The notes under the pieces: model-generated
What the model was told of the DNA's origin: nothing
Seen by the model: the letters and a program-made list of their open reading frames with translations, nothing else
The model's database searches: none
Sequence record: NC_070984.1
Strand: one strand, 5' to 3'
Source: Escherichia phage ES17
Length of the DNA: 64,000 nt
In this document: positions 1-64,000 of the stretch, one piece after another
Position numbering within the stretch: position 1 is the first letter of the stretch
Layout of the letters: each line of letters begins with the position of its first letter
Made by a program: the position numbers and the translations under genes

Positions 1-92
1 TTACAAATGCCCCTGCTGAGATAAATTATCCTGCCAATTATGGGTTATATCTTGAAGTCATTGGCGTAGTTACAGGAGGAGGTGAGGTACGA

Positions 93-2135
93 GTGGTGCC
101 AGGGACAAACAATAATAACTACTACTCAGTTTTCTCTGTAAGCTGGACTGGAGGAGTTGGTTCCCGAGTATTTACAGTACGAGAAGAGCTGTCTTCCGCT
201 CGCCCTGTGACTATCTCTCAGGGTGGCACAGGGGCAACTACTGCAAGTGCTGCACGTACTAAACTTGGTTTAGGTTTGGTTTCCACTGAATCAATTGTAC
301 CTATTACCAAAGGTGGTACAGGAGCTACTTCATCAGAGAATGCTCGACTAGCTCTAGTTGCAGCTAAGAGTGGTGATAACTCTGATATCACCTCGATGAC
401 CAACAAGGTTACTTTCACACAATCTCCAGTAATTCCTGATGCTGTAGATGATAATGACGCGGTTGCTTTGAGACAGTTGCATACAAGTGAAGCAGATTTG
501 CTGGCAAGGCTGAAAAGTAGTAATGCAGGTGAAGGTGCATCCCTTATTACCTTTGAAAATGGTAATTCTGTTGAGAGTCTTTCCAGTAAAGATGGGGCTA
601 AAAACATTGGCAGTGGTGAGAGAAGTTTGCTTGTCCGTAACAACGACATTAAGCATTCAGGAGATTTCCCTACCTTACAAGCTGCGGTAAATGCATCGTT
701 ACCAAAAAACGACTTAATTGTTTCCCCCGGTGAATACAGTGAAGCGATTACTATTGGTAGTACACAGTTAAAGGGTGTTGGTGGAGCCACGGTACTGAAA
801 GCTCCGTCAAACTTTACAGACACTATTCAGGTTAAGGCATCTACGCCTCATTGGCAATTCCGCCATAGTGGTGGTTTTGCTATAGATGGTTCTGGGACAA
901 CCGGGGCTGTAGGTATTAGTTTTGACCCGACCGACCAATATGCTGGTCGTCACAACTTTAGTGACGTATACATCCATAACATTAACAAGGCCATTCAGAA
1001 ACCTTCCGGGAATATAGGTAATACATGGAAAGGCATTGGCGTGCAAGGTTGTGACTGGGGTTACTGGGCACAGTCTGCTTCTGAGATGCACTTAGGCTCT
1101 GACACCCTTCAGAACATGCACTTTGATGGTATTAGCACTTACTGTGTTTACTTGAACGCTACAACAGGAGAAGCGCCTGGTACATTCGGAGGTGGTGTAG
1201 GCGGCTGGTGGATTAAAGATAGTATTATGGAAGCCTCTGGCGGTGGTGGTATTTACCTCAAGAACAAGGATGGTGACTGCCCTACTGCCCCATGTGGTGT
1301 ATCCAATGTATGGATGGAAGCTATCGCTACTACTCCAGCTATTAATGTAGATGGTGTATCTCAGAAGCCTCGTGTCCTTAAACTTATTGATACCAGTATC
1401 TTCTTTGCAGAGTACACATACCTTAATAACGTAGAGCTTCAGAACTCCAACCTTGTTACTTATGGCTGCCGAGTAGATAATTCAGATGGCCACATGGATA
1501 TCTCTGTAGATGCCAACAGCAGTTTTGTGGCTGATCAATTGTACCTGAATGGTAGCTCCGGCAAAGATGTAATGGTACGTTCTGTAGCGGCTCAGACAGG
1601 CAAGATTGGGCAAAGCTGGACACCTAATATGAGTATGCGTGGATACCTGCCGGAAGGATACATCTATCGTGTACCTGGTAATAAGCTGGTAGTTAAACCC
1701 TTCGATGGAGGTACTGCTGAATTTAGTGGTACGGCAAGCAGCACTGGGAGTTTGCAGCCACAAGGCCAGTTATCTCAGAGCTGCATGTACTTCGAAATCC
1801 CTGGTGCTGCTGAGTATGAGCTTACTGGTGCTGCATTTCAGATAACTTCCGGTAACTGGTATGTATGGGGCATTAGCACTGAACTGGTACAGGGAACCCC
1901 TACAAACTTCCGCATCGGTGGAGATATCAATGTAGGTGAAGTATTTACTAAGGGGGGCCAGTGGGTGAGTACCTTTGGTGTAGCTCAGGCTAGTGCTTCC
2001 GGTTCAGTGAACCTGCGCCTAAGTACAGCCGGTACAGGCGGAGTAGTCCTACGCCTCGCTGATTACTTCGTAGCGGAGTTCACTACTCAGGCAGAGGCTA
2101 TGCGCTTCGCTAATAGTAGACGTGCCCTGCGTTAA
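93..2135 (+). CDS. Tail fibre / tailspike protein
   Basis: 680-aa ORF, GTG start after AGGAGGAGGTGAGG; N-terminal ISQGGTGATTASAARTKLGLG motif typical of phage tail fibres; frame is open back to window start so true N-terminus may lie upstream. Confidence 0.6.
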   Translation: MVPGTNNNNYYSVFSVSWTGGVGSRVFTVREELSSARPVTISQGGTGATTASAARTKLGLGLVSTESIVPITKGGTGATSSENARLALVAAKSGDNSDITSMTNKVTFTQSPVIPDAVDDNDAVALRQLHTSEADLLARLKSSNAGEGASLITFENGNSVESLSSKDGAKNIGSGERSLLVRNNDIKHSGDFPTLQAAVNASLPKNDLIVSPGEYSEAITIGSTQLKGVGGATVLKAPSNFTDTIQVKASTPHWQFRHSGGFAIDGSGTTGAVGISFDPTDQYAGRHNFSDVYIHNINKAIQKPSGNIGNTWKGIGVQGCDWGYWAQSASEMHLGSDTLQNMHFDGISTYCVYLNATTGEAPGTFGGGVGGWWIKDSIMEASGGGGIYLKNKDGDCPTAPCGVSNVWMEAIATTPAINVDGVSQKPRVLKLIDTSIFFAEYTYLNNVELQNSNLVTYGCRVDNSDGHMDISVDANSSFVADQLYLNGSSGKDVMVRSVAAQTGKIGQSWTPNMSMRGYLPEGYIYRVPGNKLVVKPFDGGTAEFSGTASSTGSLQPQGQLSQSCMYFEIPGAAEYELTGAAFQITSGNWYVWGISTELVQGTPTNFRIGGDINVGEVFTKGGQWVSTFGVAQASASGSVNLRLSTAGTGGVVLRLADYFVAEFTTQAEAMRFANSRRALR

Positions 2136-2159
2136 GAGTAATGACATTACTATAAGCAA

Positions 2160-2180
2160 AACCCCGCTTAGGCGGGGTTA
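2160..2180 (+). terminator. Stem-loop after tail fibre gene (CCCCGC-TTAG-GCGGGG)
   Basis: Perfect 6-bp GC stem 25 nt after stop; no clean U-run on plus strand, so weak as intrinsic terminator. Confidence 0.35.
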
Positions 2181-2361
2181 GCTTCCATAGGGTAGTTGTT
2201 TTCCCTGATGTAGTGGAATTTATCGGAGACAATGAGCTGGCTGCTTTGTTGCATTCTGATAAATAGTTCATAACTCCCCTTCGAGGCCTTTAGTAGTAAG
2301 TACCTTTAGTAAGTAATGAAACTAATATATCCCAAGAGGTTAATACATAGGAGACAGATAA

Positions 2362-2580
2362 ATGAAAATGATGAAACAAGCTGCATATGGTTTAATATGC
2401 TTAGGCGCAGGTGTTGTGGTATCCACCGCAGTTCCTGTAGGCGCAGTTCATCCATTAGTTACAGCACCTTCTCCAGTAGAGAAGCTTAGCTCTCAATGTA
2501 AACAGAGAACAATTCAAAATAACCTAGTTGTTATTTGTCCTGATGCTGAATCTAACGCTCTGAGAAAGATACTACCTTAA
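2362..2580 (+). CDS. Small membrane/secreted protein upstream of endolysin (possible lysis accessory)
   Basis: 72 aa, N-terminal hydrophobic segment GLICLGAGVVVSTAV; RBS GGAGACAGATAAATG. Confidence 0.4.
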   Translation: MKMMKQAAYGLICLGAGVVVSTAVPVGAVHPLVTAPSPVEKLSSQCKQRTIQNNLVVICPDAESNALRKILP

Positions 2581-2609
2581 TTTAAAGGGACCACAAAAGG
2601 AGGTTAGAA

Positions 2610-3101
2610 ATGGATAACGCCGCATTGCCACCTGTACAATTAAACTTAAGCCCAGCTGGAATGGAATTCATTATGAAGCATGAAGGTATGAGAACCAAGG
2701 CTTATAAAGATTCCGCAGGCATCTGGACGATATGTGTAGGGGCTACGCGCGATATGAATGGTTATCCGGTTAGACAAGGATTAACGTATTCTATAGAGGA
2801 TTGTCTAGCTCTGCTAGATAGAGACACACAAGACTCTGTTCGTGCTACTCAGAAGAACATAAAAGTTCCTTTACTAGTTCATGAGTTTGATGCACTCACT
2901 TCTTTCAATTTTAATGTTGGAAGTGGTGCTTTGAGCACATCTAAGTTAAGGAAGGTTATCAATGGAGATGTTAAAGGGGATATTTATTCCGAATTTCTTC
3001 GTTGGGATAAGATAACGGTCAAGGGAGTGAAGCAGAGAAGTCAGGGTCTTCATAACAGAAGGGTTGCAGAAGCTGATCTTTATACCGAAGGTAAATATTA
3101 A
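2610..3101 (+). CDS. Endolysin, GH24 (T4/lambda-type) lysozyme
   Basis: HEGMRTKAYKDSAGIWTICVGAT matches GH24 catalytic Glu / Asp / Thr region; RBS AAAGGAGG. Confidence 0.85.
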   Translation: MDNAALPPVQLNLSPAGMEFIMKHEGMRTKAYKDSAGIWTICVGATRDMNGYPVRQGLTYSIEDCLALLDRDTQDSVRATQKNIKVPLLVHEFDALTSFNFNVGSGALSTSKLRKVINGDVKGDIYSEFLRWDKITVKGVKQRSQGLHNRRVAEADLYTEGKY

Positions 3102-3113
3102 TGGAGGTGCCTC

Positions 3114-3917
3114 TTGGCTATTGAAACTAATGCGGTAGTAGTTACCGACTTAAACCCACTCTATCCTCGTGATAGAGATTATATCTATGAAGGTGCAGCC
3201 CAGCTGCGCCTAGTTAAGCAAGTATTACAGAACACATTCCCCAACTTAACTGAGCCTATGACTGTAAACTCTGACACACTAGCTGCTATCTCTGACAAGA
3301 TCTCTTTTGCTGGTGACTATATGGATGTTGGTGGTTTGATGATTAAGAATGGTACAGCAGGTACTGGTAATAACGACTTTACCACCAAAGCCCAAATGGA
3401 ATCTTTTATGCTCAACTGGATGCAGAATAAGATTTACAGGGTTGGGTCTTATTACATCACTGAGGAAGATATTAACCCGGGAGATTCTACATCTTTAGGG
3501 TTTGGTATCTGGACACAAGTTACTGGTGTTATCATGGGTGCTGGGGTTGTGACCCCTGATGGGACAGTCCCTAATGCTCAGCGTGTGGAGTTTACTGCTG
3601 GTGCTACAGGTGGTCGTGTTTACAACACAGTTAAGACAGAGAACCTGCCATTGACTACAATCTCTGGTTCAAGTTTTTCTCTTTCTAACTATACACACTC
3701 ACATACTACATCATTTGGACGTGGAGATGCAAGTGGACATAACAGCTCACCTAACTGGTATAATCCGGGGGTTAGTTATTCTGTTGCATCAAGTTCTGAT
3801 ACTCACACCCACACCATTACAGGTGATGCAACATTTGGCTATGATGATGTATCTCGTCAACCTATAAATACGTTACCACCCTTCCGTGCAGCATATATCT
3901 GGAGACGTATCAGTTAA
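3114..3917 (+). CDS. Putative tail fibre / structural protein
   Basis: 267 aa, TTG start, Gly/Ser/Thr-rich, sits in structural gene run. Confidence 0.4.
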   Translation: MAIETNAVVVTDLNPLYPRDRDYIYEGAAQLRLVKQVLQNTFPNLTEPMTVNSDTLAAISDKISFAGDYMDVGGLMIKNGTAGTGNNDFTTKAQMESFMLNWMQNKIYRVGSYYITEEDINPGDSTSLGFGIWTQVTGVIMGAGVVTPDGTVPNAQRVEFTAGATGGRVYNTVKTENLPLTTISGSSFSLSNYTHSHTTSFGRGDASGHNSSPNWYNPGVSYSVASSSDTHTHTITGDATFGYDDVSRQPINTLPPFRAAYIWRRIS

Positions 3918-3926
3918 GGAGGAAGT

Positions 3927-6884
3927 ATGGCTCTTTACCCAATAAAATCTTTGGGTGCGGTTGGTGTTATTGCCGACCAATCTCCTACAGATCTGGCTCC
4001 TAATGCATTTACTAATGCAATTAATGCTCGGTTTGTAGAACAGCGTGTGTTTAAGACGGGGGGCTCTGCCCCTCTTTCTTACGTTGAAAGTGATAAAGAA
4101 ATAAGACCATTATCATTCACTTCAATGCCTTTTGACTACTTCAGTGCTAACAATAGTTTCTTACTGGTAGGTACAGATAAGAGTATTTTTAGATTAAATA
4201 ATGAATCTATGGTTGATGTTAGTCGAAGAGTGGCTACAGTCACCAAAAAAGCAGTATCTTATGTCAAGATAAACCCCGTACTAACAGAGATCGTCCCTAA
4301 AGAAACATCTGTTATTATGAATCTTAATGAAAGCAAGGTTCTCGAGGTATCTCTTCTTCCAGAAGGTGTTGTTACTCCATCCCTTGTGTGGGAGGTTAGT
4401 AATCCCTCCTATGGTTCAATATTAGTTGACCCTGATGATAGTAAGAAAGCTACATTGAGTGTCTTATCTAATGAGGGTAGCTTTACTGTCACTGTCTCTA
4501 ATGAAGATGAATCTGTAACTACCAGTATCTCCGTAAAGGTTGTTGATTCTGATTCTGGTATCTTCCTTAACCGGGACTCTGTTCAACTTCGTAAAGGTGG
4601 AACAACCACACTTACAGCAACAACCAGCAAGACCCCACTAACGTGGACTTCTTCTAACCCGTCCATTATATCTGTGGCGCCTAATGGTGACACTACTACA
4701 GCAATATTAACCGCTCAAGGAGTAGGTAATGCACTGATAACAGTAAGCAATGGGTCTAAAACCTCGGAATGCTCTGTTAGTGTTATCAATCAGATTGACA
4801 GTATATCTTTAAGTCAAACAGATTTACAAATTAACCGTGGGACGTCATATGTCTTATACTCTAGTTTAATTCCATCAAATGCTGCAAATCAGAGAATAAC
4901 TTGGACTTCCTCTAACCCAAATATCGCCACTGTTTCGGGAACAGGTCTTCAAGGAACTGTCTCTGGGTTAACTGCTGGGTTTACAGTTATAACAGCAACT
5001 ACGGAAGAAGGTGAAAGGACCGCCACCTGTAACGTCAGGGTTGAGTTATCAAGTAGGGCCCTTTTTTCTGCTGCATCAGCTCCTTCTGAAGAACCTAGTT
5101 CTACGGATTCAGATATTGACACCTCATCTATGTCAGAGGGCAATGCTTTTTATGACTATTCTATGGTTGATGGTGTTGAAGCCTATTCTATAAATGAAGT
5201 CATGTCTAGGTCAACTCAGCTTGAATCCTTAACTCTTGACATTGTGGATACTGAAATTGATGTTGGAGATGAGTTAGTAATAACTGCAACGGCATTCCCT
5301 GAAGGGGAGTACCTTTATAATTGGGTGGTAGATCAGCCGGGGTATATATCCTCTACTTCCACTACCGACTCTTCCTTTACCTTAACTGCTATTAAGACTG
5401 GCAAAGTGAAGATAACCTGCACTGCTAGTCAAGTAGCTCGTAGAGACTATGAAGCATTTGAGAAGTATCCTTGGTATAATACGATTATCTCTAACTGCGC
5501 AGTATTCACTACTCACTACGAAACCCCTCAAGTAAAAGAGTTTGCCTCTGAGTATTTCACAGATCTTCCGGGGTGGGGTGAGCAGACAATAGTAGATGCT
5601 AATGGGAACCCTTCTGTTGTAAAATATAACTGGAAGTGCGAAAGGATTCGTGCATTTAATAATCGTCTATTTGCTCTTAATATGCGAGAGTCTAATGCAT
5701 CAGGAGTTACTACTCACTACCCTCTTCGACTTCGCTGGTCTAACTATGCTAATGAGAATAAGGCACCTACTTTATGGGATGATTTTGCTTATGATAGATA
5801 TGTGACTTCAGATTTAGCAGCAAATGTTGTAGGTCAAACTGAGGCTCTAGAAAATGGATATGCCGGATACATAGATTTAGCTGACTCAAACGGTAGCTTA
5901 GTCGAAATTCTTCCTCTTAAGGATTATCTATTTATCTATACGGAGTTTGAGACTTACATTGGATCCCCAACTAACAACACATATCAACCTCTAATGTTCA
6001 AGAAGCTCTTCAACGACTCTGGAATCTTAGCACCTGAGTGTGTAGTTGAAGTTGAGAGCGGACATTTCGTGGTCACTCAGAATGATGTTATTCTACACAA
6101 TGGTGCAACCAAGAAGTCTATTGCATCTAACAGGGTCAAGAATATGCTTATCAACGAAGTGTGTTTAGTAAACCCTTTGGCTACTAAAGTTCATCTTCAC
6201 CAAGACAAGAAGGAAGTGTGGATTCTTTATGTAGGACCCGGAGAACCTGCTGGGAGCTTTGCTTGTACGAAAGCCGCTGTATGGAACTATGAGTTTGATA
6301 CGTGGTCTTTCCGTACAATCCCATTCTCTCATTGTATTGGTTTAGTCGATCCTCCTACTTTAGAGAAAGGTCCTACTTGGGTTGATTTCCAAGAGTACAC
6401 TTGGGATGACCCTTCAATCAGTGAACTTGTGTGGAGAAAGGATTCTACTAACTTCCGTCAGAGAGTTACTGTAGTAGGTTCTTGGATGAAAGGTTTTTAC
6501 CAAGTGGACATAGGTCCTTATGACTACTCTTATGATAGGCTGAATGATATTGTTGTCAAAAAGCCCCTAGAGATGAGACTGGAAAGAACTGGTATAGATT
6601 TTGACAACGTAACTAATGAATGGAATCAAAAGCACATAAACCGATTCCGTCCACAAGTAACCGGGTCAGGTACGTACATATTCCAAGCTGGTGGTAGTCA
6701 GTATTCGGATCAAGAGGATAGGCATATTCATAGTGAAAAGTCTTATACAATTGGTGTGGACAGACATGTAGGTGTCCGACTGAACCATCCGTATCTATTC
6801 TATAATGTTATAGATAATGATGTTAACAGTAATGCAGCAATCAATGGTCTAACTATTGAGTTTGCTGTTGGCGGGCGAAGATAA
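3927..6884 (+). CDS. Large structural protein with bacterial Ig-like (Big_2-type) repeats
   Basis: 985 aa; three repeats of the LTWTSSNPSIISV...TAxGxG..ITV type between aa 130-360. Confidence 0.55.
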   Translation: MALYPIKSLGAVGVIADQSPTDLAPNAFTNAINARFVEQRVFKTGGSAPLSYVESDKEIRPLSFTSMPFDYFSANNSFLLVGTDKSIFRLNNESMVDVSRRVATVTKKAVSYVKINPVLTEIVPKETSVIMNLNESKVLEVSLLPEGVVTPSLVWEVSNPSYGSILVDPDDSKKATLSVLSNEGSFTVTVSNEDESVTTSISVKVVDSDSGIFLNRDSVQLRKGGTTTLTATTSKTPLTWTSSNPSIISVAPNGDTTTAILTAQGVGNALITVSNGSKTSECSVSVINQIDSISLSQTDLQINRGTSYVLYSSLIPSNAANQRITWTSSNPNIATVSGTGLQGTVSGLTAGFTVITATTEEGERTATCNVRVELSSRALFSAASAPSEEPSSTDSDIDTSSMSEGNAFYDYSMVDGVEAYSINEVMSRSTQLESLTLDIVDTEIDVGDELVITATAFPEGEYLYNWVVDQPGYISSTSTTDSSFTLTAIKTGKVKITCTASQVARRDYEAFEKYPWYNTIISNCAVFTTHYETPQVKEFASEYFTDLPGWGEQTIVDANGNPSVVKYNWKCERIRAFNNRLFALNMRESNASGVTTHYPLRLRWSNYANENKAPTLWDDFAYDRYVTSDLAANVVGQTEALENGYAGYIDLADSNGSLVEILPLKDYLFIYTEFETYIGSPTNNTYQPLMFKKLFNDSGILAPECVVEVESGHFVVTQNDVILHNGATKKSIASNRVKNMLINEVCLVNPLATKVHLHQDKKEVWILYVGPGEPAGSFACTKAAVWNYEFDTWSFRTIPFSHCIGLVDPPTLEKGPTWVDFQEYTWDDPSISELVWRKDSTNFRQRVTVVGSWMKGFYQVDIGPYDYSYDRLNDIVVKKPLEMRLERTGIDFDNVTNEWNQKHINRFRPQVTGSGTYIFQAGGSQYSDQEDRHIHSEKSYTIGVDRHVGVRLNHPYLFYNVIDNDVNSNAAINGLTIEFAVGGRR

Positions 6885-6890
6885 TACTAA

Positions 6891-6918
6891 GGGAGCTTCG
6901 TGCTCCCTTTTCTTGTTT
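6891..6918 (+). terminator. Intrinsic terminator
   Basis: GGGAGC-TTCG-TGCTCCC hairpin followed by TTTTCTTGTTT, 7 nt after stop of 3927-6884. Confidence 0.65.
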
Positions 6919-6934
6919 ATTATAAGGAGGGTCT

Positions 6935-7903
6935 ATGGGTGCTGGTGGCTTTCGTAAGAATACCGGAAGAAACAACACAACACAACCTTATAGTGTGGGC
7001 TTTCTAAACACCTCTGAGAGTGTAGAAACCAATAACGTTGCAATATATGATGAACTCCAGAACATTAGCACTGCAACCAATCAAATGTTCCAAGCTATAG
7101 ATGAAATCCACGAGGAGATTGATGTTCGTATTAAAGCTCTTCATGCTATGAATTTGCAATTCGATGAATTAGAGAACCGTGTTACAACAGAGATTGAGAC
7201 TGCCATTGCAGATATCATAACACAAATGGGTAATCTATCCACTGATGATATTTGGGATAACTCTGTTCAGCCTCCTGTTAAGTTAGATTCAACTATGTCT
7301 GGTATTAAGACTTCTATAGAAGGCAATACAGCATCTATTCAAACTGTCGAAGGCATTGTCAATGATCAAGGACAAGAGATTGCCCTTATTCAGTCTGATT
7401 TAACTAACGGGACAGGTAGTGCTTCTCAATATATGAAACTCACTGAATATGAAGCTACTTGGGGAGTAAATTCCACAGTAAATGGAAAGACAGCAGGAGT
7501 AAAACTGACAAATAATGGTTCTGTAAGCCAATTCCAAGTCACAGCTGATAAGTTTGTGGTATCTGATGGCACATCAGGAAGTACTCCCTTCAAGGTTGAG
7601 AATGGAAGGGCTGTTATGGAGTTTGCTGATATTACTAATGTCAATATTACAACAGCTCAAATAGCAACAGCTAGGATTGAATGGGCACAGATTGATAATG
7701 TTAGTATAACAAATGCACAAATCACAAGTCTCTCCGCTGATAAGATAACGGCTGGGTCTATGTCAGGGACTAATTGGCGTCTTACAGTTGGCGGTGACTT
7801 TGTTTTAGGTGGAACAGGTGGTGCACAATTATGGATGAATGGAAACAGAATAGATTTCTACGACGGAAGTGGTGCTCTAAGAATTAGAATAGGGAGTTGG
7901 TAA
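6935..7903 (+). CDS. Virion structural protein (tail-associated?)
   Basis: 322 aa ORF with RBS AAGGAGGG; no recognisable catalytic motif. Confidence 0.4.
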   Translation: MGAGGFRKNTGRNNTTQPYSVGFLNTSESVETNNVAIYDELQNISTATNQMFQAIDEIHEEIDVRIKALHAMNLQFDELENRVTTEIETAIADIITQMGNLSTDDIWDNSVQPPVKLDSTMSGIKTSIEGNTASIQTVEGIVNDQGQEIALIQSDLTNGTGSASQYMKLTEYEATWGVNSTVNGKTAGVKLTNNGSVSQFQVTADKFVVSDGTSGSTPFKVENGRAVMEFADITNVNITTAQIATARIEWAQIDNVSITNAQITSLSADKITAGSMSGTNWRLTVGGDFVLGGTGGAQLWMNGNRIDFYDGSGALRIRIGSW

Positions 7904-7904
7904 T

Positions 7905-8936
7905 ATGGCATATGGAATATGGACACAACCAGTAGGGCCGGGGCCAGCAACCCCCGCTCCCTTGTTTATTGATAGCGGAAGTACTTTCCCTCAGTTCAAG
8001 AATAGTATAAGAGGGAGCTTTAACTTTAATGGAGCTGGGAGATCTTTCCCTATTAGTGGATGGGATGGCAGTGGTCAGATAGTTATTGTTCCTACCGGTT
8101 CTTTATGCTGGCAATGGGAAGTCCCTCCTAACCTAGTTCCTGATGTTTATTGTGTGAATAATATCTATGTAGAAAACAACTCCTCTTTTAGAGTTACTCT
8201 GAATCAGAACCCCGGTAGTAATCCACTATTCGATTGTGGGTTCAACGTATATCAAATATGGCCTAGAGCGGATAGGAATTATGGAATTACCTTTTCTAAT
8301 ACAGCAGACTACTTCTCAATATCTGACAGTGGGGTCGTCGGTCAATGTATTTGGGCTTGGCAGGGGACCATAAACAATGCCCTTCAGATACCAAATATCG
8401 GTGGGTTCAATATGACCAATGCTGTTGTGTTTGCTAATTGGTCTGATGGAGGGGTAGGACTATCTTATACCTCTGATGACAGGGTTATTCGCGTCTATCA
8501 GAACAGACCCTATGTCAACGGAAACACTAATGAAGGAGGGTCTGTCTTTGCGAGGGTTGCCGTATTCTGTAACGGAGCTGGTGTTCCTGAGCATAATGGA
8601 GGTTTGAATATTTACTCTCCGGGTACCACACAATGTGTCTTCTCTACTAACAGAACACCTTTCACTGTGGATACTTTTATAGGATCAGGAGGTGGTAACA
8701 CGGGAATGTCATACCCCATGATACCTCTTACCTCTGGGATAGGTGCAATAAAAGGCCGAGGCAGTGGATGGAGATATCAGCAAATGAGATCTCACACAAT
8801 GAGTGGTTCTACGATAGGAACTGGCTATGGAAGGTATTTGTTTCAGTGGGATCAAAATTACGACCTAGGAGCTGATACTGTAGTTAATTTATCAGTCCCT
8901 GTAATAAATGCAGCTAAGGTTTTTGCTGGACTATAA
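7905..8936 (+). CDS. Virion structural protein
   Basis: 343 aa; start overlaps previous stop (TAATATG); Gly/Asn-rich. Confidence 0.4.
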   Translation: MAYGIWTQPVGPGPATPAPLFIDSGSTFPQFKNSIRGSFNFNGAGRSFPISGWDGSGQIVIVPTGSLCWQWEVPPNLVPDVYCVNNIYVENNSSFRVTLNQNPGSNPLFDCGFNVYQIWPRADRNYGITFSNTADYFSISDSGVVGQCIWAWQGTINNALQIPNIGGFNMTNAVVFANWSDGGVGLSYTSDDRVIRVYQNRPYVNGNTNEGGSVFARVAVFCNGAGVPEHNGGLNIYSPGTTQCVFSTNRTPFTVDTFIGSGGGNTGMSYPMIPLTSGIGAIKGRGSGWRYQQMRSHTMSGSTIGTGYGRYLFQWDQNYDLGADTVVNLSVPVINAAKVFAGL

Positions 8937-8948
8937 CAAGGAGATATT

Positions 8949-9731
8949 ATGGCAATTAAAATGGGTATTGAAGAACTAGACCCAATGGTTCAACAGGCTT
9001 CAAAGAAGTATGGGATTCCTGCTGCTTTGATTCATGCTGTAATCCAAAGAGAGTCTAGTGGTCGTCCTACAGTAGCTTCTGGAACTGGTCCTGTAGGTTT
9101 AATGCAAATCAGTAAAGGGTTGGCTAAAGACTACGGATATAAATTGGAAGATAGATTGGACCCAGCAAAGAATATTGATATGGGTGCTCGGTATATCAGA
9201 GACAACCTAAAAGCTTTTAACGGTGACGTCAAGAAAGCAATGGTTGGTTATTCAGAAGGTATCGGCGGAGCTAAGCAAATGTTCGCTGGTAAAAGAGGGT
9301 TTACTCCACAGGCTCTTGATTCAATGAACAATAAACACTTTCTTCCTTTCTATGGTGATGCAGCTTCTCAGATTGCTAACCCTATTGGAGCTTTGCAAGC
9401 TGTTCAACCAGTTAACCAGTTTAGTCCGGATACTCTTGATAGAGAGAAGGCTGCTCAAGCTCCGACTCAGGCAGAAATTGCTGCTTCTAAGACTGGTGCT
9501 TTAGGCGGCAATCCAGTAGAGTTTTACTCTGATGAAGCACAGGAAGGAGAAGATCAGAAGCCTCAACAGAACTTTGGTAATGCAGTATTAGGAGTAGCTG
9601 CTATGCTTGCTGGTAAACCTCCTACTTCTCAAACAGTTCAGAGGGCAAGTGCACCACATGCAGCAGGTTCTCAGTACAGTCCACAAACACAAGCAGTGCT
9701 CAGACGTTTGGCTAGCATTGGTGTGAAGTAA
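8949..9731 (+). CDS. Lytic transglycosylase (SLT domain) virion protein
   Basis: ALIHAVIQRESSGRPTVASGTGPVGLMQI matches the SLT catalytic E-S ... GLMQ motif. Confidence 0.8.
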   Translation: MAIKMGIEELDPMVQQASKKYGIPAALIHAVIQRESSGRPTVASGTGPVGLMQISKGLAKDYGYKLEDRLDPAKNIDMGARYIRDNLKAFNGDVKKAMVGYSEGIGGAKQMFAGKRGFTPQALDSMNNKHFLPFYGDAASQIANPIGALQAVQPVNQFSPDTLDREKAAQAPTQAEIAASKTGALGGNPVEFYSDEAQEGEDQKPQQNFGNAVLGVAAMLAGKPPTSQTVQRASAPHAAGSQYSPQTQAVLRRLASIGVK

Positions 9732-9750
9732 TAATCGTTAAGGAGGACTT

Positions 9751-10803
9751 ATGTCTTTATTTGGAAAATCAGCTTCTAGCAAAACCACAGTGGCTCCTTC
9801 CTCTCAGGTTGATGCCCTGCTGAAGCAGATTGTTGCTAATGCTCAGAATATGCAGAACAACGATCAGGGTTTTATTTCCCAACAGCTGGCTGGGTTCAAT
9901 GGCAACCAACAAGGTGCTCTGAATAACTTAGCAGCTTCCACAACTCAAAAACAATTGGCTAATATGTACACACCTCGTACACAGCAAGGATTGGACCAAC
10001 TAAATGCTCTTGCCCAACAGTATCAGAATATTGTTAATAGTGGTGGAGTGACGGCTGAAGGGGTTAATAACTTTAGTAAAGGTTTGAATAACTCAGCTCT
10101 TGCACAAGCTACTAGCAAAGCAGCTTCTAATGTCTCTCTTGGTAATGGCTCTGACTCTGGCTCTCTCCGTAGGGCTGCGGCTCAAGGGGCTGCTTTGAAT
10201 GGTGCTAACACTAACCTGTCTCGTACTATCAGTGGCAAGAATATGGGGATCAGTGCTCTTCAACAAGACCAAAACTTCCAGAGAGGCTTACTTGGTGCTC
10301 AGTCAGGGTTAGCTGGACAGAATCTCAATCTTGGTGCTCAAGGTGTTCAGGCAACTCAACAGGCTATTCAGAATCAGCTCATGGCTGGTAATTTACAACA
10401 GCAGCAAGCTCAGGCTCAAGCTGATATCAATTGGCAGAACGCTATTGGCTCTCAGCAGTATGGATGGAATCAGCTTAACAACCAGCTTAATGTACTAAAC
10501 AGTGTAAGTCCAATGGCTGGATACACAATTAAGAATGCTGCTCCGGGAGTTAATGTTGGACAGCAGCTCCTAGGTGCTGGTATCACTGGATTAGGTATTG
10601 CAGGTCGTATGGGTGCTTTCTCTCCTAATCAACAGACTCAGAATGCTTGGAGTTCCTATAACAACTCAGGTGGGCAATCTGGAATGGCTGGTCCTATGAT
10701 TGGGGGTTCTAATCTTTCTCAACAGAGAGGTCAGTCTAACTGGTTATCCACAGCAGGTAGTAATATCTTAGGTGGTGTCTTAGGGGCATTTGGAGCAAAC
10801 TAA
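9751..10803 (+). CDS. Gln/Asn/Gly-rich internal virion protein
   Basis: 350 aa, low complexity Q/N/G; N-terminus MSLFG...FNGNQQGALNNLAAS paralogous to next gene. Confidence 0.4.
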   Translation: MSLFGKSASSKTTVAPSSQVDALLKQIVANAQNMQNNDQGFISQQLAGFNGNQQGALNNLAASTTQKQLANMYTPRTQQGLDQLNALAQQYQNIVNSGGVTAEGVNNFSKGLNNSALAQATSKAASNVSLGNGSDSGSLRRAAAQGAALNGANTNLSRTISGKNMGISALQQDQNFQRGLLGAQSGLAGQNLNLGAQGVQATQQAIQNQLMAGNLQQQQAQAQADINWQNAIGSQQYGWNQLNNQLNVLNSVSPMAGYTIKNAAPGVNVGQQLLGAGITGLGIAGRMGAFSPNQQTQNAWSSYNNSGGQSGMAGPMIGGSNLSQQRGQSNWLSTAGSNILGGVLGAFGAN

Positions 10804-10815
10804 AGGAGAATATCT

Positions 10816-11784
10816 ATGTCACTTTTTGGTGGAGGCGGAAGTAAAACTACTTCCCAAATGATTCGTCCTGAATACATTCAACAGTATATTGACCAGCTTA
10901 ATAAGCAGATTGGTAATACCAGTTCAGGGGATTATGTTTATCGAGATAATGTAGGGTTTAATAATAACCAGACAGAGGCACTTAACAACTTAGCACAATC
11001 TGGTGCTCTAGGAACTCTCTCACAGCAGTATATGGATGCAGCAGGTCAAGGGTTAGGGTATCTAGATAATGCCTATAAAGGCTATCAGAGCCTCTCTGGA
11101 CAAGGTGGGATTACTGGAGAACAGATTGGTGCTCTCGCTGGTCAATTATATGATGATGACGCTGTGCAAGCAGCCATTACAGCTAATAATGAACAAGTTC
11201 AACAGAATCTAGCACGTAATGCTCTTCCTCAGTTAGCTCAGCAGTATGCTGGTCAGCAAGGTTCAGGTGCTCGTATGGCTAAATCTTTTGCCCAAGGTGA
11301 TGCTCTGAATCAGATGCAAGGGCAAGCAACAGATATTACCAACAGTGCCTATAACTCGGCTATTAGTCAAGCTGAAAGCATTCTCTCTGGTAATAGACAG
11401 AATCAGGCAGCTGCTCTCTCTGGTCTTTCTACTATTGGTTCTAACCTTTCTAACCTAGGTCAGCAGGGTGCTAATTTGTCTCAACAGCAAATGATGAATC
11501 AATGGAATGCAGGATTGCAGCAACAACAGCAACAACAGAATGAATATGATAATGCCTACCAGAATGCTCAGAACGCAGCTAATTGGGGATGGCAAGATAT
11601 CAACAACCAACTCGGTGCAGCAGGTGTACTTAACGGTGCTCTCGGACAAACTACAACCACTAAAACCTCTGGTGGCAAAGGTGGTTTCCTTGGTGGAGCT
11701 ATGAGTGGTTCAGCAGCAGGCTCTTCCTTTGGGCCTTGGGGTGCATTAGCTGGGGGTCTAATCGGTGGGTTGGCTAGTACTTAA
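10816..11784 (+). CDS. Gln/Asn/Gly-rich internal virion protein (paralog of 9751-10803)
   Basis: 322 aa; MSLFGGGGSKTT...FNNNQTEALNNLAQS mirrors the upstream gene. Confidence 0.4.
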   Translation: MSLFGGGGSKTTSQMIRPEYIQQYIDQLNKQIGNTSSGDYVYRDNVGFNNNQTEALNNLAQSGALGTLSQQYMDAAGQGLGYLDNAYKGYQSLSGQGGITGEQIGALAGQLYDDDAVQAAITANNEQVQQNLARNALPQLAQQYAGQQGSGARMAKSFAQGDALNQMQGQATDITNSAYNSAISQAESILSGNRQNQAAALSGLSTIGSNLSNLGQQGANLSQQQMMNQWNAGLQQQQQQQNEYDNAYQNAQNAANWGWQDINNQLGAAGVLNGALGQTTTTKTSGGKGGFLGGAMSGSAAGSSFGPWGALAGGLIGGLAST

Positions 11785-11797
11785 TTAGGAGATAAAT

Positions 11798-13447
11798 ATG
11801 CAACAGACAACTTACGCTCAGGTCAGAAGTCGTGACCCGAGAAATACTTTCTATGGTGTTAATCCGGGAGCGGCTTCGGCCTCTCCTTATATGGCTAGAC
11901 CCGTTCAGACAGCAGATATTTCTATGTATCAACGACCTGCTGTACCTGCTGGGTTATCTGCTCTTGTAGGTCAAACTTCAGTTGATTATCAGAATATGTT
12001 GAATCCTGTTCAGAGTAATGGTCTTCCTTCTGACATTCCGAATGATGTACAACCTCAATCACAACAGGCTGTAACTCTTCCTGAGTTTGAGAACCAAGAA
12101 ACCATGCAAGCTGCTGGACTTTCTCCTTCTGCTATTCCTCAAGAATCAGAACCTCTTCCGGTAACACCTCCTACTAAACCGCTAGAAGCTGGTCCTATGG
12201 AGTTTACTCCTTCTCAGGTAGAACAGGCACAAGGTGTGATTAACACTCTTGCTCAAGGACAAGACACTGGTGATGGAATGGCTGCTGCTACTCGTGCTAA
12301 AGATCAAGAGCGTGTTAACAACGATATCTTGCAAGTTGCGAAAGCTAAAGACCCTTCAGAAGCTTGGAACAAACTACAGAAAGAACCATTCTATCAGAAC
12401 TCTAGTTTCTATACAGGTTTGATGGGTGTAGGTCTTTCCATTATGTCAGGTAAGTCTCCTATTGAAGCTTTCCAGATTGGTCAGGGAATGGCTAATCAGG
12501 ATGAGACTAAGAAGCAACTGGAAGCTAACCGTGATGCCTTGATTGAACAAGGCTTCTCTCAAGACTCGATCGCAGCTGCTATTGCTAACGGAGACCCGTC
12601 TCTACTGAAGATGAGAGCTGTAGACCCTGCTCAGAAAGAAGCGCTGTATGCTGCTCGTGAAGAACGACAAAATGCTGAATGGGATAGACGTCAACAGATT
12701 CAAGAGCAAACTATGCGTGAGCGTGCTGATGAAACTCGTCGTGCCGCTGAAGAAAGAGCTAACATGAACTTTGAACGTCAGAAAGAGTTGATTGGTTATC
12801 GTGATAAGGTTAAGGCTGAACGTGCTGAACAAGCTGCTCAGAGTTTTAACTTTAACCCGAAAGAAGTTCGTCTTGCTCAGAATACAGCTGAAGGTACGGT
12901 TGCTAAGCAGTGGGCAGAGAAAGGTGGCCTGTTTAACCAGTCTAACAAAGACTTGGATTTGGCTGATAAAGCTGTTAAGGATAAAGACTATCAGACAGCT
13001 CGTTCTGCTTACATGCAGGCTATCATGAACTCTGCAAGAGCTGAAATCGGTGCTACTCGTTCTCTTACCGAAGAAGACTTAGGGCACTTTGCAGAAGACC
13101 CATCAATCTTCGTTCGTGTTGGCAACAAGTTTGCACTGAAATCTGGATGGCGTCCTACTGATTCTGCTCTTGCTTATGCTCGTAAGCAAGCTAACGTTGG
13201 TCACACCTCTGCAATGAAAGGTGTTGCTGATGCTAAGAGAGCTACGATTGAAGCTTACATCGGTTCTGGTATGGATAAGAAGAGAGCTACTGCATTGGTT
13301 AACCGTGCAATCCCTTCTGGTGGTTTCTATGACCCTCTAGGTGTTTTCTCTGAACAAGCAGAAGAAGCAGTTGGTGGTGCAGTAACCAATCCTAAGCTTA
13401 ATGGTGCTTTATCAGCTGTCGAAGACACTAGCTGGTTCACTCAATAA
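11798..13447 (+). CDS. Internal virion / ejection protein
   Basis: 549 aa, charged coiled-coil-like centre (EERQNAEWDRRQQIQEQTMRERADETRRAAEERANM). Confidence 0.4.
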   Translation: MQQTTYAQVRSRDPRNTFYGVNPGAASASPYMARPVQTADISMYQRPAVPAGLSALVGQTSVDYQNMLNPVQSNGLPSDIPNDVQPQSQQAVTLPEFENQETMQAAGLSPSAIPQESEPLPVTPPTKPLEAGPMEFTPSQVEQAQGVINTLAQGQDTGDGMAAATRAKDQERVNNDILQVAKAKDPSEAWNKLQKEPFYQNSSFYTGLMGVGLSIMSGKSPIEAFQIGQGMANQDETKKQLEANRDALIEQGFSQDSIAAAIANGDPSLLKMRAVDPAQKEALYAAREERQNAEWDRRQQIQEQTMRERADETRRAAEERANMNFERQKELIGYRDKVKAERAEQAAQSFNFNPKEVRLAQNTAEGTVAKQWAEKGGLFNQSNKDLDLADKAVKDKDYQTARSAYMQAIMNSARAEIGATRSLTEEDLGHFAEDPSIFVRVGNKFALKSGWRPTDSALAYARKQANVGHTSAMKGVADAKRATIEAYIGSGMDKKRATALVNRAIPSGGFYDPLGVFSEQAEEAVGGAVTNPKLNGALSAVEDTSWFTQ

Positions 13448-13463
13448 GACCTAAGTCCTGCCT

Positions 13464-13478
13464 TCTATAATGTATATA
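13464..13478 (+). promoter_or_regulatory. Candidate phage-sigma promoter motif TAATGTATA
   Basis: CTATAATGTATATAGG 40 nt upstream of ATG 13515; same 9-mer recurs at 23195-23203 (minus) and 23387-23395 (plus). Confidence 0.5.
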
Positions 13479-13514
13479 GGGGGTAGGACATTTTTATTTA
13501 TAAAAGGAGACGTT

Positions 13515-16500
13515 ATGGCTAACATTAAACCGTGGGAAGAAGCTTCCAAAGCTCCTGCGTATCTGAATGCCTCTCCGGAGCAACAAGCTCAAATGAGAGA
13601 ACAATATAAGGCAGCAGGTGGCTCTATTCCTGAGGAACAACCAGTAGCACAACCACAACAAGAAGAACGTGGTGCTATAGGTGAGTTTGCTCAAGGTGTG
13701 TCAAATGCTCTTCAATCTGGTGGTGCAAATATTGCAGCTAGTGCTGCTAAAGGTATTGGTGGTTTAGTTGAGATTGGTGAGAATCTAGCTGGAGCACAAA
13801 CTAGTTATGGTAAGCGTATCCAAGAGAACTCTCAGAATCTTCTGAAAGAACGTATGGATAAGATTGAGGATGGGATTGGTAAAACTGTCGGTCAGTATGC
13901 TGGCGTTGCTGGTGATATCGGTTTGACAGTTGCTAACCCATTGGCTGCTGCTGCTATCATCGCAGGTCGTGAGACAGGTCGTGCATATGCAGACCAAACC
14001 CCTGAAGAGGGAGAAGATAAGTCTATTCTAGATGCAGCCTTAGTTGGTGGTGCTAACTATGCGGCTCAGAGAATCCTTCCGGGTGCTGTCGGTACAGCTG
14101 AGTCCACACTTGGACGTATTGGTCAGAACGTTGCTAGTAACGCAGTGGCTGGTGCTAAAGGTGGCGCTCTTGTGGGTGCTGCTGAAGCTCAGAACAAGCA
14201 TGGAGATGATACAACCTTTGCTAATGTATTAGAGGGTGCTATCGAAGAAGGTGCTATGGGTGCTGCATTCGGTGGTGCAGTTGGTGGAGTTCATGGTTTG
14301 ATTAGCCGTCCAGATTCTGCTGTCTTCAAGAATACTCCAGAGTATGCGAAGACTGATATTGCTGCTGATGATGAACTAATTCGTAGTGCTAAGAATATTG
14401 ATGAACTGAAAGAAGCTTACTCTAAAGCTGAAACTGCTAACGCTGCTTCTGCTCTGAATCTTCTGGATGAGAATGGATTCCGTATTACAGATGCTGTTGC
14501 TGTGGATTCTCCTGCTGCTCAGCGTATTCTTAATACTGACCAAGCTCGTGCTGAGAAAGCTGCTTCTGTTCAGAAAGAACATTCCAACATTCCGGGCCTT
14601 AATCCTTTAGCTTCTCCTGCTAAGACTCGTGGTAAAGCATTTGCTGATAATGAGCACAACCAGAAGCAGGCTGTTGCTATGAAGGATGCAATGGCTGACT
14701 ACACCAAAGACAACACGAAAGCTCTTACAGATGTTCTAGATAACCTAGACCGTGAATTAACTTCTCTCCGAGCTTCTGGTGATTTTACTGGTAGTCCGAT
14801 TGATATTAAGAATCGTACACAAGCTGACCGTGATTTCATTGATGCTTACAAGACTTTCTACAATGAAGCAAATCGATTCAAAGCTCGTGAAGGTGAAGAT
14901 TTTAATAACTTTGTAGAGAAAGCTACTGAACTACAGAAGATGGCTGATAATGTTTCTCCAGAGATGAAGAAAGCTATCGGTGGGTTGAAGAAACTGAAAG
15001 GTATGCCTGAAGGTTTTAATCCTATTCAAGATGCTTATACTCTGAACAATACAGCTAAATTCATGAGCAACCAAGATCGTGGTTGGACTTCCTTGACTGA
15101 TGATGGATTCCGTGAAGCTTCTTCACCTAGTCTGGTAATGAACACTCTTGGTGCTGCTAAGTATGCTCTGAATCGCTTCTCTTCTCAGCGTGCTCGTTCT
15201 CAACGTGTTAAGCAACAAGAATCTAACAGTGAAGCTATCCGCTCTCTTGCTCGTGGTGATTTGGAAGTTGCTCGTGCTAAATCTACTGCTGATGAAGCTC
15301 GTGCTAAGATGGAAGAAGAACCAGTTGTTGATGACATTAAATTTAAGACGCAAAATGACGTAGAAACCGAACCGGTTCGGGAGCCTTCTTCTAGTACTGT
15401 GACGGAAGAAAATCTTCCTTCTTCTACTCCTCAAGAGACTCCTCTTACAGCTCGTGATTTAGTTGCGCAAAGACGCGCTATCCGTCAGGCTGAACAGCGT
15501 CGCGCTGAAGAAGAGGCATTGGCTGCTCAAGAAGCTCCGGTCGAACAGGCTCCACAGGCTGAACCTCTCCCTGCTCGTAACCCTCTAGAGGAGCGTCGTG
15601 CAATGGAACAGCAACGTGCTCAAGAAGAGGCCGCACAGGCTCCAGAACCTACCGTAGAGGAACCAACAGTCAAAGCTGAGCCATTACCTGCCCGTGCTCC
15701 TAAAGCTCCTAAGGAAGCTGTACAGGACGTTAAACCGGCAAGTGGTGTAGAACGTTTAGCTGCTATGTCTAGTGCTGCTCGTCAGGCTACTAAAGATCGT
15801 GCAGAACGCTTTGCTCGTTCTCTGTACTCTAAGGCTGCTAAAGCTAAAGCTACTGCTGAAAACTTCTTGGCTTATAAAGGTGATCCTAAGGAACTGATGC
15901 GTCGTATTCGTCAGGAAGATAATGCTATCAACACTGAACGTCATGAAGAAATGGCTCGTAACCAGTTGGCTTCTCAGCAAGGTATTGCTACTGCTAAGAA
16001 CAACACTGTACGAACTAATTTTGCTGAATGGGTTAAGGAACGTGGTCTGCCAGAAGACATTGCTACTAAGGCATTACGTGCTGAAGAGAAAGGTTTAGGT
16101 GGGAACGTAACTAACTTGGATAGTCTGAAACGTCGTGCTGAAAGGTTGTATCAGAAGCAGCGTGAAGATGAGTTTGATAGACTGTACCAACAAGCTCTAG
16201 AAGAGAATAAAGCTTTCGATAACAAGAATGCTCCTAAGCTGGTTGACCAGAAGAAAGAGCTTCAGTCTGAGATTGATACTTTGATTGATGCAGAACCTTT
16301 ACGTCCTGCTCAGAAAGACGCTATGCGTAAATTGATGAATGACTTTGTAGATGGAAAGTTTAAATCTTCAGAGAAGGCTGGTAGGGAAGAGGCTTTGGAA
16401 GTTGGTCAGATGAAGGATATTTGGGATGGGTTTATTAACACCTATAACAGAGAAGTGAATGCCTTCAACAAAGCTAACAAGAACTCTCAGTACGAAGCTG

Positions 16501-17936
16501 CTGCTAAGCATTTACAGGCTCGTGAAGAACGTCTTGCTACACTCAGGAAAAAGGCTCAGGCTCGTTCGGATGCTAAAGCTGCTGTTGAGAATGAACGTAA
16601 AACTCTAGAGGCTATTGCAGCTCAGAAGAGTGAGATTGAGAAGATGATGGAAGGTTTACCTAAACCTGTTCGTGAGGCTCAGGAATCTCGTACACTGAAA
16701 CAGTTGGCTGCTCACCACGATAAGAACTCTCCAGTTCCTCCAGAGAAGTTCCGTAGTTATATTGAACGTATTCACAACGCCGAGTCAGATTACCTTGATC
16801 GTCAGCGCCGTTTGACTGATGCAGAGGAAGATGCTCGTCAGGCTAAGTGGAACAAGATGTATGAACAAGCGGAAGAGATGAACCGTAAGTTTGATGTGGA
16901 CAAGAGAGTTAAGCGCAGTGAAGAGCTTAAAGCGGCCCAAGAGCGTGAGAATGACCTTATGGCAGTACAACGTCAACGTGATGACATTCATCGCCGCCTG
17001 ATGCGTACTATGGAAGATAAGGGCATATCTAGAGAGGATGCTGAAGCATTTGCTGGTTCCTATATGGATAACCGTTATGCACTTCTTGAGAAGCCTATGA
17101 CTCCTACTGAACATCAGAATGCTCGTTCTCGTATCGAAGCTGATGTTGAGAAGTTTGCTAAGAAGTACGAATCAATGACTCCTATCGAGAAAGAGATTGT
17201 TAAGGTTACTGGAGATACTGAAGGTAAGCTTGATAACTTGGATGCGGATACTAGGAAGGCTATTGAGGAGGCTCAGAAGGTTGACTCTGATATTAAGAAA
17301 CTGCAAGAGGAAGAGTTGGAGATGGAGAAGATTCGTTCTGCTCTGCCTGATGATGAAAGATCTCAAGCAAATTCTGATATCTTGGAAAGCATTAAACAAC
17401 AGGAAGAGGTCTTTGCTGATAAAGTAGAGAAAGCTTTCTTGAGTGGGAAGAGCTTGGATGAGTTGGCTAGTGTGGCTGAAGTTTTAGACAGGGTTCATGG
17501 TGCAGATAAGGCTGGTAACAACCGTCGCTTTGTACGTGCATTGCAGACTGCTGCTGAAAACAAGAAGAAGTATGGTGATAATCCAGTAGCTTGGTTTAGT
17601 GCTGATGATTACTCTGCCATTGCTAAACTTGGTGCTTCTTCCGCAGGTGGTAACAAATCCAGAGCACTGGAGAAGATCTTTGGTTCTACAGCTGAACAGG
17701 CTAAGAGTAAGTTGCTTGGTAGGGATGATGTAGCGAAGATGAGACGTGTGATTGAAGATAACCCTGATATTAAGATTCCTTCTTACAAGACAACGAATCG
17801 TACTGAGTACTTGCAGTTCTTGGAGAAGTTTAATGACGAAGGGAAGCCTAAGATTAAACGTGGCTCATTGTCAGAGAAGCTTGAACGCAGTAAGCGTCAA
17901 TCGAGACTCCGTGTAAGAGTTCGACCTAAGGAGTGA
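13515..17936 (+). CDS. Large (1473 aa) Ala/Glu/Lys-rich virion protein (internal core / ejection protein candidate)
   Basis: ATG 13515 with RBS AAAAGGAGACGTT; track ORF start 13470 overlaps the promoter motif and is rejected; long charged helical regions. Confidence 0.5.
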   Translation: MANIKPWEEASKAPAYLNASPEQQAQMREQYKAAGGSIPEEQPVAQPQQEERGAIGEFAQGVSNALQSGGANIAASAAKGIGGLVEIGENLAGAQTSYGKRIQENSQNLLKERMDKIEDGIGKTVGQYAGVAGDIGLTVANPLAAAAIIAGRETGRAYADQTPEEGEDKSILDAALVGGANYAAQRILPGAVGTAESTLGRIGQNVASNAVAGAKGGALVGAAEAQNKHGDDTTFANVLEGAIEEGAMGAAFGGAVGGVHGLISRPDSAVFKNTPEYAKTDIAADDELIRSAKNIDELKEAYSKAETANAASALNLLDENGFRITDAVAVDSPAAQRILNTDQARAEKAASVQKEHSNIPGLNPLASPAKTRGKAFADNEHNQKQAVAMKDAMADYTKDNTKALTDVLDNLDRELTSLRASGDFTGSPIDIKNRTQADRDFIDAYKTFYNEANRFKAREGEDFNNFVEKATELQKMADNVSPEMKKAIGGLKKLKGMPEGFNPIQDAYTLNNTAKFMSNQDRGWTSLTDDGFREASSPSLVMNTLGAAKYALNRFSSQRARSQRVKQQESNSEAIRSLARGDLEVARAKSTADEARAKMEEEPVVDDIKFKTQNDVETEPVREPSSSTVTEENLPSSTPQETPLTARDLVAQRRAIRQAEQRRAEEEALAAQEAPVEQAPQAEPLPARNPLEERRAMEQQRAQEEAAQAPEPTVEEPTVKAEPLPARAPKAPKEAVQDVKPASGVERLAAMSSAARQATKDRAERFARSLYSKAAKAKATAENFLAYKGDPKELMRRIRQEDNAINTERHEEMARNQLASQQGIATAKNNTVRTNFAEWVKERGLPEDIATKALRAEEKGLGGNVTNLDSLKRRAERLYQKQREDEFDRLYQQALEENKAFDNKNAPKLVDQKKELQSEIDTLIDAEPLRPAQKDAMRKLMNDFVDGKFKSSEKAGREEALEVGQMKDIWDGFINTYNREVNAFNKANKNSQYEAAAKHLQAREERLATLRKKAQARSDAKAAVENERKTLEAIAAQKSEIEKMMEGLPKPVREAQESRTLKQLAAHHDKNSPVPPEKFRSYIERIHNAESDYLDRQRRLTDAEEDARQAKWNKMYEQAEEMNRKFDVDKRVKRSEELKAAQERENDLMAVQRQRDDIHRRLMRTMEDKGISREDAEAFAGSYMDNRYALLEKPMTPTEHQNARSRIEADVEKFAKKYESMTPIEKEIVKVTGDTEGKLDNLDADTRKAIEEAQKVDSDIKKLQEEELEMEKIRSALPDDERSQANSDILESIKQQEEVFADKVEKAFLSGKSLDELASVAEVLDRVHGADKAGNNRRFVRALQTAAENKKKYGDNPVAWFSADDYSAIAKLGASSAGGNKSRALEKIFGSTAEQAKSKLLGRDDVAKMRRVIEDNPDIKIPSYKTTNRTEYLQFLEKFNDEGKPKIKRGSLSEKLERSKRQSRLRVRVRPKE

Positions 17937-17943
17937 TAAAAGA

Positions 17944-17980
17944 AAAGCCCCAACCGAAAGGAAGGGGCTTTATTTGTTTC
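17944..17980. terminator. Bidirectional intrinsic terminator at convergence of plus and minus transcription
   Basis: GCCCC ... GGGGC stem flanked by A-run upstream and TTTATTTGTTT downstream. Confidence 0.7.
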
Positions 17981-18125
17981 TAAGTTTTAAAAACCATCAA
18001 ATTCGTCATACATCCCAATTCTCTTCAGAAGTCTGGATGTTCATCTTCAAAGCATCCTGAGATGCCTCCGTAGAACCAATCTGATTTATTGCCAAGAATG
18101 ACAACTTCTTCATTCATATACCCTC

Positions 18126-18287
18126 CTAGATTGTGTTTATAAAATTAGTAAGTTTCTCTTCACTTTCATCAAAAGCTTTTCCAGCTGCTTCCATCTCCCA
18201 AGTATCGGCATTGTCAATAAAGCTCTGAGCTTCTAATAGGTCGTGGATTAAGTCGAAGAGTTTATTTTTATCTGCTTGTGTGATCAT
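18126..18287 (-). CDS. Small acidic protein (53 aa), not in ORF track
   Basis: ATG 18287 preceded by AGGA RBS; MITQADKNKLFDLIHDLLEAQSF... Confidence 0.3.
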   Translation of the reverse strand: MITQADKNKLFDLIHDLLEAQSFIDNADTWEMEAAGKAFDESEEKLTNFINTI

Positions 18288-18295
18288 GTCAGTTC

Positions 18296-18523
18296 CTAGA
18301 TTAAATCGTAATACTGAATAATGTCAGAGAGTTTGAACTCTCGAATCTCATCTTTCTCTACATCTATCGCTGTCATAATCCAACAAGGTTTGCCACCGTT
18401 ATGAAAACGGGAGCTAGCAACGGAGGTTCGGAGTGGAATAACGGACCGGTCAGCAACCTCGCCTCTCCAATTGCGATAGCGAAAGCGAAGCACTTGTTGC
18501 GTAGATTTTTGACCATCACTCAT
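18296..18523 (-). CDS. Hypothetical protein
   Basis: ATG 18523 overlaps stop of HNH gene (ATGA); track ORF extended to 18664 is probably too long. Confidence 0.35.
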   Translation of the reverse strand: MSDGQKSTQQVLRFRYRNWRGEVADRSVIPLRTSVASSRFHNGGKPCWIMTAIDVEKDEIREFKLSDIIQYYDLI

Positions 18524-18917
18524 TTCCTTTTTTGAATTGTTTTCTTGCATCATTCTCTTCTTTTGTTTTAATCTTATGACAAGGGTCTTTACACAGAACC
18601 TGAAAACCTTCTTTCTCACACAGAGCACGAGAGATGATCTCATCCCAAGTGGCTTCATGGTCAAGAGGAACTATAGGCTCTATGTGGTCAATAGCCATAT
18701 CCTTTACAGGGTGGTCAGAACCACACATGGCACACTTAAAGTGCATTGCCAGTCTACCTGTCTTTGGATTAATCTTCTGCTCTGTCTTGGCGTCTGCTAG
18801 TGCATCGAACATGGGCTTCCACTTTCTAGTCAGAGAACGAATCCCTGACTTGATAAAAGAATTGTAACGAGCTTCAGTCCACATTCCAGAGCATCTAGTC
18901 TTCTCAGCCTTCGCCAT
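18516..18917 (-). CDS. HNH endonuclease
   Basis: CAMCGSDH ... DHIEPIVPLDH ... CKDPCHKIK zinc-liganded HNH motif. Confidence 0.75.
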   Translation of the reverse strand: MAKAEKTRCSGMWTEARYNSFIKSGIRSLTRKWKPMFDALADAKTEQKINPKTGRLAMHFKCAMCGSDHPVKDMAIDHIEPIVPLDHEATWDEIISRALCEKEGFQVLCKDPCHKIKTKEENDARKQFKKGNE

Positions 18918-19108
18918 AACCTACACTCATATCATCTTCTTCCCATACACGTTTATCTACTCGGTGTGATACTTTTTCACGTTTTTCTTTAATATAGCGG
19001 TTGCCTAATTCGTGGCTATATTTAATACGCTGCTCTTTACGAGATTCACGGTTGGAGGAGTTTTCATCATATGAACGATAATCAAATTTACCCATTATAA
19101 TATCCTTA

Positions 19109-19927
19109 TTACCAAGATTTATCTAACCATGTCCAGTCGAACAGGTCTTCCGGAGTCTGACCAACAAAGAGCAGCCGAGCATTCTCAAGCATCTTCTCTT
19201 CATCTTCAGTATCGAACTTCTTATAATATTCCATTCGTACTATATGATACATGGTCCATCTATCTGTAACACCAGCCAACAGACTAGCTGCTGCTTTCTT
19301 CCCTATTCCTTGACGTCGAAGCTGAAGCTTACCACCCCACATAACCTCTTTACGTTCCCCACATCCGGGGATGTTATCCGTACCATCTCCAATCAACATT
19401 TGATAGAAGAAGTTTTGCCATGAAACTAAATCAGATACGTAATGAGGAGGGACTTCTTTCTGTCTTTCTCCACAAGCCCAGCGATAATGCCATCCGGGAG
19501 TTATCAACAAATCCTTGTCTCTAGTACAGATGATAGTATTCTTATCCCTACGTTGCCTTTCAGCTAGTGCATCATCAGCCTCTCTCCCAAAGACCTCAAT
19601 GTATTCGTACTTGGCTTTAATGTAATCACCAACGTTTTGCCAGTGAAAAGGTCTTTCTCCGGGAGGTCTGTTTGCCTTGTAGTCTTGTTGCTTAGCAACA
19701 TCGAAACGGAAGTTACCGCCTTCGCTGAAGTAGAATACAACCTTACTACAACCCGAGCGAGCTATAATTGTATCAATCTTGTACTGAAGTCGTTCAATCA
19801 TGAAATTGTAATCAACTGGAACACGTCCTGTGTCAAGGAAGGGATGCTCCTGAGTAAGAGCACCCACTTCATACCGAAGAACGTCAGCGTCCACTATAGC
19901 AACTTCAGGGAGCTTAACTTCTTCCAT
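19109..19927 (-). CDS. 5'-3' exonuclease / flap endonuclease (T7 gp6 / PolI 5'-nuclease family)
   Basis: GREADDALAE and LIGDGTDNIPG motifs; start placed at ATG 19927 (AGGA RBS) rather than track start 19951. Confidence 0.8.
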   Translation of the reverse strand: MEEVKLPEVAIVDADVLRYEVGALTQEHPFLDTGRVPVDYNFMIERLQYKIDTIIARSGCSKVVFYFSEGGNFRFDVAKQQDYKANRPPGERPFHWQNVGDYIKAKYEYIEVFGREADDALAERQRRDKNTIICTRDKDLLITPGWHYRWACGERQKEVPPHYVSDLVSWQNFFYQMLIGDGTDNIPGCGERKEVMWGGKLQLRRQGIGKKAAASLLAGVTDRWTMYHIVRMEYYKKFDTEDEEKMLENARLLFVGQTPEDLFDWTWLDKSW

Positions 19928-20803
19928 AAATATCATCCTGAGCTTGAGCAATAATCCAATCTAGGTCTGATACTGCTGATTCAATAGTTGAGTCATTAAA
20001 CAGTAGATATGTTTTTCTCTGTTCGCCTTCAATATACGAGCGAGAATCTCTATCAAAAGAACAACCATCTCTAAGAACTTGGACAACTTGGACATTGAAA
20101 TTCTTTTCTAGTTCTCGTACCTCTGCATCAAAGCCTCCGTCAGTGAAAACAATAATGTCGTCCTGACCCAGCCCTTCTTGTTTGATGCTCTCTACAGCAA
20201 GATTCCCCATATGGTTGTTGCCAAACATAGGTTTTAAGAAGTCTTCACTTGTAGAAATCATCAAATCTCTTACAGACTTCCCTCCCCATTCTGGTCTAGG
20301 CTTTTCTTTCCATTCACGATCTTCATAGAGTGCTAGAAAGTTTTCTAGAGGCATACCCAATGCAGCAGCAGCTACATTATACATCGGCTCCTTGAAAGAC
20401 TTGGTTGAATATCCATGATGGTATGAGTGTGCATTTACCCAAGCACTAGCTATCGTATCTTTACCACAACCCGGAGGCCCATTAAGAATTACCACTAAAG
20501 GTTTATATTGGGAGCATTCCACCATATTAGTCAGTGCTGGATTGCCTTGAGATTCCATTTCTAATTGCTCCGTGTGGTCATGTGAGTAGTCTACTGGAGA
20601 AGTTTTGTTACCAGTAACTTTAGGTAAAATCGCTCTAGTTGTTTCTACGTATTTACCGCCATCAATATTGATTTGAAACTCTACAAGCTCATTCTGTAAC
20701 TCATATCCTGATAAGTTGGATAGCTCCTCCAACTCATCTCTGACGAAATTTAAATGTTTGATTTTAATTGCAAGAGCTTTCTTTAAAACTTTTACCTCTT
20801 CAT

Positions 20804-20813
<10 letters not shown>
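19914..20813 (-). CDS. P-loop kinase, dNMP-kinase-like, with N-terminal extension
   Basis: Walker A ILNGPPGCGKDT resembles T4 gene 1 dNMP kinase GxxxSGKDT. Confidence 0.5.
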
Positions 20814-22097
<1,284 letters not shown>

Positions 22098-22340
22098 AAT
22101 GCATCTCTTTATAAATAGTTTCCGTGTTCTTCTTCCAGTTAGATAAACCGGTAAGAACCCTCTGAGCAACTTCATCAGCTGCCCTACTTCTTTCAATCTC
22201 TAACTCTTGCTGGTGCTTCTCTTTGTCCAGATTACTGCTGTCTGTTTGGTACTCGTTAAACTTCATACCACCAAAGAATACAAGAGCTGAGAAAATGATA
22301 AACCCTATATTATCACTTAATGTACTTTGCATACTGTCTC

Positions 22341-22367
22341 CAACGAAAAAGCCACCCGAAGGTGGCT
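22341..22367 (-). terminator. Intrinsic terminator (UUCG-tetraloop hairpin)
   Basis: Minus-sense AGCCACCUUCGGGUGGCU followed by UUUUUCG, 20 nt after stop of SSB gene. Confidence 0.75.
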
Positions 22368-22388
22368 AAGCTATAACAAGGAGAGTTA

Positions 22389-23135
22389 TCAGAAAGGCGA
22401 ATCGTTATCATCTTCATAAGTAGAAGCAGGCTCTTTATCAATCGTAGGAATTGAAGGAGTAGCTTCTTTCTGTTCTGTTTCAGAAGCACGAGTAATTTCA
22501 CGACCAGCCAGAGGCATGTTCTTAGCGTCATTAGCTTGAGTAAGCAGATTGCGCTGGAACGGGAACATCAGTTGATAAGATGCTACGTTCTCGTCGGTTT
22601 CAGCATACGGTTCGAAGAATACCAGAGGACTACGAGCTTCACCAACTGCTGCACGATATTTAGTTGGGATTGGAGAAATGGTCTTGATGGAGTTTTTAAC
22701 TTCACCAGCTTTGTTAGTGTAAGAGTTAACCAGAATGTTAACAGGCTGACCTAACAGAACATCCTTGAACCAAGACAGATCACCTTTCAGTGCTTGAATA
22801 CTTGGGTCAACCATCTTGCAAAGATCAAGAATACCAGAGTTCTTAGCTCGTGGGTTTACATCATAGCTCTTGAACTGGCAAGCCGGACGTGGTTCTAATG
22901 CCTTACCATCGGAATCTTTACCAGTAGCATCAACACCAATCAGCTCGAAAGCTAAATCCATACGGAAAGCCGGATTCTTAGGAGTTACTGCTTTGGTCTT
23001 CGGGTCAATCCAAGGGTCACGATTGTGAACACCCAAACCTACTACACGAACGATACGTGCTTCGTATTCACCATCAGGGATTACATCGTAGTTGGATTTA
23101 CGGGAAGAAGTTGCGATAGTTGGAATCATAGACAT
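22389..23135 (-). CDS. ssDNA-binding protein (T7 gp2.5-like)
   Basis: 248 aa with acidic C-terminal tail ending YEDDNDSPF; own promoter motif upstream and terminator downstream. Confidence 0.5.
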   Translation of the reverse strand: MSMIPTIATSSRKSNYDVIPDGEYEARIVRVVGLGVHNRDPWIDPKTKAVTPKNPAFRMDLAFELIGVDATGKDSDGKALEPRPACQFKSYDVNPRAKNSGILDLCKMVDPSIQALKGDLSWFKDVLLGQPVNILVNSYTNKAGEVKNSIKTISPIPTKYRAAVGEARSPLVFFEPYAETDENVASYQLMFPFQRNLLTQANDAKNMPLAGREITRASETEQKEATPSIPTIDKEPASTYEDDNDSPF

Positions 23136-23194
23136 AGTGTAATTTCCTTATTTAATTTGAAAGATTGTTGCTCTCTTTGAGCGGTTATGTATAA

Positions 23195-23203
23195 TATACA
23201 TTA
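23195..23203 (-). promoter_or_regulatory. TAATGTATA promoter motif upstream of SSB gene
   Basis: Minus-sense ATGTAATGTATATTATAC about 60 nt upstream of ATG 23135. Confidence 0.5.
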
Positions 23204-23386
23204 CATATATAGTGTAGGAACTACCGGAAGGTAGTAGGTTTTGTCCAAACAAAAGTCTCTTTAGAATTATTTGTTGGAGATTGTCTCTTATAAACCCGAG
23301 ACTGCCTAGCAGTTACATAAGCTCTAGCTTTTTCTGTAGCTGCATACTTATGGTTAAATTTCATGGTAGTATATCTCTAAGTGCTA

Positions 23387-23395
23387 TAATGTATA
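23387..23395 (+). promoter_or_regulatory. Orphan plus-strand TAATGTATA motif with no plus-strand gene downstream
   Basis: GCTATAATGTATATAAG; faces an AT-rich, repeat-containing 300-bp non-coding stretch. Confidence 0.35.
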
Positions 23396-23827
23396 TAAGT
23401 TATAGCTGATAAAGTTATTGCACGGGACTGACGACGATAAGGCGCAGACGACAATCTCTCATAAGTTTGTAAGAAATTGAGAGACTACCGGAAGGGCAGG
23501 AGCCACCTGCGAGATAAAAATAGAGAATTAAGGAATCCTTGATTTAGGTTGTAGGGACTCCTAGGGACTTTGATTCTCTATTTAAAAGAATATTAATTAC
23601 TTATTACCTAAATAATTAACTAACTTACTTAAACCAAATTCAATAAGAATAGATAAAAAGATTATTCCTAAGAAAGCTAAAAAGTAAAGGATATAAGTTA
23701 CCATTCAAGTAAACCTTTAAAGTTAGATTTTTCTACTATCCTCTGATAACGAAGATTAGAATCAGCTTGTTTCTTTAACATCTCATTATATTGATCTCTG
23801 ATAGAGTCTTTATGTACTACAGGTTCT

Positions 23828-24331
23828 TTAAATAACGAGATCTTGTTCTTTTCTTCTTTCATCAAAGACCTTCCTAATCTCTTGCAGAGAAACAGCTTTA
23901 TAGTTAATTTGCTCCATTGATGTACAGAAATATCTCCAATCATCAATTACGTGGTTATGAGTATGAGCATAAATATTAAACTTCCCTCTCATCTCATCAG
24001 TGTGAATAGGAATATGAGTTACCCAAAACTCTTTATATTTATAATCACCAGAGATTCTACGGAAGACTTTCATCATATCAGGGAGAAGTTCTAACCTGTC
24101 ATGGTTCCCTAAGACTAGATGCTTCTCTCCTCTTACTTCAGCGATGATATCAAGGGCATACTTTTCAAACACCCAATCACCGGTAAAGAAGATTTTATCA
24201 CGTTTAGTTACATGATCAAATGCAGCTAGGATTGCTTTGTCATGTTCTTCGATGGTTTTAAATTGCTTACGAAAACTACAGATGTTGCGATGGCCTAAGT
24301 GACCATCCCCTGCAAAATAAACTTCAGCCAT
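23828..24331 (-). CDS. Calcineurin-like metallophosphatase
   Basis: GDGHLGH ... GDWVF ... GNHD ... HTH motif series. Confidence 0.7.
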   Translation of the reverse strand: MAEVYFAGDGHLGHRNICSFRKQFKTIEEHDKAILAAFDHVTKRDKIFFTGDWVFEKYALDIIAEVRGEKHLVLGNHDRLELLPDMMKVFRRISGDYKYKEFWVTHIPIHTDEMRGKFNIYAHTHNHVIDDWRYFCTSMEQINYKAVSLQEIRKVFDERRKEQDLVI

Positions 24332-24340
24332 AAAGACCTC

Positions 24341-24556
24341 TTAGATAGTACACCCATCACAAGTTAAGTCACCTAGCAGGGACAGGGAAAGTAATCTGGA
24401 TTGCTCATCGCTGTATAGTTGATCAATCTCTTCTTTAAGTTTTGCCAACTCCATAAAGTTAATGAGCTGACCATGTTCGAGGCAGTATGTTTTTAGTACG
24501 AACAAAACTTCAGCGTTGGTTGAGTCTTCACTTGAGTATTTATCAATGTATTCCAT
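24341..24556 (-). CDS. Hypothetical protein
   Basis: 71 aa track ORF, co-oriented, tight spacing. Confidence 0.3.
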   Translation of the reverse strand: MEYIDKYSSEDSTNAEVLFVLKTYCLEHGQLINFMELAKLKEEIDQLYSDEQSRLLSLSLLGDLTCDGCTI

Positions 24557-24558
24557 TT

Positions 24559-24780
24559 TTATGCCACATCTCCTTGTTTGTTGTTAATAATATCCAGTGC
24601 TGTATAAGCTTTACCTGTTCCTAAGTATTCCAAAACTGGAGGACTCTTCTTTTCTTCAGCGACTACATAAGGTGTGATCTTCCCTTTCAGTACAGCCTGA
24701 GATGCTTTAGCACTGTCTTCAGAGGTATGAATAGTAGTAAGCCCTTTCTTTCCAATTCTATAAGTGTGAACCCAAATCAT
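24559..24780 (-). CDS. Hypothetical protein
   Basis: 73 aa track ORF, co-oriented. Confidence 0.3.
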   Translation of the reverse strand: MIWVHTYRIGKKGLTTIHTSEDSAKASQAVLKGKITPYVVAEEKKSPPVLEYLGTGKAYTALDIINNKQGDVA

Positions 24781-24940
24781 TCTTCTTCCTCATATTCCCA
24801 ATTTCTTTCATAATATCCAGAGTTATAGTTTAGGGCGCACTTCTCGGCCTCTTCTATGTCGTCGGTGTTTAGGATATTCACCCACCCTCCAGCTTCATCA
24901 AAACCTTCTTCTTCCTCGTTAATCCATACACTATATTTCT

Positions 24941-25333
24941 TCATCGAATCACCAAAGGCTCTTCAGAGTACACAGGAGCGGCTATTTCTACAGGAGGTGC
25001 TGCCCTAAGGTCATTAAGTCTTACGCCCTTCAGCATACCGTCTAGGTGGTCCTTTTTGGGGATTCCAACAGGGAAGTCATCAATCCAGATATCGACGAAG
25101 AAGCCTAACTGTCGACACACCTCATCCTTCTGCACACCATTACAAAAGATGACAGGGATTTGCAGGGTCTCTGCATCATAGAGGATATCCACGTTATCAT
25201 AACCATTAGGCTCTGAGAAACGGAAAGTCACGAATCTTACATCATGTCCATACCCTTTCATCAATCCTATCACATCTCTCCACAGTCGTCTGTCTGCTGT
25301 GTAAGTGTCATCATAATCTAAACCAATATTCAT
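24941..25333 (-). CDS. HAD-superfamily phosphatase (nucleotidase-like)
   Basis: N-terminal MNIGLDYDDT (DxDxT motif I) and C-terminal WIDD; start moved to ATG 25333 because the terminator hairpin abuts the track TTG start. Confidence 0.5.
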   Translation of the reverse strand: MNIGLDYDDTYTADRRLWRDVIGLMKGYGHDVRFVTFRFSEPNGYDNVDILYDAETLQIPVIFCNGVQKDEVCRQLGFFVDIWIDDFPVGIPKKDHLDGMLKGVRLNDLRAAPPVEIAAPVYSEEPLVIR

Positions 25334-25349
25334 GTCAAACCCTTTAGAC

Positions 25350-25373
25350 AAGAAAAGCCGCCCGAAGGCAGCT
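25350..25373 (-). terminator. Intrinsic terminator (UUCG-type hairpin)
   Basis: Minus-sense AGCUGCCUUCGGGCGGCU + UUUUCUUGUCU. Confidence 0.6.
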
Positions 25374-25565
25374 TCTTATTTAACTGTTCACTTTAGCTTC
25401 AAGTGTTTCGTTTTCAATACTCAAGTCAATCACTACACCAGTAAGCTCAACGACTGCTTGGCGAAGGGCATCTTTACCCATAGAGTGTACTTGAGATAAG
25501 AAGAAAGCTTTACCTTCTTCAGTGGATAGGGTTTCTTTTAATTCAGAAGCAGTCATTGATATTCC

Positions 25566-25760
25566 TTATGTTATGTTATAAATTCGCATGATTGTACCAC
25601 CGGTTAGTTCAATTTCGGCAATCTTCTCATCTCGTTCTAAATCTGTATACACTAGCACATTCTCAAATACACCTGTTGCGTCAGTATAAAGGATGTTATA
25701 CTTCGGAGGTGGCTTACGGTAGATACCTTCCATCACTCTTTCTCCTCTCGTTCTTTCCAC
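25566..25760 (-). CDS. Hypothetical protein
   Basis: 64 aa track ORF. Confidence 0.3.
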   Translation of the reverse strand: MERTRGERVMEGIYRKPPPKYNILYTDATGVFENVLVYTDLERDEKIAEIELTGGTIMRIYNIT

Positions 25761-25916
25761 AGTTCAGCAAGTTCTAAATAAAACTCAGCTTCATCAGGAC
25801 GTCCTTGTTCATTACAGATGGCGCTCTGACGATAACACCAATCCGATGGCATCTCTTCCACTTCAATCTCCTTGTTACGAACCAATCAATAAGAATAGTT
25901 CATTCATCTTATTTAT

Positions 25917-26108
25917 TCACTCTACCAATGCAGGTACTTCTATCCTTTTAACTGTGAATGACTTGTTTGGAAACTTTCGAACTAGCTCTGCTGCTTTGGT
26001 TATTGCTAAGTTCTCTGTCTCAAAGATACACAGTTGACCATTTAATGCTACGAGAGTGGAGCCACCACTGTAGATGGCCCAAGATTGATAATAACCACGA
26101 ACACTCAT
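25917..26108 (-). CDS. Hypothetical protein
   Basis: 63 aa track ORF immediately downstream of polymerase gene. Confidence 0.3.
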   Translation of the reverse strand: MSVRGYYQSWAIYSGGSTLVALNGQLCIFETENLAITKAAELVRKFPNKSFTVKRIEVPALVE

Positions 26109-26116
26109 AACTCACC

Positions 26117-27961
26117 TTAGTGCGTATGCATCCAGTTAAGTCCAATCTGACAATCAGAGGCCAGAGGACATTCCATATTCAAATACTCACCAGCCTTCTT
26201 AACACAAAGCTCGGTGTGCTCTTTGAGTTTCTGTACATCGTTACGATTAACTGAGAACTGGCCCTCGTCGTGCATATCAATTACCTTAGCACAACGAACT
26301 CCATCCTTCTCAATCCACTTGTTAAGGAACATCATAGCGTATTTCATAACAACAGCACCAGCACATTGCAGGAGAGTGTTAAGTGCTTTATGAACCATAA
26401 CTTTACCAGTGGCATCTCGTCTCATTGTAATCTTACGACCATCAACACCAATCAAGTATCCTTGAGCAGCTTTCTCTGTCATACGATCAATGAGGATTGC
26501 AATACATGGGTTCTCTGCCAAGAAACGTGCTCGCATCACTGAACCTTCGTCAGCCCCACCACCTACAATTGAGCCAAGCTTAGCGTCGCCAGCACCGTAG
26601 TTGAATGCATAGATAAACGTTTTAGCATTGTCACGAGTAGGAAGACCAGCAAGTTTCTGGTTGTGGGAGTGGATATCACCTTCAAGGAGAATATCACGAT
26701 ACATAATAGCAGAAGCTAAACCACGTTCTGCCAGAGCTTTCTTAGCTGGGTTGTTCTCTTCAATTGCCTCAGCAAGCATATCCCTACACTCTTTAATGAG
26801 GTAGTGAGCGAGCATACGAAGTTCAAGTCCAGAACCATCATACCCTAAGAATACTTCTTTACCAGCGGGTATGTAATATTTGTAAGCACCTATAGGTTTA
26901 TCTTTCTTCCCCGGCTTACCTTTCTCGTAAATTACGTTAGTACCTTTTCGTATATAACAACCATCAGGAACAACGTTAGTAATAACGAAAGGACGAGAGT
27001 GATCACTGTCTGAGTTATAGTCAGACTCAAACAAACTGCGACACTCGTGACCAAACAGACCACGGGAGGGAATATTAACCACGATACGATGTTTGAATCG
27101 AAAAGTCGGCGTAGCGCAGCTGTTAGCTTCTGCCGAAAGTTTACCATCTTCGCGTTCCTTTGCTATGAGTCCACTGATAAGACCTAGCCTGTGAGCCGCT
27201 ACAACGCGTCTCTTAAGCAAACTTCCGACACTCCCTAGCTCACCCCCTAACCCTTCTTCAAGAGTCTCCTCGAGGTTTGTAGGAGCTGTAGGCCACTTGT
27301 TTGATGTGGCTAGTGCTTTCTTAATCTCATCAAACGTTACAGGATTACGGCGATTAGGGTTCAACCCCAAACCAAATACGTAAGCCTTCATGTAATTCTT
27401 AGTCTTAAACCTGAAATGCTTTTCTAAGAACTTCTTAATATCAGCGTCAACCATCTCGGCTGTCTGCTTCTGCTTAGCATTGCCTCGCATCCAAGCAGTA
27501 TACCATGCTTGGTACGTTCCATACTTTCTCATATCTTTCTTGATTTCGAAAGTATTCCAAGGCTTCTTAGATACGTTAAACTCTGGAGGAAGAAAGCCTT
27601 CATCCATAAGAGCTTCTTTAACTCGTGCATCTTTCGATGGGTCAAAGTCTACGTATTCGACACAGGTGAAAGCTCCACCAATATCTTCTCTCTTCAGCCC
27701 AACCCTATCACAATAGGCTTGAGGCCACTTCTGCAAAGCTCCAGACTTCTTAAACGGCTTCATATAAGTAGAGCCATCTAATCTCATCTTAGGTAAGAGA
27801 GGAATCAACTCTCTGTCAATATTAACAATAATCTCTTTAAGGAGGTGAACATACCACCGAGCATTTCTTCGGTTGAAACTCACTCCGTGCTTTGCTTGCT
27901 TAGAGATTATATCAGCGACAGTCATCTCTGTCAAAAATGGAAGAGCGTCCGGGTTGCTCAC
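26117..27961 (-). CDS. DNA polymerase, family A, T7 gp5-like polymerase domain (no exonuclease domain)
   Basis: Motif A FLGYDGSGLELRMLAHYL, motif B PTRDNAKTFIYAFNYGAGDAKLG, motif C VIDMHDEGQF; near-identical spacing to T7 gp5 C-terminal half. Confidence 0.85.
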   Translation of the reverse strand: MSNPDALPFLTEMTVADIISKQAKHGVSFNRRNARWYVHLLKEIIVNIDRELIPLLPKMRLDGSTYMKPFKKSGALQKWPQAYCDRVGLKREDIGGAFTCVEYVDFDPSKDARVKEALMDEGFLPPEFNVSKKPWNTFEIKKDMRKYGTYQAWYTAWMRGNAKQKQTAEMVDADIKKFLEKHFRFKTKNYMKAYVFGLGLNPNRRNPVTFDEIKKALATSNKWPTAPTNLEETLEEGLGGELGSVGSLLKRRVVAAHRLGLISGLIAKEREDGKLSAEANSCATPTFRFKHRIVVNIPSRGLFGHECRSLFESDYNSDSDHSRPFVITNVVPDGCYIRKGTNVIYEKGKPGKKDKPIGAYKYYIPAGKEVFLGYDGSGLELRMLAHYLIKECRDMLAEAIEENNPAKKALAERGLASAIMYRDILLEGDIHSHNQKLAGLPTRDNAKTFIYAFNYGAGDAKLGSIVGGGADEGSVMRARFLAENPCIAILIDRMTEKAAQGYLIGVDGRKITMRRDATGKVMVHKALNTLLQCAGAVVMKYAMMFLNKWIEKDGVRCAKVIDMHDEGQFSVNRNDVQKLKEHTELCVKKAGEYLNMECPLASDCQIGLNWMHTH

Positions 27962-27977
27962 TTTATACTCCTTTAAA

Positions 27978-28391
27978 TTATTGGTAAAGTAAATCTGTAA
28001 ATGCTTGGTTATCTTCTACTACATCCAAGGATGTGGAATCAACAGCATATGTTCTCATTGCTGCATTTGTTTGTGCCCAAGTAGATTGAGAATAAGAAGA
28101 CCTAACTTCACGAGGCTGTTCTCGTACCAGATGAGCCACAACCCTCTGATTAGCAACTTCTTCTCTTTCTCTAATAGCTCTCTGAATGTAGGCCAGCTTC
28201 ATACCCCAAGCTTCTTCAAACTCTTGAGGGTGTTTATCGCTGATAACCACATACTGACGTTCAGGAATACCAGAGCGAATCTCTGATAATAATTCATGGA
28301 ACAAATCTAGTTCATGTTCAGTGAGATTCATTTCGATATCATCCCACTTGAGAACTAAGAAACGGTTTTGGTGTCTAGCTGGTAATGGCAT
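27978..28391 (-). CDS. Hypothetical protein
   Basis: 137 aa track ORF. Confidence 0.35.
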   Translation of the reverse strand: MPLPARHQNRFLVLKWDDIEMNLTEHELDLFHELLSEIRSGIPERQYVVISDKHPQEFEEAWGMKLAYIQRAIREREEVANQRVVAHLVREQPREVRSSYSQSTWAQTNAAMRTYAVDSTSLDVVEDNQAFTDLLYQ

Positions 28392-28554
28392 CCTACTCCA
28401 CCTCTACTTCAATGTAAGTTCTCTCACCGACGTCATCTTTTAAGACCCATGACTTGGCATCTTCTTCAGACTTAAAAGCTTTCACAACGCTGTAACCACC
28501 TTCCCATTCATCACCGAACCAGCGCTGTCCTACGTAAATGTATTCTTTCATTAC

Positions 28555-28839
28555 TCAACCTTTTGGGAGTGGCATCAAAAATTCCATAGCAGATTTAATC
28601 TCATTATTGATTCGTGAATCACGATAAGAGATAAACTTACCTTTGCTATCACGTAACATCACATGGGTTCTGGCTGTTTTGTGAGGGAGCAATGTGATAC
28701 TAGTTGGAATAGCATCAATCCCTACAGCGTATTTGTCAATAGTCTTACTTTCAGCCAACAGATAAGACCAAGTACGCGGTTTCTGCTCCGGGCGGTTAGG
28801 GTATGTGTCCCGAATTTGAACCATAGCTAACTTATTCAT
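28555..28839 (-). CDS. Hypothetical protein, tandem paralog A
   Basis: 94 aa; KTARTHVMLRDSKGKFISYRD...LMPLPKG parallels next gene. Confidence 0.4.
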   Translation of the reverse strand: MNKLAMVQIRDTYPNRPEQKPRTWSYLLAESKTIDKYAVGIDAIPTSITLLPHKTARTHVMLRDSKGKFISYRDSRINNEIKSAMEFLMPLPKG

Positions 28840-28840
28840 A

Positions 28841-29095
28841 TTAAACTCCTTTAGGGAATGGGATGAGATTTTCTACTGCAACACGGAAAGATTTTTCTAC
28901 GTTCTTATTCTTATAAGAGATAAATTTTCCATCAGCTCCTCGAAGGAGTACGTTAGTGCGAGCTGTATTTGGGTTTTGTTGAATCATAGAACGAATGATG
29001 TTCTCTGAACCTCTATGCTTATTGGTGAATTTCCAACTGATAGTTTTACCGGTACGAGTTACATCAATGATATTTACGATTTTTACAATAGACAT
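28841..29095 (-). CDS. Hypothetical protein, tandem paralog B
   Basis: 84 aa; NTARTNVLLRGADGKFISYKN...LIPFPKGV. Confidence 0.4.
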   Translation of the reverse strand: MSIVKIVNIIDVTRTGKTISWKFTNKHRGSENIIRSMIQQNPNTARTNVLLRGADGKFISYKNKNVEKSFRVAVENLIPFPKGV

Positions 29096-29138
29096 ATTTA
29101 TTACCTAAGAAGTTTAATTTGGTTTATATAAAAGAAAA

Positions 29139-29159
29139 GGCCACCTGATTAGGCAGCCT
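29139..29159 (-). terminator. Intrinsic terminator (G-U containing stem)
   Basis: Minus-sense GGCUGCC-UAAUCAG-GGUGGCC + UUUUCUUUU after stop at 29165. Confidence 0.5.
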
Positions 29160-29164
29160 TTGTT

Positions 29165-29458
29165 CTAGAGACGAAGCCAAGTTTGATAGTCAGCTTCAGT
29201 GTAATGGTTGTTTCGAGAGTTGTTTTTCATTTCCTTGAGAGTAGCTCTCAGGTCAATGTTATGCTCTCTCCTTGTTCTATTCGGGTCTGTATCTTCTAAT
29301 AGATGGGAGTGATCACTACAAGAGTAGTGCTTATAGTGGTCCCTGTATCCTCTACTTGGAGAATACTTGGTCATTAAAGTTGCAACTCTTTTTACACCCT
29401 CTGCTTTACAGAATTTACAATAAGTGTGAATTGTACATCTTTTTGTTTCTGCTGACAC
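29165..29458 (-). CDS. Cys/His-rich small protein (zinc-binding)
   Basis: CTIHTYCKFCKA ... HYKHYSCSDHSH. Confidence 0.35.
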   Translation of the reverse strand: MSAETKRCTIHTYCKFCKAEGVKRVATLMTKYSPSRGYRDHYKHYSCSDHSHLLEDTDPNRTRREHNIDLRATLKEMKNNSRNNHYTEADYQTWLRL

Positions 29459-29468
29459 TATAACCTCT

Positions 29469-29783
29469 TTATGAGCTTAAAGCTCCTTTGCGTGCTCCAG
29501 CTGCTTTTCCAGCTCGATCACCACTTTTGCCGCCGTTTGAACGGTTTGAGCTGACTGATTCAACACGTAAGTTGCTTGACGCATTAGAGCCTCCAGACTT
29601 GACAGCTCGTTTGTGTCCAACGTCTTTACCTCTGACAGCAGCTTTTCCATCGCGCTTTTCAACGATGCGACGTGCACGGTGGCGCTGAGCATCTCCGCTC
29701 TTGCTCCCAATTCCCGTTTCACCGCGCTTGATCGCAGTCCTTCTTTCTTGTGCATAGTCTCTTTTTCCTACATGATCTGCCAT
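29469..29783 (-). CDS. Highly basic Arg/Lys/Gly-rich protein
   Basis: Strong RBS CAGGAGAAATCTA-ATG; alternative-frame ORF 29477-29755 lacks RBS. Confidence 0.4.
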   Translation of the reverse strand: MADHVGKRDYAQERRTAIKRGETGIGSKSGDAQRHRARRIVEKRDGKAAVRGKDVGHKRAVKSGGSNASSNLRVESVSSNRSNGGKSGDRAGKAAGARKGALSS

Positions 29784-30112
29784 TAGATTTCTCCTGATTC
29801 TCTTTGATTAAAGGTGTGGATGGCGTGGCAATTAGCACACAATATCCTGCACTTCCTCATCTCTTCTTTTACTTGAGATAAAGATCTGGTGTGCCCTTTG
29901 GAGAGTTCGAATGACTTAGTTAATGGATTTAAATGATCAAACTGAAGAGCAGATGCGTGGCCCTTAAAGCCACACTCAGAGCATCCATAGAATGTTTTAA
30001 CTCTACGGATAAAAGCTAGTTGCCTAACTCTTCTTTTCTCGTTATCTGCCTTTCTCTTATCTCTATTTCCTGGGTCGGCCCATCTACACGAGTCATTGCA
30101 AAACCTCTGCAT
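29783..30112 (-). CDS. HNH endonuclease
   Basis: CSECGFKGH ... FDHLNP ... CANCH motif. Confidence 0.7.
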   Translation of the reverse strand: MQRFCNDSCRWADPGNRDKRKADNEKRRVRQLAFIRRVKTFYGCSECGFKGHASALQFDHLNPLTKSFELSKGHTRSLSQVKEEMRKCRILCANCHAIHTFNQRESGEI

Positions 30113-30200
30113 TATATACTTCGTTACAAATGGTACCTTACAGGTTTCACATTCCTTGTGGTATGTTGCTATTTGGACCCCCTTGTGTGAACTATAAGAA

Positions 30201-30650
30201 TCAACTCTCTTCTAGTATAATCCTGTACATTGCTTCCTGAGCATCTTTCATATCTACATATGGACCAAGCACCTCACTATCTTTTCTGATGAACCAATCA
30301 CCTTCTTTGAATATCAGAGATACGTGAACATCTTTATTATTTGCTTTGACTGCTCGCCCCCATGCTGGGTTATGTCGGGATAAATTATCAATATGACAAT
30401 TATCAGTGCGCCCATCCAGATGGTGTAAATAAGATTGAGGCCACTGGCCTGTCTCTTTATACCATACGGCTTTCTTCAATTCAACAATGCCACATGGTAG
30501 TCCTATGTATAGGATATTAGGCTGTAAGCTAAAATTATACCACTTAGATGTGAAAGGGATTAGAGGTTCCCTTTTGGTGAAAAACATCGGCCCCTCTCGA
30601 ATGTATTCTAGACTATCTATACACTTCAAAATCTTTTCACTATAAAGCAT
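30201..30650 (-). CDS. HNH-family homing endonuclease-like protein
   Basis: HHLDGRTDNCHIDNL fits the HH.DG...N....NL HNH pattern. Confidence 0.5.
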   Translation of the reverse strand: MLYSEKILKCIDSLEYIREGPMFFTKREPLIPFTSKWYNFSLQPNILYIGLPCGIVELKKAVWYKETGQWPQSYLHHLDGRTDNCHIDNLSRHNPAWGRAVKANNKDVHVSLIFKEGDWFIRKDSEVLGPYVDMKDAQEAMYRIILEES

Positions 30651-31390
30651 TAACTGTTTACCTTTTCCATAGCTTTAACAATAGCTTTACAGAAACCAGA
30701 ACGAACAATGTCATCCGATTCGCCGTCTACAATCTCAGCGAACTCATACAGATCATGTTCATCAATAAAGTTAGTAGCCCAAGTAAGACCGCTCTCACGA
30801 CCACGCATATCATGCTGGTTAGTATCACCCATGCAGAACAGCTGAGAGGTTTCTCCCAATCGAGTCATGATTGAGAAGGCTTCATCTTTAGTGGTGTTCT
30901 GGAACTCATCAACAATAACAATAGCATCATTGAAAGAACGACCACGGAGATATTCCAGAGGTACGAACTCGATGTTACTGTTACCGAGCTGGCATTCATA
31001 GAACCCCTTACCATATCGCTGAGTAATAACATCAATGATAGGCATCAGGTAAGGTTCAAACTTCTCACGCATTCCTCCCGGAAGTAACCCAAGAGAGTTG
31101 CCCATGCCGACAGAAGGGCGACTCAGAATGATCTTCTGAATCTTACCGCTCTTCAGTGCATCAATAACTGTGGAAGTGATTACAAAGGTCTTACCACAGC
31201 CCGCAGGAGCGTCTGTGAACACAACTTGTTTAGTCTTAATAGCATTGAGTAGCTCAGACTGAAACTGGTTCTGAGGGACTACAGGCTTTGCTAAAACCAC
31301 CTCTTCATACTCTCGCTTACCTTTACGAGTAACAAGTGCTTCCCGACGAAGGTCTTTCCGTGATTCTTTCCGTGATTGACGACGACTCAT
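30650..31390 (-). CDS. phoH: PhoH-like ATPase
   Basis: Walker A FTDAPAGCGKTFV, Walker B VIVDEFQN. Confidence 0.8.
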   Translation of the reverse strand: MSRRQSRKESRKDLRREALVTRKGKREYEEVVLAKPVVPQNQFQSELLNAIKTKQVVFTDAPAGCGKTFVITSTVIDALKSGKIQKIILSRPSVGMGNSLGLLPGGMREKFEPYLMPIIDVITQRYGKGFYECQLGNSNIEFVPLEYLRGRSFNDAIVIVDEFQNTTKDEAFSIMTRLGETSQLFCMGDTNQHDMRGRESGLTWATNFIDEHDLYEFAEIVDGESDDIVRSGFCKAIVKAMEKVNS

Positions 31391-31572
31391 TTACGCTCTC
31401 CAATTTCTTCGTAATGACACTCAGTAGTTAAGCAGTCTTTACAGATTGCTGTATAAACCCTGACGTTAGTAAATCGTTTGTTCTCCCCTTTGGTTGGAGA
31501 GCCTTTGGCAAGCTCTCTGATAACCTTGTTACTTAAATGAAGGTTTGTTCCTTCACATTTAGAGCACTTCAT
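31387..31572 (-). CDS. Zinc-ribbon mini-protein
   Basis: CSKCEG ... CKDCLTTECH four-Cys arrangement. Confidence 0.4.
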   Translation of the reverse strand: MKCSKCEGTNLHLSNKVIRELAKGSPTKGENKRFTNVRVYTAICKDCLTTECHYEEIGERK

Positions 31573-31888
31573 GGTTCATATCTTTATGAATCCTGTAAAC
31601 AGCTGTCGCCATACAAGCAACAGCCTCGTTGTGTGGGAGGTGCATCCCTGTAGAACCATCCCAATCTTTGAACTCATTGTCAAAGACTCCGGTAGGCTCT
31701 GGATATAGAGCTTGCAGCTCCACTAGATCATTAGCAACTTGTTGCCATTTATCATCAGACCAGATAGGGTCATCCAACCAGTAATACAAATAGGAATGGA
31801 TGATCAATTGCTTTCTATGCCGATTGATTACTTCAGCGGGACTTATCTCACTTCCATTTGAAGTCCTAAATGTATTACTGTCAATCAT
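31559..31888 (-). CDS. Stand-alone protein resembling NAD-dependent DNA ligase domain Ia
   Basis: HSYLYYWLDDPIWSDDKWQQVANDLVELQALYPE vs LigA [34 protein letters not shown] (from memory). Confidence 0.35.
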   Translation of the reverse strand: MIDSNTFRTSNGSEISPAEVINRHRKQLIIHSYLYYWLDDPIWSDDKWQQVANDLVELQALYPEPTGVFDNEFKDWDGSTGMHLPHNEAVACMATAVYRIHKDMNHEVL

Positions 31889-32139
31889 TTCACAACCTTA
31901 AATTTGAATGTTGTTGGGTGATAATAATGCAACCTATTGATAGTGTGCTTTGTTTCGAGATATATCCTGCAAGAGTGGCACATGACATGGGTCAGACCAG
32001 TTACAGGGTTAGGTTTGAAGTTGGCGACAGGCTTCTCTTTCTTACAGAAGCTACAGACTTTCTTTTCCATCTTTTCTCCAGTGGTCAACGAATTGCTGAA
32101 ACACCTTATGGTCGAATGTGAAACCACGAGCAATCCCAC
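31885..32139 (-). CDS. Zinc-finger mini-protein
   Basis: CSFCKKEKP ... CHSCRIY; true start probably internal Met (about 32070). Confidence 0.35.
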   Translation of the reverse strand: MGLLVVSHSTIRCFSNSLTTGEKMEKKVCSFCKKEKPVANFKPNPVTGLTHVMCHSCRIYLETKHTINRLHYYHPTTFKFKVVK

Positions 32140-32300
32140 ACTCTACGAAAGTAGAAGGCATATAGTCTACATCATCTTTAGATGTATGACCATAAACTTG
32201 AATAAGCTTTTTAATCTTATCCTTCTCTCTTCGAGGAAGCATCCTAAATGCCTCCTGAATATCTGTAATATGTTTGATTTTCATCAGAAAGCCTCTGATA

Positions 32301-32957
32301 TTAACTCTCCAAAGTTTTCTTCAGAGCTGCCCATGAGATTGGGTAGAGCTTAGCCATCTCTTCATCTACGGATTTAGCAAACACTCGAACTTCATATTGA
32401 GCGTGAGATGAGAGTCGCTGACGACACAACTCAAACCAGCCATACAAAGAACCAGTCCACACCCACTCAGTGATCATCCCCTGAGGAAGAACAAATCGAG
32501 CTTGCTCTGGTGCAATAAATTCAATCAACTTGTCATATGTTGCTAGAGAAGCTTCATATGCATCGTTAATTAACATTAATGCTTCAGCTCGCTCTCCGTC
32601 GATGAGTTGAATCCCTGAACCTGCATGGAGGTCCGAAGGTCTCGCAAAAATCTCTTTAGGGATGAAGACTTCAACTGCTCCATCTTTATACCGCCGGGAC
32701 ATTTCGTTCCACGAGAATCCAACCTGATGCTTGCCCAACTGTCTCGCAATTGCGATAGGTGCTTTGCATCGGAAACTGACTTGCGGGTGTCGGAATGGAG
32801 TACAGTGTTTTTCCCGTGCAAGGAAGTTGATAAGTTTTGTGTCTCTCTCATTTAAGTCACCTTCTCGAACAACACCGAAAGATACTCTAGCTGCATTGAC
32901 TACAGATTTGTCACTACCCATTGCTTCAATCAGTGTTGCTTGTAGTTGTTCGTTCAA
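32301..32957 (-). CDS. thyX: Flavin-dependent thymidylate synthase ThyX family, with altered RHR motif
   Basis: TPFRH..SFRCKAPIAIARQ ... SWNEMSRRY and EQARFVLPQG...AQYEVRV are ThyX-like; canonical RHR is KHQ here. Confidence 0.75.
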   Translation of the reverse strand: MNEQLQATLIEAMGSDKSVVNAARVSFGVVREGDLNERDTKLINFLAREKHCTPFRHPQVSFRCKAPIAIARQLGKHQVGFSWNEMSRRYKDGAVEVFIPKEIFARPSDLHAGSGIQLIDGERAEALMLINDAYEASLATYDKLIEFIAPEQARFVLPQGMITEWVWTGSLYGWFELCRQRLSSHAQYEVRVFAKSVDEEMAKLYPISWAALKKTLES

Positions 32958-33396
32958 TTAAAAGTTCCTTTTTTCGATTCATGTAAACTTGATGAGCTTC
33001 TTCGGCAGTTCCATACATACCTAGATGTATATCTACTTTATCAATACAAATAACAGCCCTATATCTAATAGTCCCTGATTTATATTTGACAACCTTAACA
33101 CCTTGAAGCCCTGTTTCCTTGTTTGATACCCTAGCCCCGAACTGGTTGTGGCAGTTTGTCGAGGTGTCCACCAATCTCAAGTTCTGTATTGAGTTGTTCT
33201 TCTTATTTCTATCGATATGGTCTATCTGAGAAGAAGGCCACTCTCCATAGTAAAAGAACCATGCCACTTTATGAGCTTTGTGTACTTTCCCTTTAAACCG
33301 CAGGGTTATGTACTTACTTCGAGTTCCTCCTAATTTCTTACCTTTTCGAAAGAACTCTCCAGTCTCAGGGATATACTCTAAATCATCGATTAACAT
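32926..33396 (-). CDS. HNH homing endonuclease with AP2-like DNA-binding domain
   Basis: QIDHIDRNKKNNSIQNL (HNH) plus YRAVICIDKVDIHLGMYGTAEEA (AP2-like). Confidence 0.75.
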   Translation of the reverse strand: MLIDDLEYIPETGEFFRKGKKLGGTRSKYITLRFKGKVHKAHKVAWFFYYGEWPSSQIDHIDRNKKNNSIQNLRLVDTSTNCHNQFGARVSNKETGLQGVKVVKYKSGTIRYRAVICIDKVDIHLGMYGTAEEAHQVYMNRKKELLIERTTTSNTD

Positions 33397-33661
33397 TCAG
33401 AGCTGTATCTAAAAATGCTTTCAGGTTTGCTTCAGTCTGCATACCAGAGAGGCTGTAGTGTGCACCACTGTTACGGTCAGGCACAACGAAAGCAGGGATA
33501 CTTCGTACACCATACTTAACAGCTTGTTCACGACCATCACCTTCAAGGATGTTAATCTCTTCCACTTCTACATCAAACTCCTTAACAACCTTCTCAAAGG
33601 TAGGAGCCATTGCTTTACATGGAGCACACTGATCACTATAAAACTTAATTACTTTAGGCAT
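33383..33661 (-). CDS. Thioredoxin-like protein
   Basis: 92 aa with SDQCAPCK redox motif in thioredoxin-fold position. Confidence 0.7.
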   Translation of the reverse strand: MPKVIKFYSDQCAPCKAMAPTFEKVVKEFDVEVEEINILEGDGREQAVKYGVRSIPAFVVPDRNSGAHYSLSGMQTEANLKAFLDTALNVNR

Positions 33662-33669
33662 GTAAATCC

Positions 33670-33849
33670 TTATGCAGTCAGGAGGTGAAGCAGGAATGGG
33701 ATAACAACAGCTACGATAACCATGATAGTTGATGCTGTTTGAATCTCACCTTTCTTATCAGGAGTTTCTTCAATAAGCTTACCAGAAGCCCAATAAATAC
33801 CACCACCAATAAAGATAGCCCAAATACCCCATACGATTGCTGATAACAT
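33670..33849 (-). CDS. Small two-TM membrane protein (59 aa), not in ORF track
   Basis: MLSAIVWGIWAIFIGGGIYWAS...MVIVAVVIPFLLHLL; RBS AAGGA. Confidence 0.35.
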   Translation of the reverse strand: MLSAIVWGIWAIFIGGGIYWASGKLIEETPDKKGEIQTASTIMVIVAVVIPFLLHLLTA

Positions 33850-33910
33850 ATATCTATATCCTTATAAATAAGTTCGCCCCACCTCGGGTTAGGAGACAGG
33901 GCGGAGGTTT

Positions 33911-34522
33911 TTAGTAAGACACGTCACCACTTGAATGGGACATGTTGCTCTTGACGAAGTAGCAATACTTGCCAAGACCTTCATTAATTTCTTGAAGCAT
34001 ACTCTGATCGACAGGGTAGGTGGCTAAATCACCATCAAACTCATCCATCTTCTCAATAATACACATCAAGGTCATGCACATATCAGAGAGCATACCGTCC
34101 ATGTCTAGATCAGCGTTACCCTCTGAGAACCAAGCATGAGAGAGGTAGTTAGCTGCTGTAGCATCCACTTTAACACAGTGGTAACGCATACGTTCAGCAA
34201 TACGATCTCCTACCTGTCGTGCGTAATCTTCCAGCTCATCAAACATACCATGAACACCCTGAAATCCTGCACCAGAGACGTTCCAGTGGTAGTTTTTAGC
34301 TTTGATATGCAAGAGTTCCATGTTAGCTTGTAAGCAGCTCAGGATGTGTTCTAGGCTGTTTGCACTAATCATGCCTTGCATTGTTTCAAGGCGAGAGATT
34401 GAAAGCTCAGACCGGTCTAACATACTATAACTGTCACGACCAATCTCAGGTAAATCAAAGACATTCTTATGCATTTGGGTTTTCTCCATCAAGTTCAACT
34501 GAATTAGCAACATTACGTGCAA
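33911..34522 (-). CDS. Dps / ferritin-like protein
   Basis: KNYHWNVSGAGFQGVHGMFDELEDYARQVGDRIAERM matches the Dps ferroxidase-site helix pattern. Confidence 0.65.
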   Translation of the reverse strand: MHVMLLIQLNLMEKTQMHKNVFDLPEIGRDSYSMLDRSELSISRLETMQGMISANSLEHILSCLQANMELLHIKAKNYHWNVSGAGFQGVHGMFDELEDYARQVGDRIAERMRYHCVKVDATAANYLSHAWFSEGNADLDMDGMLSDMCMTLMCIIEKMDEFDGDLATYPVDQSMLQEINEGLGKYCYFVKSNMSHSSGDVSY

Positions 34523-34796
34523 TATTATCCATTACCTGCTGGGTAATTACGATGCAGTTCTGTGGATCTACTGACTTAGAACGCCCCATTTCAGGGTCAT
34601 ACACCTTAACTCGCTTAGCAGTTGAACCTGTAACCTGAAGAACCTTCAACAGATATCCCTGATTACCGATAGACCAAGCAACAACATCACGATTCTTGAT
34701 AAAGCGACCAAGCATATCACGATGATAAAACTGTTGCATCACCTTGGATTTTGTAATCTCTTCAGTGGGCGGGGCCACTTTACTCAAATCTAACAT
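34467..34796 (-). CDS. Hypothetical protein
   Basis: 109 aa track ORF; near-match promoter motif AAATGTATA about 45 nt upstream. Confidence 0.35.
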   Translation of the reverse strand: MLDLSKVAPPTEEITKSKVMQQFYHRDMLGRFIKNRDVVAWSIGNQGYLLKVLQVTGSTAKRVKVYDPEMGRSKSVDPQNCIVITQQVMDNIARNVANSVELDGENPNA

Positions 34797-34868
34797 AACT
34801 CTCTCCTGTAAAATACAAATTCTTATTGTACTCTATATACATTTGAGAGTTACCATATCTACTACCAA

Positions 34869-35078
34869 TCAGTAGTAAATTACTTTAGACATAAAAGAAC
34901 CAGTGTTAGGGTCTTCATGCCAGCGATGTATGTCAGCGCTTTTTACTATTGTGCCCAGAGTCTTCAACTGTTTCTTAGCAATACGAGCCTCTTTGCGAGT
35001 GTCAAACAATTTGATGCTATCTTTTCTCATGTGTTGCTCAAGATCCCAAACAACATGAATAGCCCACATCTTTTTCAT
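34869..35078 (-). CDS. Hypothetical protein, tandem paralog
   Basis: 69 aa; shares length and ...ARxxKK...HxxxE...G...VxY pattern with next gene. Confidence 0.35.
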   Translation of the reverse strand: MKKMWAIHVVWDLEQHMRKDSIKLFDTRKEARIAKKQLKTLGTIVKSADIHRWHEDPNTGSFMSKVIYY

Positions 35079-35287
35079 TAGTAATGCACCTTTCCGCTGA
35101 TATAAACACGACCAGAAGAATACTCCTTGGCCTTATGAATACTGATGCTCTTAGTTAAGTCTACATTGAACATAGACTTTTTAAAATCTCGAGCTTGTTG
35201 GCGAGTGGGTAGTGCAGTCATAGTCATGCCACCTGATGCCCACTTAATCTTTGCTAACCAAAATTGTCTCATAGTGATTGGTCTCAT
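35078..35287 (-). CDS. Hypothetical protein, tandem paralog
   Basis: 69 aa; stop/start overlap with previous gene. Confidence 0.35.
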   Translation of the reverse strand: MRPITMRQFWLAKIKWASGGMTMTALPTRQQARDFKKSMFNVDLTKSISIHKAKEYSSGRVYISGKVHY

Positions 35288-35328
35288 TTTACTAAACTCT
35301 TTAAATATTATTACTATGGATTATAACA

Positions 35329-35550
35329 TTAGGTCTCGATAAGGCGACTAGTATCATAACCGACATACGGAGATATTAGATTATTCTCAGGAGCAGTCCC
35401 TCGACAAGCAATAACAATATCATATTTCCCAGAGCCGTGAACTTCGTGGAAGATTTCAACTGCCTTATCTTTTTCAGTGGAGAATTGTATCGGATACACT
35501 TCACCTCTTTTGTAGGGGACTATAACATAAAGATCTACTGTTTTATGCAT
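35329..35550 (-). CDS. Hypothetical protein
   Basis: 73 aa track ORF. Confidence 0.3.
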   Translation of the reverse strand: MHKTVDLYVIVPYKRGEVYPIQFSTEKDKAVEIFHEVHGSGKYDIVIACRGTAPENNLISPYVGYDTSRLIET

Positions 35551-35754
35551 ACCTCACTGCTCCATTTCACTATCGTTTGACCAAACTAGGCTGTGATGTT
35601 TGAATTCACCTTTCAGCTCCTTAGTATGATTACTGTCAAGTTGGGTTTGTTTAACAATCAACCCCACATCAAATTCTGATACAGACTTCTCTCCTTCTTC
35701 TAAGTTGTTGTTATAAACACTTCACAGAAGCTCGGTCATTTTTTCATTAGTCAT

Positions 35755-36264
35755 CTATCTTTCATCCACATTAAAGGATAGGTGAAGCCTACTTCTCATA
35801 GACTTCGCTAGGAGTTTTGCCTCTTCAAGAGTTTTCACTCCATATACAGACTCACGTTTACCATCTTTTTGAATAGATACACAGAATGTCCCGCCCTTCT
35901 CTTGGTAGACATTCTTAACTCCTAGTTTGTTATCAACCCTTGTCTTAGCATTCTGACTGTTCTCAGAGTGATAGCACTTTCTCAGGTTAGTTTCTTCTAG
36001 GTTTTCTCTGTTACCATCGGCATGATCTATTTGATATTCATCCGATAAATCCTCACCAGTATAAAGAACAAAAAGAATCCTATGATTGTGGACATGAACT
36101 CCTCCTAAGGGAATTTGATAATATCCATCTTTTGTGAGCTTGCCAGCAGGTTTACCTACTATATCATTAGCAAACTTACTAGGCTTCCTTTTCCAAGAAA
36201 GCCCTGAAGGTGATGACATGTCTATGTTAAAGAGATCAACTACTTCATCATAGCATATCAGCAT
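35755..36264 (-). CDS. HNH homing endonuclease with AP2-like domain
   Basis: YQIDHADGNRENLEETNL HNH motif; start placed at internal Met to avoid 128-nt overlap with dcd. Confidence 0.7.
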   Translation of the reverse strand: MLICYDEVVDLFNIDMSSPSGLSWKRKPSKFANDIVGKPAGKLTKDGYYQIPLGGVHVHNHRILFVLYTGEDLSDEYQIDHADGNRENLEETNLRKCYHSENSQNAKTRVDNKLGVKNVYQEKGGTFCVSIQKDGKRESVYGVKTLEEAKLLAKSMRSRLHLSFNVDER

Positions 36265-36802
36265 GATTTGTTCCACCAAAAGCTTTTGTTGGCCCTTGTT
36301 GGTTATTATATGAACCTTTCGTTGCGTAGCTGTCCTCTTCGGATGAAGAGTGTTTAAAGAATTCCATTTGACCAATACGCATTCCCGGTTTGATCAGCAG
36401 AGAGTGATGCTGTAGAACATTCTTGAATTCCATAGTTAACTGGCTACCATGCCAACCGCCGTCAGCATGACCAGCGTGCATGTGCTCTAAGAAACAACGA
36501 CCAACAGTGGACCGTAGCATGAAATCGCAGCTAATATTATCTGGCAGATTGAATGTCTCCATTGTATGAGCCAAGAAACACTCACCCGGTTTGATCACTA
36601 ACCCTTCCTCTGGAATCATAACCTCATTGAAGTTAGGAGATTCTTTAGCAGAGATATCAACAACCCCGTTAGCTGCACCTTCCATTAGAACGCGATCTCC
36701 AATACGAACATCAATGCTGGAGGAATTAACAGCTGAGTGTGGTGCATCAATAACACCATCATCAATTAATTTATGTAACTCTGGACTTCCTAGTAAACTC
36801 AT
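36248..36802 (-). CDS. dcd: dCTP deaminase (dUTPase superfamily)
   Basis: 184 aa; SSIDVRIGD ... GHADGGWHGSQLTMEF ... GMRIGQMEF matches Dcd pattern. Confidence 0.7.
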   Translation of the reverse strand: MSLLGSPELHKLIDDGVIDAPHSAVNSSSIDVRIGDRVLMEGAANGVVDISAKESPNFNEVMIPEEGLVIKPGECFLAHTMETFNLPDNISCDFMLRSTVGRCFLEHMHAGHADGGWHGSQLTMEFKNVLQHHSLLIKPGMRIGQMEFFKHSSSEEDSYATKGSYNNQQGPTKAFGGTNHADML

Positions 36803-36811
36803 TCTTATTCC

Positions 36812-38182
36812 TTAGTTATTTGTTTCCATGTCAAAAGAGATTCCACGACCCGCTTCATCGGCAAACCGAACTGTACGGGTTTGAGGTTCTAATACTTCAG
36901 GGTTGTTAGCAATAAAGCGATCAGCGAGACTATCTCCCAAATCTTGTTCCATACCTTCATCAGTCCAGATAACACGAGAAGGGGCGTTGATATCACCAAC
37001 AGCGAAACCCTGACCAGAGAACTGACGTGCGCTAACAGTTAAGCCGTTTGGTCGACCACGAGAGGGTCTAGCCATCCATCGCTCCATAGAATCACTTGTA
37101 ATACCAAGAGCTTCTTCAAAAGATGTTCTACGAGTAGGGCTTTCTCTTCGTGACTCTTGTGCTCGACGCATTGCAGGGGCTACAAACACCCCTTCAATTG
37201 CATTGTGTCGGTTAGGTTCCTCTTCTCGACCAAGCAGATCACCACCCGTGTTAGTCGTTAAATTTGTCAACCCCTCAGACCAATACGCATGAATCTGACC
37301 AGAACCGTGAAGACTAGACATAATCTGAATCTCTTCATAAGGGATTCCAAAGAATCGACTCATGTCTCGGTTAACACAATATAGAGCACTTGTTGTATCT
37401 TCAATAAGAGAAACCTGACCTAATCCATTGACTAGATGACTAACTGGCTGAGGTGTGGGAAGATATCGAGTTTGGGCCATGTATTGATGCGCAACTGCTG
37501 GAGAGGAAAATCTCAACACTTGTGAGTTAGGCCACTTCTTGTGAACATACCTGATTTCACGACTAGAGACAACCACTGGACAAGGGGAAGTCATAGCCAA
37601 ATATCCGTGAGAAGTCATGAATAAGTTGTCAAGAGTCATCGCACCACGGCACATCATAGGAAAATTATCCAATACCTCTTCAATAGAAGTAGGATAATTA
37701 AACATGAATTGGATACGAACCCCATTCCACTGAAACTCAATAATATCAGTGAATGTTAATTGAGAACCCCCAGCATAGGATTCGTTTGTAGCTTCAGCAA
37801 GAAGTGATGCATATTCAATATCTTGTGACTCTAGCCATTCCTTCACATTACTTTCAATCTCCCGTCCAAGCTCTTGCCAACGATCAGTTGGGATGAAAGT
37901 GTTTTGAGTTCTTGGTGTTTGTCCTCTGACAATAAAGATATCAATGTCATGTGGAGCTATGTTATTAAGGACAGCATCACGAACAGCCCCACCAGTAATG
38001 ATGGGACAGATACCATCTGGAATCAAGTTGTTGTTAATCAACTGTTCAATGAAGTGACGACCAACAGTGATATCAGGTTGTTGAGCAACCTTATCTTCAA
38101 TTTGGTTAATCGGGATAACAATCATTTTACATTTTCCAATATAATGAAGGTGGGTCGTAAGGGTCAAATCCCGTGAGTTCAC
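36812..38182 (-). CDS. Class II nucleotidyltransferase (CCA-adding / poly(A) polymerase head-domain family)
   Basis: [23 protein letters not shown] = GGxVRD ... DxD motif; start likely internal near 38125. Confidence 0.55.
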
Positions 38183-38684
38183 ACAAGAAAAGATAAACCT
38201 TAACAGTTAAGTTAACGTCCTGTTCACAATAAGTAAACATATCTTCAGTGAAAGCATCCCATGCTTCCTCTTGCTCACCATAATCGCCCTTAAGTTCTCC
38301 TAAGAACTCACCCCACTGCTTCAAACCATGACCCCTTGGGCCACGTCTAGGGTCGCCTTTCGGATACTCAGGACTGTCACCAATACGGTCAGGTTTAAGA
38401 TATCGACTAAGACATAAAGTGTCGAAGACGTTAAAACGATAGTTAATCAGATTGGGATACATCTTCTTCAGAGCACAAAGGTCGAAGTCAATAATATTGT
38501 GACCCACCAGTACATCTGCTTCTGTAAGTTTACGAATCCCATCTTCAATTTGGTGAGGCCGATAGCCCCACCTTTCACCAGTTTCAACATCGAAGATATA
38601 AATACACCATACTTTAGTTATGTCATCGTACAGTGCATTACTCTCGATATCGAATGCAAACACTTTCTTCTTTTTCTTTACCAC
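38127..38684 (-). CDS. 3'-5' exonuclease domain protein, T7 gp5 N-terminal homolog
   Basis: [37 protein letters not shown] parallel T7 DNAP exo motifs SDIEANAL / HNGHKYD / DTLVLSRL / YNVQDVVVT. Confidence 0.8.
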
Positions 38685-40468
38685 GGTGAAGCTCCATCTG
38701 CTTGGTTGACGAGAGAAGCTGCATCCTCTCCGTTAGTTAAAACGAATGGATTATCTTCATCAACTTCAAAGTCTTCCCTTTCTACAAGTCTCCCGGTTTC
38801 ACTGATATACTTAGTATAGCAGACACCTGTCTGACCGTAGTTACGTTCTTTCAGTAATCGAATGACTGAGAGGTTCTTAGCTAAGCCATCAGCTTGCTTG
38901 TCACGCTCAAAGCCAATGATACACTGACACCAACGCATAAGAGAACGAGAGCCAGTGAACTGCACTTCACGTACCTGTCCACCTTCTTCATGAGGAGCAC
39001 CACCTGCCGGAGCATTAAGGTGAGATAGCACGAAAGCGGTAAAGTCTAATTCTTTGCACATACCAGCAAGCTCGGAAGCAATCTTACTGATTTCAGTGTT
39101 AATCTCTGAAGGTGTTAAATGGGACACCAGAGCGGTAATGTTATCAAGGATGATGAACTTACACTGGTTTTCAACTACCCAGAAACGGATACACTGTTTA
39201 ATGTCTTCCCATTCATTCTGTCCGAAGTTGTCATACAAGAAGAATTTGTCTGCATAACGAAGTGCTTCATTACGCAAATCCTCCTCATCATATTCAACAT
39301 CAGGTCGGTGGAAAGGAATTGATGCCGACTTACCAGCAATGTTCTTAACAGACATGCCTACCTTCTCTTCCAAGAAGAAGCCACCTCCATTAAAACCATG
39401 TTCTAAGCACAGATGAGCAACCAGCTCATGAGCAATGAGTGTTTTACCACTCCCTACTCCACCACCAATTGCTACCACCTCTCCCCATCGAATACCGAAG
39501 GTCATCTCATTCAGAGTCTTCCACGGATATGGGATACCCCACTCCGCTTTCTTCAGAGCATCATCAAGGCAATCAAAGATTGTTACAGCACCAGCAGGAG
39601 ATTCCCGCTTTGCTGAGTACTTGAGAATGTTGAATAACTCTTGACCACGACCAGACAGAAGCATGTCATTCGCATCCTTAATCTCTTTCTCCACACCGTT
39701 GTATGGGAAAGTTCCTTTAGGAATACGAGCAAACTTAACATGAGGGAATAAAGAACGACCTTTTGTTAAAGCTATCTCACCTGCATCATCGTTGTCCATG
39801 CAGAGCACAACCTCCTCAAAACCATTTACGAAGTCTCGATTACGAGACAACACAGAAGAGATTGAACCTGCACCGAACGGTAAAGAAACACATGCTGGTT
39901 TGATGTTTGTTGCATTTGTAAAAGCTGTAAGGACATGGAAACCTGACATACAGGATAGCGGGTCTTCAAAAATGAACAGCTTCTTGTTGTACACATCTCC
40001 ACGTTGAGCTTGTGCCATACCAAACAAATCTGCTTCTTTCACACTGCCGACGTAATAGAACTTCTTACTATCTAGCAGCTTAACCTCATAACCAACGATG
40101 TTTCCATCACGTTCACGAGGAAAGAAGTAGCTGTCTGGTGTCTGACCATCAGTTTGACTGAGACCAATACGACACTCAAACCGCTCTGATACAGCTTTAG
40201 GGATTAAACGGCGAGTGAGTTCACCCTGAGGAAGCTCTAAGCAATCATCTAAGACTTCTCTCAACTCTTCAGGGGATAACTCTTTCTTCTCGTTTGGAGT
40301 AGGTGTAGTGCCCTTTTCGAACACTTCGTAATTCCCACAACGGTTACAACTTCCCCACTCCTCACCAGTCTCTTCGTTACGGAAGAGAATCATGTGGTTG
40401 TGGGTTTTATCACGACCATGAGAGATACATTCCTTACAACCTGTGTCTCCCAAAATGATCTTTGACAT
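38678..40468 (-). CDS. Primase-helicase (T7 gp4-like)
   Basis: N-terminal zinc ribbon CKECISHG...CNRCG, TOPRIM region, helicase Walker [10 protein letters not shown]. Confidence 0.85.
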
Positions 40469-40494
40469 GCTCTTCCTCCTTGGAATCCTTGAGC

Positions 40495-40698
40495 TTAGTA
40501 GAACGAACGAATTTCATCCCACACTTGTTCCTGTTCTTTCCTATAAAAAGAAAGTTGGGTCTTGAACATCTCCACTGATGATTCAAAGTTTTTGGTTTGT
40601 GCAGCTTCAACGAAACGTTCATGTCGGTTGATTTTGCACCGTAGCATTAAATACTTGGCTTCAAGTCTCCGAAGAGCCTGCCTTTTCTCAAGATTCAC
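40495..40698 (-). CDS. Hypothetical protein
   Basis: 67 aa track ORF. Confidence 0.3.
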   Translation of the reverse strand: MNLEKRQALRRLEAKYLMLRCKINRHERFVEAAQTKNFESSVEMFKTQLSFYRKEQEQVWDEIRSFY

Positions 40699-41107
40699 TT
40701 TTCAGATACTCTGACCAGTCGCCAGATTCAACCAGAATATCTTGTTCTTCGTCGATATGATAAATCCAAGCGATAACAGTTTCACCTGAGTCCATCTTAA
40801 CAGCAATCTGAGTACGCTGATAGAAGCTGTCTTCAGGGCTACGTTTGTTGTAACCTTCCAGACGGTCATACGGACCTTCCAGACCTGCTTTGTCAGTAGC
40901 AAACACTTCTACACGAACAGGCTTATTGTTATTGCTGTGTGCGAGAGAGATGCTCGGGAAGTAGGAACCACCGTAACGGAACAGATCGAAGTTGTCTTCA
41001 GTCCAACCTTCACCAATTGACTTAGCACCAGCTCGGTCATTAACTAAATAGTTAGCTTGACCACGACGAAGAGAACCATAAGTTGCTACGTAAATTACTT
41101 CTGACAT
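40688..41107 (-). CDS. Gamma-glutamyl cyclotransferase-like (AIG2/GGCT fold) protein
   Basis: YVATYGSLRRGQANY N-terminal signature plus ...YDRLEGY...YQRTQIAV...VIAWIYH. Confidence 0.65.
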   Translation of the reverse strand: MSEVIYVATYGSLRRGQANYLVNDRAGAKSIGEGWTEDNFDLFRYGGSYFPSISLAHSNNNKPVRVEVFATDKAGLEGPYDRLEGYNKRSPEDSFYQRTQIAVKMDSGETVIAWIYHIDEEQDILVESGDWSEYLKSES

Positions 41108-41176
41108 TATCTATACCTTTGTTGGTTTGTTTAGTTTATCCGAACTAGCCTCATCTTTCGAAGAGGCTAAAGCAGA

Positions 41177-41362
41177 TTACTCTGTAATAAAGATTTTGAT
41201 TACACCGCAGATTGCTGCACTTTCAAACACTGCAACAGCTTCACTTCCTTGAAAGAAGGCCACTTTGCCATCAGAGAAGTTAAACATGTCAGCATCGAGG
41301 TCCATTGCTCGCATCTCACCAGCTGCATTGGTATCTTTAAACAGAACTTTATACTTATTCAC
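41177..41362 (-). CDS. Hypothetical protein
   Basis: 61 aa track ORF. Confidence 0.3.
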   Translation of the reverse strand: MNKYKVLFKDTNAAGEMRAMDLDADMFNFSDGKVAFFQGSEAVAVFESAAICGVIKIFITE

Positions 41363-41607
41363 AGATATGTTACTCCCTTGTCTTGTTGTGCTTCAGTGAT
41401 GATACGCTCTACACATTCCATAGAGTACTTATCACCACGTTTTAGGAAAGTTACAATTGCAGAGAATTGATTACCAATCATTCGCTGATTAGTAATACCC
41501 AACTCCTCACACAATTTACGCAACTCTTTACGAGAGCCTACAATAAGAGGCTCTTTTTGTTCCATCATTCCATTTTGTACTAGATCTTCCAATGAAAACA
41601 TATCCAT
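41359..41607 (-). CDS. Hypothetical protein
   Basis: 82 aa track ORF. Confidence 0.3.
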   Translation of the reverse strand: MDMFSLEDLVQNGMMEQKEPLIVGSRKELRKLCEELGITNQRMIGNQFSAIVTFLKRGDKYSMECVERIITEAQQDKGVTYL

Positions 41608-41613
41608 ATATCC

Positions 41614-42816
41614 TTAGTAGTTTACAACAGTGCCATCATTCAGGGTAAGGTTATTAATCTGCAACACACGACCAAGCTGACGATCACTAATTGGTGCGTT
41701 CCATCCAGAGCGGTAGAAGTTACGACCACAGAAGAACAAGATCACATTACTTGCTACAGTTGAACCATTTTCAGGATGCTTGATGTTAGCGATATAATAA
41801 CCACGACGCAGATTACGACGGGTTACAGGGTTGATCTCTAACCCTTGCTCTTCAACCTGCATTATTTCAGGGACAGGCTCCGAAGACTCTTCAACAACTG
41901 GCTCGGAGCTTTCCGCTGATAGTGCGTAATCCTCATCACCTGCTGGTGAAAATGTTTCTTCCACTTCTTCCACGGGAAGTTCGTATGCAACACGGTAGTC
42001 AGGCTCAACACCAGAGAAGCTCTTAACAAACTCAACGATGTTGTGAGTGTAGGTTTCCAGAGTTGTGCCAGTCAGGCCCGGAGCTGTATTAACTTCCAGA
42101 ACCCAAGCGTTAGTACCTTTGCTAATCAGGTCAACAGCACCGAAGTTCAAACCCAGAGCAGATACAGCTTTGTGAGCTTGAATCAGAACTTGATCAGGAG
42201 GCGCTTCAGTGAAGGAGTTAGAATAAACCCAACCAGTATGATGGTTACGAATATCTTCACGATAGCTTTCCAGTTCACGATAACCATTACGACGAATCTT
42301 CTTCTGAACGTAAGTGATAACACCTTCGAACACATGAACACGCCATTCACGACGTGGGCCTTGGATGCCTTTGGTGTACAGAGGAGCATCCGCAACACCT
42401 TCTCGCGGAAGACGAACAGTGATCCCCTCACCAGAGTGACCAGTCAAGGTTGCACGTTCATAAACAATTTCATTCCGGTTCCAGTTCTGAGCTACTTCAC
42501 GATCTACGGTGTATTCAACAGTTTTGACTTCAGCTAAACGCAGTGCGTTAAATGCTGCAACTTTGTTAGCGGCTCGGTTCAAGGCAACCACAGAGTTCAA
42601 TACAGTTGCACCGCCAAAGAAAGAATCATTATATCGACGGTTTCCGTAGTTGACAACAATATCACCAACTCGAGAACGATAACGAGAACCCTCTGATACC
42701 AGAGACATTACGTTAGCATTTAGTCGAAGTTCCTGAATCTTAGTGTTAATTGCAGAAGTAAGTTCACGAACTGAATCAGAAGGGCCATAAGGAAGAACAC
42801 GGATACGAGTAGTCAT
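41614..42816 (-). CDS. ATP-grasp enzyme
   Basis: C-terminal AVDLISKGTNAWVLEVNTAPGLTG matches ATP-grasp E-x-N Mg/ATP-binding motif. Confidence 0.6.
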   Translation of the reverse strand: MTTRIRVLPYGPSDSVRELTSAINTKIQELRLNANVMSLVSEGSRYRSRVGDIVVNYGNRRYNDSFFGGATVLNSVVALNRAANKVAAFNALRLAEVKTVEYTVDREVAQNWNRNEIVYERATLTGHSGEGITVRLPREGVADAPLYTKGIQGPRREWRVHVFEGVITYVQKKIRRNGYRELESYREDIRNHHTGWVYSNSFTEAPPDQVLIQAHKAVSALGLNFGAVDLISKGTNAWVLEVNTAPGLTGTTLETYTHNIVEFVKSFSGVEPDYRVAYELPVEEVEETFSPAGDEDYALSAESSEPVVEESSEPVPEIMQVEEQGLEINPVTRRNLRRGYYIANIKHPENGSTVASNVILFFCGRNFYRSGWNAPISDRQLGRVLQINNLTLNDGTVVNY

Positions 42817-42818
42817 TG

Positions 42819-43043
42819 TTAGATACCTTTAAGTTTAAGAATTTCGTTACGAGTTTTTTGAATCTGAGCTTCAATTTCGAAGTAGTCATTGAACGCATCG
42901 TTCTCTACTTCATCGGATGGTGCATCAATCAGACCGAAAGCGAACGGATACAGCTTTCGCTGCTCCGTTACCAATTCGATATGAACTCCTATGTAATACT
43001 GTAGGAGAGTAATCTTCGGTTTCTTAGGAACCAGATTTGACAT
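42819..43043 (-). CDS. Hypothetical protein
   Basis: 74 aa track ORF inside operon. Confidence 0.3.
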   Translation of the reverse strand: MSNLVPKKPKITLLQYYIGVHIELVTEQRKLYPFAFGLIDAPSDEVENDAFNDYFEIEAQIQKTRNEILKLKGI

Positions 43044-43257
43044 GAGGTTCTACCTTAATGCCTTTGATTTTTACATAATCAGCAAGCACGTTGTTGATCA
43101 CCGTTGGGAAAGGAACCTCAACCTGTGTTTCAAGTACTTGACCAATACCAGCTTGCATCCACTTCTGGATTGCACGAAGGTTATCACATCCTGTGCTCGT
43201 CATCGGGATACGTCGAGTAGTTACAACGTTATCCAGCATCATCTTACGAATTTCCAT
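43024..43257 (-). CDS. Hypothetical protein
   Basis: 77 aa track ORF inside operon. Confidence 0.3.
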   Translation of the reverse strand: MEIRKMMLDNVVTTRRIPMTSTGCDNLRAIQKWMQAGIGQVLETQVEVPFPTVINNVLADYVKIKGIKVEPHVKSGS

Positions 43258-43259
43258 AC

Positions 43260-45290
43260 TTAACCTCTATTCAATGAACATTTAGGAGAATTACAATAAA
43301 CTTGATTCATAGAACCAAGCGTACAACTTTCAGCATCGCGCCACGGAATCTGCTTAAAACACTCTGAGCAGTATCCGAGGGTTGACCACATTGCTTTGGT
43401 GAAGTCAGTGCTTCGGTTTCCGTCGAAGCTGACGACAGTTTTGCGGAGAGCTGTTCGTGATTCAGGAAACACACCTGCTTTCTCAGCAGGTTCCTCCTTT
43501 TTTGGCTTAGTTGAGATTGCAAAAATACTGTTGCTACGTTTCTCAACATAAGCATCAACAACATCCTCCAGAGTGATGCCTGTCTGTTTCGCTGAGGAAG
43601 GTAATACAGTCATACGACCGATCATATCTTCAGTTACACGTAAAGCGAATTCAGGACGACGGGCGTTTGTTGTATCTGTTGCTTTAATCCAGACATAACC
43701 ATCTTTGATCGTAGCATTAGACACTTTCTTCTTTACTTCTACAGCGCAGACTTTACAGATATCTTCACCACGAAGACGACTAAGTTCATCATCGAACTCA
43801 TTCTCTGTTTTAACTTCACCGCAGATTTCACAAACACCAATAGGAGTTTCCTCCTCTTCTTCCTCTTTAGGTTTAGTCAAACCTTCCAGACATTCAGGAT
43901 GCCAATAGCACTGATATGCGAAGACTGCTTTAGGTGCATCCTTCCAATCAATGTGCTTATCACAACCACCACAATCACCATGAGAGTGCGCTTCCCAGAA
44001 TTTACGAGTGATAGTAACACCATTCTTGTTGACGAAACTATCATTCATATCAAAAGGGATATCATCATCGAAGTCAGCAGTAGTTGACTCAGGCTCCTTT
44101 TTCTCCAGAGATGGGTCAACAAAACGACCTGCTGTGATCACTAAACGGACCATAGCATTGACTTCGGAGATGCAGGATACTGTCCCACGGTAAACAATTT
44201 TAGGGTCTTTCAGGGCATCCTGATAAGCCTTAATGTCTACGTTATGAACATCACCTTCGATATACTCTTGAGATTTCTCATCGTAGATATAACCAATCAT
44301 CTTACCACGAGAAGGAACAGCACCGGCAGTTGCATAAGGAACAAACTCATGCGGAGTGATTTCCACAGTCATATCGCGGCGAATATCAATGTTTCGATCG
44401 CTTGCGATTTTGTTTTGACTTACCACTGCGTTTCTTCGACGAACGTCTGCCGCTGTCACACCCGGCTTCGTGTCGTAAGGATTGCTTGTACTGCTTTTTG
44501 AGGAACTTTGATAGTTGCTTTGGCTGTAATTGTTCGAGTAGTAATTGCCCCAACGATTGACTACCGTAAAAACCGGAAGCTCGTGGGCGACCTCTTCAAC
44601 CAGTGTCATGCTGTTATTAGACATGTCAAAGATATACTCTGTACCAACTTTACACTCAAAATGCTCATCAATACGGTTCTTGTGAGACTTCGAACGCTTC
44701 AGAATCCACATCAGCATATCTTCTTCAGAAGCGCCAAACCAATCTCTGTTACAACGTGCGAGATGGAAAGGACGCTCTTCGTTACGAATGATATGAAGGC
44801 GGTTATCAGAAGCATCATGCCAGATTAAGGTGAAAGCACCATCCAGCTTTTGAATAGTCTCTGCTGCACCAATAGTGTTAATAGAGTGGCAGATGTTCTC
44901 ACTATCTACCTCGAAGTTTTTACTGTCAGGTAACAGGTCTTGGTCCATCAAGGTTCCATTATGAACCAGAGTGATGTTACCATGTTGGAAAGGATGGGCG
45001 TTCTTGGCGTTAACTGCACCTTTCGTTGCATGACGGCTGTGACCAACAATCCATGAAGGTGCTACAGTGTAAGCTGTTTCACCAGTGGTGTGCTTCTTGT
45101 ACTCATCTTGTAGGATGAATGCGAAAGAAGGAAGAGCTTCTTTATAAGTGAAGACTTCCTTAGTACTTTTACGCTGACCAAAGATACCGGAGGAATGTTG
45201 TCCTCGGAATACTCCAGCATAAAAGAGTTGGTTAAATACGTCTAAATCAGTGCTTGACAGATTACCGCCAGCTAATACGATGCCACAAAT
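43260..45290 (-). CDS. Class-II (Ntn) glutamine amidotransferase domain fused to Cys-rich C-terminal region; apparent ATT initiation
   Basis: Frame open 113 codons upstream of track start; begins ATT-TGT: (I)CGIVLAGG, VFRGQHSSGIFG, VGHSRHATKG..NAHPF, LVHNGTL are GAT-II hallmarks; C-terminus has 4 CxxC pairs. Confidence 0.75.
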   Translation of the reverse strand: MCGIVLAGGNLSSTDLDVFNQLFYAGVFRGQHSSGIFGQRKSTKEVFTYKEALPSFAFILQDEYKKHTTGETAYTVAPSWIVGHSRHATKGAVNAKNAHPFQHGNITLVHNGTLMDQDLLPDSKNFEVDSENICHSINTIGAAETIQKLDGAFTLIWHDASDNRLHIIRNEERPFHLARCNRDWFGASEEDMLMWILKRSKSHKNRIDEHFECKVGTEYIFDMSNNSMTLVEEVAHELPVFTVVNRWGNYYSNNYSQSNYQSSSKSSTSNPYDTKPGVTAADVRRRNAVVSQNKIASDRNIDIRRDMTVEITPHEFVPYATAGAVPSRGKMIGYIYDEKSQEYIEGDVHNVDIKAYQDALKDPKIVYRGTVSCISEVNAMVRLVITAGRFVDPSLEKKEPESTTADFDDDIPFDMNDSFVNKNGVTITRKFWEAHSHGDCGGCDKHIDWKDAPKAVFAYQCYWHPECLEGLTKPKEEEEEETPIGVCEICGEVKTENEFDDELSRLRGEDICKVCAVEVKKKVSNATIKDGYVWIKATDTTNARRPEFALRVTEDMIGRMTVLPSSAKQTGITLEDVVDAYVEKRSNSIFAISTKPKKEEPAEKAGVFPESRTALRKTVVSFDGNRSTDFTKAMWSTLGYCSECFKQIPWRDAESCTLGSMNQVYCNSPKCSLNRG

Positions 45291-45293
45291 TTT

Positions 45294-45323
45294 CTAATCC
45301 ACCTGAAGGGTAAACCCTTTCAT
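45294..45323 (-). other. 9-codon upstream mini-ORF (MKGFTLQVD) ending 3 nt before GAT-II ATT codon
   Basis: ATG 45323 with AAAGG RBS; in-frame TAG at 45294-45296, then AAA, then ATT-TGT. Confidence 0.35.
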
Positions 45324-45369
45324 CTAATTAACCTTTAAATTGTGCCCCTTTATCAGAGGCACCCATTGA

Positions 45370-46473
45370 TTACAGCGCTTGCTCTAACTGATTTTCCAGA
45401 TGGTCTGGAATGTACCCTGTGATATTGCTATCACTGTGACCTGACTCACGTAGTAAGTCAAAAATAGCACGGATACGCTGTTCTGGAGCGTGTCTTACTT
45501 GAGATAGGTCTGCTGTACGAAGCATAACCAAAATCTCTTGGTACAAGTTGTTAGCGTTCCCTCGGACATACCCAAGGAAGCCATAGAAGTCTGACATAAG
45601 ACGTAAGTCAACAAGAGCCTCTCCGTTGGAGTTGGTTCGACGTAAACGAATACGACCAGACTGTTCTACTTCATGAGAACGGCAATACAAAACATCACGG
45701 GCCATACAATATCCTGAATGCAAATCAGATTCATCCAGATTGTAATCCAGAGGAAGGTAAGGAAGCATTGGGGCAAATCGTACAGTATTTAAGTGCTCAA
45801 TAAACTGATCATTGCTCATATCTGCGTTATCTAAAGCCAGCTTCTTCAACATCAAGAAGCGGTTAACCAGATTGAGAAGTTGACCACGTTTCCACTTAGG
45901 CTCACTGATACGGAACTCAATTGAACCGTATTGGGCAAGTGGCAGAAGGTTCAGAGATGTATATTTATCCCATGAACGAACCAGACGGTTGAAGAATTCT
46001 TCACCATCGTAGTTAAATGCGTCAGAGGCATTCATTACCTGTGCTTGTACCACTGCAAACGCAGGGCAGAAATTGCTACGGTAACGATGGTAGCCTGAAC
46101 ACTTGAACAGCATCTTTTCATAGAAGGTCCAAGCAAGGATGGTCTTCTTGAGGATATTACTATCAGCATCCCTCATATCCATATGAACGTGAGTAGAGCA
46201 ACGCCAAGTCCCCTCGGCGTGCGATTCAGCTACTGCTTCACTCAGGTTGTTGATAGCGTCTAACAACTCCTGTCCGTTGTAAGGTCGTGAACATACCATT
46301 TCACAACCGTTACGCAGGGAACCATCCTCTGTGCAATCCCACATATCTGCTTCGATATGTTCAGAACCTTCGAGTTCAAGTTCAATACCGACACCGCACT
46401 GAAGTGCAATTGAACTATGCGCCTCAGTTAAACGACCTTCTCGATATCCAAAAGTTTGCGCTACAGTTGTCAT
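45370..46473 (-). CDS. Glutamine-synthetase/GCS2-like amidoligase (carboxylate-amine ligase)
   Basis: GIELELEG, EDGSLRNGCE, THVHMD, GSIEFR motif series. Confidence 0.5.
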   Translation of the reverse strand: MTTVAQTFGYREGRLTEAHSSIALQCGVGIELELEGSEHIEADMWDCTEDGSLRNGCEMVCSRPYNGQELLDAINNLSEAVAESHAEGTWRCSTHVHMDMRDADSNILKKTILAWTFYEKMLFKCSGYHRYRSNFCPAFAVVQAQVMNASDAFNYDGEEFFNRLVRSWDKYTSLNLLPLAQYGSIEFRISEPKWKRGQLLNLVNRFLMLKKLALDNADMSNDQFIEHLNTVRFAPMLPYLPLDYNLDESDLHSGYCMARDVLYCRSHEVEQSGRIRLRRTNSNGEALVDLRLMSDFYGFLGYVRGNANNLYQEILVMLRTADLSQVRHAPEQRIRAIFDLLRESGHSDSNITGYIPDHLENQLEQAL

Positions 46474-47087
46474 AACGAATCCACCAACGTAATATTATAA
46501 TTGCTAAGGTTTTCAGAGATGTGATGAAAATGCTCCAGAAGTCGCATCGGTTGTTGACCATAAGAGTCACGAGGTGCTTCCAGATCTACCTGACCTACCA
46601 GTGCACCTTTATAATGCACTTTACCATCTGTAGGATTGATGTAAATATAACGAGTAACCAATCCATCAAATTCAGGATTGAACAGACTGTAAACCATTTC
46701 ACCAGAGATCGAACGACCAATTCCAGGAGCGTTTCGAATCTTGTTACCCATCAAACCCTTCGCTCTCTGACGAACAGGGTTGATATGAGTCCAGCTTACA
46801 GTGTTACCGTTATGGAACAGATAACCAACATCAGGTGATTCAAGAATCAAGGTTGGGTCGAACACTGGAATATTCATCGTAGTGTTTCGGAGATTCCCAT
46901 GCTCGTTCTTGTACCACTGCTCTACAACAAAATACAGAGCCTGTTCTGCTTCATGCGAGAAGTCATCGCTGCGGAAGTTACCGCTCTGCTCAACACCAAT
47001 CACAAAACACGGAAGGTTGATATTGCCTGCTCGTTTAGCAATCCATGTACCATTATAGTAATGAGAAAAATCAGCTACTAAGCTCAC
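46470..47087 (-). CDS. Hypothetical protein in amidoligase operon
   Basis: 205 aa; start overlaps upstream stop. Confidence 0.35.
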   Translation of the reverse strand: MSLVADFSHYYNGTWIAKRAGNINLPCFVIGVEQSGNFRSDDFSHEAEQALYFVVEQWYKNEHGNLRNTTMNIPVFDPTLILESPDVGYLFHNGNTVSWTHINPVRQRAKGLMGNKIRNAPGIGRSISGEMVYSLFNPEFDGLVTRYIYINPTDGKVHYKGALVGQVDLEAPRDSYGQQPMRLLEHFHHISENLSNYNITLVDSL

Positions 47088-47096
47088 GATAACCTC

Positions 47097-47903
47097 TTAT
47101 GCTACCTGAAGGAGTTTGATCTGCTGGTCAGCTTCTTTAACGTTGTTCCCGTTAATGATTTCATGAAGCTTCTCAATCGGAAGGCGAGAGTGCAATGCCA
47201 TCAGGGTGGACATATCACACTGCTGAACAACCTTGTCAACCTGATCGTAAACAAACTTACGGTTTTCACGATCACTAATCCAGAAGTTAGACAGAGAACG
47301 GTATTCAATACCATAGTCTTTATAACGGATTGCAGATGCTTTACCGTAGAGTTCTTTACGGCGAGTATCTTTGTCCATAATTACTGCTGGGAGAGACAGG
47401 AAGTAGTCACACAACACACCCAGCATCATCTGAGTTTGCAGAGTGATATCCAAAGCACCAACTACGCCAAGATGTACGTGACCACCGGCAGTACGAAGTC
47501 CCTTATTCTGAGAAGTCGGGGATGGGTTTTTCTGACCAGTGAAGGCGTTGAAATCAGGAGTGCACCCGAAGATGAACGCTGATTCATTAAAGGTCTTCAT
47601 TTCTTCTTCGGTGAAGATGTGAGAGCTAACACCCGGAGCTGTTTCCATGTCCAGTTTGTTCAGGACATTATTGGTAAGATCGATACCACGTTGCATGTTA
47701 TCGTTAAACGCTTCAAAACCGCTCTGTGGGTCGATATCAAACTCAGCCAGTACGTTGTCCTCTTGAAGACGAACATCTTTAGCCAGAGTGATCTTATCGT
47801 CCTTAGAACAGCCTAATAGACCAGCTACAGAGGTGATGATACCATTACTGGTACGAACGAACATTTCAGGGTCAGAGCCGATAAGGAATTTGCGCTTAGT
47901 CAT
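47097..47903 (-). CDS. Second GS-like amidoligase (COOH-NH2 ligase type)
   Basis: IGSDPEMF, AEFDIDP, TAGGHVHLG, GIEYRS motif series. Confidence 0.45.
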   Translation of the reverse strand: MTKRKFLIGSDPEMFVRTSNGIITSVAGLLGCSKDDKITLAKDVRLQEDNVLAEFDIDPQSGFEAFNDNMQRGIDLTNNVLNKLDMETAPGVSSHIFTEEEMKTFNESAFIFGCTPDFNAFTGQKNPSPTSQNKGLRTAGGHVHLGVVGALDITLQTQMMLGVLCDYFLSLPAVIMDKDTRRKELYGKASAIRYKDYGIEYRSLSNFWISDRENRKFVYDQVDKVVQQCDMSTLMALHSRLPIEKLHEIINGNNVKEADQQIKLLQVA

Positions 47904-48867
47904 TGTAATACTCCACTAGTTCAGAAAAGAGAGATGAGATTGTGTTACCAACTTCTTCAGGAGTAAGACCGGAATCTTCTCCAGTTCTTTGAATCAGTCG
48001 GGCTATAAAGTTTTGTACTGTAATGTTTCCCAACTTGTCGTCTATGGTTTCACGTTTATGACCATGACAAGTGGACCAGAGTCTTAGCCACTCTGACATT
48101 GTTGCATATTCAGCTGGGTCTTGATCTTTAGCAAGAGCAAATCTTCGTAAGGTCTCTGGGTTATGGTTACGAACATAGCCGTTCTCATTGTAACCAACAC
48201 CAAAAGGGTTTTGAACCCATACTTGATTCGTGTATTCATCAGAGTCTACAACCAAAGGAAGGAATGCTGATGCTGGCATATTGTAGTTAATAACAATAGA
48301 TGTGCTCTCACTGCTCCCATTGGATCTTCCTTGTTGAGTCCACCCTCCAAAGAAGTCACGACCCAACCCAGCTAACACTAGAGCGATGCCGATGCGTTTA
48401 CGCTTCAGCCACTCTTCCCTGTCTTCAATTCCTTCTGCTAGGAAATCCATTCCACGATACTGCCCTTCCAGAATGCTACGGAAGAGCATAAGTCCTGTGA
48501 AGATCTGATCTGCTGGATGCTCACGAAGGTTGACAGCAACACTATTCGCTGAAGTGATCGTAAATACGTCACGATAGCAAGACATGGAGTTCATAATGTC
48601 TGCTGTTTCAACTAAGTTCTTTTCGATATCAGATGTAACATGACCGTGAAAAGAGTGAGTCCAGTAATTCAACATCTCCAGTTGCAAGTTGATATCACGG
48701 TTGAAGCTACGATAGCGCCCTTCTTCCGTGATAACTTCACCATTAATGTCATTTACCCACTGGCCTTGCATGTGGTTGTGGATACCGAAGCACCCACGAC
48801 CTAAGAACTTCTGTTCCCCTAAATCCTGTTGAAGATTCAGAGGTACGATCGTTGTGGAGATTGACAT
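47896..48867 (-). CDS. Hypothetical protein in amidoligase operon
   Basis: 323 aa, overlaps neighbours by 8 nt. Confidence 0.35.
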   Translation of the reverse strand: MSISTTIVPLNLQQDLGEQKFLGRGCFGIHNHMQGQWVNDINGEVITEEGRYRSFNRDINLQLEMLNYWTHSFHGHVTSDIEKNLVETADIMNSMSCYRDVFTITSANSVAVNLREHPADQIFTGLMLFRSILEGQYRGMDFLAEGIEDREEWLKRKRIGIALVLAGLGRDFFGGWTQQGRSNGSSESTSIVINYNMPASAFLPLVVDSDEYTNQVWVQNPFGVGYNENGYVRNHNPETLRRFALAKDQDPAEYATMSEWLRLWSTCHGHKRETIDDKLGNITVQNFIARLIQRTGEDSGLTPEEVGNTISSLFSELVEYYND

Positions 48868-48877
48868 AACTAACCTT

Positions 48878-50077
48878 TTATTTTCCTAAAAATAATCCGC
48901 TCATAACACCATCCCACTCAGAGGATGGAATCACTGAATACTCCGAACTTTGGTCCAGAGTCCCACTACTAAATCGCTGAATAATGTTGTAGATGTTGAA
49001 CAGGTCTTTAGCCTCGGCACGAATGCCGTAGATTAACCTGTTAGCTGTTCTCTCATTTTTAGACACGCGACGGGTAAAGTTAATCAGAAGGTTGTCACAT
49101 TTCAGGATTTCCGATTCACTCTCTACTAAGTCGGGGTGCATCACCGGCAAGAACATCGAGTTATTAACTCGTAATTCTGCTGTTTCATCATTCTCATAAT
49201 GAATCCACTTAAAATCTTCATCACGGAAATGACCGCATCCATCCCTATACGACTGTTGACGCCAAGGCACTTGAAATGCTTCAGCATATTTATCAGCCAT
49301 ACCAACTGTAAACAGTGACGCTGGGAAGATACAAGCATCCCAATCATTACCGACCAGAGTTGCTTTCGTTTCGCCCAAGAGGTTGGTGTAGGTGCTAACC
49401 ATTCGTGAGTAAACGTAAGCCTGAAGGATTGTCCAGCCTTCAACCAACCATTTATGAAGGAAGGTTTCCACTTGGCTCTCTTCATCTTCACAATAGAAGG
49501 TTCGGTCTAACATCAAATAGAACAGACAACGATCAGCAGGGATATTCTCAGTTGCTACCCCCATAAAACCTTTATCGTGCCAGCGTAAACAGGAGGGACG
49601 ATCTTTGTCCACAAATGCTTCCATAGCTTCCAGTACAGCACGAGGTGTGGTTCGATGCTCAGGGTTTTTGTCGTTCCAACGTTCGATGTTGTTCTTAGGT
49701 GGCGTGTCTTCATCTTCATACGAACACCAACTTAAAGCTTCAGCTACATGCTTTTCATCACGCCAACGTCTAAAACCTAACATCTTCATATGAGTTCCAG
49801 AGTTCCAGATATGCTTGATTTTACACATATCCATCTCTCGGCTTAACAGGAACTCTTCCCCATCAGCACTACGAACGTTAGCTTCTTCATGCCACACTCG
49901 AACGTGCATATTCCATCCATGAGTTGCCTCATACATGTTAGGGTCGAAGTAGTCATCGTACTCTTCATCGTCTTCATCAACGCCACCGTTATAGTTGCGA
50001 AGCTGAAGGAACCCATAACAAGGAGGGTTGACTGTTAAAACATTACCTTCAGTATCTTCTAATGTTACTGGAAACAT
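48878..50077 (-). CDS. Hypothetical protein in amidoligase operon
   Basis: 399 aa track ORF. Confidence 0.35.
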   Translation of the reverse strand: MFPVTLEDTEGNVLTVNPPCYGFLQLRNYNGGVDEDDEEYDDYFDPNMYEATHGWNMHVRVWHEEANVRSADGEEFLLSREMDMCKIKHIWNSGTHMKMLGFRRWRDEKHVAEALSWCSYEDEDTPPKNNIERWNDKNPEHRTTPRAVLEAMEAFVDKDRPSCLRWHDKGFMGVATENIPADRCLFYLMLDRTFYCEDEESQVETFLHKWLVEGWTILQAYVYSRMVSTYTNLLGETKATLVGNDWDACIFPASLFTVGMADKYAEAFQVPWRQQSYRDGCGHFRDEDFKWIHYENDETAELRVNNSMFLPVMHPDLVESESEILKCDNLLINFTRRVSKNERTANRLIYGIRAEAKDLFNIYNIIQRFSSGTLDQSSEYSVIPSSEWDGVMSGLFLGK

Positions 50078-50088
50078 TATACCAACCT

Positions 50089-50451
50089 CTATTGGTTTTT
50101 AATCAACTCAATCGACTTACGAATATAAAGAATATCTCGGAAGTTTCGATAGTTGTTCATAAATTGATGCTTCTGGAACTCAGCTTCTTCCAGAGCTTTC
50201 TTTGCTTCTGCGTAGTTTTTACGGGCAAGATGTACAACCCGCTCCGGTAACACGTTTGCACGATGGATTAGATACTTATGAGCTTTCATGTTACTTTGCT
50301 CACGAGCAATCTTACCTTTAGCAACCTTGATACCATTTGCAATCCAAGCAAGTTCTTGCTCAAGCTCTTCGTTGGACATACCACCGAGGTTTGATGCAAC
50401 CTTGTTCAGAGTTTCAATATTAACGTTGCCCTTGATGGGACGTGTATTCAT
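50089..50451 (-). CDS. Hypothetical protein
   Basis: 120 aa, Lys/Glu-rich helical. Confidence 0.35.
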   Translation of the reverse strand: MNTRPIKGNVNIETLNKVASNLGGMSNEELEQELAWIANGIKVAKGKIAREQSNMKAHKYLIHRANVLPERVVHLARKNYAEAKKALEEAEFQKHQFMNNYRNFRDILYIRKSIELIKNQ

Positions 50452-50453
50452 AC

Positions 50454-50606
50454 TTACTCCTGTTGTTTACACTCGTCAATAACCCACTGATAAGTGGATT
50501 GCCCAGAAAAGAAACACTGAATAAATCCAGATGTTCTCTGCGTTACCAGTGCTAGTGCACAAATCACTACCGCTGCTGCTAGCAGTTTTAAATCTAATTT
50601 AGACAT
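50454..50606 (-). CDS. Small signal-peptide protein (50 aa), not in ORF track
   Basis: RBS GAGAGGAAAT-ATG; MSKLDLKLLAAAVVICALALV...; stop 3 nt before next ATG. Confidence 0.35.
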   Translation of the reverse strand: MSKLDLKLLAAAVVICALALVTQRTSGFIQCFFSGQSTYQWVIDECKQQE

Positions 50607-50625
50607 ATTTCCTCTCGTTGAATTT

Positions 50626-50650
50626 AAAAAAGGACTCTCCGAAAAGAGTC
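50626..50650 (-). terminator. Intrinsic terminator
   Basis: Minus-sense GACUCU-UUUCGG-AGAGUC + CUUUUUU. Confidence 0.6.
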
Positions 50651-50715
50651 AAGCTTTAAATACAAAAAGATATTACCCAATATCTGTGGATAACCTGCTC
50701 TTAAAATATCTATCC

Positions 50716-50833
50716 GACGGATGTTCGAGGAATGTTCCTCTCCCTAGCATCGGCCCCATACGGGAAATATATTAAGATTAGGTTAGTTGAGTCAGAATAA
50801 CTCACATAGCCCTCCGAAGAAGGCTATAGGCGT
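50716..50833. repeat. Conserved intergenic element, copy 1
   Basis: Shares GGATGTTCGAG ... CTCTCCCTAGC ... CATA ... ATTAA ... CTCACATAGCCCT ... GGCTATA with copy at 55697-55806. Confidence 0.6.
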
Positions 50834-50841
50834 TACTACAA

Positions 50842-51057
50842 CTAAAAATCACTTGATTTTACAAAATCATCACTAAGGATTTCGTCAATTTCTTTGTTAG
50901 TCAAGTCTTTCCTGAACCAACAACAAGGTACATCCACCCATTGACCAGAGTTGTTTTCTACAGAGCATCTATTGCCTGTCTTACTCTTGCACTTATAGGT
51001 CTTACCTTTGTCTAGACGGTAGTGTATTCTGTAAACGATCGACACAAGTGTTATCAT
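50842..51057 (-). CDS. Cys-rich small protein
   Basis: CKSKTGNRCS ... VPCCW. Confidence 0.35.
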   Translation of the reverse strand: MITLVSIVYRIHYRLDKGKTYKCKSKTGNRCSVENNSGQWVDVPCCWFRKDLTNKEIDEILSDDFVKSSDF

Positions 51058-51290
51058 TACTCGCCTTTCTTAGCACGATCTTTGGCAGTTTTGCCAGTGC
51101 GGATGCGATGAGAAACGTTAACCAGAGTGCCACCATCAACTACGGTAACGCTCTTGTTTTTAGCCAGATCGAACACAGTTTTCTCTGTGCCACCCAAGCG
51201 AATTTGCTTAGGTTCGCTGAAGGTTTGGGTTGATTTGGATTGGAACTGGAACGGTTGACGGATTGCATCAATTGCACTTACTTTAGACAT
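51057..51290 (-). CDS. Hypothetical protein
   Basis: 77 aa; upstream leader holds GGGAATTCCC palindrome. Confidence 0.35.
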   Translation of the reverse strand: MSKVSAIDAIRQPFQFQSKSTQTFSEPKQIRLGGTEKTVFDLAKNKSVTVVDGGTLVNVSHRIRTGKTAKDRAKKGE

Positions 51291-51362
51291 AGGGGAAATT
51301 CCTTAAAAAGTCATGGCTGCGTAGAGGGAATTCCCTACGCAAATTGGGCCGCCCACAGAGAG

Positions 51363-51380
51363 GCGTCATAGTACTAAAAG
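51363..51380. repeat. 18-nt conserved motif GCGTCATAGTACTAAAAG, copy 1
   Basis: Identical 18-mer at 57853-57870; both followed in minus sense by a hairpin and U-run. Confidence 0.6.
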
Positions 51381-51523
51381 GAGGAGAGAAGAGGGCTTAT
51401 TTAGCTACCTTTTTCTGTCCGTTTACAAACCAGATAATTGAACCGTCAGGCTGGCGTTGACCGAAGCCTTTCTGGTTGATCATATCATCATAAGAATATG
51501 CTTTTGTTTTCACTTACTTACCC

Positions 51524-51775
51524 TTACATCGGAGTTAAGATGATCTCTGCTTTGGCAAACTTCTCGCCAACTTCAAGAGTGTCAGAAACAGGACGAGGTT
51601 CGCCTGTACCTAAATTAACTGCTCTGCGATATCCACCAGATAGAGGCATCATCAAATAAATGACCTGACTGTCATCATCTTTTAAAGTAAAGATGTCAGC
51701 GGTTGACAGATCTTTAACAAAGAGTTTCTTTTTTTCTTTGTTGTGAACCTTAATATGTATCGTGCTCATTCTCAC
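51524..51775 (-). CDS. Small-protein paralog family member 1
   Basis: 83 aa; family pattern MK...L..L..G.VF...[YW][IL]K...VNL..G. Confidence 0.45.
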   Translation of the reverse strand: MRMSTIHIKVHNKEKKKLFVKDLSTADIFTLKDDDSQVIYLMMPLSGGYRRAVNLGTGEPRPVSDTLEVGEKFAKAEIILTPM

Positions 51776-52017
51776 TCCTGAACCACAGACATACGAATCA
51801 TTTCTACCTGATCATCAAGACCTTTAACAGATAGTACACCTGTGGATAGATTCACTACAGGAACCCAGCCACTGGCTATACGGATGTTACCAGAAGCATT
51901 TTCAACCCTCATATAATACTGAGGAGAGGCACTTCCGTGCTGAACCATGAAGGGGTTTCCGGGAATGATTGTTTCCAATCGAACCGTATTATCCTTTTTC
52001 TTTGGGATGATTTTCAT
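51772..52017 (-). CDS. Small-protein paralog family member 2
   Basis: 81 aa; MKIIPKKKDNTVRLETIIPGNPF...VVNLSTG. Confidence 0.45.
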   Translation of the reverse strand: MKIIPKKKDNTVRLETIIPGNPFMVQHGSASPQYYMRVENASGNIRIASGWVPVVNLSTGVLSVKGLDDQVEMIRMSVVQE

Positions 52018-52265
52018 TATGTATTATCCACCAAAAGTTCTGCCGACACAGGAATAACTCGACAATAAATAGAAGGTGCTGTTACATTGCCATCAGACAG
52101 ACGAAGAGTGATTGATCTGTCAGAGTTGATAGTAACGTTTGGACTTGCAGACACAGACCCTTTGACATACAGGGTTGCATTGTCAGGAAACTTAAACACA
52201 GCTCCGCTGGGAAGTGAGTTGAGGTCAACTGTAGTCACTTCTTCTTTCTTGTGAGTAATCTTCAT
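52017..52265 (-). CDS. Small-protein paralog family member 3
   Basis: Start at internal MKITHKKEEVTTVDLNSLPSGAVF; track N-terminal extension overlaps next gene. Confidence 0.45.
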   Translation of the reverse strand: MKITHKKEEVTTVDLNSLPSGAVFKFPDNATLYVKGSVSASPNVTINSDRSITLRLSDGNVTAPSIYCRVIPVSAELLVDNT

Positions 52266-52266
52266 A

Positions 52267-52497
52267 TTATTTACCCTGAATAATAAGTTTAGATTCGAAC
52301 AGATCAACAGTATTGGACAAAGGGACAGGAAAGAAAATATCTTTAGGGTTCCGAACACACATTGCAGAATGCTCCCCTGTTTTTATCCAGAATTTAGGGA
52401 CTACATCGTCACCAGTAAAACGAAAAACATCTCCATTCTCCAAGTCAGAGAAAGTCTTGGAGGGTGTTTTGCTTTTTGGTACTAGCTCAAAATTCAT
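52267..52497 (-). CDS. Small-protein paralog family member 4
   Basis: 76 aa; FSDLENGDVFRF...KFWIKTGEH. Confidence 0.45.
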   Translation of the reverse strand: MNFELVPKSKTPSKTFSDLENGDVFRFTGDDVVPKFWIKTGEHSAMCVRNPKDIFFPVPLSNTVDLFESKLIIQGK

Positions 52498-52505
52498 CTT
52501 GATTC

Positions 52506-52817
52506 CTATTTAAGTTTGAGGCTAATGTTAAGGTGCATACATGCTCTGTTCTGTACAGCAGCATAACTTCTACCGAGCATGTCAGCCATTCTCTGAATAG
52601 ACATGAACCCAGCATTACGGATAAGGAACTGGTCCTCTTCTTCAGACCATTTAACTCGGATTGAAGCTCTTGATATGCCGAATTTAGTGCAAGCTGTGTT
52701 AACAGCATTCTCCGTTACATTCATAATCTGAGCTACTTCTTGAACCGAGTACTCTTTGATTAGTCTCCGAAGATTTTCAATCTGCATCGGAGTCCATATA
52801 GTTCTTCGTGCTTTCAT
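52506..52817 (-). CDS. Tandem helix-turn-helix DNA-binding protein (putative early regulator)
   Basis: Two repeats W-x-E-x-L...S.QE.A.....AV: WTPMQIENLRRLIKEYSVQEVAQIM and WSEEEDQFLIRNAGFMSIQRMADML. Confidence 0.4.
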   Translation of the reverse strand: MKARRTIWTPMQIENLRRLIKEYSVQEVAQIMNVTENAVNTACTKFGISRASIRVKWSEEEDQFLIRNAGFMSIQRMADMLGRSYAAVQNRACMHLNISLKLK

Positions 52818-53299
52818 ACATCCTCCAATTAATTGTTAAAACTATCAGGGGAGAACACTAGCTCTGGGCCACGCTGTAGATATCGGCCTACCTTCCACAG
52901 CTAATCAGCTAATATACTCCCCTAATAGTTTATGAATAGGGGGAGGGGACGAATCCTCCCTTATCCTATTAGTTAATATTGCATGTAAGATCTAACAATC
53001 GGTTGCCTTTGTAGGAATAAGCGTAAAGCCAATCCAGCACTAAACTCCCGCCCCCTTAGTGGGCTGGGTTATTAAAGGGTAACGCCCTTATGGGCTAGTT
53101 ACATGAATGTTAGTTTGATAGGAGATCTGAAGTCCTATCTCAAAGGACTCTCGTAAGAATCCTTCACGATATTACTTATTCATCTCTCGTCGGCTATCTC
53201 TCCAAGCCAACCAAGTGTAGGTTTTCAGTTCTTCAAAGTCTTCTGGAGAGAATAGATACTCTTTGAAGGTATCACCAAACCACTTTAAAAATTCTTTAG

Positions 53300-53560
53300 T
53301 CATGAGTCCTCATACTTTTTGTTAGGAAGGATGAAATCCCAAAGAGCAGCCCATACTGCGAGAGATATAAACAGTACAGCAATGATAGGCCATAGGAAAA
53401 CCATGGCTGCTATCTTTGCAAGGTCTGCTTCACCCCTCCAGTTTCTAAAGCATTCATCACCTTTAACATCTATAACCTTAATAAGTACTCCTGATAACAC
53501 CATACCTATCAGGTAGGTTATTAACATACTAACAAGACTGATCACAAGGCTGATCTCCAC
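53300..53560 (-). CDS. Two-TM small membrane protein
   Basis: 86 aa; ISLVISLVSMLITYLIGMVLSGVLI and LWPIIAVLFISLAVWAALW. Confidence 0.4.
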   Translation of the reverse strand: MEISLVISLVSMLITYLIGMVLSGVLIKVIDVKGDECFRNWRGEADLAKIAAMVFLWPIIAVLFISLAVWAALWDFILPNKKYEDS

Positions 53561-53702
53561 ATGTTTTACAGATCACTGGTGAGTAACTACAGGCAGGATA
53601 TACTGACACCCCATCAAACGTCTCACATCCACAATCAGGACATGTACCGTTGGATTCCATGTCATCATCGTCATCTACTTCACCGCCACCAAAACAACTC
53701 AT
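53529..53702 (-). CDS. Cys-rich zinc-ribbon mini-protein (57 aa), not in ORF track
   Basis: MSCFGGGEVDDDDDMESNGTCPDCGCETFDG...CKTCGDQPCDQSC. Confidence 0.35.
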   Translation of the reverse strand: MSCFGGGEVDDDDDMESNGTCPDCGCETFDGVSVYPACSYSPVICKTCGDQPCDQSC

Positions 53703-53711
53703 ACAGACTCC

Positions 53712-53933
53712 CTAATAAACTAAACCTACAGCCTTTGCATCAGGTTGAGGGACTACCTTTGCGCTAGGGCGATAACCATCCACTGAACCGTTCCAAAGAT
53801 TGACACAGGTGATATATCCATCGTCTATGATGTCTGTTTTAATCCAGAAGTGTTTATCATGACCAAAAATACTTCCGTTTGGCAGCGTGGACAGCTCAAC
53901 GGTTTTAAGGGACTGCTTAGAGTCTAGTTTCAT
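53712..53933 (-). CDS. Small-protein paralog family member 5
   Basis: 73 aa; LSTLPNGSIFGHDKHFWIKTD...CVNLWNG. Confidence 0.45.
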   Translation of the reverse strand: MKLDSKQSLKTVELSTLPNGSIFGHDKHFWIKTDIIDDGYITCVNLWNGSVDGYRPSAKVVPQPDAKAVGLVY

Positions 53934-53940
53934 AATAACC

Positions 53941-54189
53941 TCAATTATCGTAGCATGTATTCCAATACATGTAGTTAACGTACGTTCTCGGTTTGATTCC
54001 GTACATGATGAAGTGAGTCTTCTTAATCCTTTCCTTCAGCGTGTAATAAAGGCCATCACTGAAGTTACCAATCTTTACTTGGAAGCGTAAGGAGCGAGCA
54101 TCCATTCGAAGCATAGAGATTAACTGTACTCTACTACCCCCAGCCATCTCTTCAAGAAGCTTCTTTGTATTCCAATAATGAGCTGCCAT
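53941..54189 (-). CDS. Hypothetical protein
   Basis: 82 aa track ORF. Confidence 0.3.
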   Translation of the reverse strand: MAAHYWNTKKLLEEMAGGSRVQLISMLRMDARSLRFQVKIGNFSDGLYYTLKERIKKTHFIMYGIKPRTYVNYMYWNTCYDN

Positions 54190-54190
54190 A

Positions 54191-54472
54191 TTACCACTCC
54201 TTACCGGTTGTTGTTACAGAGCCACCACACCACTGCGCATCGGATAAGGTTTTAGTCTCCTCATCTACTGCTGCACCATTCAGACATGAGATACCATTGT
54301 AACGCATATCAATTTCACCAGAAGGAACCTTCTCACCTTTATGCCAGCGAGAAACACAAACACCTTCCACTGCTACTGCACACCATCCATCAGGACGGCT
54401 CTGTACGCAGCCTGTAAGGGCCACACAGACAAGGAAGATACAGATTAAGGATATTACACCACCCCAACTCAT
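54191..54472 (-). CDS. Cys-rich lipoprotein (candidate superinfection-exclusion / receptor-blocking protein)
   Basis: Signal peptide with lipobox ALTGC, five further Cys in 70-aa mature part. Confidence 0.5.
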   Translation of the reverse strand: MSWGGVISLICIFLVCVALTGCVQSRPDGWCAVAVEGVCVSRWHKGEKVPSGEIDMRYNGISCLNGAAVDEETKTLSDAQWCGGSVTTTGKEW

Positions 54473-54491
54473 GGCTACCTCCTATTTGATT

Positions 54492-54568
54492 TGGCGCACC
54501 CTACAGGATTCGAACCTGTAACCGACGGATTAGAAATCCGATGTTCTGTCCAATTGAACTAAGGGCGC
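54492..54568 (-). tRNA. tRNA-Arg(UCU): tRNA-Arg (anticodon UCU), CCA encoded
   Basis: Manual cloverleaf: acceptor GCGCCCU/AGGGUGC (one G-U), D stem GUUC/GAAC, anticodon loop UUUCUAA, T arm ACAGG-UUCGAAU-CCUGU, discriminator G + CCA. Confidence 0.85.
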
Positions 54569-54748
54569 GGAATTATTTAGATCATATCTCGCTTGGTGAT
54601 ATGACCACATGTTTTGCACTGCATGATATAGCGTACACCTTTATGTTTCGTACCACCATAATCATCAGTGATCTTTAGTGTATACTTCTCAAGAATTACC
54701 CAATCATGCAGATGGAATAGACGTTTAAACCACTTGAACATAATAACC

Positions 54749-55000
54749 TCAAGCGCAAGCAGGGAGAGTGATGATTTTATACTTGCCTTCAAACTCTCCA
54801 AATAAACCCAAGAATGTAGGACTGTAAGTACCAGTACAAACAAACTCATCAAACAATGCGTTATAACTAGGCTTGATCTTCCAAGCCCATACATAACCCA
54901 TCTTGTCAATTGCAATGTAACGAGTGTTCAGAGGAACAGTCATCATTATACCATCAACTTCGATCACTTTAGTGATTGGTGCAGCTTGGAAGTTTTTCAT
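54749..55000 (-). CDS. Hypothetical protein
   Basis: 83 aa; ATG overlaps stop of upstream mini-gene (ATGA). Confidence 0.35.
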   Translation of the reverse strand: MKNFQAAPITKVIEVDGIMMTVPLNTRYIAIDKMGYVWAWKIKPSYNALFDEFVCTGTYSPTFLGLFGEFEGKYKIITLPACA

Positions 55001-55173
55001 ACTTTACCTTTGATAAAAATGTCATTACCACAGACACAGCATGAACGAACAACAGTAGCGCCACGCTGAACGATACGGACCTCTTCCTTAACCAGATTAA
55101 CACGAGCACCACAGCAAGGAGAGTTGACATAAGAGTAACCAGCTTGTGTATTCTTGATTGTTTGCTTAGACAT
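54997..55173 (-). CDS. Cys-rich mini-protein (58 aa), not in ORF track
   Basis: MSKQTIKNTQAGYSYVNSPCCGARVN...SCCVCGND. Confidence 0.35.
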   Translation of the reverse strand: MSKQTIKNTQAGYSYVNSPCCGARVNLVKEEVRIVQRGATVVRSCCVCGNDIFIKGKV

Positions 55174-55272
55174 TTGAGCTTCCTCTTGTTAGTTTAGGTA
55201 AACCACCCCAATCACTGCTGCACTCATTCATGTGGAATGCAGATGGGAAAAGTAATTAAAGGTGATTTACCT

Positions 55273-55301
55273 AAAACAACAAAGGCCACCCGAAGGCAGC
55301 C
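55273..55301 (-). terminator. Intrinsic terminator (UUCG-type hairpin)
   Basis: Minus-sense GGCUGCC-UUCG-GGUGGCC (G-U pairs) + UUUGUUGUUUU. Confidence 0.6.
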
Positions 55302-55310
55302 TTTTATTTA

Positions 55311-55451
55311 TTAACTGTTATACGTCCAACCACCTTGCTTGTTACGGATGGCTGACATTGCATGAATCCAAAAGCCTTCCAGTTTCAGAGCACCATTAGC
55401 TACTGCATCCATACGTTCAGGGCGGTTCATACGTTTGGTTGATACTTTCAT
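55311..55451 (-). CDS. Small basic protein (46 aa), not in ORF track
   Basis: MKVSTKRMNRPERMDAVANGALKLEGFWIHAMSAIRNKQGGWTYNS. Confidence 0.3.
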   Translation of the reverse strand: MKVSTKRMNRPERMDAVANGALKLEGFWIHAMSAIRNKQGGWTYNS

Positions 55452-55696
55452 ACCTATCTCTCTTTGTTAGTGGAGGCATTATTGCCAGTTGATATAAGGG
55501 ATAGCCCTAGTCAGTAGACTAATCCTGACCGCGTACTCATTGCCGACCTTCTCTGCCTAAGAGTTCAGGTTCTAGAGCTATCTCTTATTCCAACTGGTGA
55601 AGACTCCCTACCCCTAGGAAGTCTCCTGAATCCCAAACTAATACGTACCCCTACATATCAGAAAGTCTTTCGAAAATTAACAGGTTTTAGTCTAGC

Positions 55697-55806
55697 ACCG
55701 GATGTTCGAGCAAGCTCTCCCTAGCGGTGTGGCATATGCCTGAATTAATAAGTTAATGAGGAACACCCTCACATAGCCCTCTGATAAACACAAGGGCTAT
55801 AAGTCG
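55697..55806. repeat. Conserved intergenic element, copy 2
   Basis: See copy 1 at 50716-50833; includes inverted repeat ATAGCCC ... GGGCTAT. Confidence 0.6.
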
Positions 55807-55809
55807 ATG

Positions 55810-56028
55810 TTACTTTTGAGTCAAACACAGATCGGGACGTGGCATAACAGTGGTTGATAGACCGAAGACTTCAACATAACCGCTGCTCAAGTTAGCAGCC
55901 TTACGCAAACCGTCAGAGGTCTTATCTTCTAGCATCAGCCAGAAACGTTTATCGTAAGAGAAAACATCACCGCCCTTAACATCTTCTGCATTTGCATATT
56001 TAGGATAATCAACTACTTTAATTTCCAT
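55810..56028 (-). CDS. Small-protein paralog family member 6
   Basis: 72 aa; AEDVKGGDVFSYDKRFWLMLED...AANLSSG. Confidence 0.45.
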   Translation of the reverse strand: MEIKVVDYPKYANAEDVKGGDVFSYDKRFWLMLEDKTSDGLRKAANLSSGYVEVFGLSTTVMPRPDLCLTQK

Positions 56029-56286
56029 TCACTTACCTTTATTAGTAATTACTGCATCTGGGATAAGGATTACAGGAAGATTTGAATTAAGCTTCATAAC
56101 CTGATTAGTTCTTAAACCAAGCACAACTGTTCCAGAATCTTTCCTGTTCGACTCGGTTACGTGTGGAGTGAATAAACTAACAACCAAATAGTGATCGACG
56201 CATGTAGATTTAACTTGGAATACATCTCCAAGCTTTAAATCACCCACTGTAAGATCTGGGTCTTTCATCTCAAGATCAATCTTCAT
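56029..56286 (-). CDS. Small-protein paralog family member 7
   Basis: 85 aa; VGDLKLGDVFQVKS...VVLGLRTNQV. Confidence 0.4.
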   Translation of the reverse strand: MKIDLEMKDPDLTVGDLKLGDVFQVKSTCVDHYLVVSLFTPHVTESNRKDSGTVVLGLRTNQVMKLNSNLPVILIPDAVITNKGK

Positions 56287-56512
56287 CTTTAGCCTCTATG
56301 TTGGTTATGTGAAGATCACTACGTACTTGGCAGACTTCATCCCGTTTAAAAGGCATGAGCTTTCCAGTTACCACATCAACACAGTTGACATAATTGTCTG
56401 CGTACAATGTGTCGGTTCTGATGTAAAGGGATTCTTTACGCTCAAACAGAACCCCCGGCTTCATGTTATTTAAGCGAAGCATTGTACGATCGGATTTAAT
56501 ATTAACTTTCAT
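56276..56512 (-). CDS. Small-protein paralog family member 8
   Basis: 78 aa; LNNMKPGVLFERKESLYIRTD...CVDVVTG. Confidence 0.45.
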   Translation of the reverse strand: MKVNIKSDRTMLRLNNMKPGVLFERKESLYIRTDTLYADNYVNCVDVVTGKLMPFKRDEVCQVRSDLHITNIEAKDED

Positions 56513-56514
56513 CT

Positions 56515-56772
56515 TTAATCCACCTTATTGGTAAGTCGAGCATTATCAACTACCTGAACAACAGTATCTTTTCTCAACATTGTTATTCTATCCGAAGTGA
56601 GATCTACTACTACTCTTTCGTCAGGCTTCCAACTAGCTGAATAAACGGTTGAGGAATCTAGCTTTACTGTAAGATATATTTTATTTTTAGGTGGAACAGT
56701 TTCAAAAACACTCCCCACCTTCAGGTCTTTCAGTTGCTTGACTACAGGGGCTGTATTAATATCATGCTTCAT
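56515..56772 (-). CDS. Small-protein paralog family member 9
   Basis: Start at internal MKHDINTAPVVKQLKDLKVGSVFETV. Confidence 0.4.
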   Translation of the reverse strand: MKHDINTAPVVKQLKDLKVGSVFETVPPKNKIYLTVKLDSSTVYSASWKPDERVVVDLTSDRITMLRKDTVVQVVDNARLTNKVD

Positions 56773-57058
56773 TGTTAATCTCCTGCTGTTTAGCAATAGC
56801 CACTCGCAAGTCTTCATTAGCACGAGCAAGGCGTAACACTTCGTGGTTGAGGTTCTGAAGACGCTTGTTTCTGTCCTCTACTTGCATAATAAGATCGTTA
56901 AGTGTTACTTTAACTTTCTCATTATACATCTCATCCACTCGAACTAGGGATTTATACATTCTTTCCCAGCTTGCTGCTTTGTTTCTGAGAACAATAAATC
57001 CTAGAACACTGATAGTTAAACAGCTTACAAAAAGGAATTTATATACTTCTAAAGTCAT
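56762..57058 (-). CDS. Type II membrane protein with coiled coil
   Basis: N-terminal TM FLFVSCLTISVLGFIVL then heptad-rich helix. Confidence 0.4.
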   Translation of the reverse strand: MTLEVYKFLFVSCLTISVLGFIVLRNKAASWERMYKSLVRVDEMYNEKVKVTLNDLIMQVEDRNKRLQNLNHEVLRLARANEDLRVAIAKQQEINNEA

Positions 57059-57257
57059 ATTATTTACCCTTTATCAGAGATTAAAAGTAATATTATTTAA
57101 GTAAGTTATATTTAGTAAACTTATTTTCTAAGAAATTTTCAAAGGGTCTATATACAGAGCATTACCCATAGTCCCAGAATACTACCATCTTTTTCAATAA
57201 ATTTACTAAGTGGTTGGTTTATAAAGGAATTTAGTTTGTCAAATCTGGCACTAGTGA

Positions 57258-57647
57258 TTATTCCCTAGAGCTGTTATCGAACACTAAATCACCACAATAC
57301 ATAGGATTGGCATACCATTTTGGCACCCCTTCGCTCTTACTCTGAAAGTAAGTCCCACTATACAGCGGAACATAATTCTTCTTAAGGGCACGTTTAGCTA
57401 GCCGCTCGCTTTCTCCAATGGCTTGCTTAGTCATCGGATTTTTATCACGAATCAGCTTTACATAACGCTTATAAGGTTTCTCCTGTTTTAATAGTACCGG
57501 AATCCACTCAAACTGGTTCTTTTGTCTTATCACCTGTTCAGCGGTCAGTTTTCGTTGGGCCATTCTATTTATCACGGTATCCGCAACTAACGCCTTACAT
57601 GCGGTTGGCTGATTCCCTGCCTCATAATAAATAGTCAATGTCAACAT
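57258..57647 (-). CDS. SleB/CwlJ-type cell-wall hydrolase domain protein
   Basis: IYYEAGNQPTACKALVADTVINRM resembles the Hydrolase_2 N-terminal motif (from memory). Confidence 0.45.
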   Translation of the reverse strand: MLTLTIYYEAGNQPTACKALVADTVINRMAQRKLTAEQVIRQKNQFEWIPVLLKQEKPYKRYVKLIRDKNPMTKQAIGESERLAKRALKKNYVPLYSGTYFQSKSEGVPKWYANPMYCGDLVFDNSSRE

Positions 57648-57694
57648 TAGCTGTGCCGTTGTTATCAGAACTTGATACCTCCTGTTTTACGGGC

Positions 57695-57722
57695 ATAAAA
57701 AAGCCCCAGCCGTAGCCGGGGC
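57695..57722 (-). terminator. Intrinsic terminator (UACG tetraloop)
   Basis: Minus-sense GCCCCGGC-UACG-GCUGGGGC + UUUUUU. Confidence 0.75.
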
Positions 57723-57784
57723 AAACCTGAAAGCAACACATGACCGTTGCTATAAATACACTCGCAAATGCACTTACAGCAACG

Positions 57785-57807
57785 CAAAAAGCCGCTCAAA
57801 GGCGGCT
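57785..57807 (-). terminator. Intrinsic terminator
   Basis: Minus-sense AGCCGC-CUUUGA-GCGGCU + UUUUUGCG. Confidence 0.65.
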
Positions 57808-57852
57808 ATGCGGAAGCTTCAAATGGGGAGAGGGCACGACGCTACAGAAAGA

Positions 57853-57870
57853 GCGTCATAGTACTAAAAG
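57853..57870. repeat. 18-nt conserved motif GCGTCATAGTACTAAAAG, copy 2
   Basis: Sits between stop of 57888-58331 and two tandem terminators. Confidence 0.6.
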
Positions 57871-57887
57871 AGGGGGCTATATTCCTA

Positions 57888-58331
57888 CTACTTAACCCTT
57901 GCCTCTTTGATGGGGTCAATGTATTTTTCAACGCCCCACTTGTGTTTACTATCTGCGTAGAAAACATCAGGTGCACATTGGCTTGTTTTAGGGAAGGCTT
58001 GCGGGTCTTTCGTGCTCCCCTTAAACTTCTGTTTACCTCGAGTGCGACCATTACAGAAGATTTCTAACTTCTTCTCTTCTTCTGTTTTAGCTCCCCCGCT
58101 CTGTAACAAAGAACGTTTATGATCAGCCAACAACAACGCATCAGCCCGATGGACACGATGGCCTACACGCTTTGCCACACTGGAAGGAACATGGGATTCA
58201 GCCTCAGCCTTTGCAGCACGACGTTTTAAACTACGCTTACTAACGTGATTAGTTGCCTTCGGTTTCTCTTTCTCTAGTTCAGAGATAGCAAAACAACGAC
58301 CGCCCTTCATGCTGATTTTAGATTTAGCCAC
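57888..58331 (-). CDS. Basic hypothetical protein
   Basis: 147 aa, Lys/Arg-rich; higher GC than neighbours. Confidence 0.35.
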   Translation of the reverse strand: MAKSKISMKGGRCFAISELEKEKPKATNHVSKRSLKRRAAKAEAESHVPSSVAKRVGHRVHRADALLLADHKRSLLQSGGAKTEEEKKLEIFCNGRTRGKQKFKGSTKDPQAFPKTSQCAPDVFYADSKHKWGVEKYIDPIKEARVK

Positions 58332-58400
58332 AATCTTATTCCTTTCAGTGATAAGTTATATCGGGCAAGCCCATCAAGGCGATAGGCTTGAACAAATAAC

Positions 58401-58610
58401 TTAATCAAGTAAACTAAACGATTTCCAACTACGTAGAAGGATTGTACCGTCATCCATAGTTACACATAATTTTAGTAGTTTCTTATTGGCACTACTCACC
58501 GTTGTAATTCGTCCGGTTGTACATTTACCTTTATTGCTATAAAGATATACAACACGACGGCCTAACAAGCGGGAAGGTGCTTTCTTAAACTCTGAAATGT
58601 TAGTGATCAT
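58401..58610 (-). CDS. Hypothetical protein
   Basis: 69 aa track ORF. Confidence 0.3.
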   Translation of the reverse strand: MITNISEFKKAPSRLLGRRVVYLYSNKGKCTTGRITTVSSANKKLLKLCVTMDDGTILLRSWKSFSLLD

Positions 58611-58831
58611 GATGCTTGATACCTTTGAATGTGTTCAATACGGGTTGATTGAGCAAATGACGCTTTAACAGCCATTTTCCTAACTTCTTCTTTACGCTGG
58701 TTAGTGTGTACAGTATCCCAATGATTGTTATCACGTTGGCGCTGTAATATCTTACTACATTTGCGATGGTTTCCCGTGCTGCGATGTTTCTCACAAATAG
58801 GACACTTGCCAAAATTACTACTGAATATCAT
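58607..58831 (-). CDS. Cys/His-rich small protein
   Basis: GKCPICEKHRSTGNHRKC; overlapping alternative frame 58600-58812 not chosen. Confidence 0.3.
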   Translation of the reverse strand: MIFSSNFGKCPICEKHRSTGNHRKCSKILQRQRDNNHWDTVHTNQRKEEVRKMAVKASFAQSTRIEHIQRYQAS

Positions 58832-59055
58832 TTTCTCAATCCCAGCTTTCTTAAGATACGGCCTAACGTTGTTTCTTGCGTGATAATATAACTGATCGCT
58901 TCACGTTCCAGCGTTTCAATCTTCATTGGCGACGGATACCATTCACCGGTAATAACACATTTACATTCAACGCCATACTTTTTAGATAGTCGGTAATGTT
59001 GACCGTTGACAAGATTCCTATAGATCGTGGTATGTGTAATTAACATGATCGTCAC
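58828..59055 (-). CDS. Hypothetical protein
   Basis: 75 aa track ORF. Confidence 0.3.
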   Translation of the reverse strand: MTIMLITHTTIYRNLVNGQHYRLSKKYGVECKCVITGEWYPSPMKIETLEREAISYIITQETTLGRILRKLGLRK

Positions 59056-59100
59056 CTTTAATTAGATTCTTTGATTAATGCACTGAATCAATGCACTGAT

Positions 59101-59133
59101 AAAAGAAAAGGCGCTACCCGTTAAGATAGCGCC
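59101..59133 (-). terminator. Intrinsic terminator
   Basis: Minus-sense GGCGCUA ... UAGCGCC stem + UUUUCUUUU after stop at 59158. Confidence 0.7.
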
Positions 59134-59157
59134 TTATGTTTATTTAAATTGTATTAC

Positions 59158-60066
59158 TTATGCCGCTTGACGTGCCGCCATAATTTCAGCCGCTTTACGC
59201 AATACTTCTTCCTCTTCTGCTTTCGCCGCTTGTTCGCTACGGGTAGCAACCGTTGAAGAGATACGACCGCGCAGACTTTCTAACTTCTCCTGCATAGCTG
59301 CAACAGTCTTTTCCATTTCATCAGCGTATGAATCGAGTGATTCTAATTCCTTGCTTGATGCGTTCATCAGATAATCATCCGAGATCGCTACCGTCGAGGC
59401 CGTGATTTTCTTGATGAGTGAATCAAAGGACTTTTTAACCTTCCCAACTTCTTCACTCAGGGCGATAGTGTTATCGCTGGTTGCGCCGTTGCGCTCATCA
59501 GCCAGTAATTTGGCTTCAATACGGATTGCATTCAAGCGTTCAACCAAAGCATAAATATCCTGATTAAAATCTTCCTTGTTTTTCGCCGGAATTTGCAGGT
59601 GTGCCGCCACGTTGTCATTGCAACCTTTGTAGAAGTTAGGATTATCCACTTCAATTGCACGACCTAATGCAAAGTTTTCGAAAGCATTTGACCAGCGAGC
59701 GCGGTTTTGTTCCATTTTGGTTTTAATTTGCGCTTCTTTCGCATCTTCTTTAGCTTTCGCCTCACCTTCCAGATTAATCCACTTTTTACGACCATTTGCC
59801 GCATCGGTGTTAAACTTGATAGGAGTTAAGAAAGTAATTGCGGTAGCGATAACATCCATATCACGGAAACGTTCAGTTAACAGGAAGTCAACCGCCGCCT
59901 GCAATACATCTAACTTCTTACCGTTGCTACGAAAGTGCTGCAAATGCCCTAACAGGAAGTTAGAAACATCTTGTTTGATCGCCGCGTTATTACTGCGAAT
60001 GTTGTTAGCCAGAGCATTAAAACCGGATTCGTTAACCAGAGTAAAGATTTTAGCCATAATATTCAC
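59158..60066 (-). CDS. First early-operon protein (302 aa, helical / coiled coil)
   Basis: RBS AAAGGTGAATATT-ATG; first gene downstream of promoter/boxA cluster; no recognisable enzymatic motif. Confidence 0.45.
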   Translation of the reverse strand: MNIMAKIFTLVNESGFNALANNIRSNNAAIKQDVSNFLLGHLQHFRSNGKKLDVLQAAVDFLLTERFRDMDVIATAITFLTPIKFNTDAANGRKKWINLEGEAKAKEDAKEAQIKTKMEQNRARWSNAFENFALGRAIEVDNPNFYKGCNDNVAAHLQIPAKNKEDFNQDIYALVERLNAIRIEAKLLADERNGATSDNTIALSEEVGKVKKSFDSLIKKITASTVAISDDYLMNASSKELESLDSYADEMEKTVAAMQEKLESLRGRISSTVATRSEQAAKAEEEEVLRKAAEIMAARQAA

Positions 60067-60880
60067 CTTTCAATTGTAAGGGCGCTATTGCCCCGCTCTC
60101 TATGAGCTTGTTTAAGTCACTATTAACTTAACTATAACCACTCGTTGTTAAGTAGTTATAGGTAAGCGGGGCGGTCTTATCAGGAGTTAACCTTGCCGCC
60201 CCCTTATCCGTGATGTTTCATCTGGTATCTTTAATTAGTCGCTATAAACGAAGCCGACCTGATAGCGATGATCAATCATCACAATAAGGCTATGCGTCCG
60301 ACTCTATTTAATTACATTGCTGTAACCGTCGGCAATATCGTCTACTTTGTTTTCGCTCCCGCTTATCCTTTTGTATCAGCTCTCTATCGCTAGTCATCGC
60401 CCACTACGGGATACTATTGCGAAAGAGTCACTAACCGCCTAATATTCCGGCGTTTTATATCTTTCAGCAGGTTTACTACATAACCCGGCTATGTACTTTC
60501 ATCCTATGATGAATCTCAAGCCGTTCACATCGTAAACGTTCGCATTAAACCTTATTGTTAAATAGCAATTTGCCACTTTTTAACCACTCCCCGCCGCTCT
60601 CAATTGAGCGTTAATTCGTCGGACTTGCCTACCCTGATTAACTTCTTTCACTGTAGCACCGTGTTAGCAATGACCGCCGCTACCCTTAACCGTGGGCGAT
60701 TAGCTCAAGTCTTTGCGTGTACTCAATGAATCCGTTTATCAATGGTGACGTTTCCAGTAAGGGAATGTAAAACTGTTTACCCTGATAATTTAGGGAGTTT
60801 TACGCCGTTTTATCTGGTATGCTTTCCGATGGTTATTATCATCAAGCATATTCAACCGATATAGGAGAATGTTTAAATTA

Positions 60881-60890
60881 TTAAAGAGCG
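60881..60890 (-). promoter_or_regulatory. boxA-like element A (transcript CCGCUCUUUAAUAAUUUA)
   Basis: Matches rrn boxA UGCUCUUUAACAAUUUA at 15/17; preceded in transcript by hairpin AGUGUG-AGAAAG-CACACU. Confidence 0.55.
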
Positions 60891-60980
60891 GTAAATCTAT
60901 CAGTGTGCTTTCTCACACTATGCAACTGTTAGCCGTTGTTACGCTTTTCACTGAAGCGATGATTTGCTTAGTGAGTGCTC

Positions 60981-61009
60981 ATTATGAATCATGTTGTTTT
61001 CGCTGTCAA
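60981..61009 (-). promoter_or_regulatory. Sigma70-like early promoter P2
   Basis: Minus-sense TTGACA - 17 nt - CATAAT. Confidence 0.55.
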
Positions 61010-61114
61010 CCGCTTTTTAATCTTTTTTCGTCGTTCCCGCTATTGGGAGGATATATCAATCAGCTTTGTTTGATTGAAGATTAAGCGGTGAGGCTTAACT
61101 TATGATTCATATTG

Positions 61115-61124
61115 TTAAAGAGCG
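61115..61124 (-). promoter_or_regulatory. boxA-like element B (transcript CGCUCUUUAACAAU)
   Basis: 13-nt identity with rrn boxA core GCTCTTTAACAAT. Confidence 0.55.
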
Positions 61125-61391
61125 TTTTTAGCCTTTTATAGTGTCTGCTAATCACTGCATCATTGAAGGCTTACTGATTCATTAACAGGACGCCTAACCC
61201 TGAACTACTCGCTGCACTATGTGCCACCTTTCCCGCGATACGTTGATTTGGGAACTTGTTAGCGGTGTATCTGCTAACTTGTGGTTAGTATGGACTACTT
61301 TAACCACGTTTGCAACTCTTTTTATCATCTTCTTTTAATTCCTTTCCCTTATCTCGCGTGAATCTATGCGAAAGGGCAAGATGATAAGTTT

Positions 61392-61401
61392 TTAAAGAGC
61401 G
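61392..61401 (-). promoter_or_regulatory. boxA-like element C (transcript CCGCUCUUUAAAAACUUAUCA)
   Basis: About 30 nt downstream of P1; preceded by GUCA-GCGA-UGAC hairpin. Confidence 0.5.
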
Positions 61402-61431
61402 GGATTTTTTAAGTCATCGCTGACTATGCTC

Positions 61432-61460
61432 ACTATATGTCAGGCTGTTTTCGGTGTCAA
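61432..61460 (-). promoter_or_regulatory. Sigma70-like early promoter P1
   Basis: Minus-sense TTGACA - 17 nt - TATAGT. Confidence 0.6.
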
Positions 61461-61499
61461 TACTCTTTTTGAGAATATTTTCACTTTCTAGCCTGATTT

Positions 61500-61509
61500 T
61501 TAAAGAGCG
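61500..61509 (-). promoter_or_regulatory. boxA-like element D (transcript CCGCUCUUUAAAAAUCAG)
   Basis: Immediately preceded by boxB-like hairpin GGCAA-GAAA-UUGCC; about 45 nt downstream of P3. Confidence 0.55.
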
Positions 61510-61556
61510 GGGCAATTTCTTGCCTTGTATGTTTTACATCGTACCCGATGAAATGA

Positions 61557-61584
61557 AGTATACGCTAATCAGATGAGGTTGCAA
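61557..61584 (-). promoter_or_regulatory. Sigma70-like early promoter P3
   Basis: Minus-sense TTGCAA - 16 nt - TATACT. Confidence 0.5.
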
Positions 61585-61843
61585 TAGGGTAAAGCAAATT
61601 ATTTTAAACTTTTTCACTATAGGAAGGTAAAAGAGCAGGCGCACGCGATACATCATAGAAAATGGCTTGTAAAGCGATATTTAGCGGCCTAAAACGCATC
61701 ACAACGAGCTAAAAGGGAGTAAGGCATACAATCACCTCATAAAAGAGAAAAGCCTCACTAGGAGGCTTACAGGAAGGATTAGAGAATCAGATAAATTATG
61801 ACCATAGGCATGACTACGGCACAATACAGGAGAAAGATTAAGC

Positions 61844-62215
61844 CTATGGATTTACACATTGACCGTTACCGGATGCCATTTCATTCATGGACTCATCAAA
61901 GAGCGTCAACGATGAGCGCATCAAGTGATCTACCGTGATTTGCTTACCAGTGGTTTCATTTACCAGTTGAATAGTTTTATCGTATGATTGTACATGTTCG
62001 AAATCATTCACATGTAAAATAATAACTTTAGGTGACTTTTTACCAGTTTCGTAATTCTCTACGAGATAGGTACACTGTAAACCGTCAACCGTATCAGGGG
62101 AGAATGTTGCAGCCTTTACACTACCCATATCCGATAGCAGGACACCTAACAGGAGAACAACCAGAAAGAAGCCTACAACCGTTTTAACGACGAATTTAAT
62201 AAACCACATAGCCAA
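61844..62215 (-). CDS. Membrane-anchored small protein
   Basis: 123 aa; N-terminal TM VVGFFLVVLLLGVLL. Confidence 0.4.
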   Translation of the reverse strand: MAMWFIKFVVKTVVGFFLVVLLLGVLLSDMGSVKAATFSPDTVDGLQCTYLVENYETGKKSPKVIILHVNDFEHVQSYDKTIQLVNETTGKQITVDHLMRSSLTLFDESMNEMASGNGQCVNP

Positions 62216-62402
62216 TCAACCTTTAATAATGAGATTAAGCACATCGAGAGCGGCAACAATCAGTAAGTAATTTAAAGAAATGAAGCCCACGACAAACAAA
62301 AACAAAAACAGCACATCCAGACCTTAGAAAACGTAAGAATACAGCATATCAGTAATGAACAGCAGGAAGGTCGCACCAAACAAGCAACGCCAAAAATAAT
62401 CA

Positions 62403-62678
62403 CTATTCATCGTTGCTATTCTCGCCAAAAAATGCTACGCTAATCTGTTCCACTTCTTCCAGCGACAGGAGAATCCCGCGTTGGGCTAAATACTTCCCAA
62501 CGGTTATATAATCTTGCACTAAACAGACAATAGGAAAGCGTATATTTTGAATCTCACCTTTGGAAAGAAAAGACAAATATCCAACGTCGATTGATTCATC
62601 AAAGGACAATGTAACGCCACCGTAATTATGCGTATCAATTAACGCAATAGTTTCATTTCCCATTGGTATCATCCCCAA
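62403..62678 (-). CDS. Hypothetical protein
   Basis: 91 aa track ORF. Confidence 0.35.
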   Translation of the reverse strand: MGMIPMGNETIALIDTHNYGGVTLSFDESIDVGYLSFLSKGEIQNIRFPIVCLVQDYITVGKYLAQRGILLSLEEVEQISVAFFGENSNDE

Positions 62679-62919
62679 TCAGACCATGATTAAGCAGGTT
62701 AGCCAGCGACAAATCACCGTCAATATAGATTGATCTGAAATCATCGCGGGTAATTTCGAAATCAGCAAAGGCTAGCCAATCTTTAAGAGGCTGATATTCC
62801 ATCCTGCAAAAAGTGATAACAGGCAAGATTATCTGACCATCAAGTGTATTAAACAGGATAGAGCTTCCACCAACAAAACAAGAAAAGCCATTAGATAACT
62901 TAATTTCTTTGATAGCCAT
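62653..62919 (-). CDS. Hypothetical protein
   Basis: 88 aa track ORF, 26-nt overlap with next. Confidence 0.35.
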   Translation of the reverse strand: MAIKEIKLSNGFSCFVGGSSILFNTLDGQIILPVITFCRMEYQPLKDWLAFADFEITRDDFRSIYIDGDLSLANLLNHGLIGDDTNGK

Positions 62920-62944
62920 TTTTACACTCCCAAAATAGGTTATT

Positions 62945-63436
62945 TTACTTACTAGCCTTAATGCAGTTGGCTAAATTAACGTGAACGGTATAAACAGCGT
63001 TATCAGCGTTATTGTAAATAGTCGTGGCGATCATCGACTCATTGATCGGGCCATAGCTCACAAGATTAGTAACGGCTTTAACGTCTTCATAACGTCGTAC
63101 AGTGCCATAAGTAACCATATCCGCATCGTTATCGGTACGCTTAAGCACTAAATCACTGTTAGGATGATTGTCTAGTGTCTTAGACTGAAAGAGAACGCCA
63201 TCATTAGTAACGTTGCTAAATTTCATCTTTAGCACGATATTATTGCTGTCACTATCCGCACCGTTGCAAATCATCCAACCCTTATTGATGGAACTAGAGA
63301 AGACACTAGCCGCATCAGTTGCAGGAGCAGGACTAGCGATAGCCTTATCAGAAAGAGATGTGACCAGTGCACTAACACCAATCGCTGCAACTAGTGCATA
63401 ACTTGCCAGATTAACTACCTGCATTGCTTTAGCCAT
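62945..63436 (-). CDS. Secreted protein with signal peptide
   Basis: 163 aa; MAKAMQVVNLASYALVAAIGVSALVTSLS; RBS AAGGAATAACGAA; sigma70-like promoter 39 nt upstream. Confidence 0.45.
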   Translation of the reverse strand: MAKAMQVVNLASYALVAAIGVSALVTSLSDKAIASPAPATDAASVFSSSINKGWMICNGADSDSNNIVLKMKFSNVTNDGVLFQSKTLDNHPNSDLVLKRTDNDADMVTYGTVRRYEDVKAVTNLVSYGPINESMIATTIYNNADNAVYTVHVNLANCIKASK

Positions 63437-63474
63437 TTCGTTATTCCTTAGATAAATTCAACCAACTATCGACA

Positions 63475-63502
63475 ACTATATAATAAAGGAAAAGACTGTC
63501 AA
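63475..63502 (-). promoter_or_regulatory. Sigma70-like promoter
   Basis: Minus-sense TTGACA - 16 nt - TATAGT. Confidence 0.55.
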
Positions 63503-63598
63503 ACGTTTATTTTCTAACTTTCCTATAACTTACTGAAAACTAAAGGAATTTAATTTACTAAACTTTCCATACTCAGAGAATCAGCTTACTTCTTATTG

Positions 63599-63715
63599 TT
63601 ACTTTATAACACTAATCCTACGGGTGTTACGCTGGCGCTACGGGTAGCAGACCAACAGACCAGGACAAACGGGGATACAACAACCGCAGGGCAGACCACG
63701 GGGAAACATAGCCAG
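63599..63715. repeat. GC-rich direct-repeat cluster in AT-rich non-coding DNA
   Basis: CTACGGGT x2 (13 nt apart), AGACCA x3, ACGGGGA x2 within 110 bp. Confidence 0.5.
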
Positions 63716-64000
63716 ATAGTGCGGTAATAATATACCACTTAAATAATTAGTTAACTATTAATAGCATTACTCAAACATCAAAGACCATTCGCTACGCTCA
63801 TGTACGCTGAAAAAGAAAGTAATAAAAGAAACAATTAAAAGAAACATAATCTTTCCACTTAATTAATACATACATCATTATTGCACTCATAATCATTACT
63901 ATTGAAACTATTTACAATCAAACTATGGGGGATGTGGGCTATTGCTTATGGGTATTATTAGCCTATTCATAGTGCCTTAATCTAATCATTATACAGTGCT

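What the first reader, a model, noticed from the sequence alone, without database searches (positions are those of the whole stretch)
33383..33661. Phage-encoded thioredoxin alongside a T7-type polymerase
T7 DNA polymerase uses host thioredoxin as its processivity factor. Here the phage encodes its own thioredoxin-fold protein (CAPC motif), and the polymerase-domain gene has roughly 90 more residues before motif A than T7 gp5, which could hold a thioredoxin-binding insertion. Alternatively it may serve ThyX or other redox chemistry.
Basis: inference. Interest (0 to 1): 0.45.

Follow-up and report, generated by a model that had tools for sequence, protein, structure and literature searches.

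The report
Phage mini-thioredoxin near T7-type polymerase
This is a real and already annotated small thioredoxin gene in a phiEco32-like E. coli phage; it is almost certainly redox-active, and the published idea that it clamps the phage's T7-like DNA polymerase remains plausible but unproven.

Summary
The ORF at 33383..33661 (-) is a genuine 92-aa thioredoxin with a CAPC site (Pfam E=1.9e-13; AF2 pLDDT 92.5; best structural matches are thioredoxins). The window is a phiEco32-like (Kuravirus) podophage. The gene is annotated in about 100 near-identical genomes and was detected by mass spectrometry in SU10. The processivity-factor idea was published in 2021 for this phage group.

New here: the 614-aa polymerase subunit is T7-type and has a shortened homologue of T7's thioredoxin-binding loop (residues 53-104, 52 versus 76 aa). 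It includes the docking strand (T7 APYTPVE = GGAFTCVE). The roughly 105 extra residues before motif A are not that loop. They are variable insertions elsewhere.

The loop is present in all 104 homologues examined, including Pseudomonas LUZ24-like phages that encode no thioredoxin. Both cysteines are invariant, although T7-type processivity does not need them. This phage has no ribonucleotide reductase, and relative GAP52 keeps the thioredoxin without ThyX or class I RNR.

Best reading (0.45): a redox-active reductant supporting deoxynucleotide supply, most likely through host enzymes. Processivity subunit: about 0.3. No complex prediction could be run.

The parts
33383..33661 (-). Thioredoxin gene (92 aa). 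It has the minimal Trx fold and lacks the N-terminal beta1-alpha1 of classical TrxA.
33617..33628 (-). Active-site CAPC (C12-A13-P14-C15). It is preceded by Q11 where classical Trx has W31.
   Evidence: C-x-P-C is invariant in 15 cluster representatives, and CxxC is present in 35/35 mini-Trx relatives
33494..33505 (-). R53-S54-I55-P56, the cis-Pro substrate-groove loop. It corresponds to E. coli R73-G74-I75-P76, the residues that contact the T7 TBD.
   Evidence: T7 contacts taken from PMC5984650
33644..33646 (-). K6 at the position of the buried Asp26 of E. coli Trx. It is invariant in this family.
26117..27961 (-). T7-type family A DNA polymerase, polymerase subunit only (614 aa, GTG start).
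27650..27805 (-). Thumb-tip element homologous to the T7 thioredoxin-binding domain (residues 53-104; 52 aa against 76 in T7).
   Evidence: present in 104/104 homologues
27653..27679 (-). GGAFTCVEY (residues 95-103), equivalent to the T7 docking strand G323-A-P-Y-T327-P-V329-E330-H.
27302..27556 (-). Helical thumb insertion (residues 136-220), which accounts for most of the 'extra residues'. It is variable and is not the TBD.
26858..27025 (-). Beta-rich insertion before motif A (residues 313-368).
26819..26845 (-). Motif A (GYDGSGLEL, D375 = T7 D475).
26588..26635 (-). Motif B (RDNAKTFIYAFNYGAG), with Tyr at the position of T7 Y526.
38127..38684 (-). Separate 3'-5' exonuclease subunit of the split polymerase.
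38678..40468 (-). T7 gp4-like primase/helicase. Its acidic C-terminal tail ends in W.
32301..32957 (-). ThyX, the next conserved gene downstream of the thioredoxin gene.
32926..33396 (-). HNH homing endonuclease inserted between Trx and ThyX. It is absent in Bas90.
33670..33849 (-). 59-aa predicted membrane protein directly upstream of Trx (8-nt gap).
33911..34522 (-). Dps-family ferritin-like protein, a conserved neighbour of Trx.
36248..36802 (-). dCTP deaminase, in the same nucleotide-metabolism and replication block.

Best explanation
The gene encodes a real, expressed, redox-competent mini-thioredoxin. It belongs to a large family of 80-92-aa, mostly phage-borne thioredoxins. It is a core gene of the replication and nucleotide-metabolism block of phiEco32-like and related prolate (C3) podophages. 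Most likely it works as a dithiol/disulfide reductant. Its CAPC pair would be kept reduced by the host thioredoxin reductase and would pass electrons to enzymes that limit phage DNA synthesis. This phage has no ribonucleotide reductase of its own, so the prime candidate client is the host class Ia reductase NrdAB. In relatives, phage-encoded reductases could be the clients. Shown here: the fold, the active site, the conservation of both cysteines, the gene context, and the absence of a phage RNR in the window. Inferred: the reduction by host TrxB and the identity of the client. A second, non-exclusive role as a subunit docked on the polymerase's TBD-like loop is possible but not demonstrated.
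For: The fold and motif are those of a thioredoxin. Both cysteines and the cis-Pro loop are invariant from 100% down to about 35% identity across lineages and in 35/35 fetched members of the wider mini-Trx family. T7-type processivity does not need the redox capacity (stated in the Syn5 preprint), so invariant cysteines indicate selection for redox chemistry. The gene sits among nucleotide-metabolism genes: dCTP deaminase, ThyX and Dps. In the Aeromonas relative 4_4572 the homologous mini-Trx lies directly beside nrdA. The family (PHROG 22) occurs in more than 600 phage records of many types, including T5-like, Streptomyces, Bacillus and crAss-like phages, most of them without a T7-type polymerase. 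In the only experimental precedent, cyanophage Syn5, the phage thioredoxin is redox-active and boosts genome replication, and AF3 predicts that it does not bind at the TBD whereas the host thioredoxins do. No feature of the polymerase's TBD-like loop tracks the presence or absence of a phage Trx gene.
Against: No thioredoxin-dependent client is encoded in this phage. There is no RNR in the 64-kb window, and Kuraviruses lack the RNRs of Privateer. GAP52 keeps the Trx with only a class III (NrdD/G) reductase and no ThyX. E. coli already has abundant TrxA and Grx1, so the benefit of an extra reductant is unclear. The protein departs from classical Trx at D26 (K6) and W31 (Q11). Its recognition by E. 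coli TrxB or NrdA is untested.
Confidence: 0.45

Rival explanations
1. Dedicated processivity subunit. The phage thioredoxin binds 1:1 to the shortened thioredoxin-binding loop (residues 53-104) at the thumb tip of the phage's T7-type polymerase. It would lock the polymerase on primer-template as E. coli TrxA does for T7 gp5, making replication independent of host trxA. This may be in addition to a redox role.
For: The polymerase is T7-type. It has a collinear homologue of the TBD. The docking strand F98-T99-C-V101-E102-Y-V-D-F-D-P-S matches T7 Y326-T327-P-V329-E330-H-V-V-F-N-P-S, and the TBD-plus-H1 alignment scores z=9.8, reached by 0 of 2000 shuffles. The T7 residues that contact Trx (T327, V329, E330) are identical here, and the Trx residues that contact the TBD (R73, I75, cis-P76, G92) are kept as R53, I55, P56 and G73. 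The KPFKxxG motif and the docking strand are more conserved (0.72 and 0.67) than the protein average (0.54). Trx and polymerase are both core genes of all C3 phages. Trx is retained in Kuravirus (no RNR) and in GAP52 (no class I RNR, no ThyX). The helicase and a 248-aa ORF have acidic C-terminal tails ending in an aromatic residue, as in the T7 replisome. The TBD-Trx interaction is highly specific, since a 57%-identical Trx fails for T7, so a diverged loop could need its own partner.
Against: The same loop and docking strand are present in all 104 homologues, including Bruynoghevirus PaP4, which has no Trx gene. Loop sequence does not differ between lineages with and without a Trx gene. A 119-kb relative with a 49%-identical polymerase has no Trx within 10 kb. 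Both cysteines are invariant although they are dispensable for processivity. The loop is 24 residues shorter than in T7, and the T7 contact residues Y265 and E319 fall in gaps. The loop is predicted to be well ordered on its own, with pLDDT 88-93. For a cyanophage with a half-length TBD, AF2 found no thioredoxin complex, and Syn5's own Trx was predicted not to bind the TBD. The TBD-only pairwise similarity is marginal (z=2.8, reached by 44 of 2000 shuffles).
Confidence: 0.3
2. Redox-protection module with its neighbours. The thioredoxin acts with the adjacent Dps-family protein, or with ThyX, to control peroxide or iron damage or flavin redox state around replicating phage DNA, rather than supporting ribonucleotide reduction.
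For: The order Dps, small membrane protein, Trx, ThyX is conserved in Bas90 and in two metagenomic relatives whose Trx is only about 52% identical. Dps and Trx co-occur in GAP52 as well. The neighbour is a true Dps homologue, with PDB hits at E about 3e-9. The Privateer authors filed the Trx under stress response.
Against: By established knowledge, ThyX is reduced by NAD(P)H through FAD and has no known thioredoxin requirement. GAP52 has the Trx but no ThyX. Dps has no known thioredoxin dependence. Adjacency in a tightly packed phage operon is weak evidence. A terminator-like hairpin may separate Dps from Trx.
Confidence: 0.1
3. The polymerase loop recruits the host's TrxA, as T7 does, and the phage thioredoxin plays no part in processivity. 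This is compatible with the best explanation.
For: LUZ24-like relatives share the loop and encode no Trx, so if the loop binds a thioredoxin at all, in those phages it must be the host's. Syn5 modelling favours host thioredoxins at the TBD.
Against: There is no evidence that any polymerase of this clade binds a thioredoxin. The loop is shortened and diverged, and the T7 interaction is very specific.
Confidence: 0.25

Closest known systems
T7 gp5 DNA polymerase with E. coli thioredoxin (PDB 1T7P)
   Same: The polymerase is of the T7 subfamily, with identical motif B residues including the Tyr at T7 526. Its thumb-tip insertion is homologous to the TBD and has a conserved docking strand. The replisome is gp4-like, including a helicase with an acidic tail. 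The thioredoxin has the same fold (rmsd 1.8 A to 1t7p_B).
   Different: The thioredoxin is phage-encoded, about 30% identical to TrxA, and lacks the N-terminal beta-alpha unit. It has K, Y and Q in place of D26, W28 and W31, and S in place of G74. The loop is 52 aa rather than 76. The exonuclease is a separate gene 10 kb away. Binding has not been shown.
Thioredoxin of phiEco32, SU10, Privateer and other C3 podophages (annotated 'thiol-disulfide isomerase and thioredoxin')
   Same: It is the same gene: 96-100% identical in Kuraviruses and 41-50% identical in GAP52, 7-11 and Privateer. The processivity hypothesis was already stated in PMC7881722.
   Different: Nothing essential differs. In this window an HNH endonuclease is inserted just downstream and changes the last few residues.
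Cyanophage Syn5 thioredoxin (bioRxiv 10.1101/2025.10.05.680603)
   Same: It is a phage-encoded Trx in a phage with a T7-type polymerase, encoded near the polymerase gene. It is redox-active and enhances genome replication.
   Different: Syn5 has its own RNR as a likely client, and this phage has none. AF3 placed the Syn5 Trx away from the TBD, and no such modelling could be done here.
RNR-linked phage redoxins (T4 NrdC, T5-like 'nrdC' thioredoxins, Aeromonas phage 4_4572 gp057)
   Same: These are small CxxC thioredoxin-fold proteins of the same broad PHROG 22 family, found in nucleotide-metabolism modules.
   Different: They sit next to phage nrdA/nrdB genes. Here no phage RNR exists.
Split T7-like PolA of cyanophage S-SBP1 (Czernecki 2023) and LUZ24 'DNA polymerase part I/II'
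   Same: The exonuclease and polymerase domains are encoded as separate genes, and the TBD is shortened.
   Different: Here the two genes are about 10 kb and more than 20 genes apart. The LUZ24-like phages encode no Trx.

Membership tests
Thioredoxin (PF00085, classical TrxA type) | Thioredoxin fold (central sheet flanked by helices) | tested here: met
   Pfam 50.7 bits against a cutoff of 23.5. AF2 pLDDT is 92.5 with beta-alpha-beta-alpha-beta-beta-alpha topology. Foldseek TM is about 0.78 to E. coli Trx.
Thioredoxin (PF00085, classical TrxA type) | CxxC active site at the N-terminus of helix 1 (canonical WCGPC) | tested here: met
   QCAPC at residues 11-15. C-x-P-C is invariant, and the preceding W is replaced by Q, S or T.
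Thioredoxin (PF00085, classical TrxA type) | cis-Proline loop opposite the active site (E. coli I75-P76) | tested here: met
   R53-S54-I55-P56 is conserved. The cis conformation itself was not checked.
Thioredoxin (PF00085, classical TrxA type) | Buried Asp26 acting as acid/base for Cys35 | tested here: not met
   Lys6 occupies this position. It is invariant in the family and common in the wider mini-Trx family.
Thioredoxin (PF00085, classical TrxA type) | N-terminal beta1-alpha1 extension giving a five-stranded sheet (about 105-110 aa) | tested here: not met
   The protein is 92 aa. Alignment starts at E. coli residue 21-24, and the model has four strands.
Thioredoxin (PF00085, classical TrxA type) | Disulfide reductase activity and recycling by thioredoxin reductase | not testable with these tools
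   This needs biochemistry.
T7-type processivity factor (thioredoxin bound to the polymerase TBD) | The partner is a T7-subfamily PolA | tested here: met
T7-type processivity factor (thioredoxin bound to the polymerase TBD) | The polymerase carries the TBD insertion between thumb helices H and H1 | tested here: inconclusive
   A collinear 52-aa element is present with a conserved docking strand. The TBD-plus-H1 alignment scores z=9.8, but the TBD alone scores z=2.8. The element is 24 aa shorter, and T7 Y265 and E319 fall in gaps.
T7-type processivity factor (thioredoxin bound to the polymerase TBD) | Physical 1:1 complex between thioredoxin and the loop | not testable with these tools
T7-type processivity factor (thioredoxin bound to the polymerase TBD) | Thioredoxin raises processivity and the phage depends on it | not testable with these tools
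   This needs enzymology and genetics.
T7-type processivity factor (thioredoxin bound to the polymerase TBD) | If the subunit is phage-dedicated, the Trx gene should co-occur with the loop-bearing polymerase | tested here: not met
   The loop is present in 104/104 homologues. PaP4 has no Trx, and the Trx tblastn organism summaries list no Pseudomonas phage among the named genera, against 113 Pseudomonas polymerase-clade records.
RNR-associated phage redoxin (NrdC/NrdH-like usage) | Encoded with a thioredoxin-dependent phage ribonucleotide reductase | tested here: not met
   No NrdA, NrdD or NrdG in the window. Kuraviruses lack RNRs. The feature is met in the relative 4_4572.
T7-like family A polymerase (cluster 5 of Czernecki 2023) | Motifs A, B (Tyr at position B3) and C, with best match to T7 gp5 | tested here: met
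T7-like family A polymerase (cluster 5 of Czernecki 2023) | Fused N-terminal 3'-5' exonuclease domain | tested here: not met
   The exonuclease is a separate 185-aa gene at 38127..38684.

The most novel reading that the evidence does not exclude
Kuravirus-type phages have internalised the T7 trick. Their own mini-thioredoxin, not host TrxA, would be the obligatory processivity subunit, docking on a trimmed thioredoxin-binding loop of a split (exonuclease plus polymerase) T7-type polymerase. Replication would then be independent of host trxA. The invariant cysteines would reflect either a need to stay in the reduced conformation or a second, redox job.
Probability: 0.3. Interest if true: 0.55.

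Novelty: already known. Interest (0 to 1): 0.3.

Why it matters
If the phage thioredoxin proved to be a dedicated polymerase subunit, it would be the first virus-encoded version of the classic T7-thioredoxin processivity clamp. It would also give a compact, host-independent, three-part polymerase (exonuclease, polymerase, thioredoxin) of possible biotechnological use. If it is a plain reductant, it is one more auxiliary nucleotide-metabolism gene. It would still raise a modest question about why a phage without its own ribonucleotide reductase carries one. In either case the finding is a known, annotated gene and a published hypothesis. The added value here is the mapping of the true TBD homologue and the comparative evidence that constrains the hypothesis.

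Tried and rejected

**IMG/VR scan.** The scan with the polymerase profile returned mostly distant marine T7-like contigs. Only L003 and L080 carried a Trx, so it gave little for co-occurrence.

**Literature searches.** Searches for a Kuravirus trxA dependence or for a thioredoxin link to the LUZ24 polymerase found nothing relevant.

**Extra residues as a thioredoxin-binding insertion.** I considered this and rejected it. The extra residues lie outside the H-H1 loop and are poorly conserved (0.24-0.33 against 0.54). Two of the three insertions are absent from about half the family irrespective of Trx presence.

**ThyX as the client.** I considered this and rejected it. GAP52 has the Trx but no ThyX, and ThyX chemistry needs no thioredoxin.

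**Phage RNR as the client in this phage.** Rejected, because there is none.

**ORF 22389..23135 as a gp2.5-type SSB.** This was tested by BLASTP against the PaP4 gp2.5-like protein and against PDB sequences, with no significant similarity. Only the acidic tail is reminiscent.

**Virion role.** The SU10 mass-spectrometry detection was discounted, because many non-structural middle proteins were detected in the same preparation.

Full report
**What is there**

The minus-strand ORF 33383..33661 starts with ATG and has an AAGGA ribosome-binding site about 8 nt upstream. It lies 8 nt after the stop codon of a 59-aa membrane-protein gene. It encodes 92 aa with C12-A-P-C15 at 33617..33628.

- It matches Pfam Thioredoxin at E=1.9e-13, above the curated cutoff, and PHROG 22 'thioredoxin domain'.
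- It matches many solved thioredoxins by sequence, including E. coli TrxA.
- An AF2 model (pLDDT 92.5) has the minimal beta-alpha-beta-alpha-beta-beta-alpha thioredoxin fold, without the N-terminal beta-alpha unit of classical TrxA.
- Its best structural neighbours are thioredoxins (TM about 0.78), including the chain bound to T7 polymerase.

**Which genome this is**

The window is about 95% identical to phiEco32-like (Kuravirus) E. coli podophages such as EcoN5, FH3 and Bas90. In these genomes the gene is already annotated as thioredoxin. It occurs in 129 phage records, essentially all of them prolate C3-type podophages of Escherichia, Shigella, Proteus, Salmonella and Cronobacter. The SU10 orthologue was detected by mass spectrometry.

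The hypothesis that this thioredoxin is a processivity factor for the T7-like polymerase of C3 phages was published in 2021 (PMC7881722). The finding is therefore not new.

**The polymerase**

ORF 26117..27961 (-), 614 aa, is a T7-type family A polymerase domain.

- Against PDB sequences, T7 gp5 is the best hit at E=4e-33.
- hhalign gives probability 100 and a collinear alignment.
- The AF2 model has pLDDT 92.3, and all top Foldseek hits are T7 gp5.
- Motifs A (D375), B (with the T7 Y526-type Tyr) and C are present.
- The 3'-5' exonuclease is a separate 185-aa gene at 38127..38684, next to a gp4-like primase/helicase.

**Where the thioredoxin-binding domain is**

T7's TBD spans residues 258-333, between thumb helices H and H1. 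The equivalent segment here is residues 53-104 (27650..27805), which is 52 aa against 76 in T7.

The C-terminal part is clearly homologous. F98-T-C-V-E-Y-V-D-F-D-P-S aligns with T7 Y326-T-P-V-E-H-V-V-F-N-P-S. A local alignment of the TBD plus helix H1 scores z=9.8, reached by 0 of 2000 shuffles. The TBD alone scores only z=2.8, reached by 44 of 2000 shuffles.

According to a molecular-dynamics study of the T7 complex, thioredoxin I75, R73 and A93 contact T327, V329/E330 and P325 (PMC5984650). T327, V329 and E330 are identical here. P325 is Ala in this phage but Pro in most relatives.

On the thioredoxin side, R73, I75, cis-P76 and G92 are kept as R53, I55, P56 and G73. G74 is replaced by Ser.

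In the 104-sequence family alignment the loop is present in every member. Its KPFKxxG motif (conservation 0.72) and docking strand (0.67) are more conserved than the protein average of 0.54.

**Where the extra residues are**

I count about 105 more residues than T7 between the start of the polymerase domain and motif A. They do not lie in the TBD, which is in fact 24 residues shorter than T7's. They lie in two insertions:

- a helical insertion after helix H1 (residues 136-220, about +87);
- a beta-rich insertion before motif A (residues 313-368, about +43).

A third insertion (residues 390-420) follows motif A. These segments are poorly conserved (0.24-0.33). Parts of them are missing from about half of the family (alignment).

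**Does the loop go with a phage thioredoxin?**

It does not, in any clean way.

- The closest outgroup, the LUZ24-like Pseudomonas phages (39% identical polymerase, same split architecture and synteny), has the loop but no thioredoxin. In PaP4 no ORF matched the family HMM or E. coli TrxA, and no Trx-like CxxC ORF was found.
- A 119-kb relative with a 49%-identical polymerase has no thioredoxin within 10 kb.
- Aeromonas phage 4_4572 (50%-identical polymerase) has a 76-aa mini-thioredoxin, but it sits directly beside nrdA.
- An 85-kb relative has a 70-aa CGPC mini-thioredoxin next to the exonuclease and dUTPase genes.
- The loop sequences of lineages with and without a Trx gene show no systematic difference.

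**Is it a redox protein?**

- C-x-P-C, the cis-Pro loop and G73 are invariant across the family, from 100% down to about 35% identity.
- A profile search shows that the protein belongs to a very large family of 80-92-aa mini-thioredoxins. All 35 members fetched have CxxC, and most share Lys at the E. coli D26 position.
- A typical member of this family finds more than 600 phage genomes of many kinds.
- The T7 effect is redox-independent, so strict retention of both cysteines argues that redox chemistry is under selection.

**Who could the client be?**

- The window contains no ribonucleotide reductase. Kuraviruses lack the four RNR genes of Privateer.
- The conserved local order is Dps, small membrane protein, Trx, ThyX.
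- GAP52, whose whole genome was read, has Trx and Dps with only a class III NrdD/G reductase and no ThyX. Neither ThyX nor a phage class I RNR can therefore be the general client.
- That leaves host enzymes (NrdAB being the obvious one for a phage limited by dNTP supply), Dps-linked redox protection, or the polymerase itself.

**Precedents**

In cyanophage Syn5 the phage thioredoxin is redox-active and increases genome replication. AF3 places host thioredoxins, but not the phage one, on the TBD. For cyanophage S-SBP1, which has a split polymerase and a half-length TBD, AF2 found no thioredoxin complex. The T7 TBD-thioredoxin interaction is highly specific, because a 57%-identical thioredoxin does not support wild-type T7. 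Conservation of the docking strand therefore cannot identify the partner.

**Verdict**

The gene is real, expressed and already known.

- A redox role is very likely. I put about 0.45 on the specific reading of a reductant supporting dNTP supply through host enzymes.
- The processivity-subunit idea gains one new piece of support, a bona fide shortened TBD with a conserved docking strand, together with the retention of Trx where no phage redox client exists. It loses ground from the presence of the same loop in phages without a Trx gene, the invariant cysteines and the Syn5 precedent. I put it at about 0.3, and it is not exclusive of a redox role.
- The decisive computation, multimer modelling, could not be run here.

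Noticed in passing
38127..38684 (-) and 26117..27961 (-): The family A polymerase is split. The 3'-5' exonuclease subunit and the polymerase subunit are separate genes about 10 kb and more than 20 genes apart. The same split, but only 2 kb apart, occurs in Pseudomonas phage PaP4. A 2023 survey described exo/pol splitting in T7-like PolAs as first seen in cyanophage S-SBP1 and does not mention phiEco32.
   Followed up: partly
32926..33396 (-): An HNH homing endonuclease (Pfam HNH_3, E=1.6e-13) is inserted between Trx and ThyX and overlaps both genes. It is absent in Bas90, where the two genes are 15 nt apart, and present in YW01. It alters the last residues of the thioredoxin. A second HNH gene lies at 35755..36375.
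   Followed up: partly
33911..34522 (-): A Dps-family ferritin-like protein (PDB Dps hits at E about 3e-9) is a conserved neighbour of the thioredoxin in Kuraviruses, in two metagenomic relatives and in GAP52. Why a lytic phage carries a Dps is unexplained.
   Followed up: partly
22389..23135 (-) and 38678..40468 (-): A 248-aa protein of unknown function ends in ...YEDDNDSPF, and the primase/helicase ends in ...NQADGASPW. Both are acidic tails with a terminal aromatic residue, like T7 gp2.5 and gp4, which dock on the polymerase. The 248-aa ORF showed no sequence similarity to the PaP4 gp2.5-like protein or to any PDB chain.
   Followed up: partly
36812..38182 (-): A 456-aa nucleotidyltransferase (PHROG 12715; weak PolyA_pol head domain) lies between the exonuclease subunit and dCTP deaminase. 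Its role is unknown.
   Followed up: no
40688..50077 (-): A cluster of gamma-glutamyl cyclotransferase, ATP-grasp, glutamine amidotransferase and amidoligase genes is shared with LUZ24-like Pseudomonas phages and GAP52. Its product is unknown.
   Followed up: no
33875..33903 (-): A terminator-like hairpin (11-bp stem, 7 GC pairs) lies between the Dps gene and the membrane-protein/Trx/ThyX genes. The scan found no more such hairpins than in shuffled sequence.
   Followed up: no
54492..54568 (-): There is a single tRNA-Arg(TCT) gene.
   Followed up: no
Relatives: KBNP1711, BUCT695, WS1160; clusters P0014-P0017: In several related phages the polymerase gene is interrupted by an endonuclease gene, which gives two-piece matches and truncated protein clusters of about 450 aa.
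   Followed up: no
L086 28041..28271 (Aeromonas phage 4_4572); L085 7523..7735: Two unannotated mini-thioredoxins were found. One (76 aa, WCVNC) lies next to nrdA in Aeromonas phage 4_4572. The other (70 aa, CGPC) lies next to the exonuclease and dUTPase genes in an 85-kb metagenomic relative.
   Followed up: partly

Follow-up and report, generated by a model that had tools for sequence, protein, structure and literature searches.

The gene considered here lies in a 64,000-nucleotide stretch of DNA from Escherichia phage ES17 (NC_070984.1), hereafter called the window, whose open reading frame listing gives a minus-strand ORF of 456 amino acids at 36812..38182 with a GTG start. That GTG overlaps the 3' end of the upstream gene, which encodes a DNA polymerase 3'-5' exonuclease subunit (38127..38684, minus strand). 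The true start is almost certainly ATG 38125, and not GTG 38182, because the exonuclease TAA (38127-38129) lies one base ahead of this ATG, the alignment to PHROG 12715, the dedicated PHROGs family for this protein (E=2.4e-245), begins at residue 20 of the long ORF, and all homologues begin with MI.IP. The corrected coding sequence, 36812..38125 on the minus strand, specifies a nucleotidyltransferase (NTase) of 437 amino acids followed by a stop codon. Downstream, the dCTP deaminase gene (36248..36802, minus strand) starts 9 nt past the NTase stop, and the NTase is translationally coupled to its neighbouring genes. An HNH_3 homing-endonuclease ORF (35755-36375, minus strand) overlaps the dCTP deaminase ORF at the latter's 3' end. 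It is absent from many close relatives, their megablast matches starting at query position 786, or 36785 in the window, and it looks like a mobile insertion. A PhoH-like ATPase (30650-31390) and a ferritin-like protein (33911-34522), both on the minus strand, share the operon with ThyX and thioredoxin, the ferritin-like protein being annotated as a DNA binding protein in relatives. Upstream of the replication genes there is also a phiEco32-type cluster (40688-47903, minus strand), comprising a GGACT gamma-glutamyl cyclotransferase (40688-41107), a glutamine amidotransferase (43260-44951), an Amidoligase_2 protein (45370-46473) and a COOH-NH2 ligase (47097-47903), with several unannotatable ORFs interspersed.

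The 437-residue protein is 100% identical to its copy in Escherichia phage myPSH1131 and 99.8% identical to that of SkaterBoy_Bas90, and many Escherichia and Shigella phages in the phiEco32 group (Kuravirus, Gordonclarkvirinae) match the surrounding 3 kb at 92-100% identity. Both the gene and its annotation as a nucleotidyltransferase are already public, in GenBank and PHROGs. The family is narrow. An exhaustive HMMER scan of 1.84 billion cluster representatives returned 31 clusters at E<=1e-3, none of them canonical CCA enzymes, and a profile search of 5.8 billion proteins recovered the same family, the next matches being weak (E>1e-3) and consisting of small PF26128 proteins and canonical class II enzymes. 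Of 50,697 phage records, only 96, all from phages of E. coli and Shigella, contained homologues. The gene order primase/helicase, polymerase 3'-5' exonuclease subunit, NTase, dCTP deaminase was seen in all contexts examined, within a module that further contains thioredoxin, the ferritin-like protein, ThyX and DNA polymerase, and it was kept even in metagenomic relatives with 27-33% NTase identity. It follows that the NTase belongs to the core genes of the phiEco32-like phage supergroup and has been passed down vertically, which marks it as important. However, synteny that reflects vertical inheritance in one supergroup gives weak guilt by association for any specific function, and we rejected the contexts of distant homologues as a sign of functional linkage, each of them being the same phiEco32-like module.

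The part of the protein that can be aligned across the whole family is the NTase core, a head and a neck-like helix covering residues 1-205 (37511..38125), which has a pLDDT mostly above 90 and a dN/dS of about 0.09. The earlier note on this DNA had read GGAVRD...DID in the ORF, and both motifs are there, at residues 45-50 (motif A, 37976..37993) and 60-62 (37940..37948). In an alignment of the family with 26 relatives, whose identity is only 20-40%, the invariant residues are G45, G46, R49 and D50 of motif A, the metal-binding aspartates D60 and D62, and F64, Y117, I128, Q139, P156, Y193 and K197. Residue D127 (37745..37747), on the strand formed by residues 125-133, is Asp or Glu in all 26 aligned relatives, and we infer that it is the third catalytic carboxylate. 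The protein thus carries the Pol-beta superfamily pattern, hG[GS]-x9-13-Dh[DE]h together with a third carboxylate borne by an adjacent strand. With the two-metal site (D60, D62 and an acidic residue 127) and the GG/RD motif invariant, the NTase looks, from its sequence, catalytically competent. A family-specific insert, a helix at residues 80-100 with the motif WLED..IE..SLL, sets the protein apart from the class II NTases, as does its disordered C-terminal tail.

AlphaFold, run on the 26-sequence family alignment, gave a confident fold for residues 1-289. Beyond the core, this includes a small helical subdomain (residues 206-289, 37259..37510) ending in a conserved W/Y/F-S/T-x-G motif (W282 here), and many homologues are short (274-320 aa) and stop right past that motif. 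The remainder, residues 290-437 (36815..37258), is a Kuravirus-specific tail, predicted to be disordered at 290-397 (pLDDT <50) and to end in a low-confidence hairpin. This tail of about 150 residues cannot be aligned between genera. Within the genus its identity is 78-97% per 20-residue block, with the single exception of block 381-400 (51%), and its dN/dS is 0.17-0.51, against about 0.09 for the core; by these sequence measures, purifying selection acts on the tail among members of the genus. That the tail is basic and binds nucleic acid was ruled out by its net charge of -7 and the absence of any lysine, and an overlapping gene was rejected because no other-frame ORF of at least 40 aa lies inside 36816-37870. 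In comparisons with phiEco32 and with sequence L019, the dS of the tail region was 0.14-0.19, against 0.35-0.49 for the N-terminal core, which suggests either mosaic recombination or some constraint at the nucleotide level.

The earlier note had called the protein a class II, CCA-adding-like enzyme. The class II part of this description holds as a fold assignment, the GGxVRD...DxD motif A of class II CCA-adding enzymes being present, and the CCA-adding part does not. PF01743 (PolyA_pol) is the only Pfam match, and it is below threshold: at E 0.002 it scores 18.8 bits, short of the gathering cutoff of 23, and it reaches only from position 3 to position 82 of the 126 in the profile. In canonical enzymes, motif B (RRD) recognizes the ribose 2'-OH of the NTP, and motif D (EDxxR) is the protein template for C and A. 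Motif B was not found in the NTase: a transitive profile alignment, from the NTase family through Gad2 to canonical class II enzymes, puts the invariant P156 at the position of the Asp, and no conserved Arg-Arg stands ahead of it. Motif D was not found either, the equivalent segment being P181-C-P-V-V-V, with no conserved acidic residue or Arg. What is kept is the LRAxRF-like helix that follows the EDxxR position (R189..Y193..K196/197 in profile-profile alignments). It is the REIRYVHKK helix of residues 189-197 (37535..37561), which aligns with both the LRxxKY helix of Gad2 and the class II LRAxRF helix, and E190 and Y193 were accordingly rejected as the D and R of EDxxR, since the profile alignments place R189 and Y193 on this helix, downstream of EDxxR.

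The domains that bind RNA in class II enzymes are missing as well. Searches for the tRNA-binding body and tail domains gave no Pfam match to PF12627 or PF13735, and only some 85 helical residues follow the head before the disordered segment begins; nor could we find the RNA-binding domain (PF12627) or basic C-terminus of poly(A) polymerase I. Searched against the PDB, both the protein and the family profile matched CCA-adding enzymes at motif A alone (E 0.002), the match between family profile and CCA enzymes spans about 25-75 residues around motif A, and hhalign of the family against the single E. coli Cca sequence aligned 23 columns of motif A. Against the single E. coli PcnB sequence hhalign gave a spurious stretch and no meaningful alignment, and NCBIfam and PADLOC searches of the NTase had no matches. 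Compared with the class II NTases as a whole (CCA-adding, A-adding and CC-adding enzymes and E. coli poly(A) polymerase I), the phage protein has motif A in common, but not RRD, EDxxR or the body, tail and RNA-binding domains. Its lack of these features speaks against CCA addition, and we consider it very likely that the protein is not a CCA-adding enzyme but a stand-alone, divergent NTase of class II/Gad2-like type.

The protein bears more resemblance to small stand-alone phage NTases of PHROG 1614, to which profile comparisons link it, with Gad2 as a more remote relation. The PHROG 1614 proteins are exemplified by Aeromonas phage phiAS7 gp03, Providencia phage PS3, Citrobacter phage Tr1 and Pseudomonas phage Emajogi gp22. 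The NTase, whose own best family is PHROG 12715, matches PHROG 1614 with E 1.3e-7 and 32.6 bits over residues 34-155, and P0067, a distant member of its family, does so with E 5e-9. When the family was compared by hhalign with three small proteins (about 200 aa) that match PF26128 strongly, 181 columns were aligned (Prob 98.1%, E 7.7e-14). PHROG 1614 behaves as a hub, matching phiAS7 gp03 at 2e-37, the Citrobacter phage Tr1 protein at 8e-21, the small proteins at about 1e-15, and Gad2 proteins at 1e-6 to 1e-8. A Foldseek search of BFVD likewise returned small NTases of T7-like phages (E ~1e-6, TM 0.55). These proteins resemble the Kuravirus NTase in consisting of a head and short neck of about 200 aa, in similarity over the full domain, and in a setting near DNA polymerase, ligase or primase genes. 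They differ from it in that identity is only about 15-25%, and in that the Kuravirus protein adds the helical subdomain of about 85 residues and the tail of about 150 and forms a separate PHROG.

In the T7-like phage phiAS7, the PHROG 1614 NTase (3050-3661 of sequence L020) lies between DNA ligase and DNA polymerase. The phage additionally encodes a polynucleotide kinase and a metallophosphoesterase, a gene set that would suit nucleic-acid end healing and sealing. Gp22 of Pseudomonas phage Emajogi adjoins a primase/helicase. Its homologues carry the annotation Gad2 family, and high-level expression of gp22 is cytotoxic. Taken with the Gordonclarkvirinae, the T7-like contexts indicate that unrelated phage lineages keep such NTases among their DNA replication genes.

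Gad2 itself is a 400-aa anti-Gabija protein of Bacillus phage SPbetaL7 and a predicted nucleotidyltransferase; knocking it out makes SPbetaL7 more sensitive to Gabija, a defence that a homologue from Brevibacillus blocks (Yirmiya et al., bioRxiv 10.1101/2023.05.01.538930). Close homologues of the NTase carry a precomputed match to PF26128 (Gad2), the Kuravirus one being flagged as weak (E between 1e-5 and 1e-3). Using ten Gad2 homologues from Supplementary Table 10 of that study, hhalign aligned the NTase family to Gad2 over 159 columns, ending near Gad2 residue ~196 (Prob 88.3%, E 2.9e-6). With the small bridging proteins added to the family, 165 columns of the Gad2 N-domain were aligned (Prob 96.6%, E 5.7e-10), and Gad2 in turn aligned to canonical class II enzymes over 165 columns (Prob 95.2%, E 2.9e-8). 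In HMM scores, by comparison, the NTase reached 10-22 bits for Gad2, driven by motif A, against 27-29 bits for canonical enzymes. It matched none of the Gad2-proper PHROGs (18122, 27100, 16176 and 4400), and no protein named as a Gad2 homologue was among the top matches listed in the BFVD fold search.

The two proteins share a phage-encoded, N-terminal class II-like NTase domain with GG..., xNDxDhaF, an IQhh strand and PxxxSxLRxxKY; EDxxR is missing from both, and both families match PHROG 1614. The profile alignment between them runs over the entire domain, but the relation it points to is remote. However, motif B reads FDFT in Gad2 and FPxMC in the Kuravirus NTase, and the C-terminal domain of about 200 aa in Gad2 (about residues 200-400) is absent here, its place being taken by the disordered, lineage-specific tail. 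Moreover, temperate Bacillus phages carry Gad2 in an accessory locus devoted to anti-defence, while the Kuravirus NTase is a core gene of a replication operon. A literature search found no paper naming Gordonclarkvirinae together with Gabija. From the profile comparisons we conclude that the NTase is probably a sister lineage in an assemblage of stand-alone, class II-like phage NTases to which Gad2 also belongs, and we do not call it a Gad2 orthologue.

We suggest that the protein is a stand-alone Pol-beta-superfamily NTase derived from the class II (CCA/poly(A)) fold, within a phage-only 'head plus short neck' assemblage of which PHROG 1614 would be the hub, Gad2 one branch, and the phiEco32-like PHROG 12715 a branch of its own. 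Such an enzyme would move a nucleotidyl group from an NTP or dNTP onto a hydroxyl acceptor, and the loss of RRD could permit the use of dNTPs. Its acceptor would be not tRNA but something tied to replication, such as a nucleotide or the 3' end of DNA or of a primer. The pay-off may be that linear phage DNA is shielded, while it replicates, from host immunity directed at DNA, much as Gad2 protects against Gabija. By this analogy a replication-linked or anti-defence role is possible, although we lean somewhat against it, and anti-defence genes are usually accessory whereas the NTase is core. The explanation as a whole, a stand-alone Gad2-like NTase with a replication-linked or anti-defence function, is the best we can offer, and we judge it about equally likely to be right or wrong.

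The first alternative is that the NTase, together with the dCTP deaminase, covalently modifies bases in the phage DNA, and that the modified base lies behind restriction resistance. The BASEL study found the Gordonclarkvirinae to be strikingly restriction-resistant and speculated that the pair of dCTP deaminase and NTase means DNA modification; base modification is also listed, in a review, among the ways in which phages escape Gabija. The dCTP deaminase is adjacent to the NTase and ThyX is in the same operon, which fits the proposal. Six-base palindromes are strongly avoided throughout the window (positions 1-64000), with a median observed/expected ratio of 0.38 against 0.91 for non-palindromic hexamers, and nine palindromes are absent altogether, among them CTGCAG and GAGCTC, for each of which about 15 occurrences were expected. 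Even so, 34 GATATC (EcoRV), 7 GAATTC (EcoRI) and 6 EcoKI sites remain in the window, so site avoidance alone does not account for the reported resistance. Against modification, ThyX and dCTP deaminase suffice as an ordinary dTTP supply, the related NTases of T7-like phages have no dCTP deaminase neighbour, and no report of a modified base was found in the literature examined. We know of no DNA hypermodification pathway that uses a class II-type NTase. On balance, we regard base modification as unlikely.

Just as unlikely, in our view, is transfer of the nucleotide to a protein or small molecule, either as AMPylation of a host or defence factor or as a step in the pathway of the neighbouring amidoligase and GATase. 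The nearest folds are RNA 3'-end polymerases, the neck helix with its conserved basic residues has been kept, and the NTase has no co-varying partner or target gene.

The earlier note had also raised RNA polyadenylation, and an enzyme of this kind would put untemplated tails on host or phage RNAs and alter their stability. Against this idea, neither the PAP RNA-binding domain nor a meaningful alignment to PcnB could be found, the tail is not basic, and the gene sits in an operon for DNA replication and nucleotide metabolism; an RNA-tailing role is quite improbable.

Very unlikely, too, is the other proposal of the earlier note, repair of tRNA 3' ends, in which the enzyme would rebuild the CCA on tRNAs, of the host or of the phage, that defence nucleases had shortened. 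In its favour are the class II-type motif A and the structural comparisons, in which class II tRNA nucleotidyltransferases match best, and in phiAS7 the polynucleotide kinase and phosphoesterase that accompany the PHROG 1614 NTase fit end repair. The phage does encode a tRNA at the distance of roughly 16 kb that the note had given: tRNA-Arg(UCU), on the minus strand at 54492-54568, lies among small ORFs in the early region, 16.4 kb from the NTase. However, this gene ends ...AGGGTGC-G-CCA, with the 3' CCA encoded in the genome behind the discriminator G, so de novo CCA addition is not needed, and a search for tRNA genes in phiAS7, which has a related NTase, found none. The E. coli host, moreover, already has its own Cca. 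Added to the lost motifs and tRNA-binding domains, the disorder past residue 289 and the restriction of CCA-enzyme profile matches to the surroundings of motif A, these observations leave a connection between the NTase and the phage tRNA with no supporting evidence. Finally, a catalytically inactive structural or regulatory protein, which the loss of the ribose- and base-recognition motifs would allow, is extremely improbable when every metal-binding and GG/RD residue has stayed invariant across deep divergence and the core dN/dS is so low.

The main correction to the previous reading is therefore that the CCA-adding label is unsuitable and that nothing ties the protein to the phage tRNA. What is new here is the recognition of a phage-specific, stand-alone branch related to PHROG 1614 and Gad2, and with it a testable hypothesis of an anti-defence or DNA-linked function. 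The NTase could also bear on the restriction resistance of these phages. One further thought, and a long shot, is that it, and by extension the Gad2/PHROG 1614 assemblage, may covalently mark phage DNA by untemplated or non-canonical end addition or by DNA nucleotidylation. If true, such a mark would account at once for the way Gordonclarkvirinae withstand restriction-modification despite the many sites they carry and for a Gad2-type blinding of DNA-end sensors such as Gabija. Should the link to Gad2 prove functional, a Gad2-type counter-defence enzyme would reside in the core replication operon of widespread, therapeutically used E. coli phages, and the BASEL phages Bas86-94, growing on E. 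coli K-12, would provide a tractable system for the action of Gad2-like NTases.

Follow-up and report, generated by a model that had tools for sequence, protein, structure and literature searches.

The phiEco32-type amidoligase cassette of Escherichia phage ES17, a putative system for gamma-glutamyl amide or peptide chemistry

In the Puu, Ipu and aniline Atd systems, a GS-like gamma-glutamyl-amine synthetase is paired with a GATase-like gamma-glutamyl hydrolase, the gamma-glutamyl group being a temporary handle. Mycobacterial ergothioneine synthesis has EgtA (GCS-type) adding a gamma-glutamyl group and EgtC (class-II Ntn GATase-like) removing it, and for butirosin the ATP-grasp enzyme BtrJ installs a gamma-glutamyl protecting group which the GGCT BtrG removes as 5-oxoproline. 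In MurT/GatD and AsnB/LtsA, an ATP-dependent ligase activates a carboxylate, which then undergoes glutamine-dependent amidation; MurT has a Mur-ligase fold, GatD is a class-I GATase, and AsnB comes with a fused asparagine-synthetase domain.

In phages, an amidoligase cassette common to many podoviruses was predicted computationally (Iyer et al., 2009; Hardies et al., 2013; both via quotations in PMC5498523, PMC6256558, PMC10580990, and PMC11945000), with five enzyme families listed for phiEco32, 7-11, LUZ24, PaP3, tf, PA11, RIO-1 and CW02 (PMC5498523). Its literature name is "putative peptidoglycan modification module", and a 2025 paper keeps the "putative" (PMC11945000). The original prediction for the locus studied here, made from the DNA letters, had mentioned such a computational prediction but no product or target; the former exists as quoted above, and the literature searched (to 2025) reports none of the latter.

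Within the 64,000-nucleotide stretch of ES17 analysed (NC_070984.1, hereafter the window), positions 40688-50451 hold 14 packed minus-strand genes in a single orientation, joined by 4-20 nt overlaps or 2-11 nt gaps. All ORFs and motifs of the original prediction are in place, and so are its tight junctions, apart from two wider gaps (69 and 79 nt). The entire region is 95-96.6% identical at the nucleotide level to >60 Kuravirus records, phiEco32 among them, and is colinear with phi32_77-89, i.e., phiEco32 gp77-gp89. The genes and their order are the same, with essentially no difference between the two cassettes, and PF14395 is even named after that of phiEco32. As judged from its sequence, the locus is the phiEco32-type amidoligase cassette of a phiEco32-like Kuravirus, ES17 being a further isolate of one genus; the cassette is thus already known, and described repeatedly in a well-known phage genus. 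Added here are a survey of 43 loci, evidence that gp85 and gp87 are conserved members, and a corrected amidotransferase (GAT) start codon. The features discussed below are:

40688-41107, minus strand: GGCT/AIG2-like gamma-glutamyl cyclotransferase, gp77 ortholog, 139 aa (PF06094)
41177-41362, minus strand: small ORF, gp78 ortholog, 61 aa (annotated in phiEco32)
41359-41607, minus strand: small ORF, gp79 ortholog, 82 aa (phrog_8339)
41614-42816, minus strand: RimK-like ATP-grasp ligase, gp80 ortholog, 400 aa (RimK/MptN profile matches)
42819-43043, minus strand: small ORF, gp81 ortholog, 74 aa (annotated in phiEco32)
43024-43257, minus strand: DUF7195 small protein, gp82 ortholog, 77 aa (Pfam DUF7195, E 4.7e-17)
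43260-45290, minus strand: class-II (Ntn) glutamine amidotransferase, gp83 ortholog, 676 aa (GATase_6)
45291-45369, minus strand: conserved intergenic element, two hairpins and Shine-Dalgarno GGTGGA (conservation vs. KBNP1711)
45370-46473, minus strand: Amidoligase_2-family carboxylate-amine ligase, gp84 ortholog, 367 aa (PF12224)
46470-47087, minus strand: gp85-family protein, 205 aa (homologs in LUZ24 gp17, SE131 gp120, LAh8_2)
47097-47903, minus strand: COOH-NH2 ligase type 2, "phage phiEco32-like", gp86 ortholog, 268 aa (PF14395)
47896-48867, minus strand: gp87-family protein, 323 aa (directly upstream of COOH-NH2 ligase)
48878-50077, minus strand: gp88, 399 aa (hhalign to gp87 core)
50089-50451, minus strand: gp89, basic, 120 aa (phrog_11370)

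Evolutionarily, dN/dS against the orthologs of phage KBNP1711 ranges from 0.09 to 0.26 for the enzymes, gp85, gp89, gp82 and gp79, and the cassette is, by this measure, under purifying selection. Together with the recurrence of the same-order set in unrelated phage groups, these low ratios show that the genes are real. Among 43 IMG/VR viral loci with sufficient flank around the COOH-NH2 ligase, Amidoligase_2, GAT and ATP-grasp were each found beside it in 43/43, GGCT in 34 and gp85 in 33, with all genes on one strand and the order COOH-lig > gp85 > Amidoligase_2 > GAT > ATP-grasp > GGCT in 29. LUZ24, SE131, LAh_8 and a Zobellviridae Vibrio phage carry the same cassette. The nine loci without GGCT inside the fetched range suggest that GGCT trimming may not be essential, although these genomes may encode GGCT elsewhere, as in SE131, where it lies ~4 kb from the cassette. 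The cassette is an early-region block and looks co-transcribed; three of its proteins (ATP-grasp, GAT and GGCT) were detected by mass spectrometry in SU10 lysate and count as early gene products there (PMC4281155).

Profile searches upheld every family assignment of the original prediction (GGACT, ATP-grasp, GATase_6, Amidoligase_2, and COOH-NH2_lig). The gp77 ortholog, which carries YGSLRRG and LEGY motifs, matches Pfam GGACT PF06094 (E 3.6e-17) and phrog_2520 (E 9e-45). For the ATP-grasp (containing VLEVNTAPG), the family profile matched RimK structures 5zct/4iwx over 205 residues (47-251, E ~1e-6), and NCBIfam returned MptN (5e-7) and the RimK family (1.6e-6). RimK, MptN and CofF are thus its closest solved and curated relatives and share its Mg-binding motif (DxxxE-x-N pattern, invariant D229, E241 and N243), but its 20-31 bits are below every curated family cut-off (331-350 for the equivalogs), so that this RimK-likeness fixes no substrate class. 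Its C-terminal extension is lineage-specific, with residues 319-400 matching the stand-alone phrog_20552. Nothing supports the RefSeq product name "ribosomal protein S6 glutaminyl transferase", or ribosomal protein S6 as the substrate.

In the GAT, an Ntn domain (~residues 1-235) is followed by a low-complexity linker, then by a beta-rich middle domain, and last by three CxxC pairs resembling Zn ribbons. Here the class-II and CxxC assignments of the original prediction hold, with a correction to the gene's extent: the program-made ORF list gives just a 563-aa fragment from an internal TTG, while the gene spans 43260-45290 (676 aa) and starts at a rare ATT codon, with Cys immediately after the initiator Met. 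It is colinear with phi32_83, which begins ATT-TGT; 60 of the 67 GAT homologs have Cys right after the initiation codon, and the gene is shortened in several public records. At full length the protein scores 55 bits against GATase_6 PF13522 (cut-off 27) and matches the GlmS N-terminal domain at 3.7e-11, with no SIS domain found by profile search. C1, R28, R85, N110-G111 and D128 are invariant across three phage groups, and the predicted glutamine / gamma-glutamyl binding site is intact.

The first amidoligase, the gp84 ortholog (GIELELEG, HVHMD, and EFR motifs), scores 33.7 bits against PF12224 (cut-off 22) with a dN/dS of 0.14, and E31/E33/E35, D50-R54, H95/H97/D99 and E186-R188 are invariant in six phages. 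The second, the gp86 ortholog (IGSDPEMF, GGHVHLG, and EYR motifs), scores 34.1 bits against COOH-NH2_lig PF14395 (cut-off 25) with a dN/dS of 0.09, and is 39-49% identical to its LUZ24, SE131 and LAh_8 counterparts, with D11/E13, E48-N50, H142/H144 and E200-R202 invariant. PDB sequence searches returned no relative of either, and their GS-like fold is putative, based on Pfam family membership and published classification.

Four further ORFs, which the original prediction had listed as uncharacterised, do exist, and by their conservation gp85 and gp87 (together with gp88, a probable paralog of the latter) are core members of the cassette. The gp85 family comprises 33 representative clusters among 1.84 billion proteins, always sits between both amidoligase genes, and has invariant D6, Y10, K110, G111 and G165 (dN/dS 0.23). 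Enteric gp87 orthologs align to the family of ORFs upstream of the marine ligase (hhalign Prob 94.9%, E 4.6e-8), with C26-F27, L126, R130 and Y231 invariant, but evolve fast (49% amino acid identity to KBNP1711, vs. 70-80% for the enzymes). Pfam and PDB searches gave no match for either gp85 or gp87. The gp87 core aligns to the gp88 family over 139 columns (Prob 75.9%, E 2.3e-5), and gp88 (48% identical to KBNP1711) is probably a gp87 paralog limited to Gordonclarkvirinae, tblastn matching only 96 Escherichia/Shigella phage records.

By family membership, and with catalytic residues shared between phage groups, the enzyme set is thus three ATP-dependent carboxylate-amine ligases, one Ntn class-II amidotransferase and one gamma-glutamyl cyclotransferase, which supports the amide-bond operon of the original prediction and its gamma-glutamyl-type peptide or adduct. 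It is probable that the cassette builds and trims a gamma-glutamyl-type amide or peptide on some acceptor, in an ATP-dependent manner and in the cytoplasm, the latter suggested by the lack of TM-like or signal-like segments in any enzyme; each chemical step is read from family membership. The ATP-grasp and the two GS/GCS-type ligases would each convert a carboxylate to an acyl-phosphate for coupling with an amine. The amidotransferase would either provide glutamine-derived ammonia for amidating an activated carboxylate or hydrolyze a gamma-glutamyl amide like EgtC and PuuD, and the cyclotransferase would release a gamma-glutamyl group with free alpha-amine as 5-oxoproline, in which case this group would serve transiently, as a handle or for protection. 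Scaffold, substrate or specificity roles may fall to gp85 and the rapidly diverging gp87/88.

The closest known gamma-glutamyl systems share parts of this scheme. As in Puu/Ipu/Atd, a GS-superfamily ligase is paired with an amidotransferase-fold enzyme for a gamma-glutamyl amide; however, the hydrolases of these pathways have class-I (triad) GATase folds while the phage GAT is class-II Ntn, and the phage adds two ligases, a GGCT and two uncharacterised proteins, without oxidoreductases. The EgtC profile TIGR03442 matches the phage GAT weakly (E 2.5e-4, 20 bits vs. a cut-off of 219), but the cassette has no EgtB/D/E homologs, and its GAT extends much further at the C-terminus. Like BtrJ and BtrG, an ATP-grasp and a GGCT occur together, adjacent in most surveyed cassettes, but no acyl carrier protein, PLP decarboxylase or acyltransferase was found in the phage cassette.

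The literature's candidate acceptor, a peptidoglycan precursor, is one possibility among others, and on balance an unlikely one. In this hypothesis, with UDP-MurNAc-peptide or lipid II as cytoplasmic substrate, the ligases would form the unusual stem-peptide linkages or amidate stem-peptide carboxylates, with GAT and GGCT degrading or trimming, and the altered cell wall would block superinfection or ready the cell for lysis. Glutamine-dependent amidation of stem-peptide carboxylates is known, and MurT/GatD and AsnB/LtsA would then be the model for the cassette; however, profile searches found no Mur-ligase, class-I GATase, asparagine-synthetase or peptidoglycan-related (including peptidoglycan-binding) domain in any cassette protein, and a sequence scan no export signal or membrane segment. 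D-Ala-D-Ala ligases are among the closest solved relatives of the ATP-grasp, but its best matches are RimK/MptN-type alpha-L-glutamate ligases, not Ddl. From established enzymology, GGCT and Ntn-GAT would require a gamma-glutamyl group with free alpha-amine, whereas the stem-peptide D-iGlu is N-acylated. PMC5498523, PMC6256558 and PMC11945000 credit the proposal of this role to Iyer et al. (2009) and Hardies et al. (2013), but the cassette genes are early and within the replication module, and amidoligase and GATase genes are also reported from viruses attributed to Poseidoniales, archaea without peptidoglycan (PMC11706807).

Protein tagging, by pupylation-like or RimK-like addition of glutamate or a gamma-glutamyl peptide to a lysine or the C-terminus of a protein from phage or host, appears distinctly unlikely. 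RimK enzymes, the closest solved relatives of the ATP-grasp, glutamylate a protein C-terminus, and the GS-fold ligases of pupylation tag proteins. The substrate or tag would be gp85, which is compact, strictly co-located and conserved at its N-terminus, with an invariant Lys-Gly (K110-G111), or a small neighbouring ORF; yet no Pup-like or ubiquitin-like tag was found, and none of the small ORFs has a C-terminal GGQ, GGE or acidic stretch. gp87/88, which would be target adaptors, diverge much faster than the enzymes (48-49% vs. 70-80% amino acid identity), which fits a specificity or arms-race role. The GAT Zn-ribbon and beta-rich domains are typical of macromolecule binding, but minimal marine GATs lack the Zn ribbon, and no modified proteins are known from proteomics. 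Peptide modification of proteins is the theme of the title and abstract of Iyer et al. (2009).

Finally, an amino-acid-derived adduct on a DNA base or nucleotide, which would explain the restriction-modification resistance of Gordonclarkvirinae (marked in BASEL, without a known modification pathway; PMC11990801), is very improbable: the cassette does adjoin primase/helicase and exonuclease or polymerase genes (Kuravirus, LUZ24, and Zobellviridae), and 34 EcoRV, 6 EcoKI and 102 EcoP1I sites remain in the window, but genomic DNA of Bruynoghevirus U17, with the same module, was digested by 11 of 16 restriction enzymes (PMC11945000), the window strongly avoids 6-bp palindromes (614 observed vs. 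1074 expected) and CCWGG (14 vs. 145), a signature of restriction-exposed DNA, profile searches found no hydroxymethylase, kinase, glycosylase-like transferase or DNA-binding enzyme domain in the cluster, the phage-encoded ThyX and dCTP deaminase fit ordinary dTTP supply, and such genomes are sequenced routinely.

Between the gp84 and GAT genes, the first hairpin of the intergenic element follows the amidoligase stop codon, and GGTGGA precedes the ATT start of GAT. Positions 45343-45284 are 97-100% identical to KBNP1711, against 55-80% for flanking coding DNA (dS >1.4); the fold z-score of the element is just -1.8, and an Rfam search gave no match.

Amid the enzyme genes lie five additional small ORFs (61-82 aa), absent from the original prediction. 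Membership in the cassette is doubtful for the weakly conserved gp78 ortholog (33% amino acid identity, dN/dS 0.54 vs. KBNP1711), and uncertain for the larger gp89, which is conserved within the lineage (88% identity to KBNP1711, dN/dS 0.13) with no counterpart found in LUZ24, SE131 or LAh_8. The gp79 ortholog is lineage-specific (dN/dS 0.16), and the gp81 ortholog has a dN/dS of 0.41. The gp82 gene (dN/dS 0.17) directly follows that of the amidotransferase, was found in 13 of 72 IMG/VR loci, and has an SE131 ortholog at the equivalent position (E 3.8e-15).

Window positions 40688-50451 hold a minus-strand ORF series without interruption, in which neighbouring ORFs overlap by 4-20 nt or are separated by 2-11 nt, with two exceptions (69 and 79 nt). 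The region aligns over its full length, at 95-96.6% nucleotide identity, to more than 60 records of Escherichia/Shigella phages of Kuravirus (Gordonclarkvirinae), including phiEco32 (NC_010324; 95.4% identity, 100% of the region covered, colinear annotation), and has gene-for-gene counterparts in phi32_77 through phi32_89. All five enzyme families of the phiEco32-type amidoligase cassette are present in one co-oriented cluster (PF14395, PF12224, a class-II glutamine amidotransferase or GAT, an ATP-grasp enzyme, and GGCT/AIG2), and directly downstream lie a primase/helicase, a DNA polymerase exonuclease subunit and a nucleotidyltransferase. The feature is thus already known: this is one more Kuravirus isolate with the phiEco32 cassette, of which there have been repeated descriptions since 2009.

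Cassette features discussed in the text (gp numbers are those of the phiEco32 orthologs)
40688-41107, minus strand, gp77: predicted GGACT/AIG2-like gamma-glutamyl cyclotransferase (GGCT)
41614-42816, minus strand, gp80: predicted member of the ATP-grasp superfamily
start at 45290, minus strand, gp83: predicted class-II (Ntn) amidotransferase, 676 aa
45291-45369, upstream of the amidotransferase gene: 79-nt intergenic element with two hairpins and a Shine-Dalgarno sequence, GGTGGA
45370-46473, minus strand, gp84: Amidoligase_2 protein
46470-47087, minus strand, gp85: member of a compact family of ~200 aa
47097-47903, minus strand, gp86: COOH-NH2 ligase
47896-48867, minus strand, gp87: member of a family of ~300 aa
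48878-50077, minus strand, gp88: probable gp87 paralog

Overall, the original prediction is supported: every motif that it quoted is present in the ORF concerned, and its family assignments (GGCT-like, ATP-grasp, GAT-II and two amidoligases) were each upheld by profile searches. The GGCT scored 63.5 bits against Pfam GGACT (PF06094, cut-off 22.8, E = 3.6e-17), and carries the N-terminal YGSL motif (YGSLRRG) as well as the conserved Glu (RLEGY). Single-sequence Pfam scores of the ATP-grasp protein were under the cut-offs; a five-sequence family profile aligned its residues 47-251 to the RimK structures 5zct and 4iwx (E ~1e-6; 8.6e-7 for 5zct), NCBIfam returned MptN (5e-7) and the RimK family (1.6e-6), and the Mg-binding residues D229, E241 and N243 (D...E-x-N motif) are invariant. 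An identity as RimK proper was not supported, the scores being 20.5 bits vs. a cut-off of 331 (NF007764) and 27.7 vs. 143 (TIGR00768). The protein is 400 aa long in Kuraviruses vs. about 280-295 in LUZ24 and Vibrio phages, owing to a lineage-specific C-terminal extension. Residues 319-400 match phrog_20552, whose 82-position profile spans that segment alone, which suggests that other phages encode the segment as an ORF of its own.

The two amidoligases scored above the cut-offs of Amidoligase_2 (PF12224; 33.7 bits, cut-off 22) and COOH-NH2_lig (PF14395, "phage phiEco32-like COOH.NH2 ligase-type 2"; 34.1 bits, cut-off 25), respectively, with the latter protein also matching phrog_3815 (E = 3e-118), and Glu, His and Arg clusters are conserved in both. 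Profile searches for PDB relatives of either family gave none, or spurious ricin-lectin matches on a W-x-x-x-DGS-R motif, and hhalign gave no alignment between the two families; their putative GS/GCS fold is taken from published and Pfam classification. The Amidoligase_2 proteins of Salmonella phage SE131 (L003, 8509-10212) and Aeromonas phage LAh_8 (L004, 8479-9819) have a ~165-aa extra N-terminal region that is absent in Kuravirus and LUZ24, and in both of these phages the gene overlaps a gp85-family gene.

For the amidotransferase gene, the 5' end needs correction. ORF listing gives a 563-aa ORF from TTG 44951, a fragment without the catalytic N-terminus; alignment to phiEco32 is colinear with no frameshift, and places the start at a rare ATT codon, so that ATT-TGT at 45290-45285 (minus strand) yields (M)CGIVLAGG, with the nucleophile Cys as the first residue after the initiator Met. 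Of 67 amidotransferase homologs, 60 have a Cys codon immediately after the start codon, which is ATG in 54 of them and ATT in six (Gordonclarkvirinae and L025, an unrelated IMG/VR contig). Public records also hold truncated versions that lack this Cys1, in SU10 (63.8 kDa product) and KBNP1711 (627-aa CDS), and only cloning from the ATT start retains it. The full-length protein scored 55 bits against GATase_6 (cut-off 27), and R85, N110-G111 and D128 align with GlmS R73, N98-G99 and D123, i.e., the glutamine-binding Arg, the oxyanion Asn-Gly and the alpha-amine-binding Asp. These residues, together with C1 and R28, are counterparts of the GlmS glutamine site and invariant in three phage groups, as expected of the predicted class-II (Ntn) amidotransferase.

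Beyond about residue 235, this protein continues into a low-complexity linker, a beta-rich region and three Zn-ribbon-like Cys pairs, which confirms the "multi-CxxC" domain proposed from the sequence alone. The C-terminal 440 residues matched no known synthase domain in Pfam or NCBIfam, and the neighbouring amidoligases are, by gene linkage, candidate ammonia-accepting partners. This C-terminal extension is lineage-specific as well (676 aa in Kuravirus vs. 371-390 aa in most marine contigs). A GlmS identity was rejected, as TIGR01135 gave 35.8 bits vs. a cut-off of 418, over the N-terminal glutaminase domain only, and a Pfam search found no SIS domain. Given this lack of a SIS domain, and GlmS and RimK equivalog scores that are tiny relative to their cut-offs, the RefSeq/PHROG names "L-glutamine-D-fructose-6-phosphate aminotransferase" and "ribosomal protein S6 glutaminyl transferase" are, as judged from sequence, over-annotations. 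Both have spread through RefSeq and PHROG annotations (NC_010324, NC_027395 and others), and the KBNP1711 record puts the GlmS-like name even on its Amidoligase_2 gene.

The intergenic element upstream of this gene is 97-100% identical to that of KBNP1711, a phage of a different genus, with dS >1.4 in the flanking genes. Its fold z-score is only -1.8 and it has no Rfam match (Rfam gave zero matches across window positions 40000-51000); it probably regulates amidotransferase expression. The region has 20 sigma-70 promoter matches, about as many as expected by chance (20.4), and these thus do not define a transcription unit.

The same enzymes are carried by LUZ24 (Bruynoghevirus), SE131 (Grimontviridae), LAh_8 (Lahexavirus) and one Zobellviridae Vibrio phage. 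In addition, 72 IMG/VR loci around COOH-NH2 ligase relatives were surveyed by local profile searches, and the 43 with enough flank were counted. Amidoligase_2, the amidotransferase and the ATP-grasp enzyme were each found in all 43, the GGCT in 34 and a gp85-family protein in 33; all cassette matches lay on one strand, and the order COOH-ligase > gp85 > Amidoligase_2 > GAT > ATP-grasp > GGCT was kept in 29 of the 43. We define the core unit as seven genes, namely gp87, COOH-NH2 ligase, gp85, Amidoligase_2, GAT, ATP-grasp and GGCT. The enzymes are under purifying selection (dN/dS 0.09-0.26).

Among the remaining ORFs, the gp85 family, for which a search of 1.84 billion proteins gave 33 representative clusters, has a strongly conserved N-terminus and invariant D6, Y10, K110-G111 and G165. 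The gp87 family is always encoded directly upstream of the COOH-NH2 ligase, has invariant C26-F27, R130 and Y231, and connects the enteric orthologs to the marine upstream-ORF family in a non-circular hhalign comparison (Prob 94.9%, E = 4.6e-8). The probable paralogy of gp88 comes from alignment of its family to the gp87 core (hhalign Prob 75.9%, E = 2.3e-5); gp88 is confined to Gordonclarkvirinae by tblastn, and SE131 and LAh_8 have comparable duplicate pairs. The window's gp87 and gp88 diverge far faster than the enzymes, with 48-49% amino acid identity to KBNP1711 vs. 69-80%. In LUZ24, gp14 stands at the position of gp88 and gp15 at that of gp87, and hhalign detected no link between either protein and the gp87 family. 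We also considered gp87 and gp88 as divergent paralogs of the COOH-NH2 ligase, on weak phmmer matches, and rejected this on an hhalign Prob of 0.1%. Profiles of gp85 (34 sequences) and gp87 (18 sequences) found nothing credible among PDB sequences or in Pfam, the gp88 family likewise had no Pfam or PDB match, none of the three families had a match in NCBIfam or PADLOC, and single-sequence structure models gave no usable fold (pLDDT 32.6 and 37.0). PADLOC defence-system models matched none of nine cassette proteins at E <= 0.01. Finally, gp89 is basic and well conserved in the subfamily (dN/dS 0.13), with no counterpart found outside it, and gp82 is a DUF7195 protein, of which SE131 also has one, after its amidotransferase gene.

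The five enzymes form a single inherited unit that combines ligases of three ATP-dependent families with a gamma-glutamyl cyclotransferase and an Ntn amidotransferase whose gamma-glutamyl/glutamine site is intact, and no signal-like or transmembrane segment was found in any of them; all cassette proteins are predicted to be cytoplasmic. From family chemistry, the ligases would couple carboxylates to amines after activating them as acyl-phosphates, the amidotransferase would either deliver glutamine-derived ammonia to an activated carboxylate or hydrolyse a gamma-glutamyl amide like EgtC/PuuD, and the GGCT would act on gamma-glutamyl groups whose alpha-amine is free, releasing them as 5-oxoproline. 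Of the five enzymes, two would then recognise L-gamma-glutamyl amides in which the alpha-amino group is free, and bonds of this type are what GS/GCS-type ligases typically form. Together, this points to a possible build-and-trim pathway, in which the gamma-glutamyl group would be either a feature of the product or a temporary handle, much as gamma-glutamyl groups are used in the Puu, EgtA/EgtC and butirosin BtrJ/BtrG pathways.

Later papers consistently credit the gene set to Iyer et al. (2009, Mol Biosyst) and to Hardies et al. (2013, J Virol, phage RIO-1), and, as these papers summarise them, they are the computational prediction to which the original prediction referred. Duhaime et al. list the module as conserved in RIO-1, phiEco32, 7-11, PA11, tf, MR299-2, LUZ24, PaP3 and CW02, and mention the hypothesis that it alters the cell surface and prevents superinfection (PMC5498523), an account repeated in the PhiM6 genome announcement (PMC6256558). 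As late as 2025, a LUZ24-like phage was described with the cassette labelled a "putative peptidoglycan modification module", in a paper that adds a second idea, wall weakening as preparation for lysis (PMC11945000), and further citations mention cell-wall modification or secondary-metabolite synthesis (PMC10580990, PMC11706807, PMC11318856). A full-text literature search, in which Iyer et al. and Hardies et al. were represented by later papers, found no experiment identifying a product, substrate or phenotype of the cassette. In SU10, where the cassette genes belong to the early region, the ATP-grasp, amidotransferase and GGCT proteins were detected by proteomics in PEG-precipitated lysate rather than purified virions, which shows expression only (PMC4281155). 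Relative to this record our additions are modest: the seven-gene core, the ATT/Cys1 start, the intergenic element, and sequence-based reasons to look beyond peptidoglycan.

These reasons leave a peptidoglycan-specific action of the cassette unlikely in our estimate. It draws on Ddl-like matches of the ATP-grasp enzyme and on the precedent of glutamine-dependent stem-peptide amidation, but the best matches of that enzyme are of RimK/MptN type rather than Ddl, and no Mur-ligase, peptidoglycan-binding or export/envelope-targeting feature was found in any cassette protein. Moreover, stem-peptide D-iGlu is acylated on its alpha-amine and would thus be unacceptable to GGCT and Ntn-GAT enzymes, the cassette is an early gene block inside the replication module, and an amidoligase and GATase pair has been reported in viruses assigned to archaea without peptidoglycan (PMC11706807).

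It is tempting to speculate instead that the cassette does not target the cell wall and assembles a gamma-glutamyl-type peptide adduct on some other macromolecule, which would be a protein of the host or phage or, with lower likelihood, a nucleic acid. Here gp85 would be scaffold or substrate and the duplicated, rapidly evolving gp87 and gp88 would be target-specificity factors; we consider this reading rather unlikely. If true, it would be a viral post-translational tagging pathway common to at least five podovirus lineages. A protein-tagging reading, also unlikely in our estimate, would be compatible with the RimK-like ATP-grasp enzyme, with the seemingly macromolecule-binding C-terminus of the amidotransferase, and with the resemblance of the gp85 and gp87/88 families to substrate, scaffold or adaptor proteins, yet no recognisable tag protein was found. 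Likewise, among hallmarks of pupylation, no small ORF ends in GGQ or GGE and no cassette protein has a PafA/Dop match in Pfam.

DNA modification by the cassette is very improbable, the evidence against it being stronger than that for it. According to the BASEL study, Gordonclarkvirinae resist restriction-modification (RM) with no known modification pathway (PMC11990801), and the window keeps 34 EcoRV, 6 EcoKI and 102 EcoP1I sites; against this, it strongly avoids 6-bp palindromes (614 vs. 1074 expected) and CCWGG (14 vs. 145), DNA of the LUZ24-like phage U17, which has the same module, is cut by 11 of 16 restriction enzymes (PMC11945000), and the cluster has no nucleotide-acting enzyme. Its Pfam and NCBIfam matches include no hypermodification gene (base hydroxymethylase, nucleotide kinase, aGPT-Pplase, DpdA or similar), and two genes elsewhere in the window fit an ordinary dTTP supply:

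32301-32957, minus strand: ThyX, flavin-dependent thymidylate synthase (E = 4e-43)
36248-36802, minus strand: dCTP deaminase-like protein (E = 4.5e-32)

ThyX is also evidence against dU replacing dT in these phages, a possibility raised in the BASEL paper. Across the whole window, nine 6-bp palindromes are absent and GATC occurs 136 times vs. 237 expected, while the EcoRV, EcoKI and EcoP1I sites are not depleted despite the reported RM resistance of the subfamily.

Few blocks of auxiliary enzymes in podoviruses are as widely conserved as this cassette, which spans ~10 kb (roughly 13% of a 77-kb genome) and is carried by phages of E. coli, Pseudomonas, Salmonella, Aeromonas and Vibrio and by many marine phage contigs. 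More than 15 years after the first prediction, its function is a genuine and now tractable question. Since several carriers are phage-therapy candidates (LUZ24-like phages and Kuraviruses), an unexplained, early-expressed five-enzyme pathway represents a real knowledge gap. Function can now be tested directly, as some Kuraviruses (BASEL Bas86-93) plate on engineered E. coli K-12, and the gamma-glutamyl chemistry makes soluble metabolites and protein adducts worth examining besides muropeptides.

Elsewhere in the window, three homing-endonuclease-like ORFs lie dispersed across the region of replication and nucleotide-metabolism genes, and one of these ORFs separates a ferritin-like fragment (probable RNR small subunit) from its neighbours, and a single tRNA gene is present:

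30201-30650, minus strand: HNH_3 homing-endonuclease-like ORF
32926-33396, minus strand: HNH_3 homing-endonuclease-like ORF
35755-36375, minus strand: HNH_3 homing-endonuclease-like ORF
54492-54568, minus strand: tRNA-Arg(TCT)
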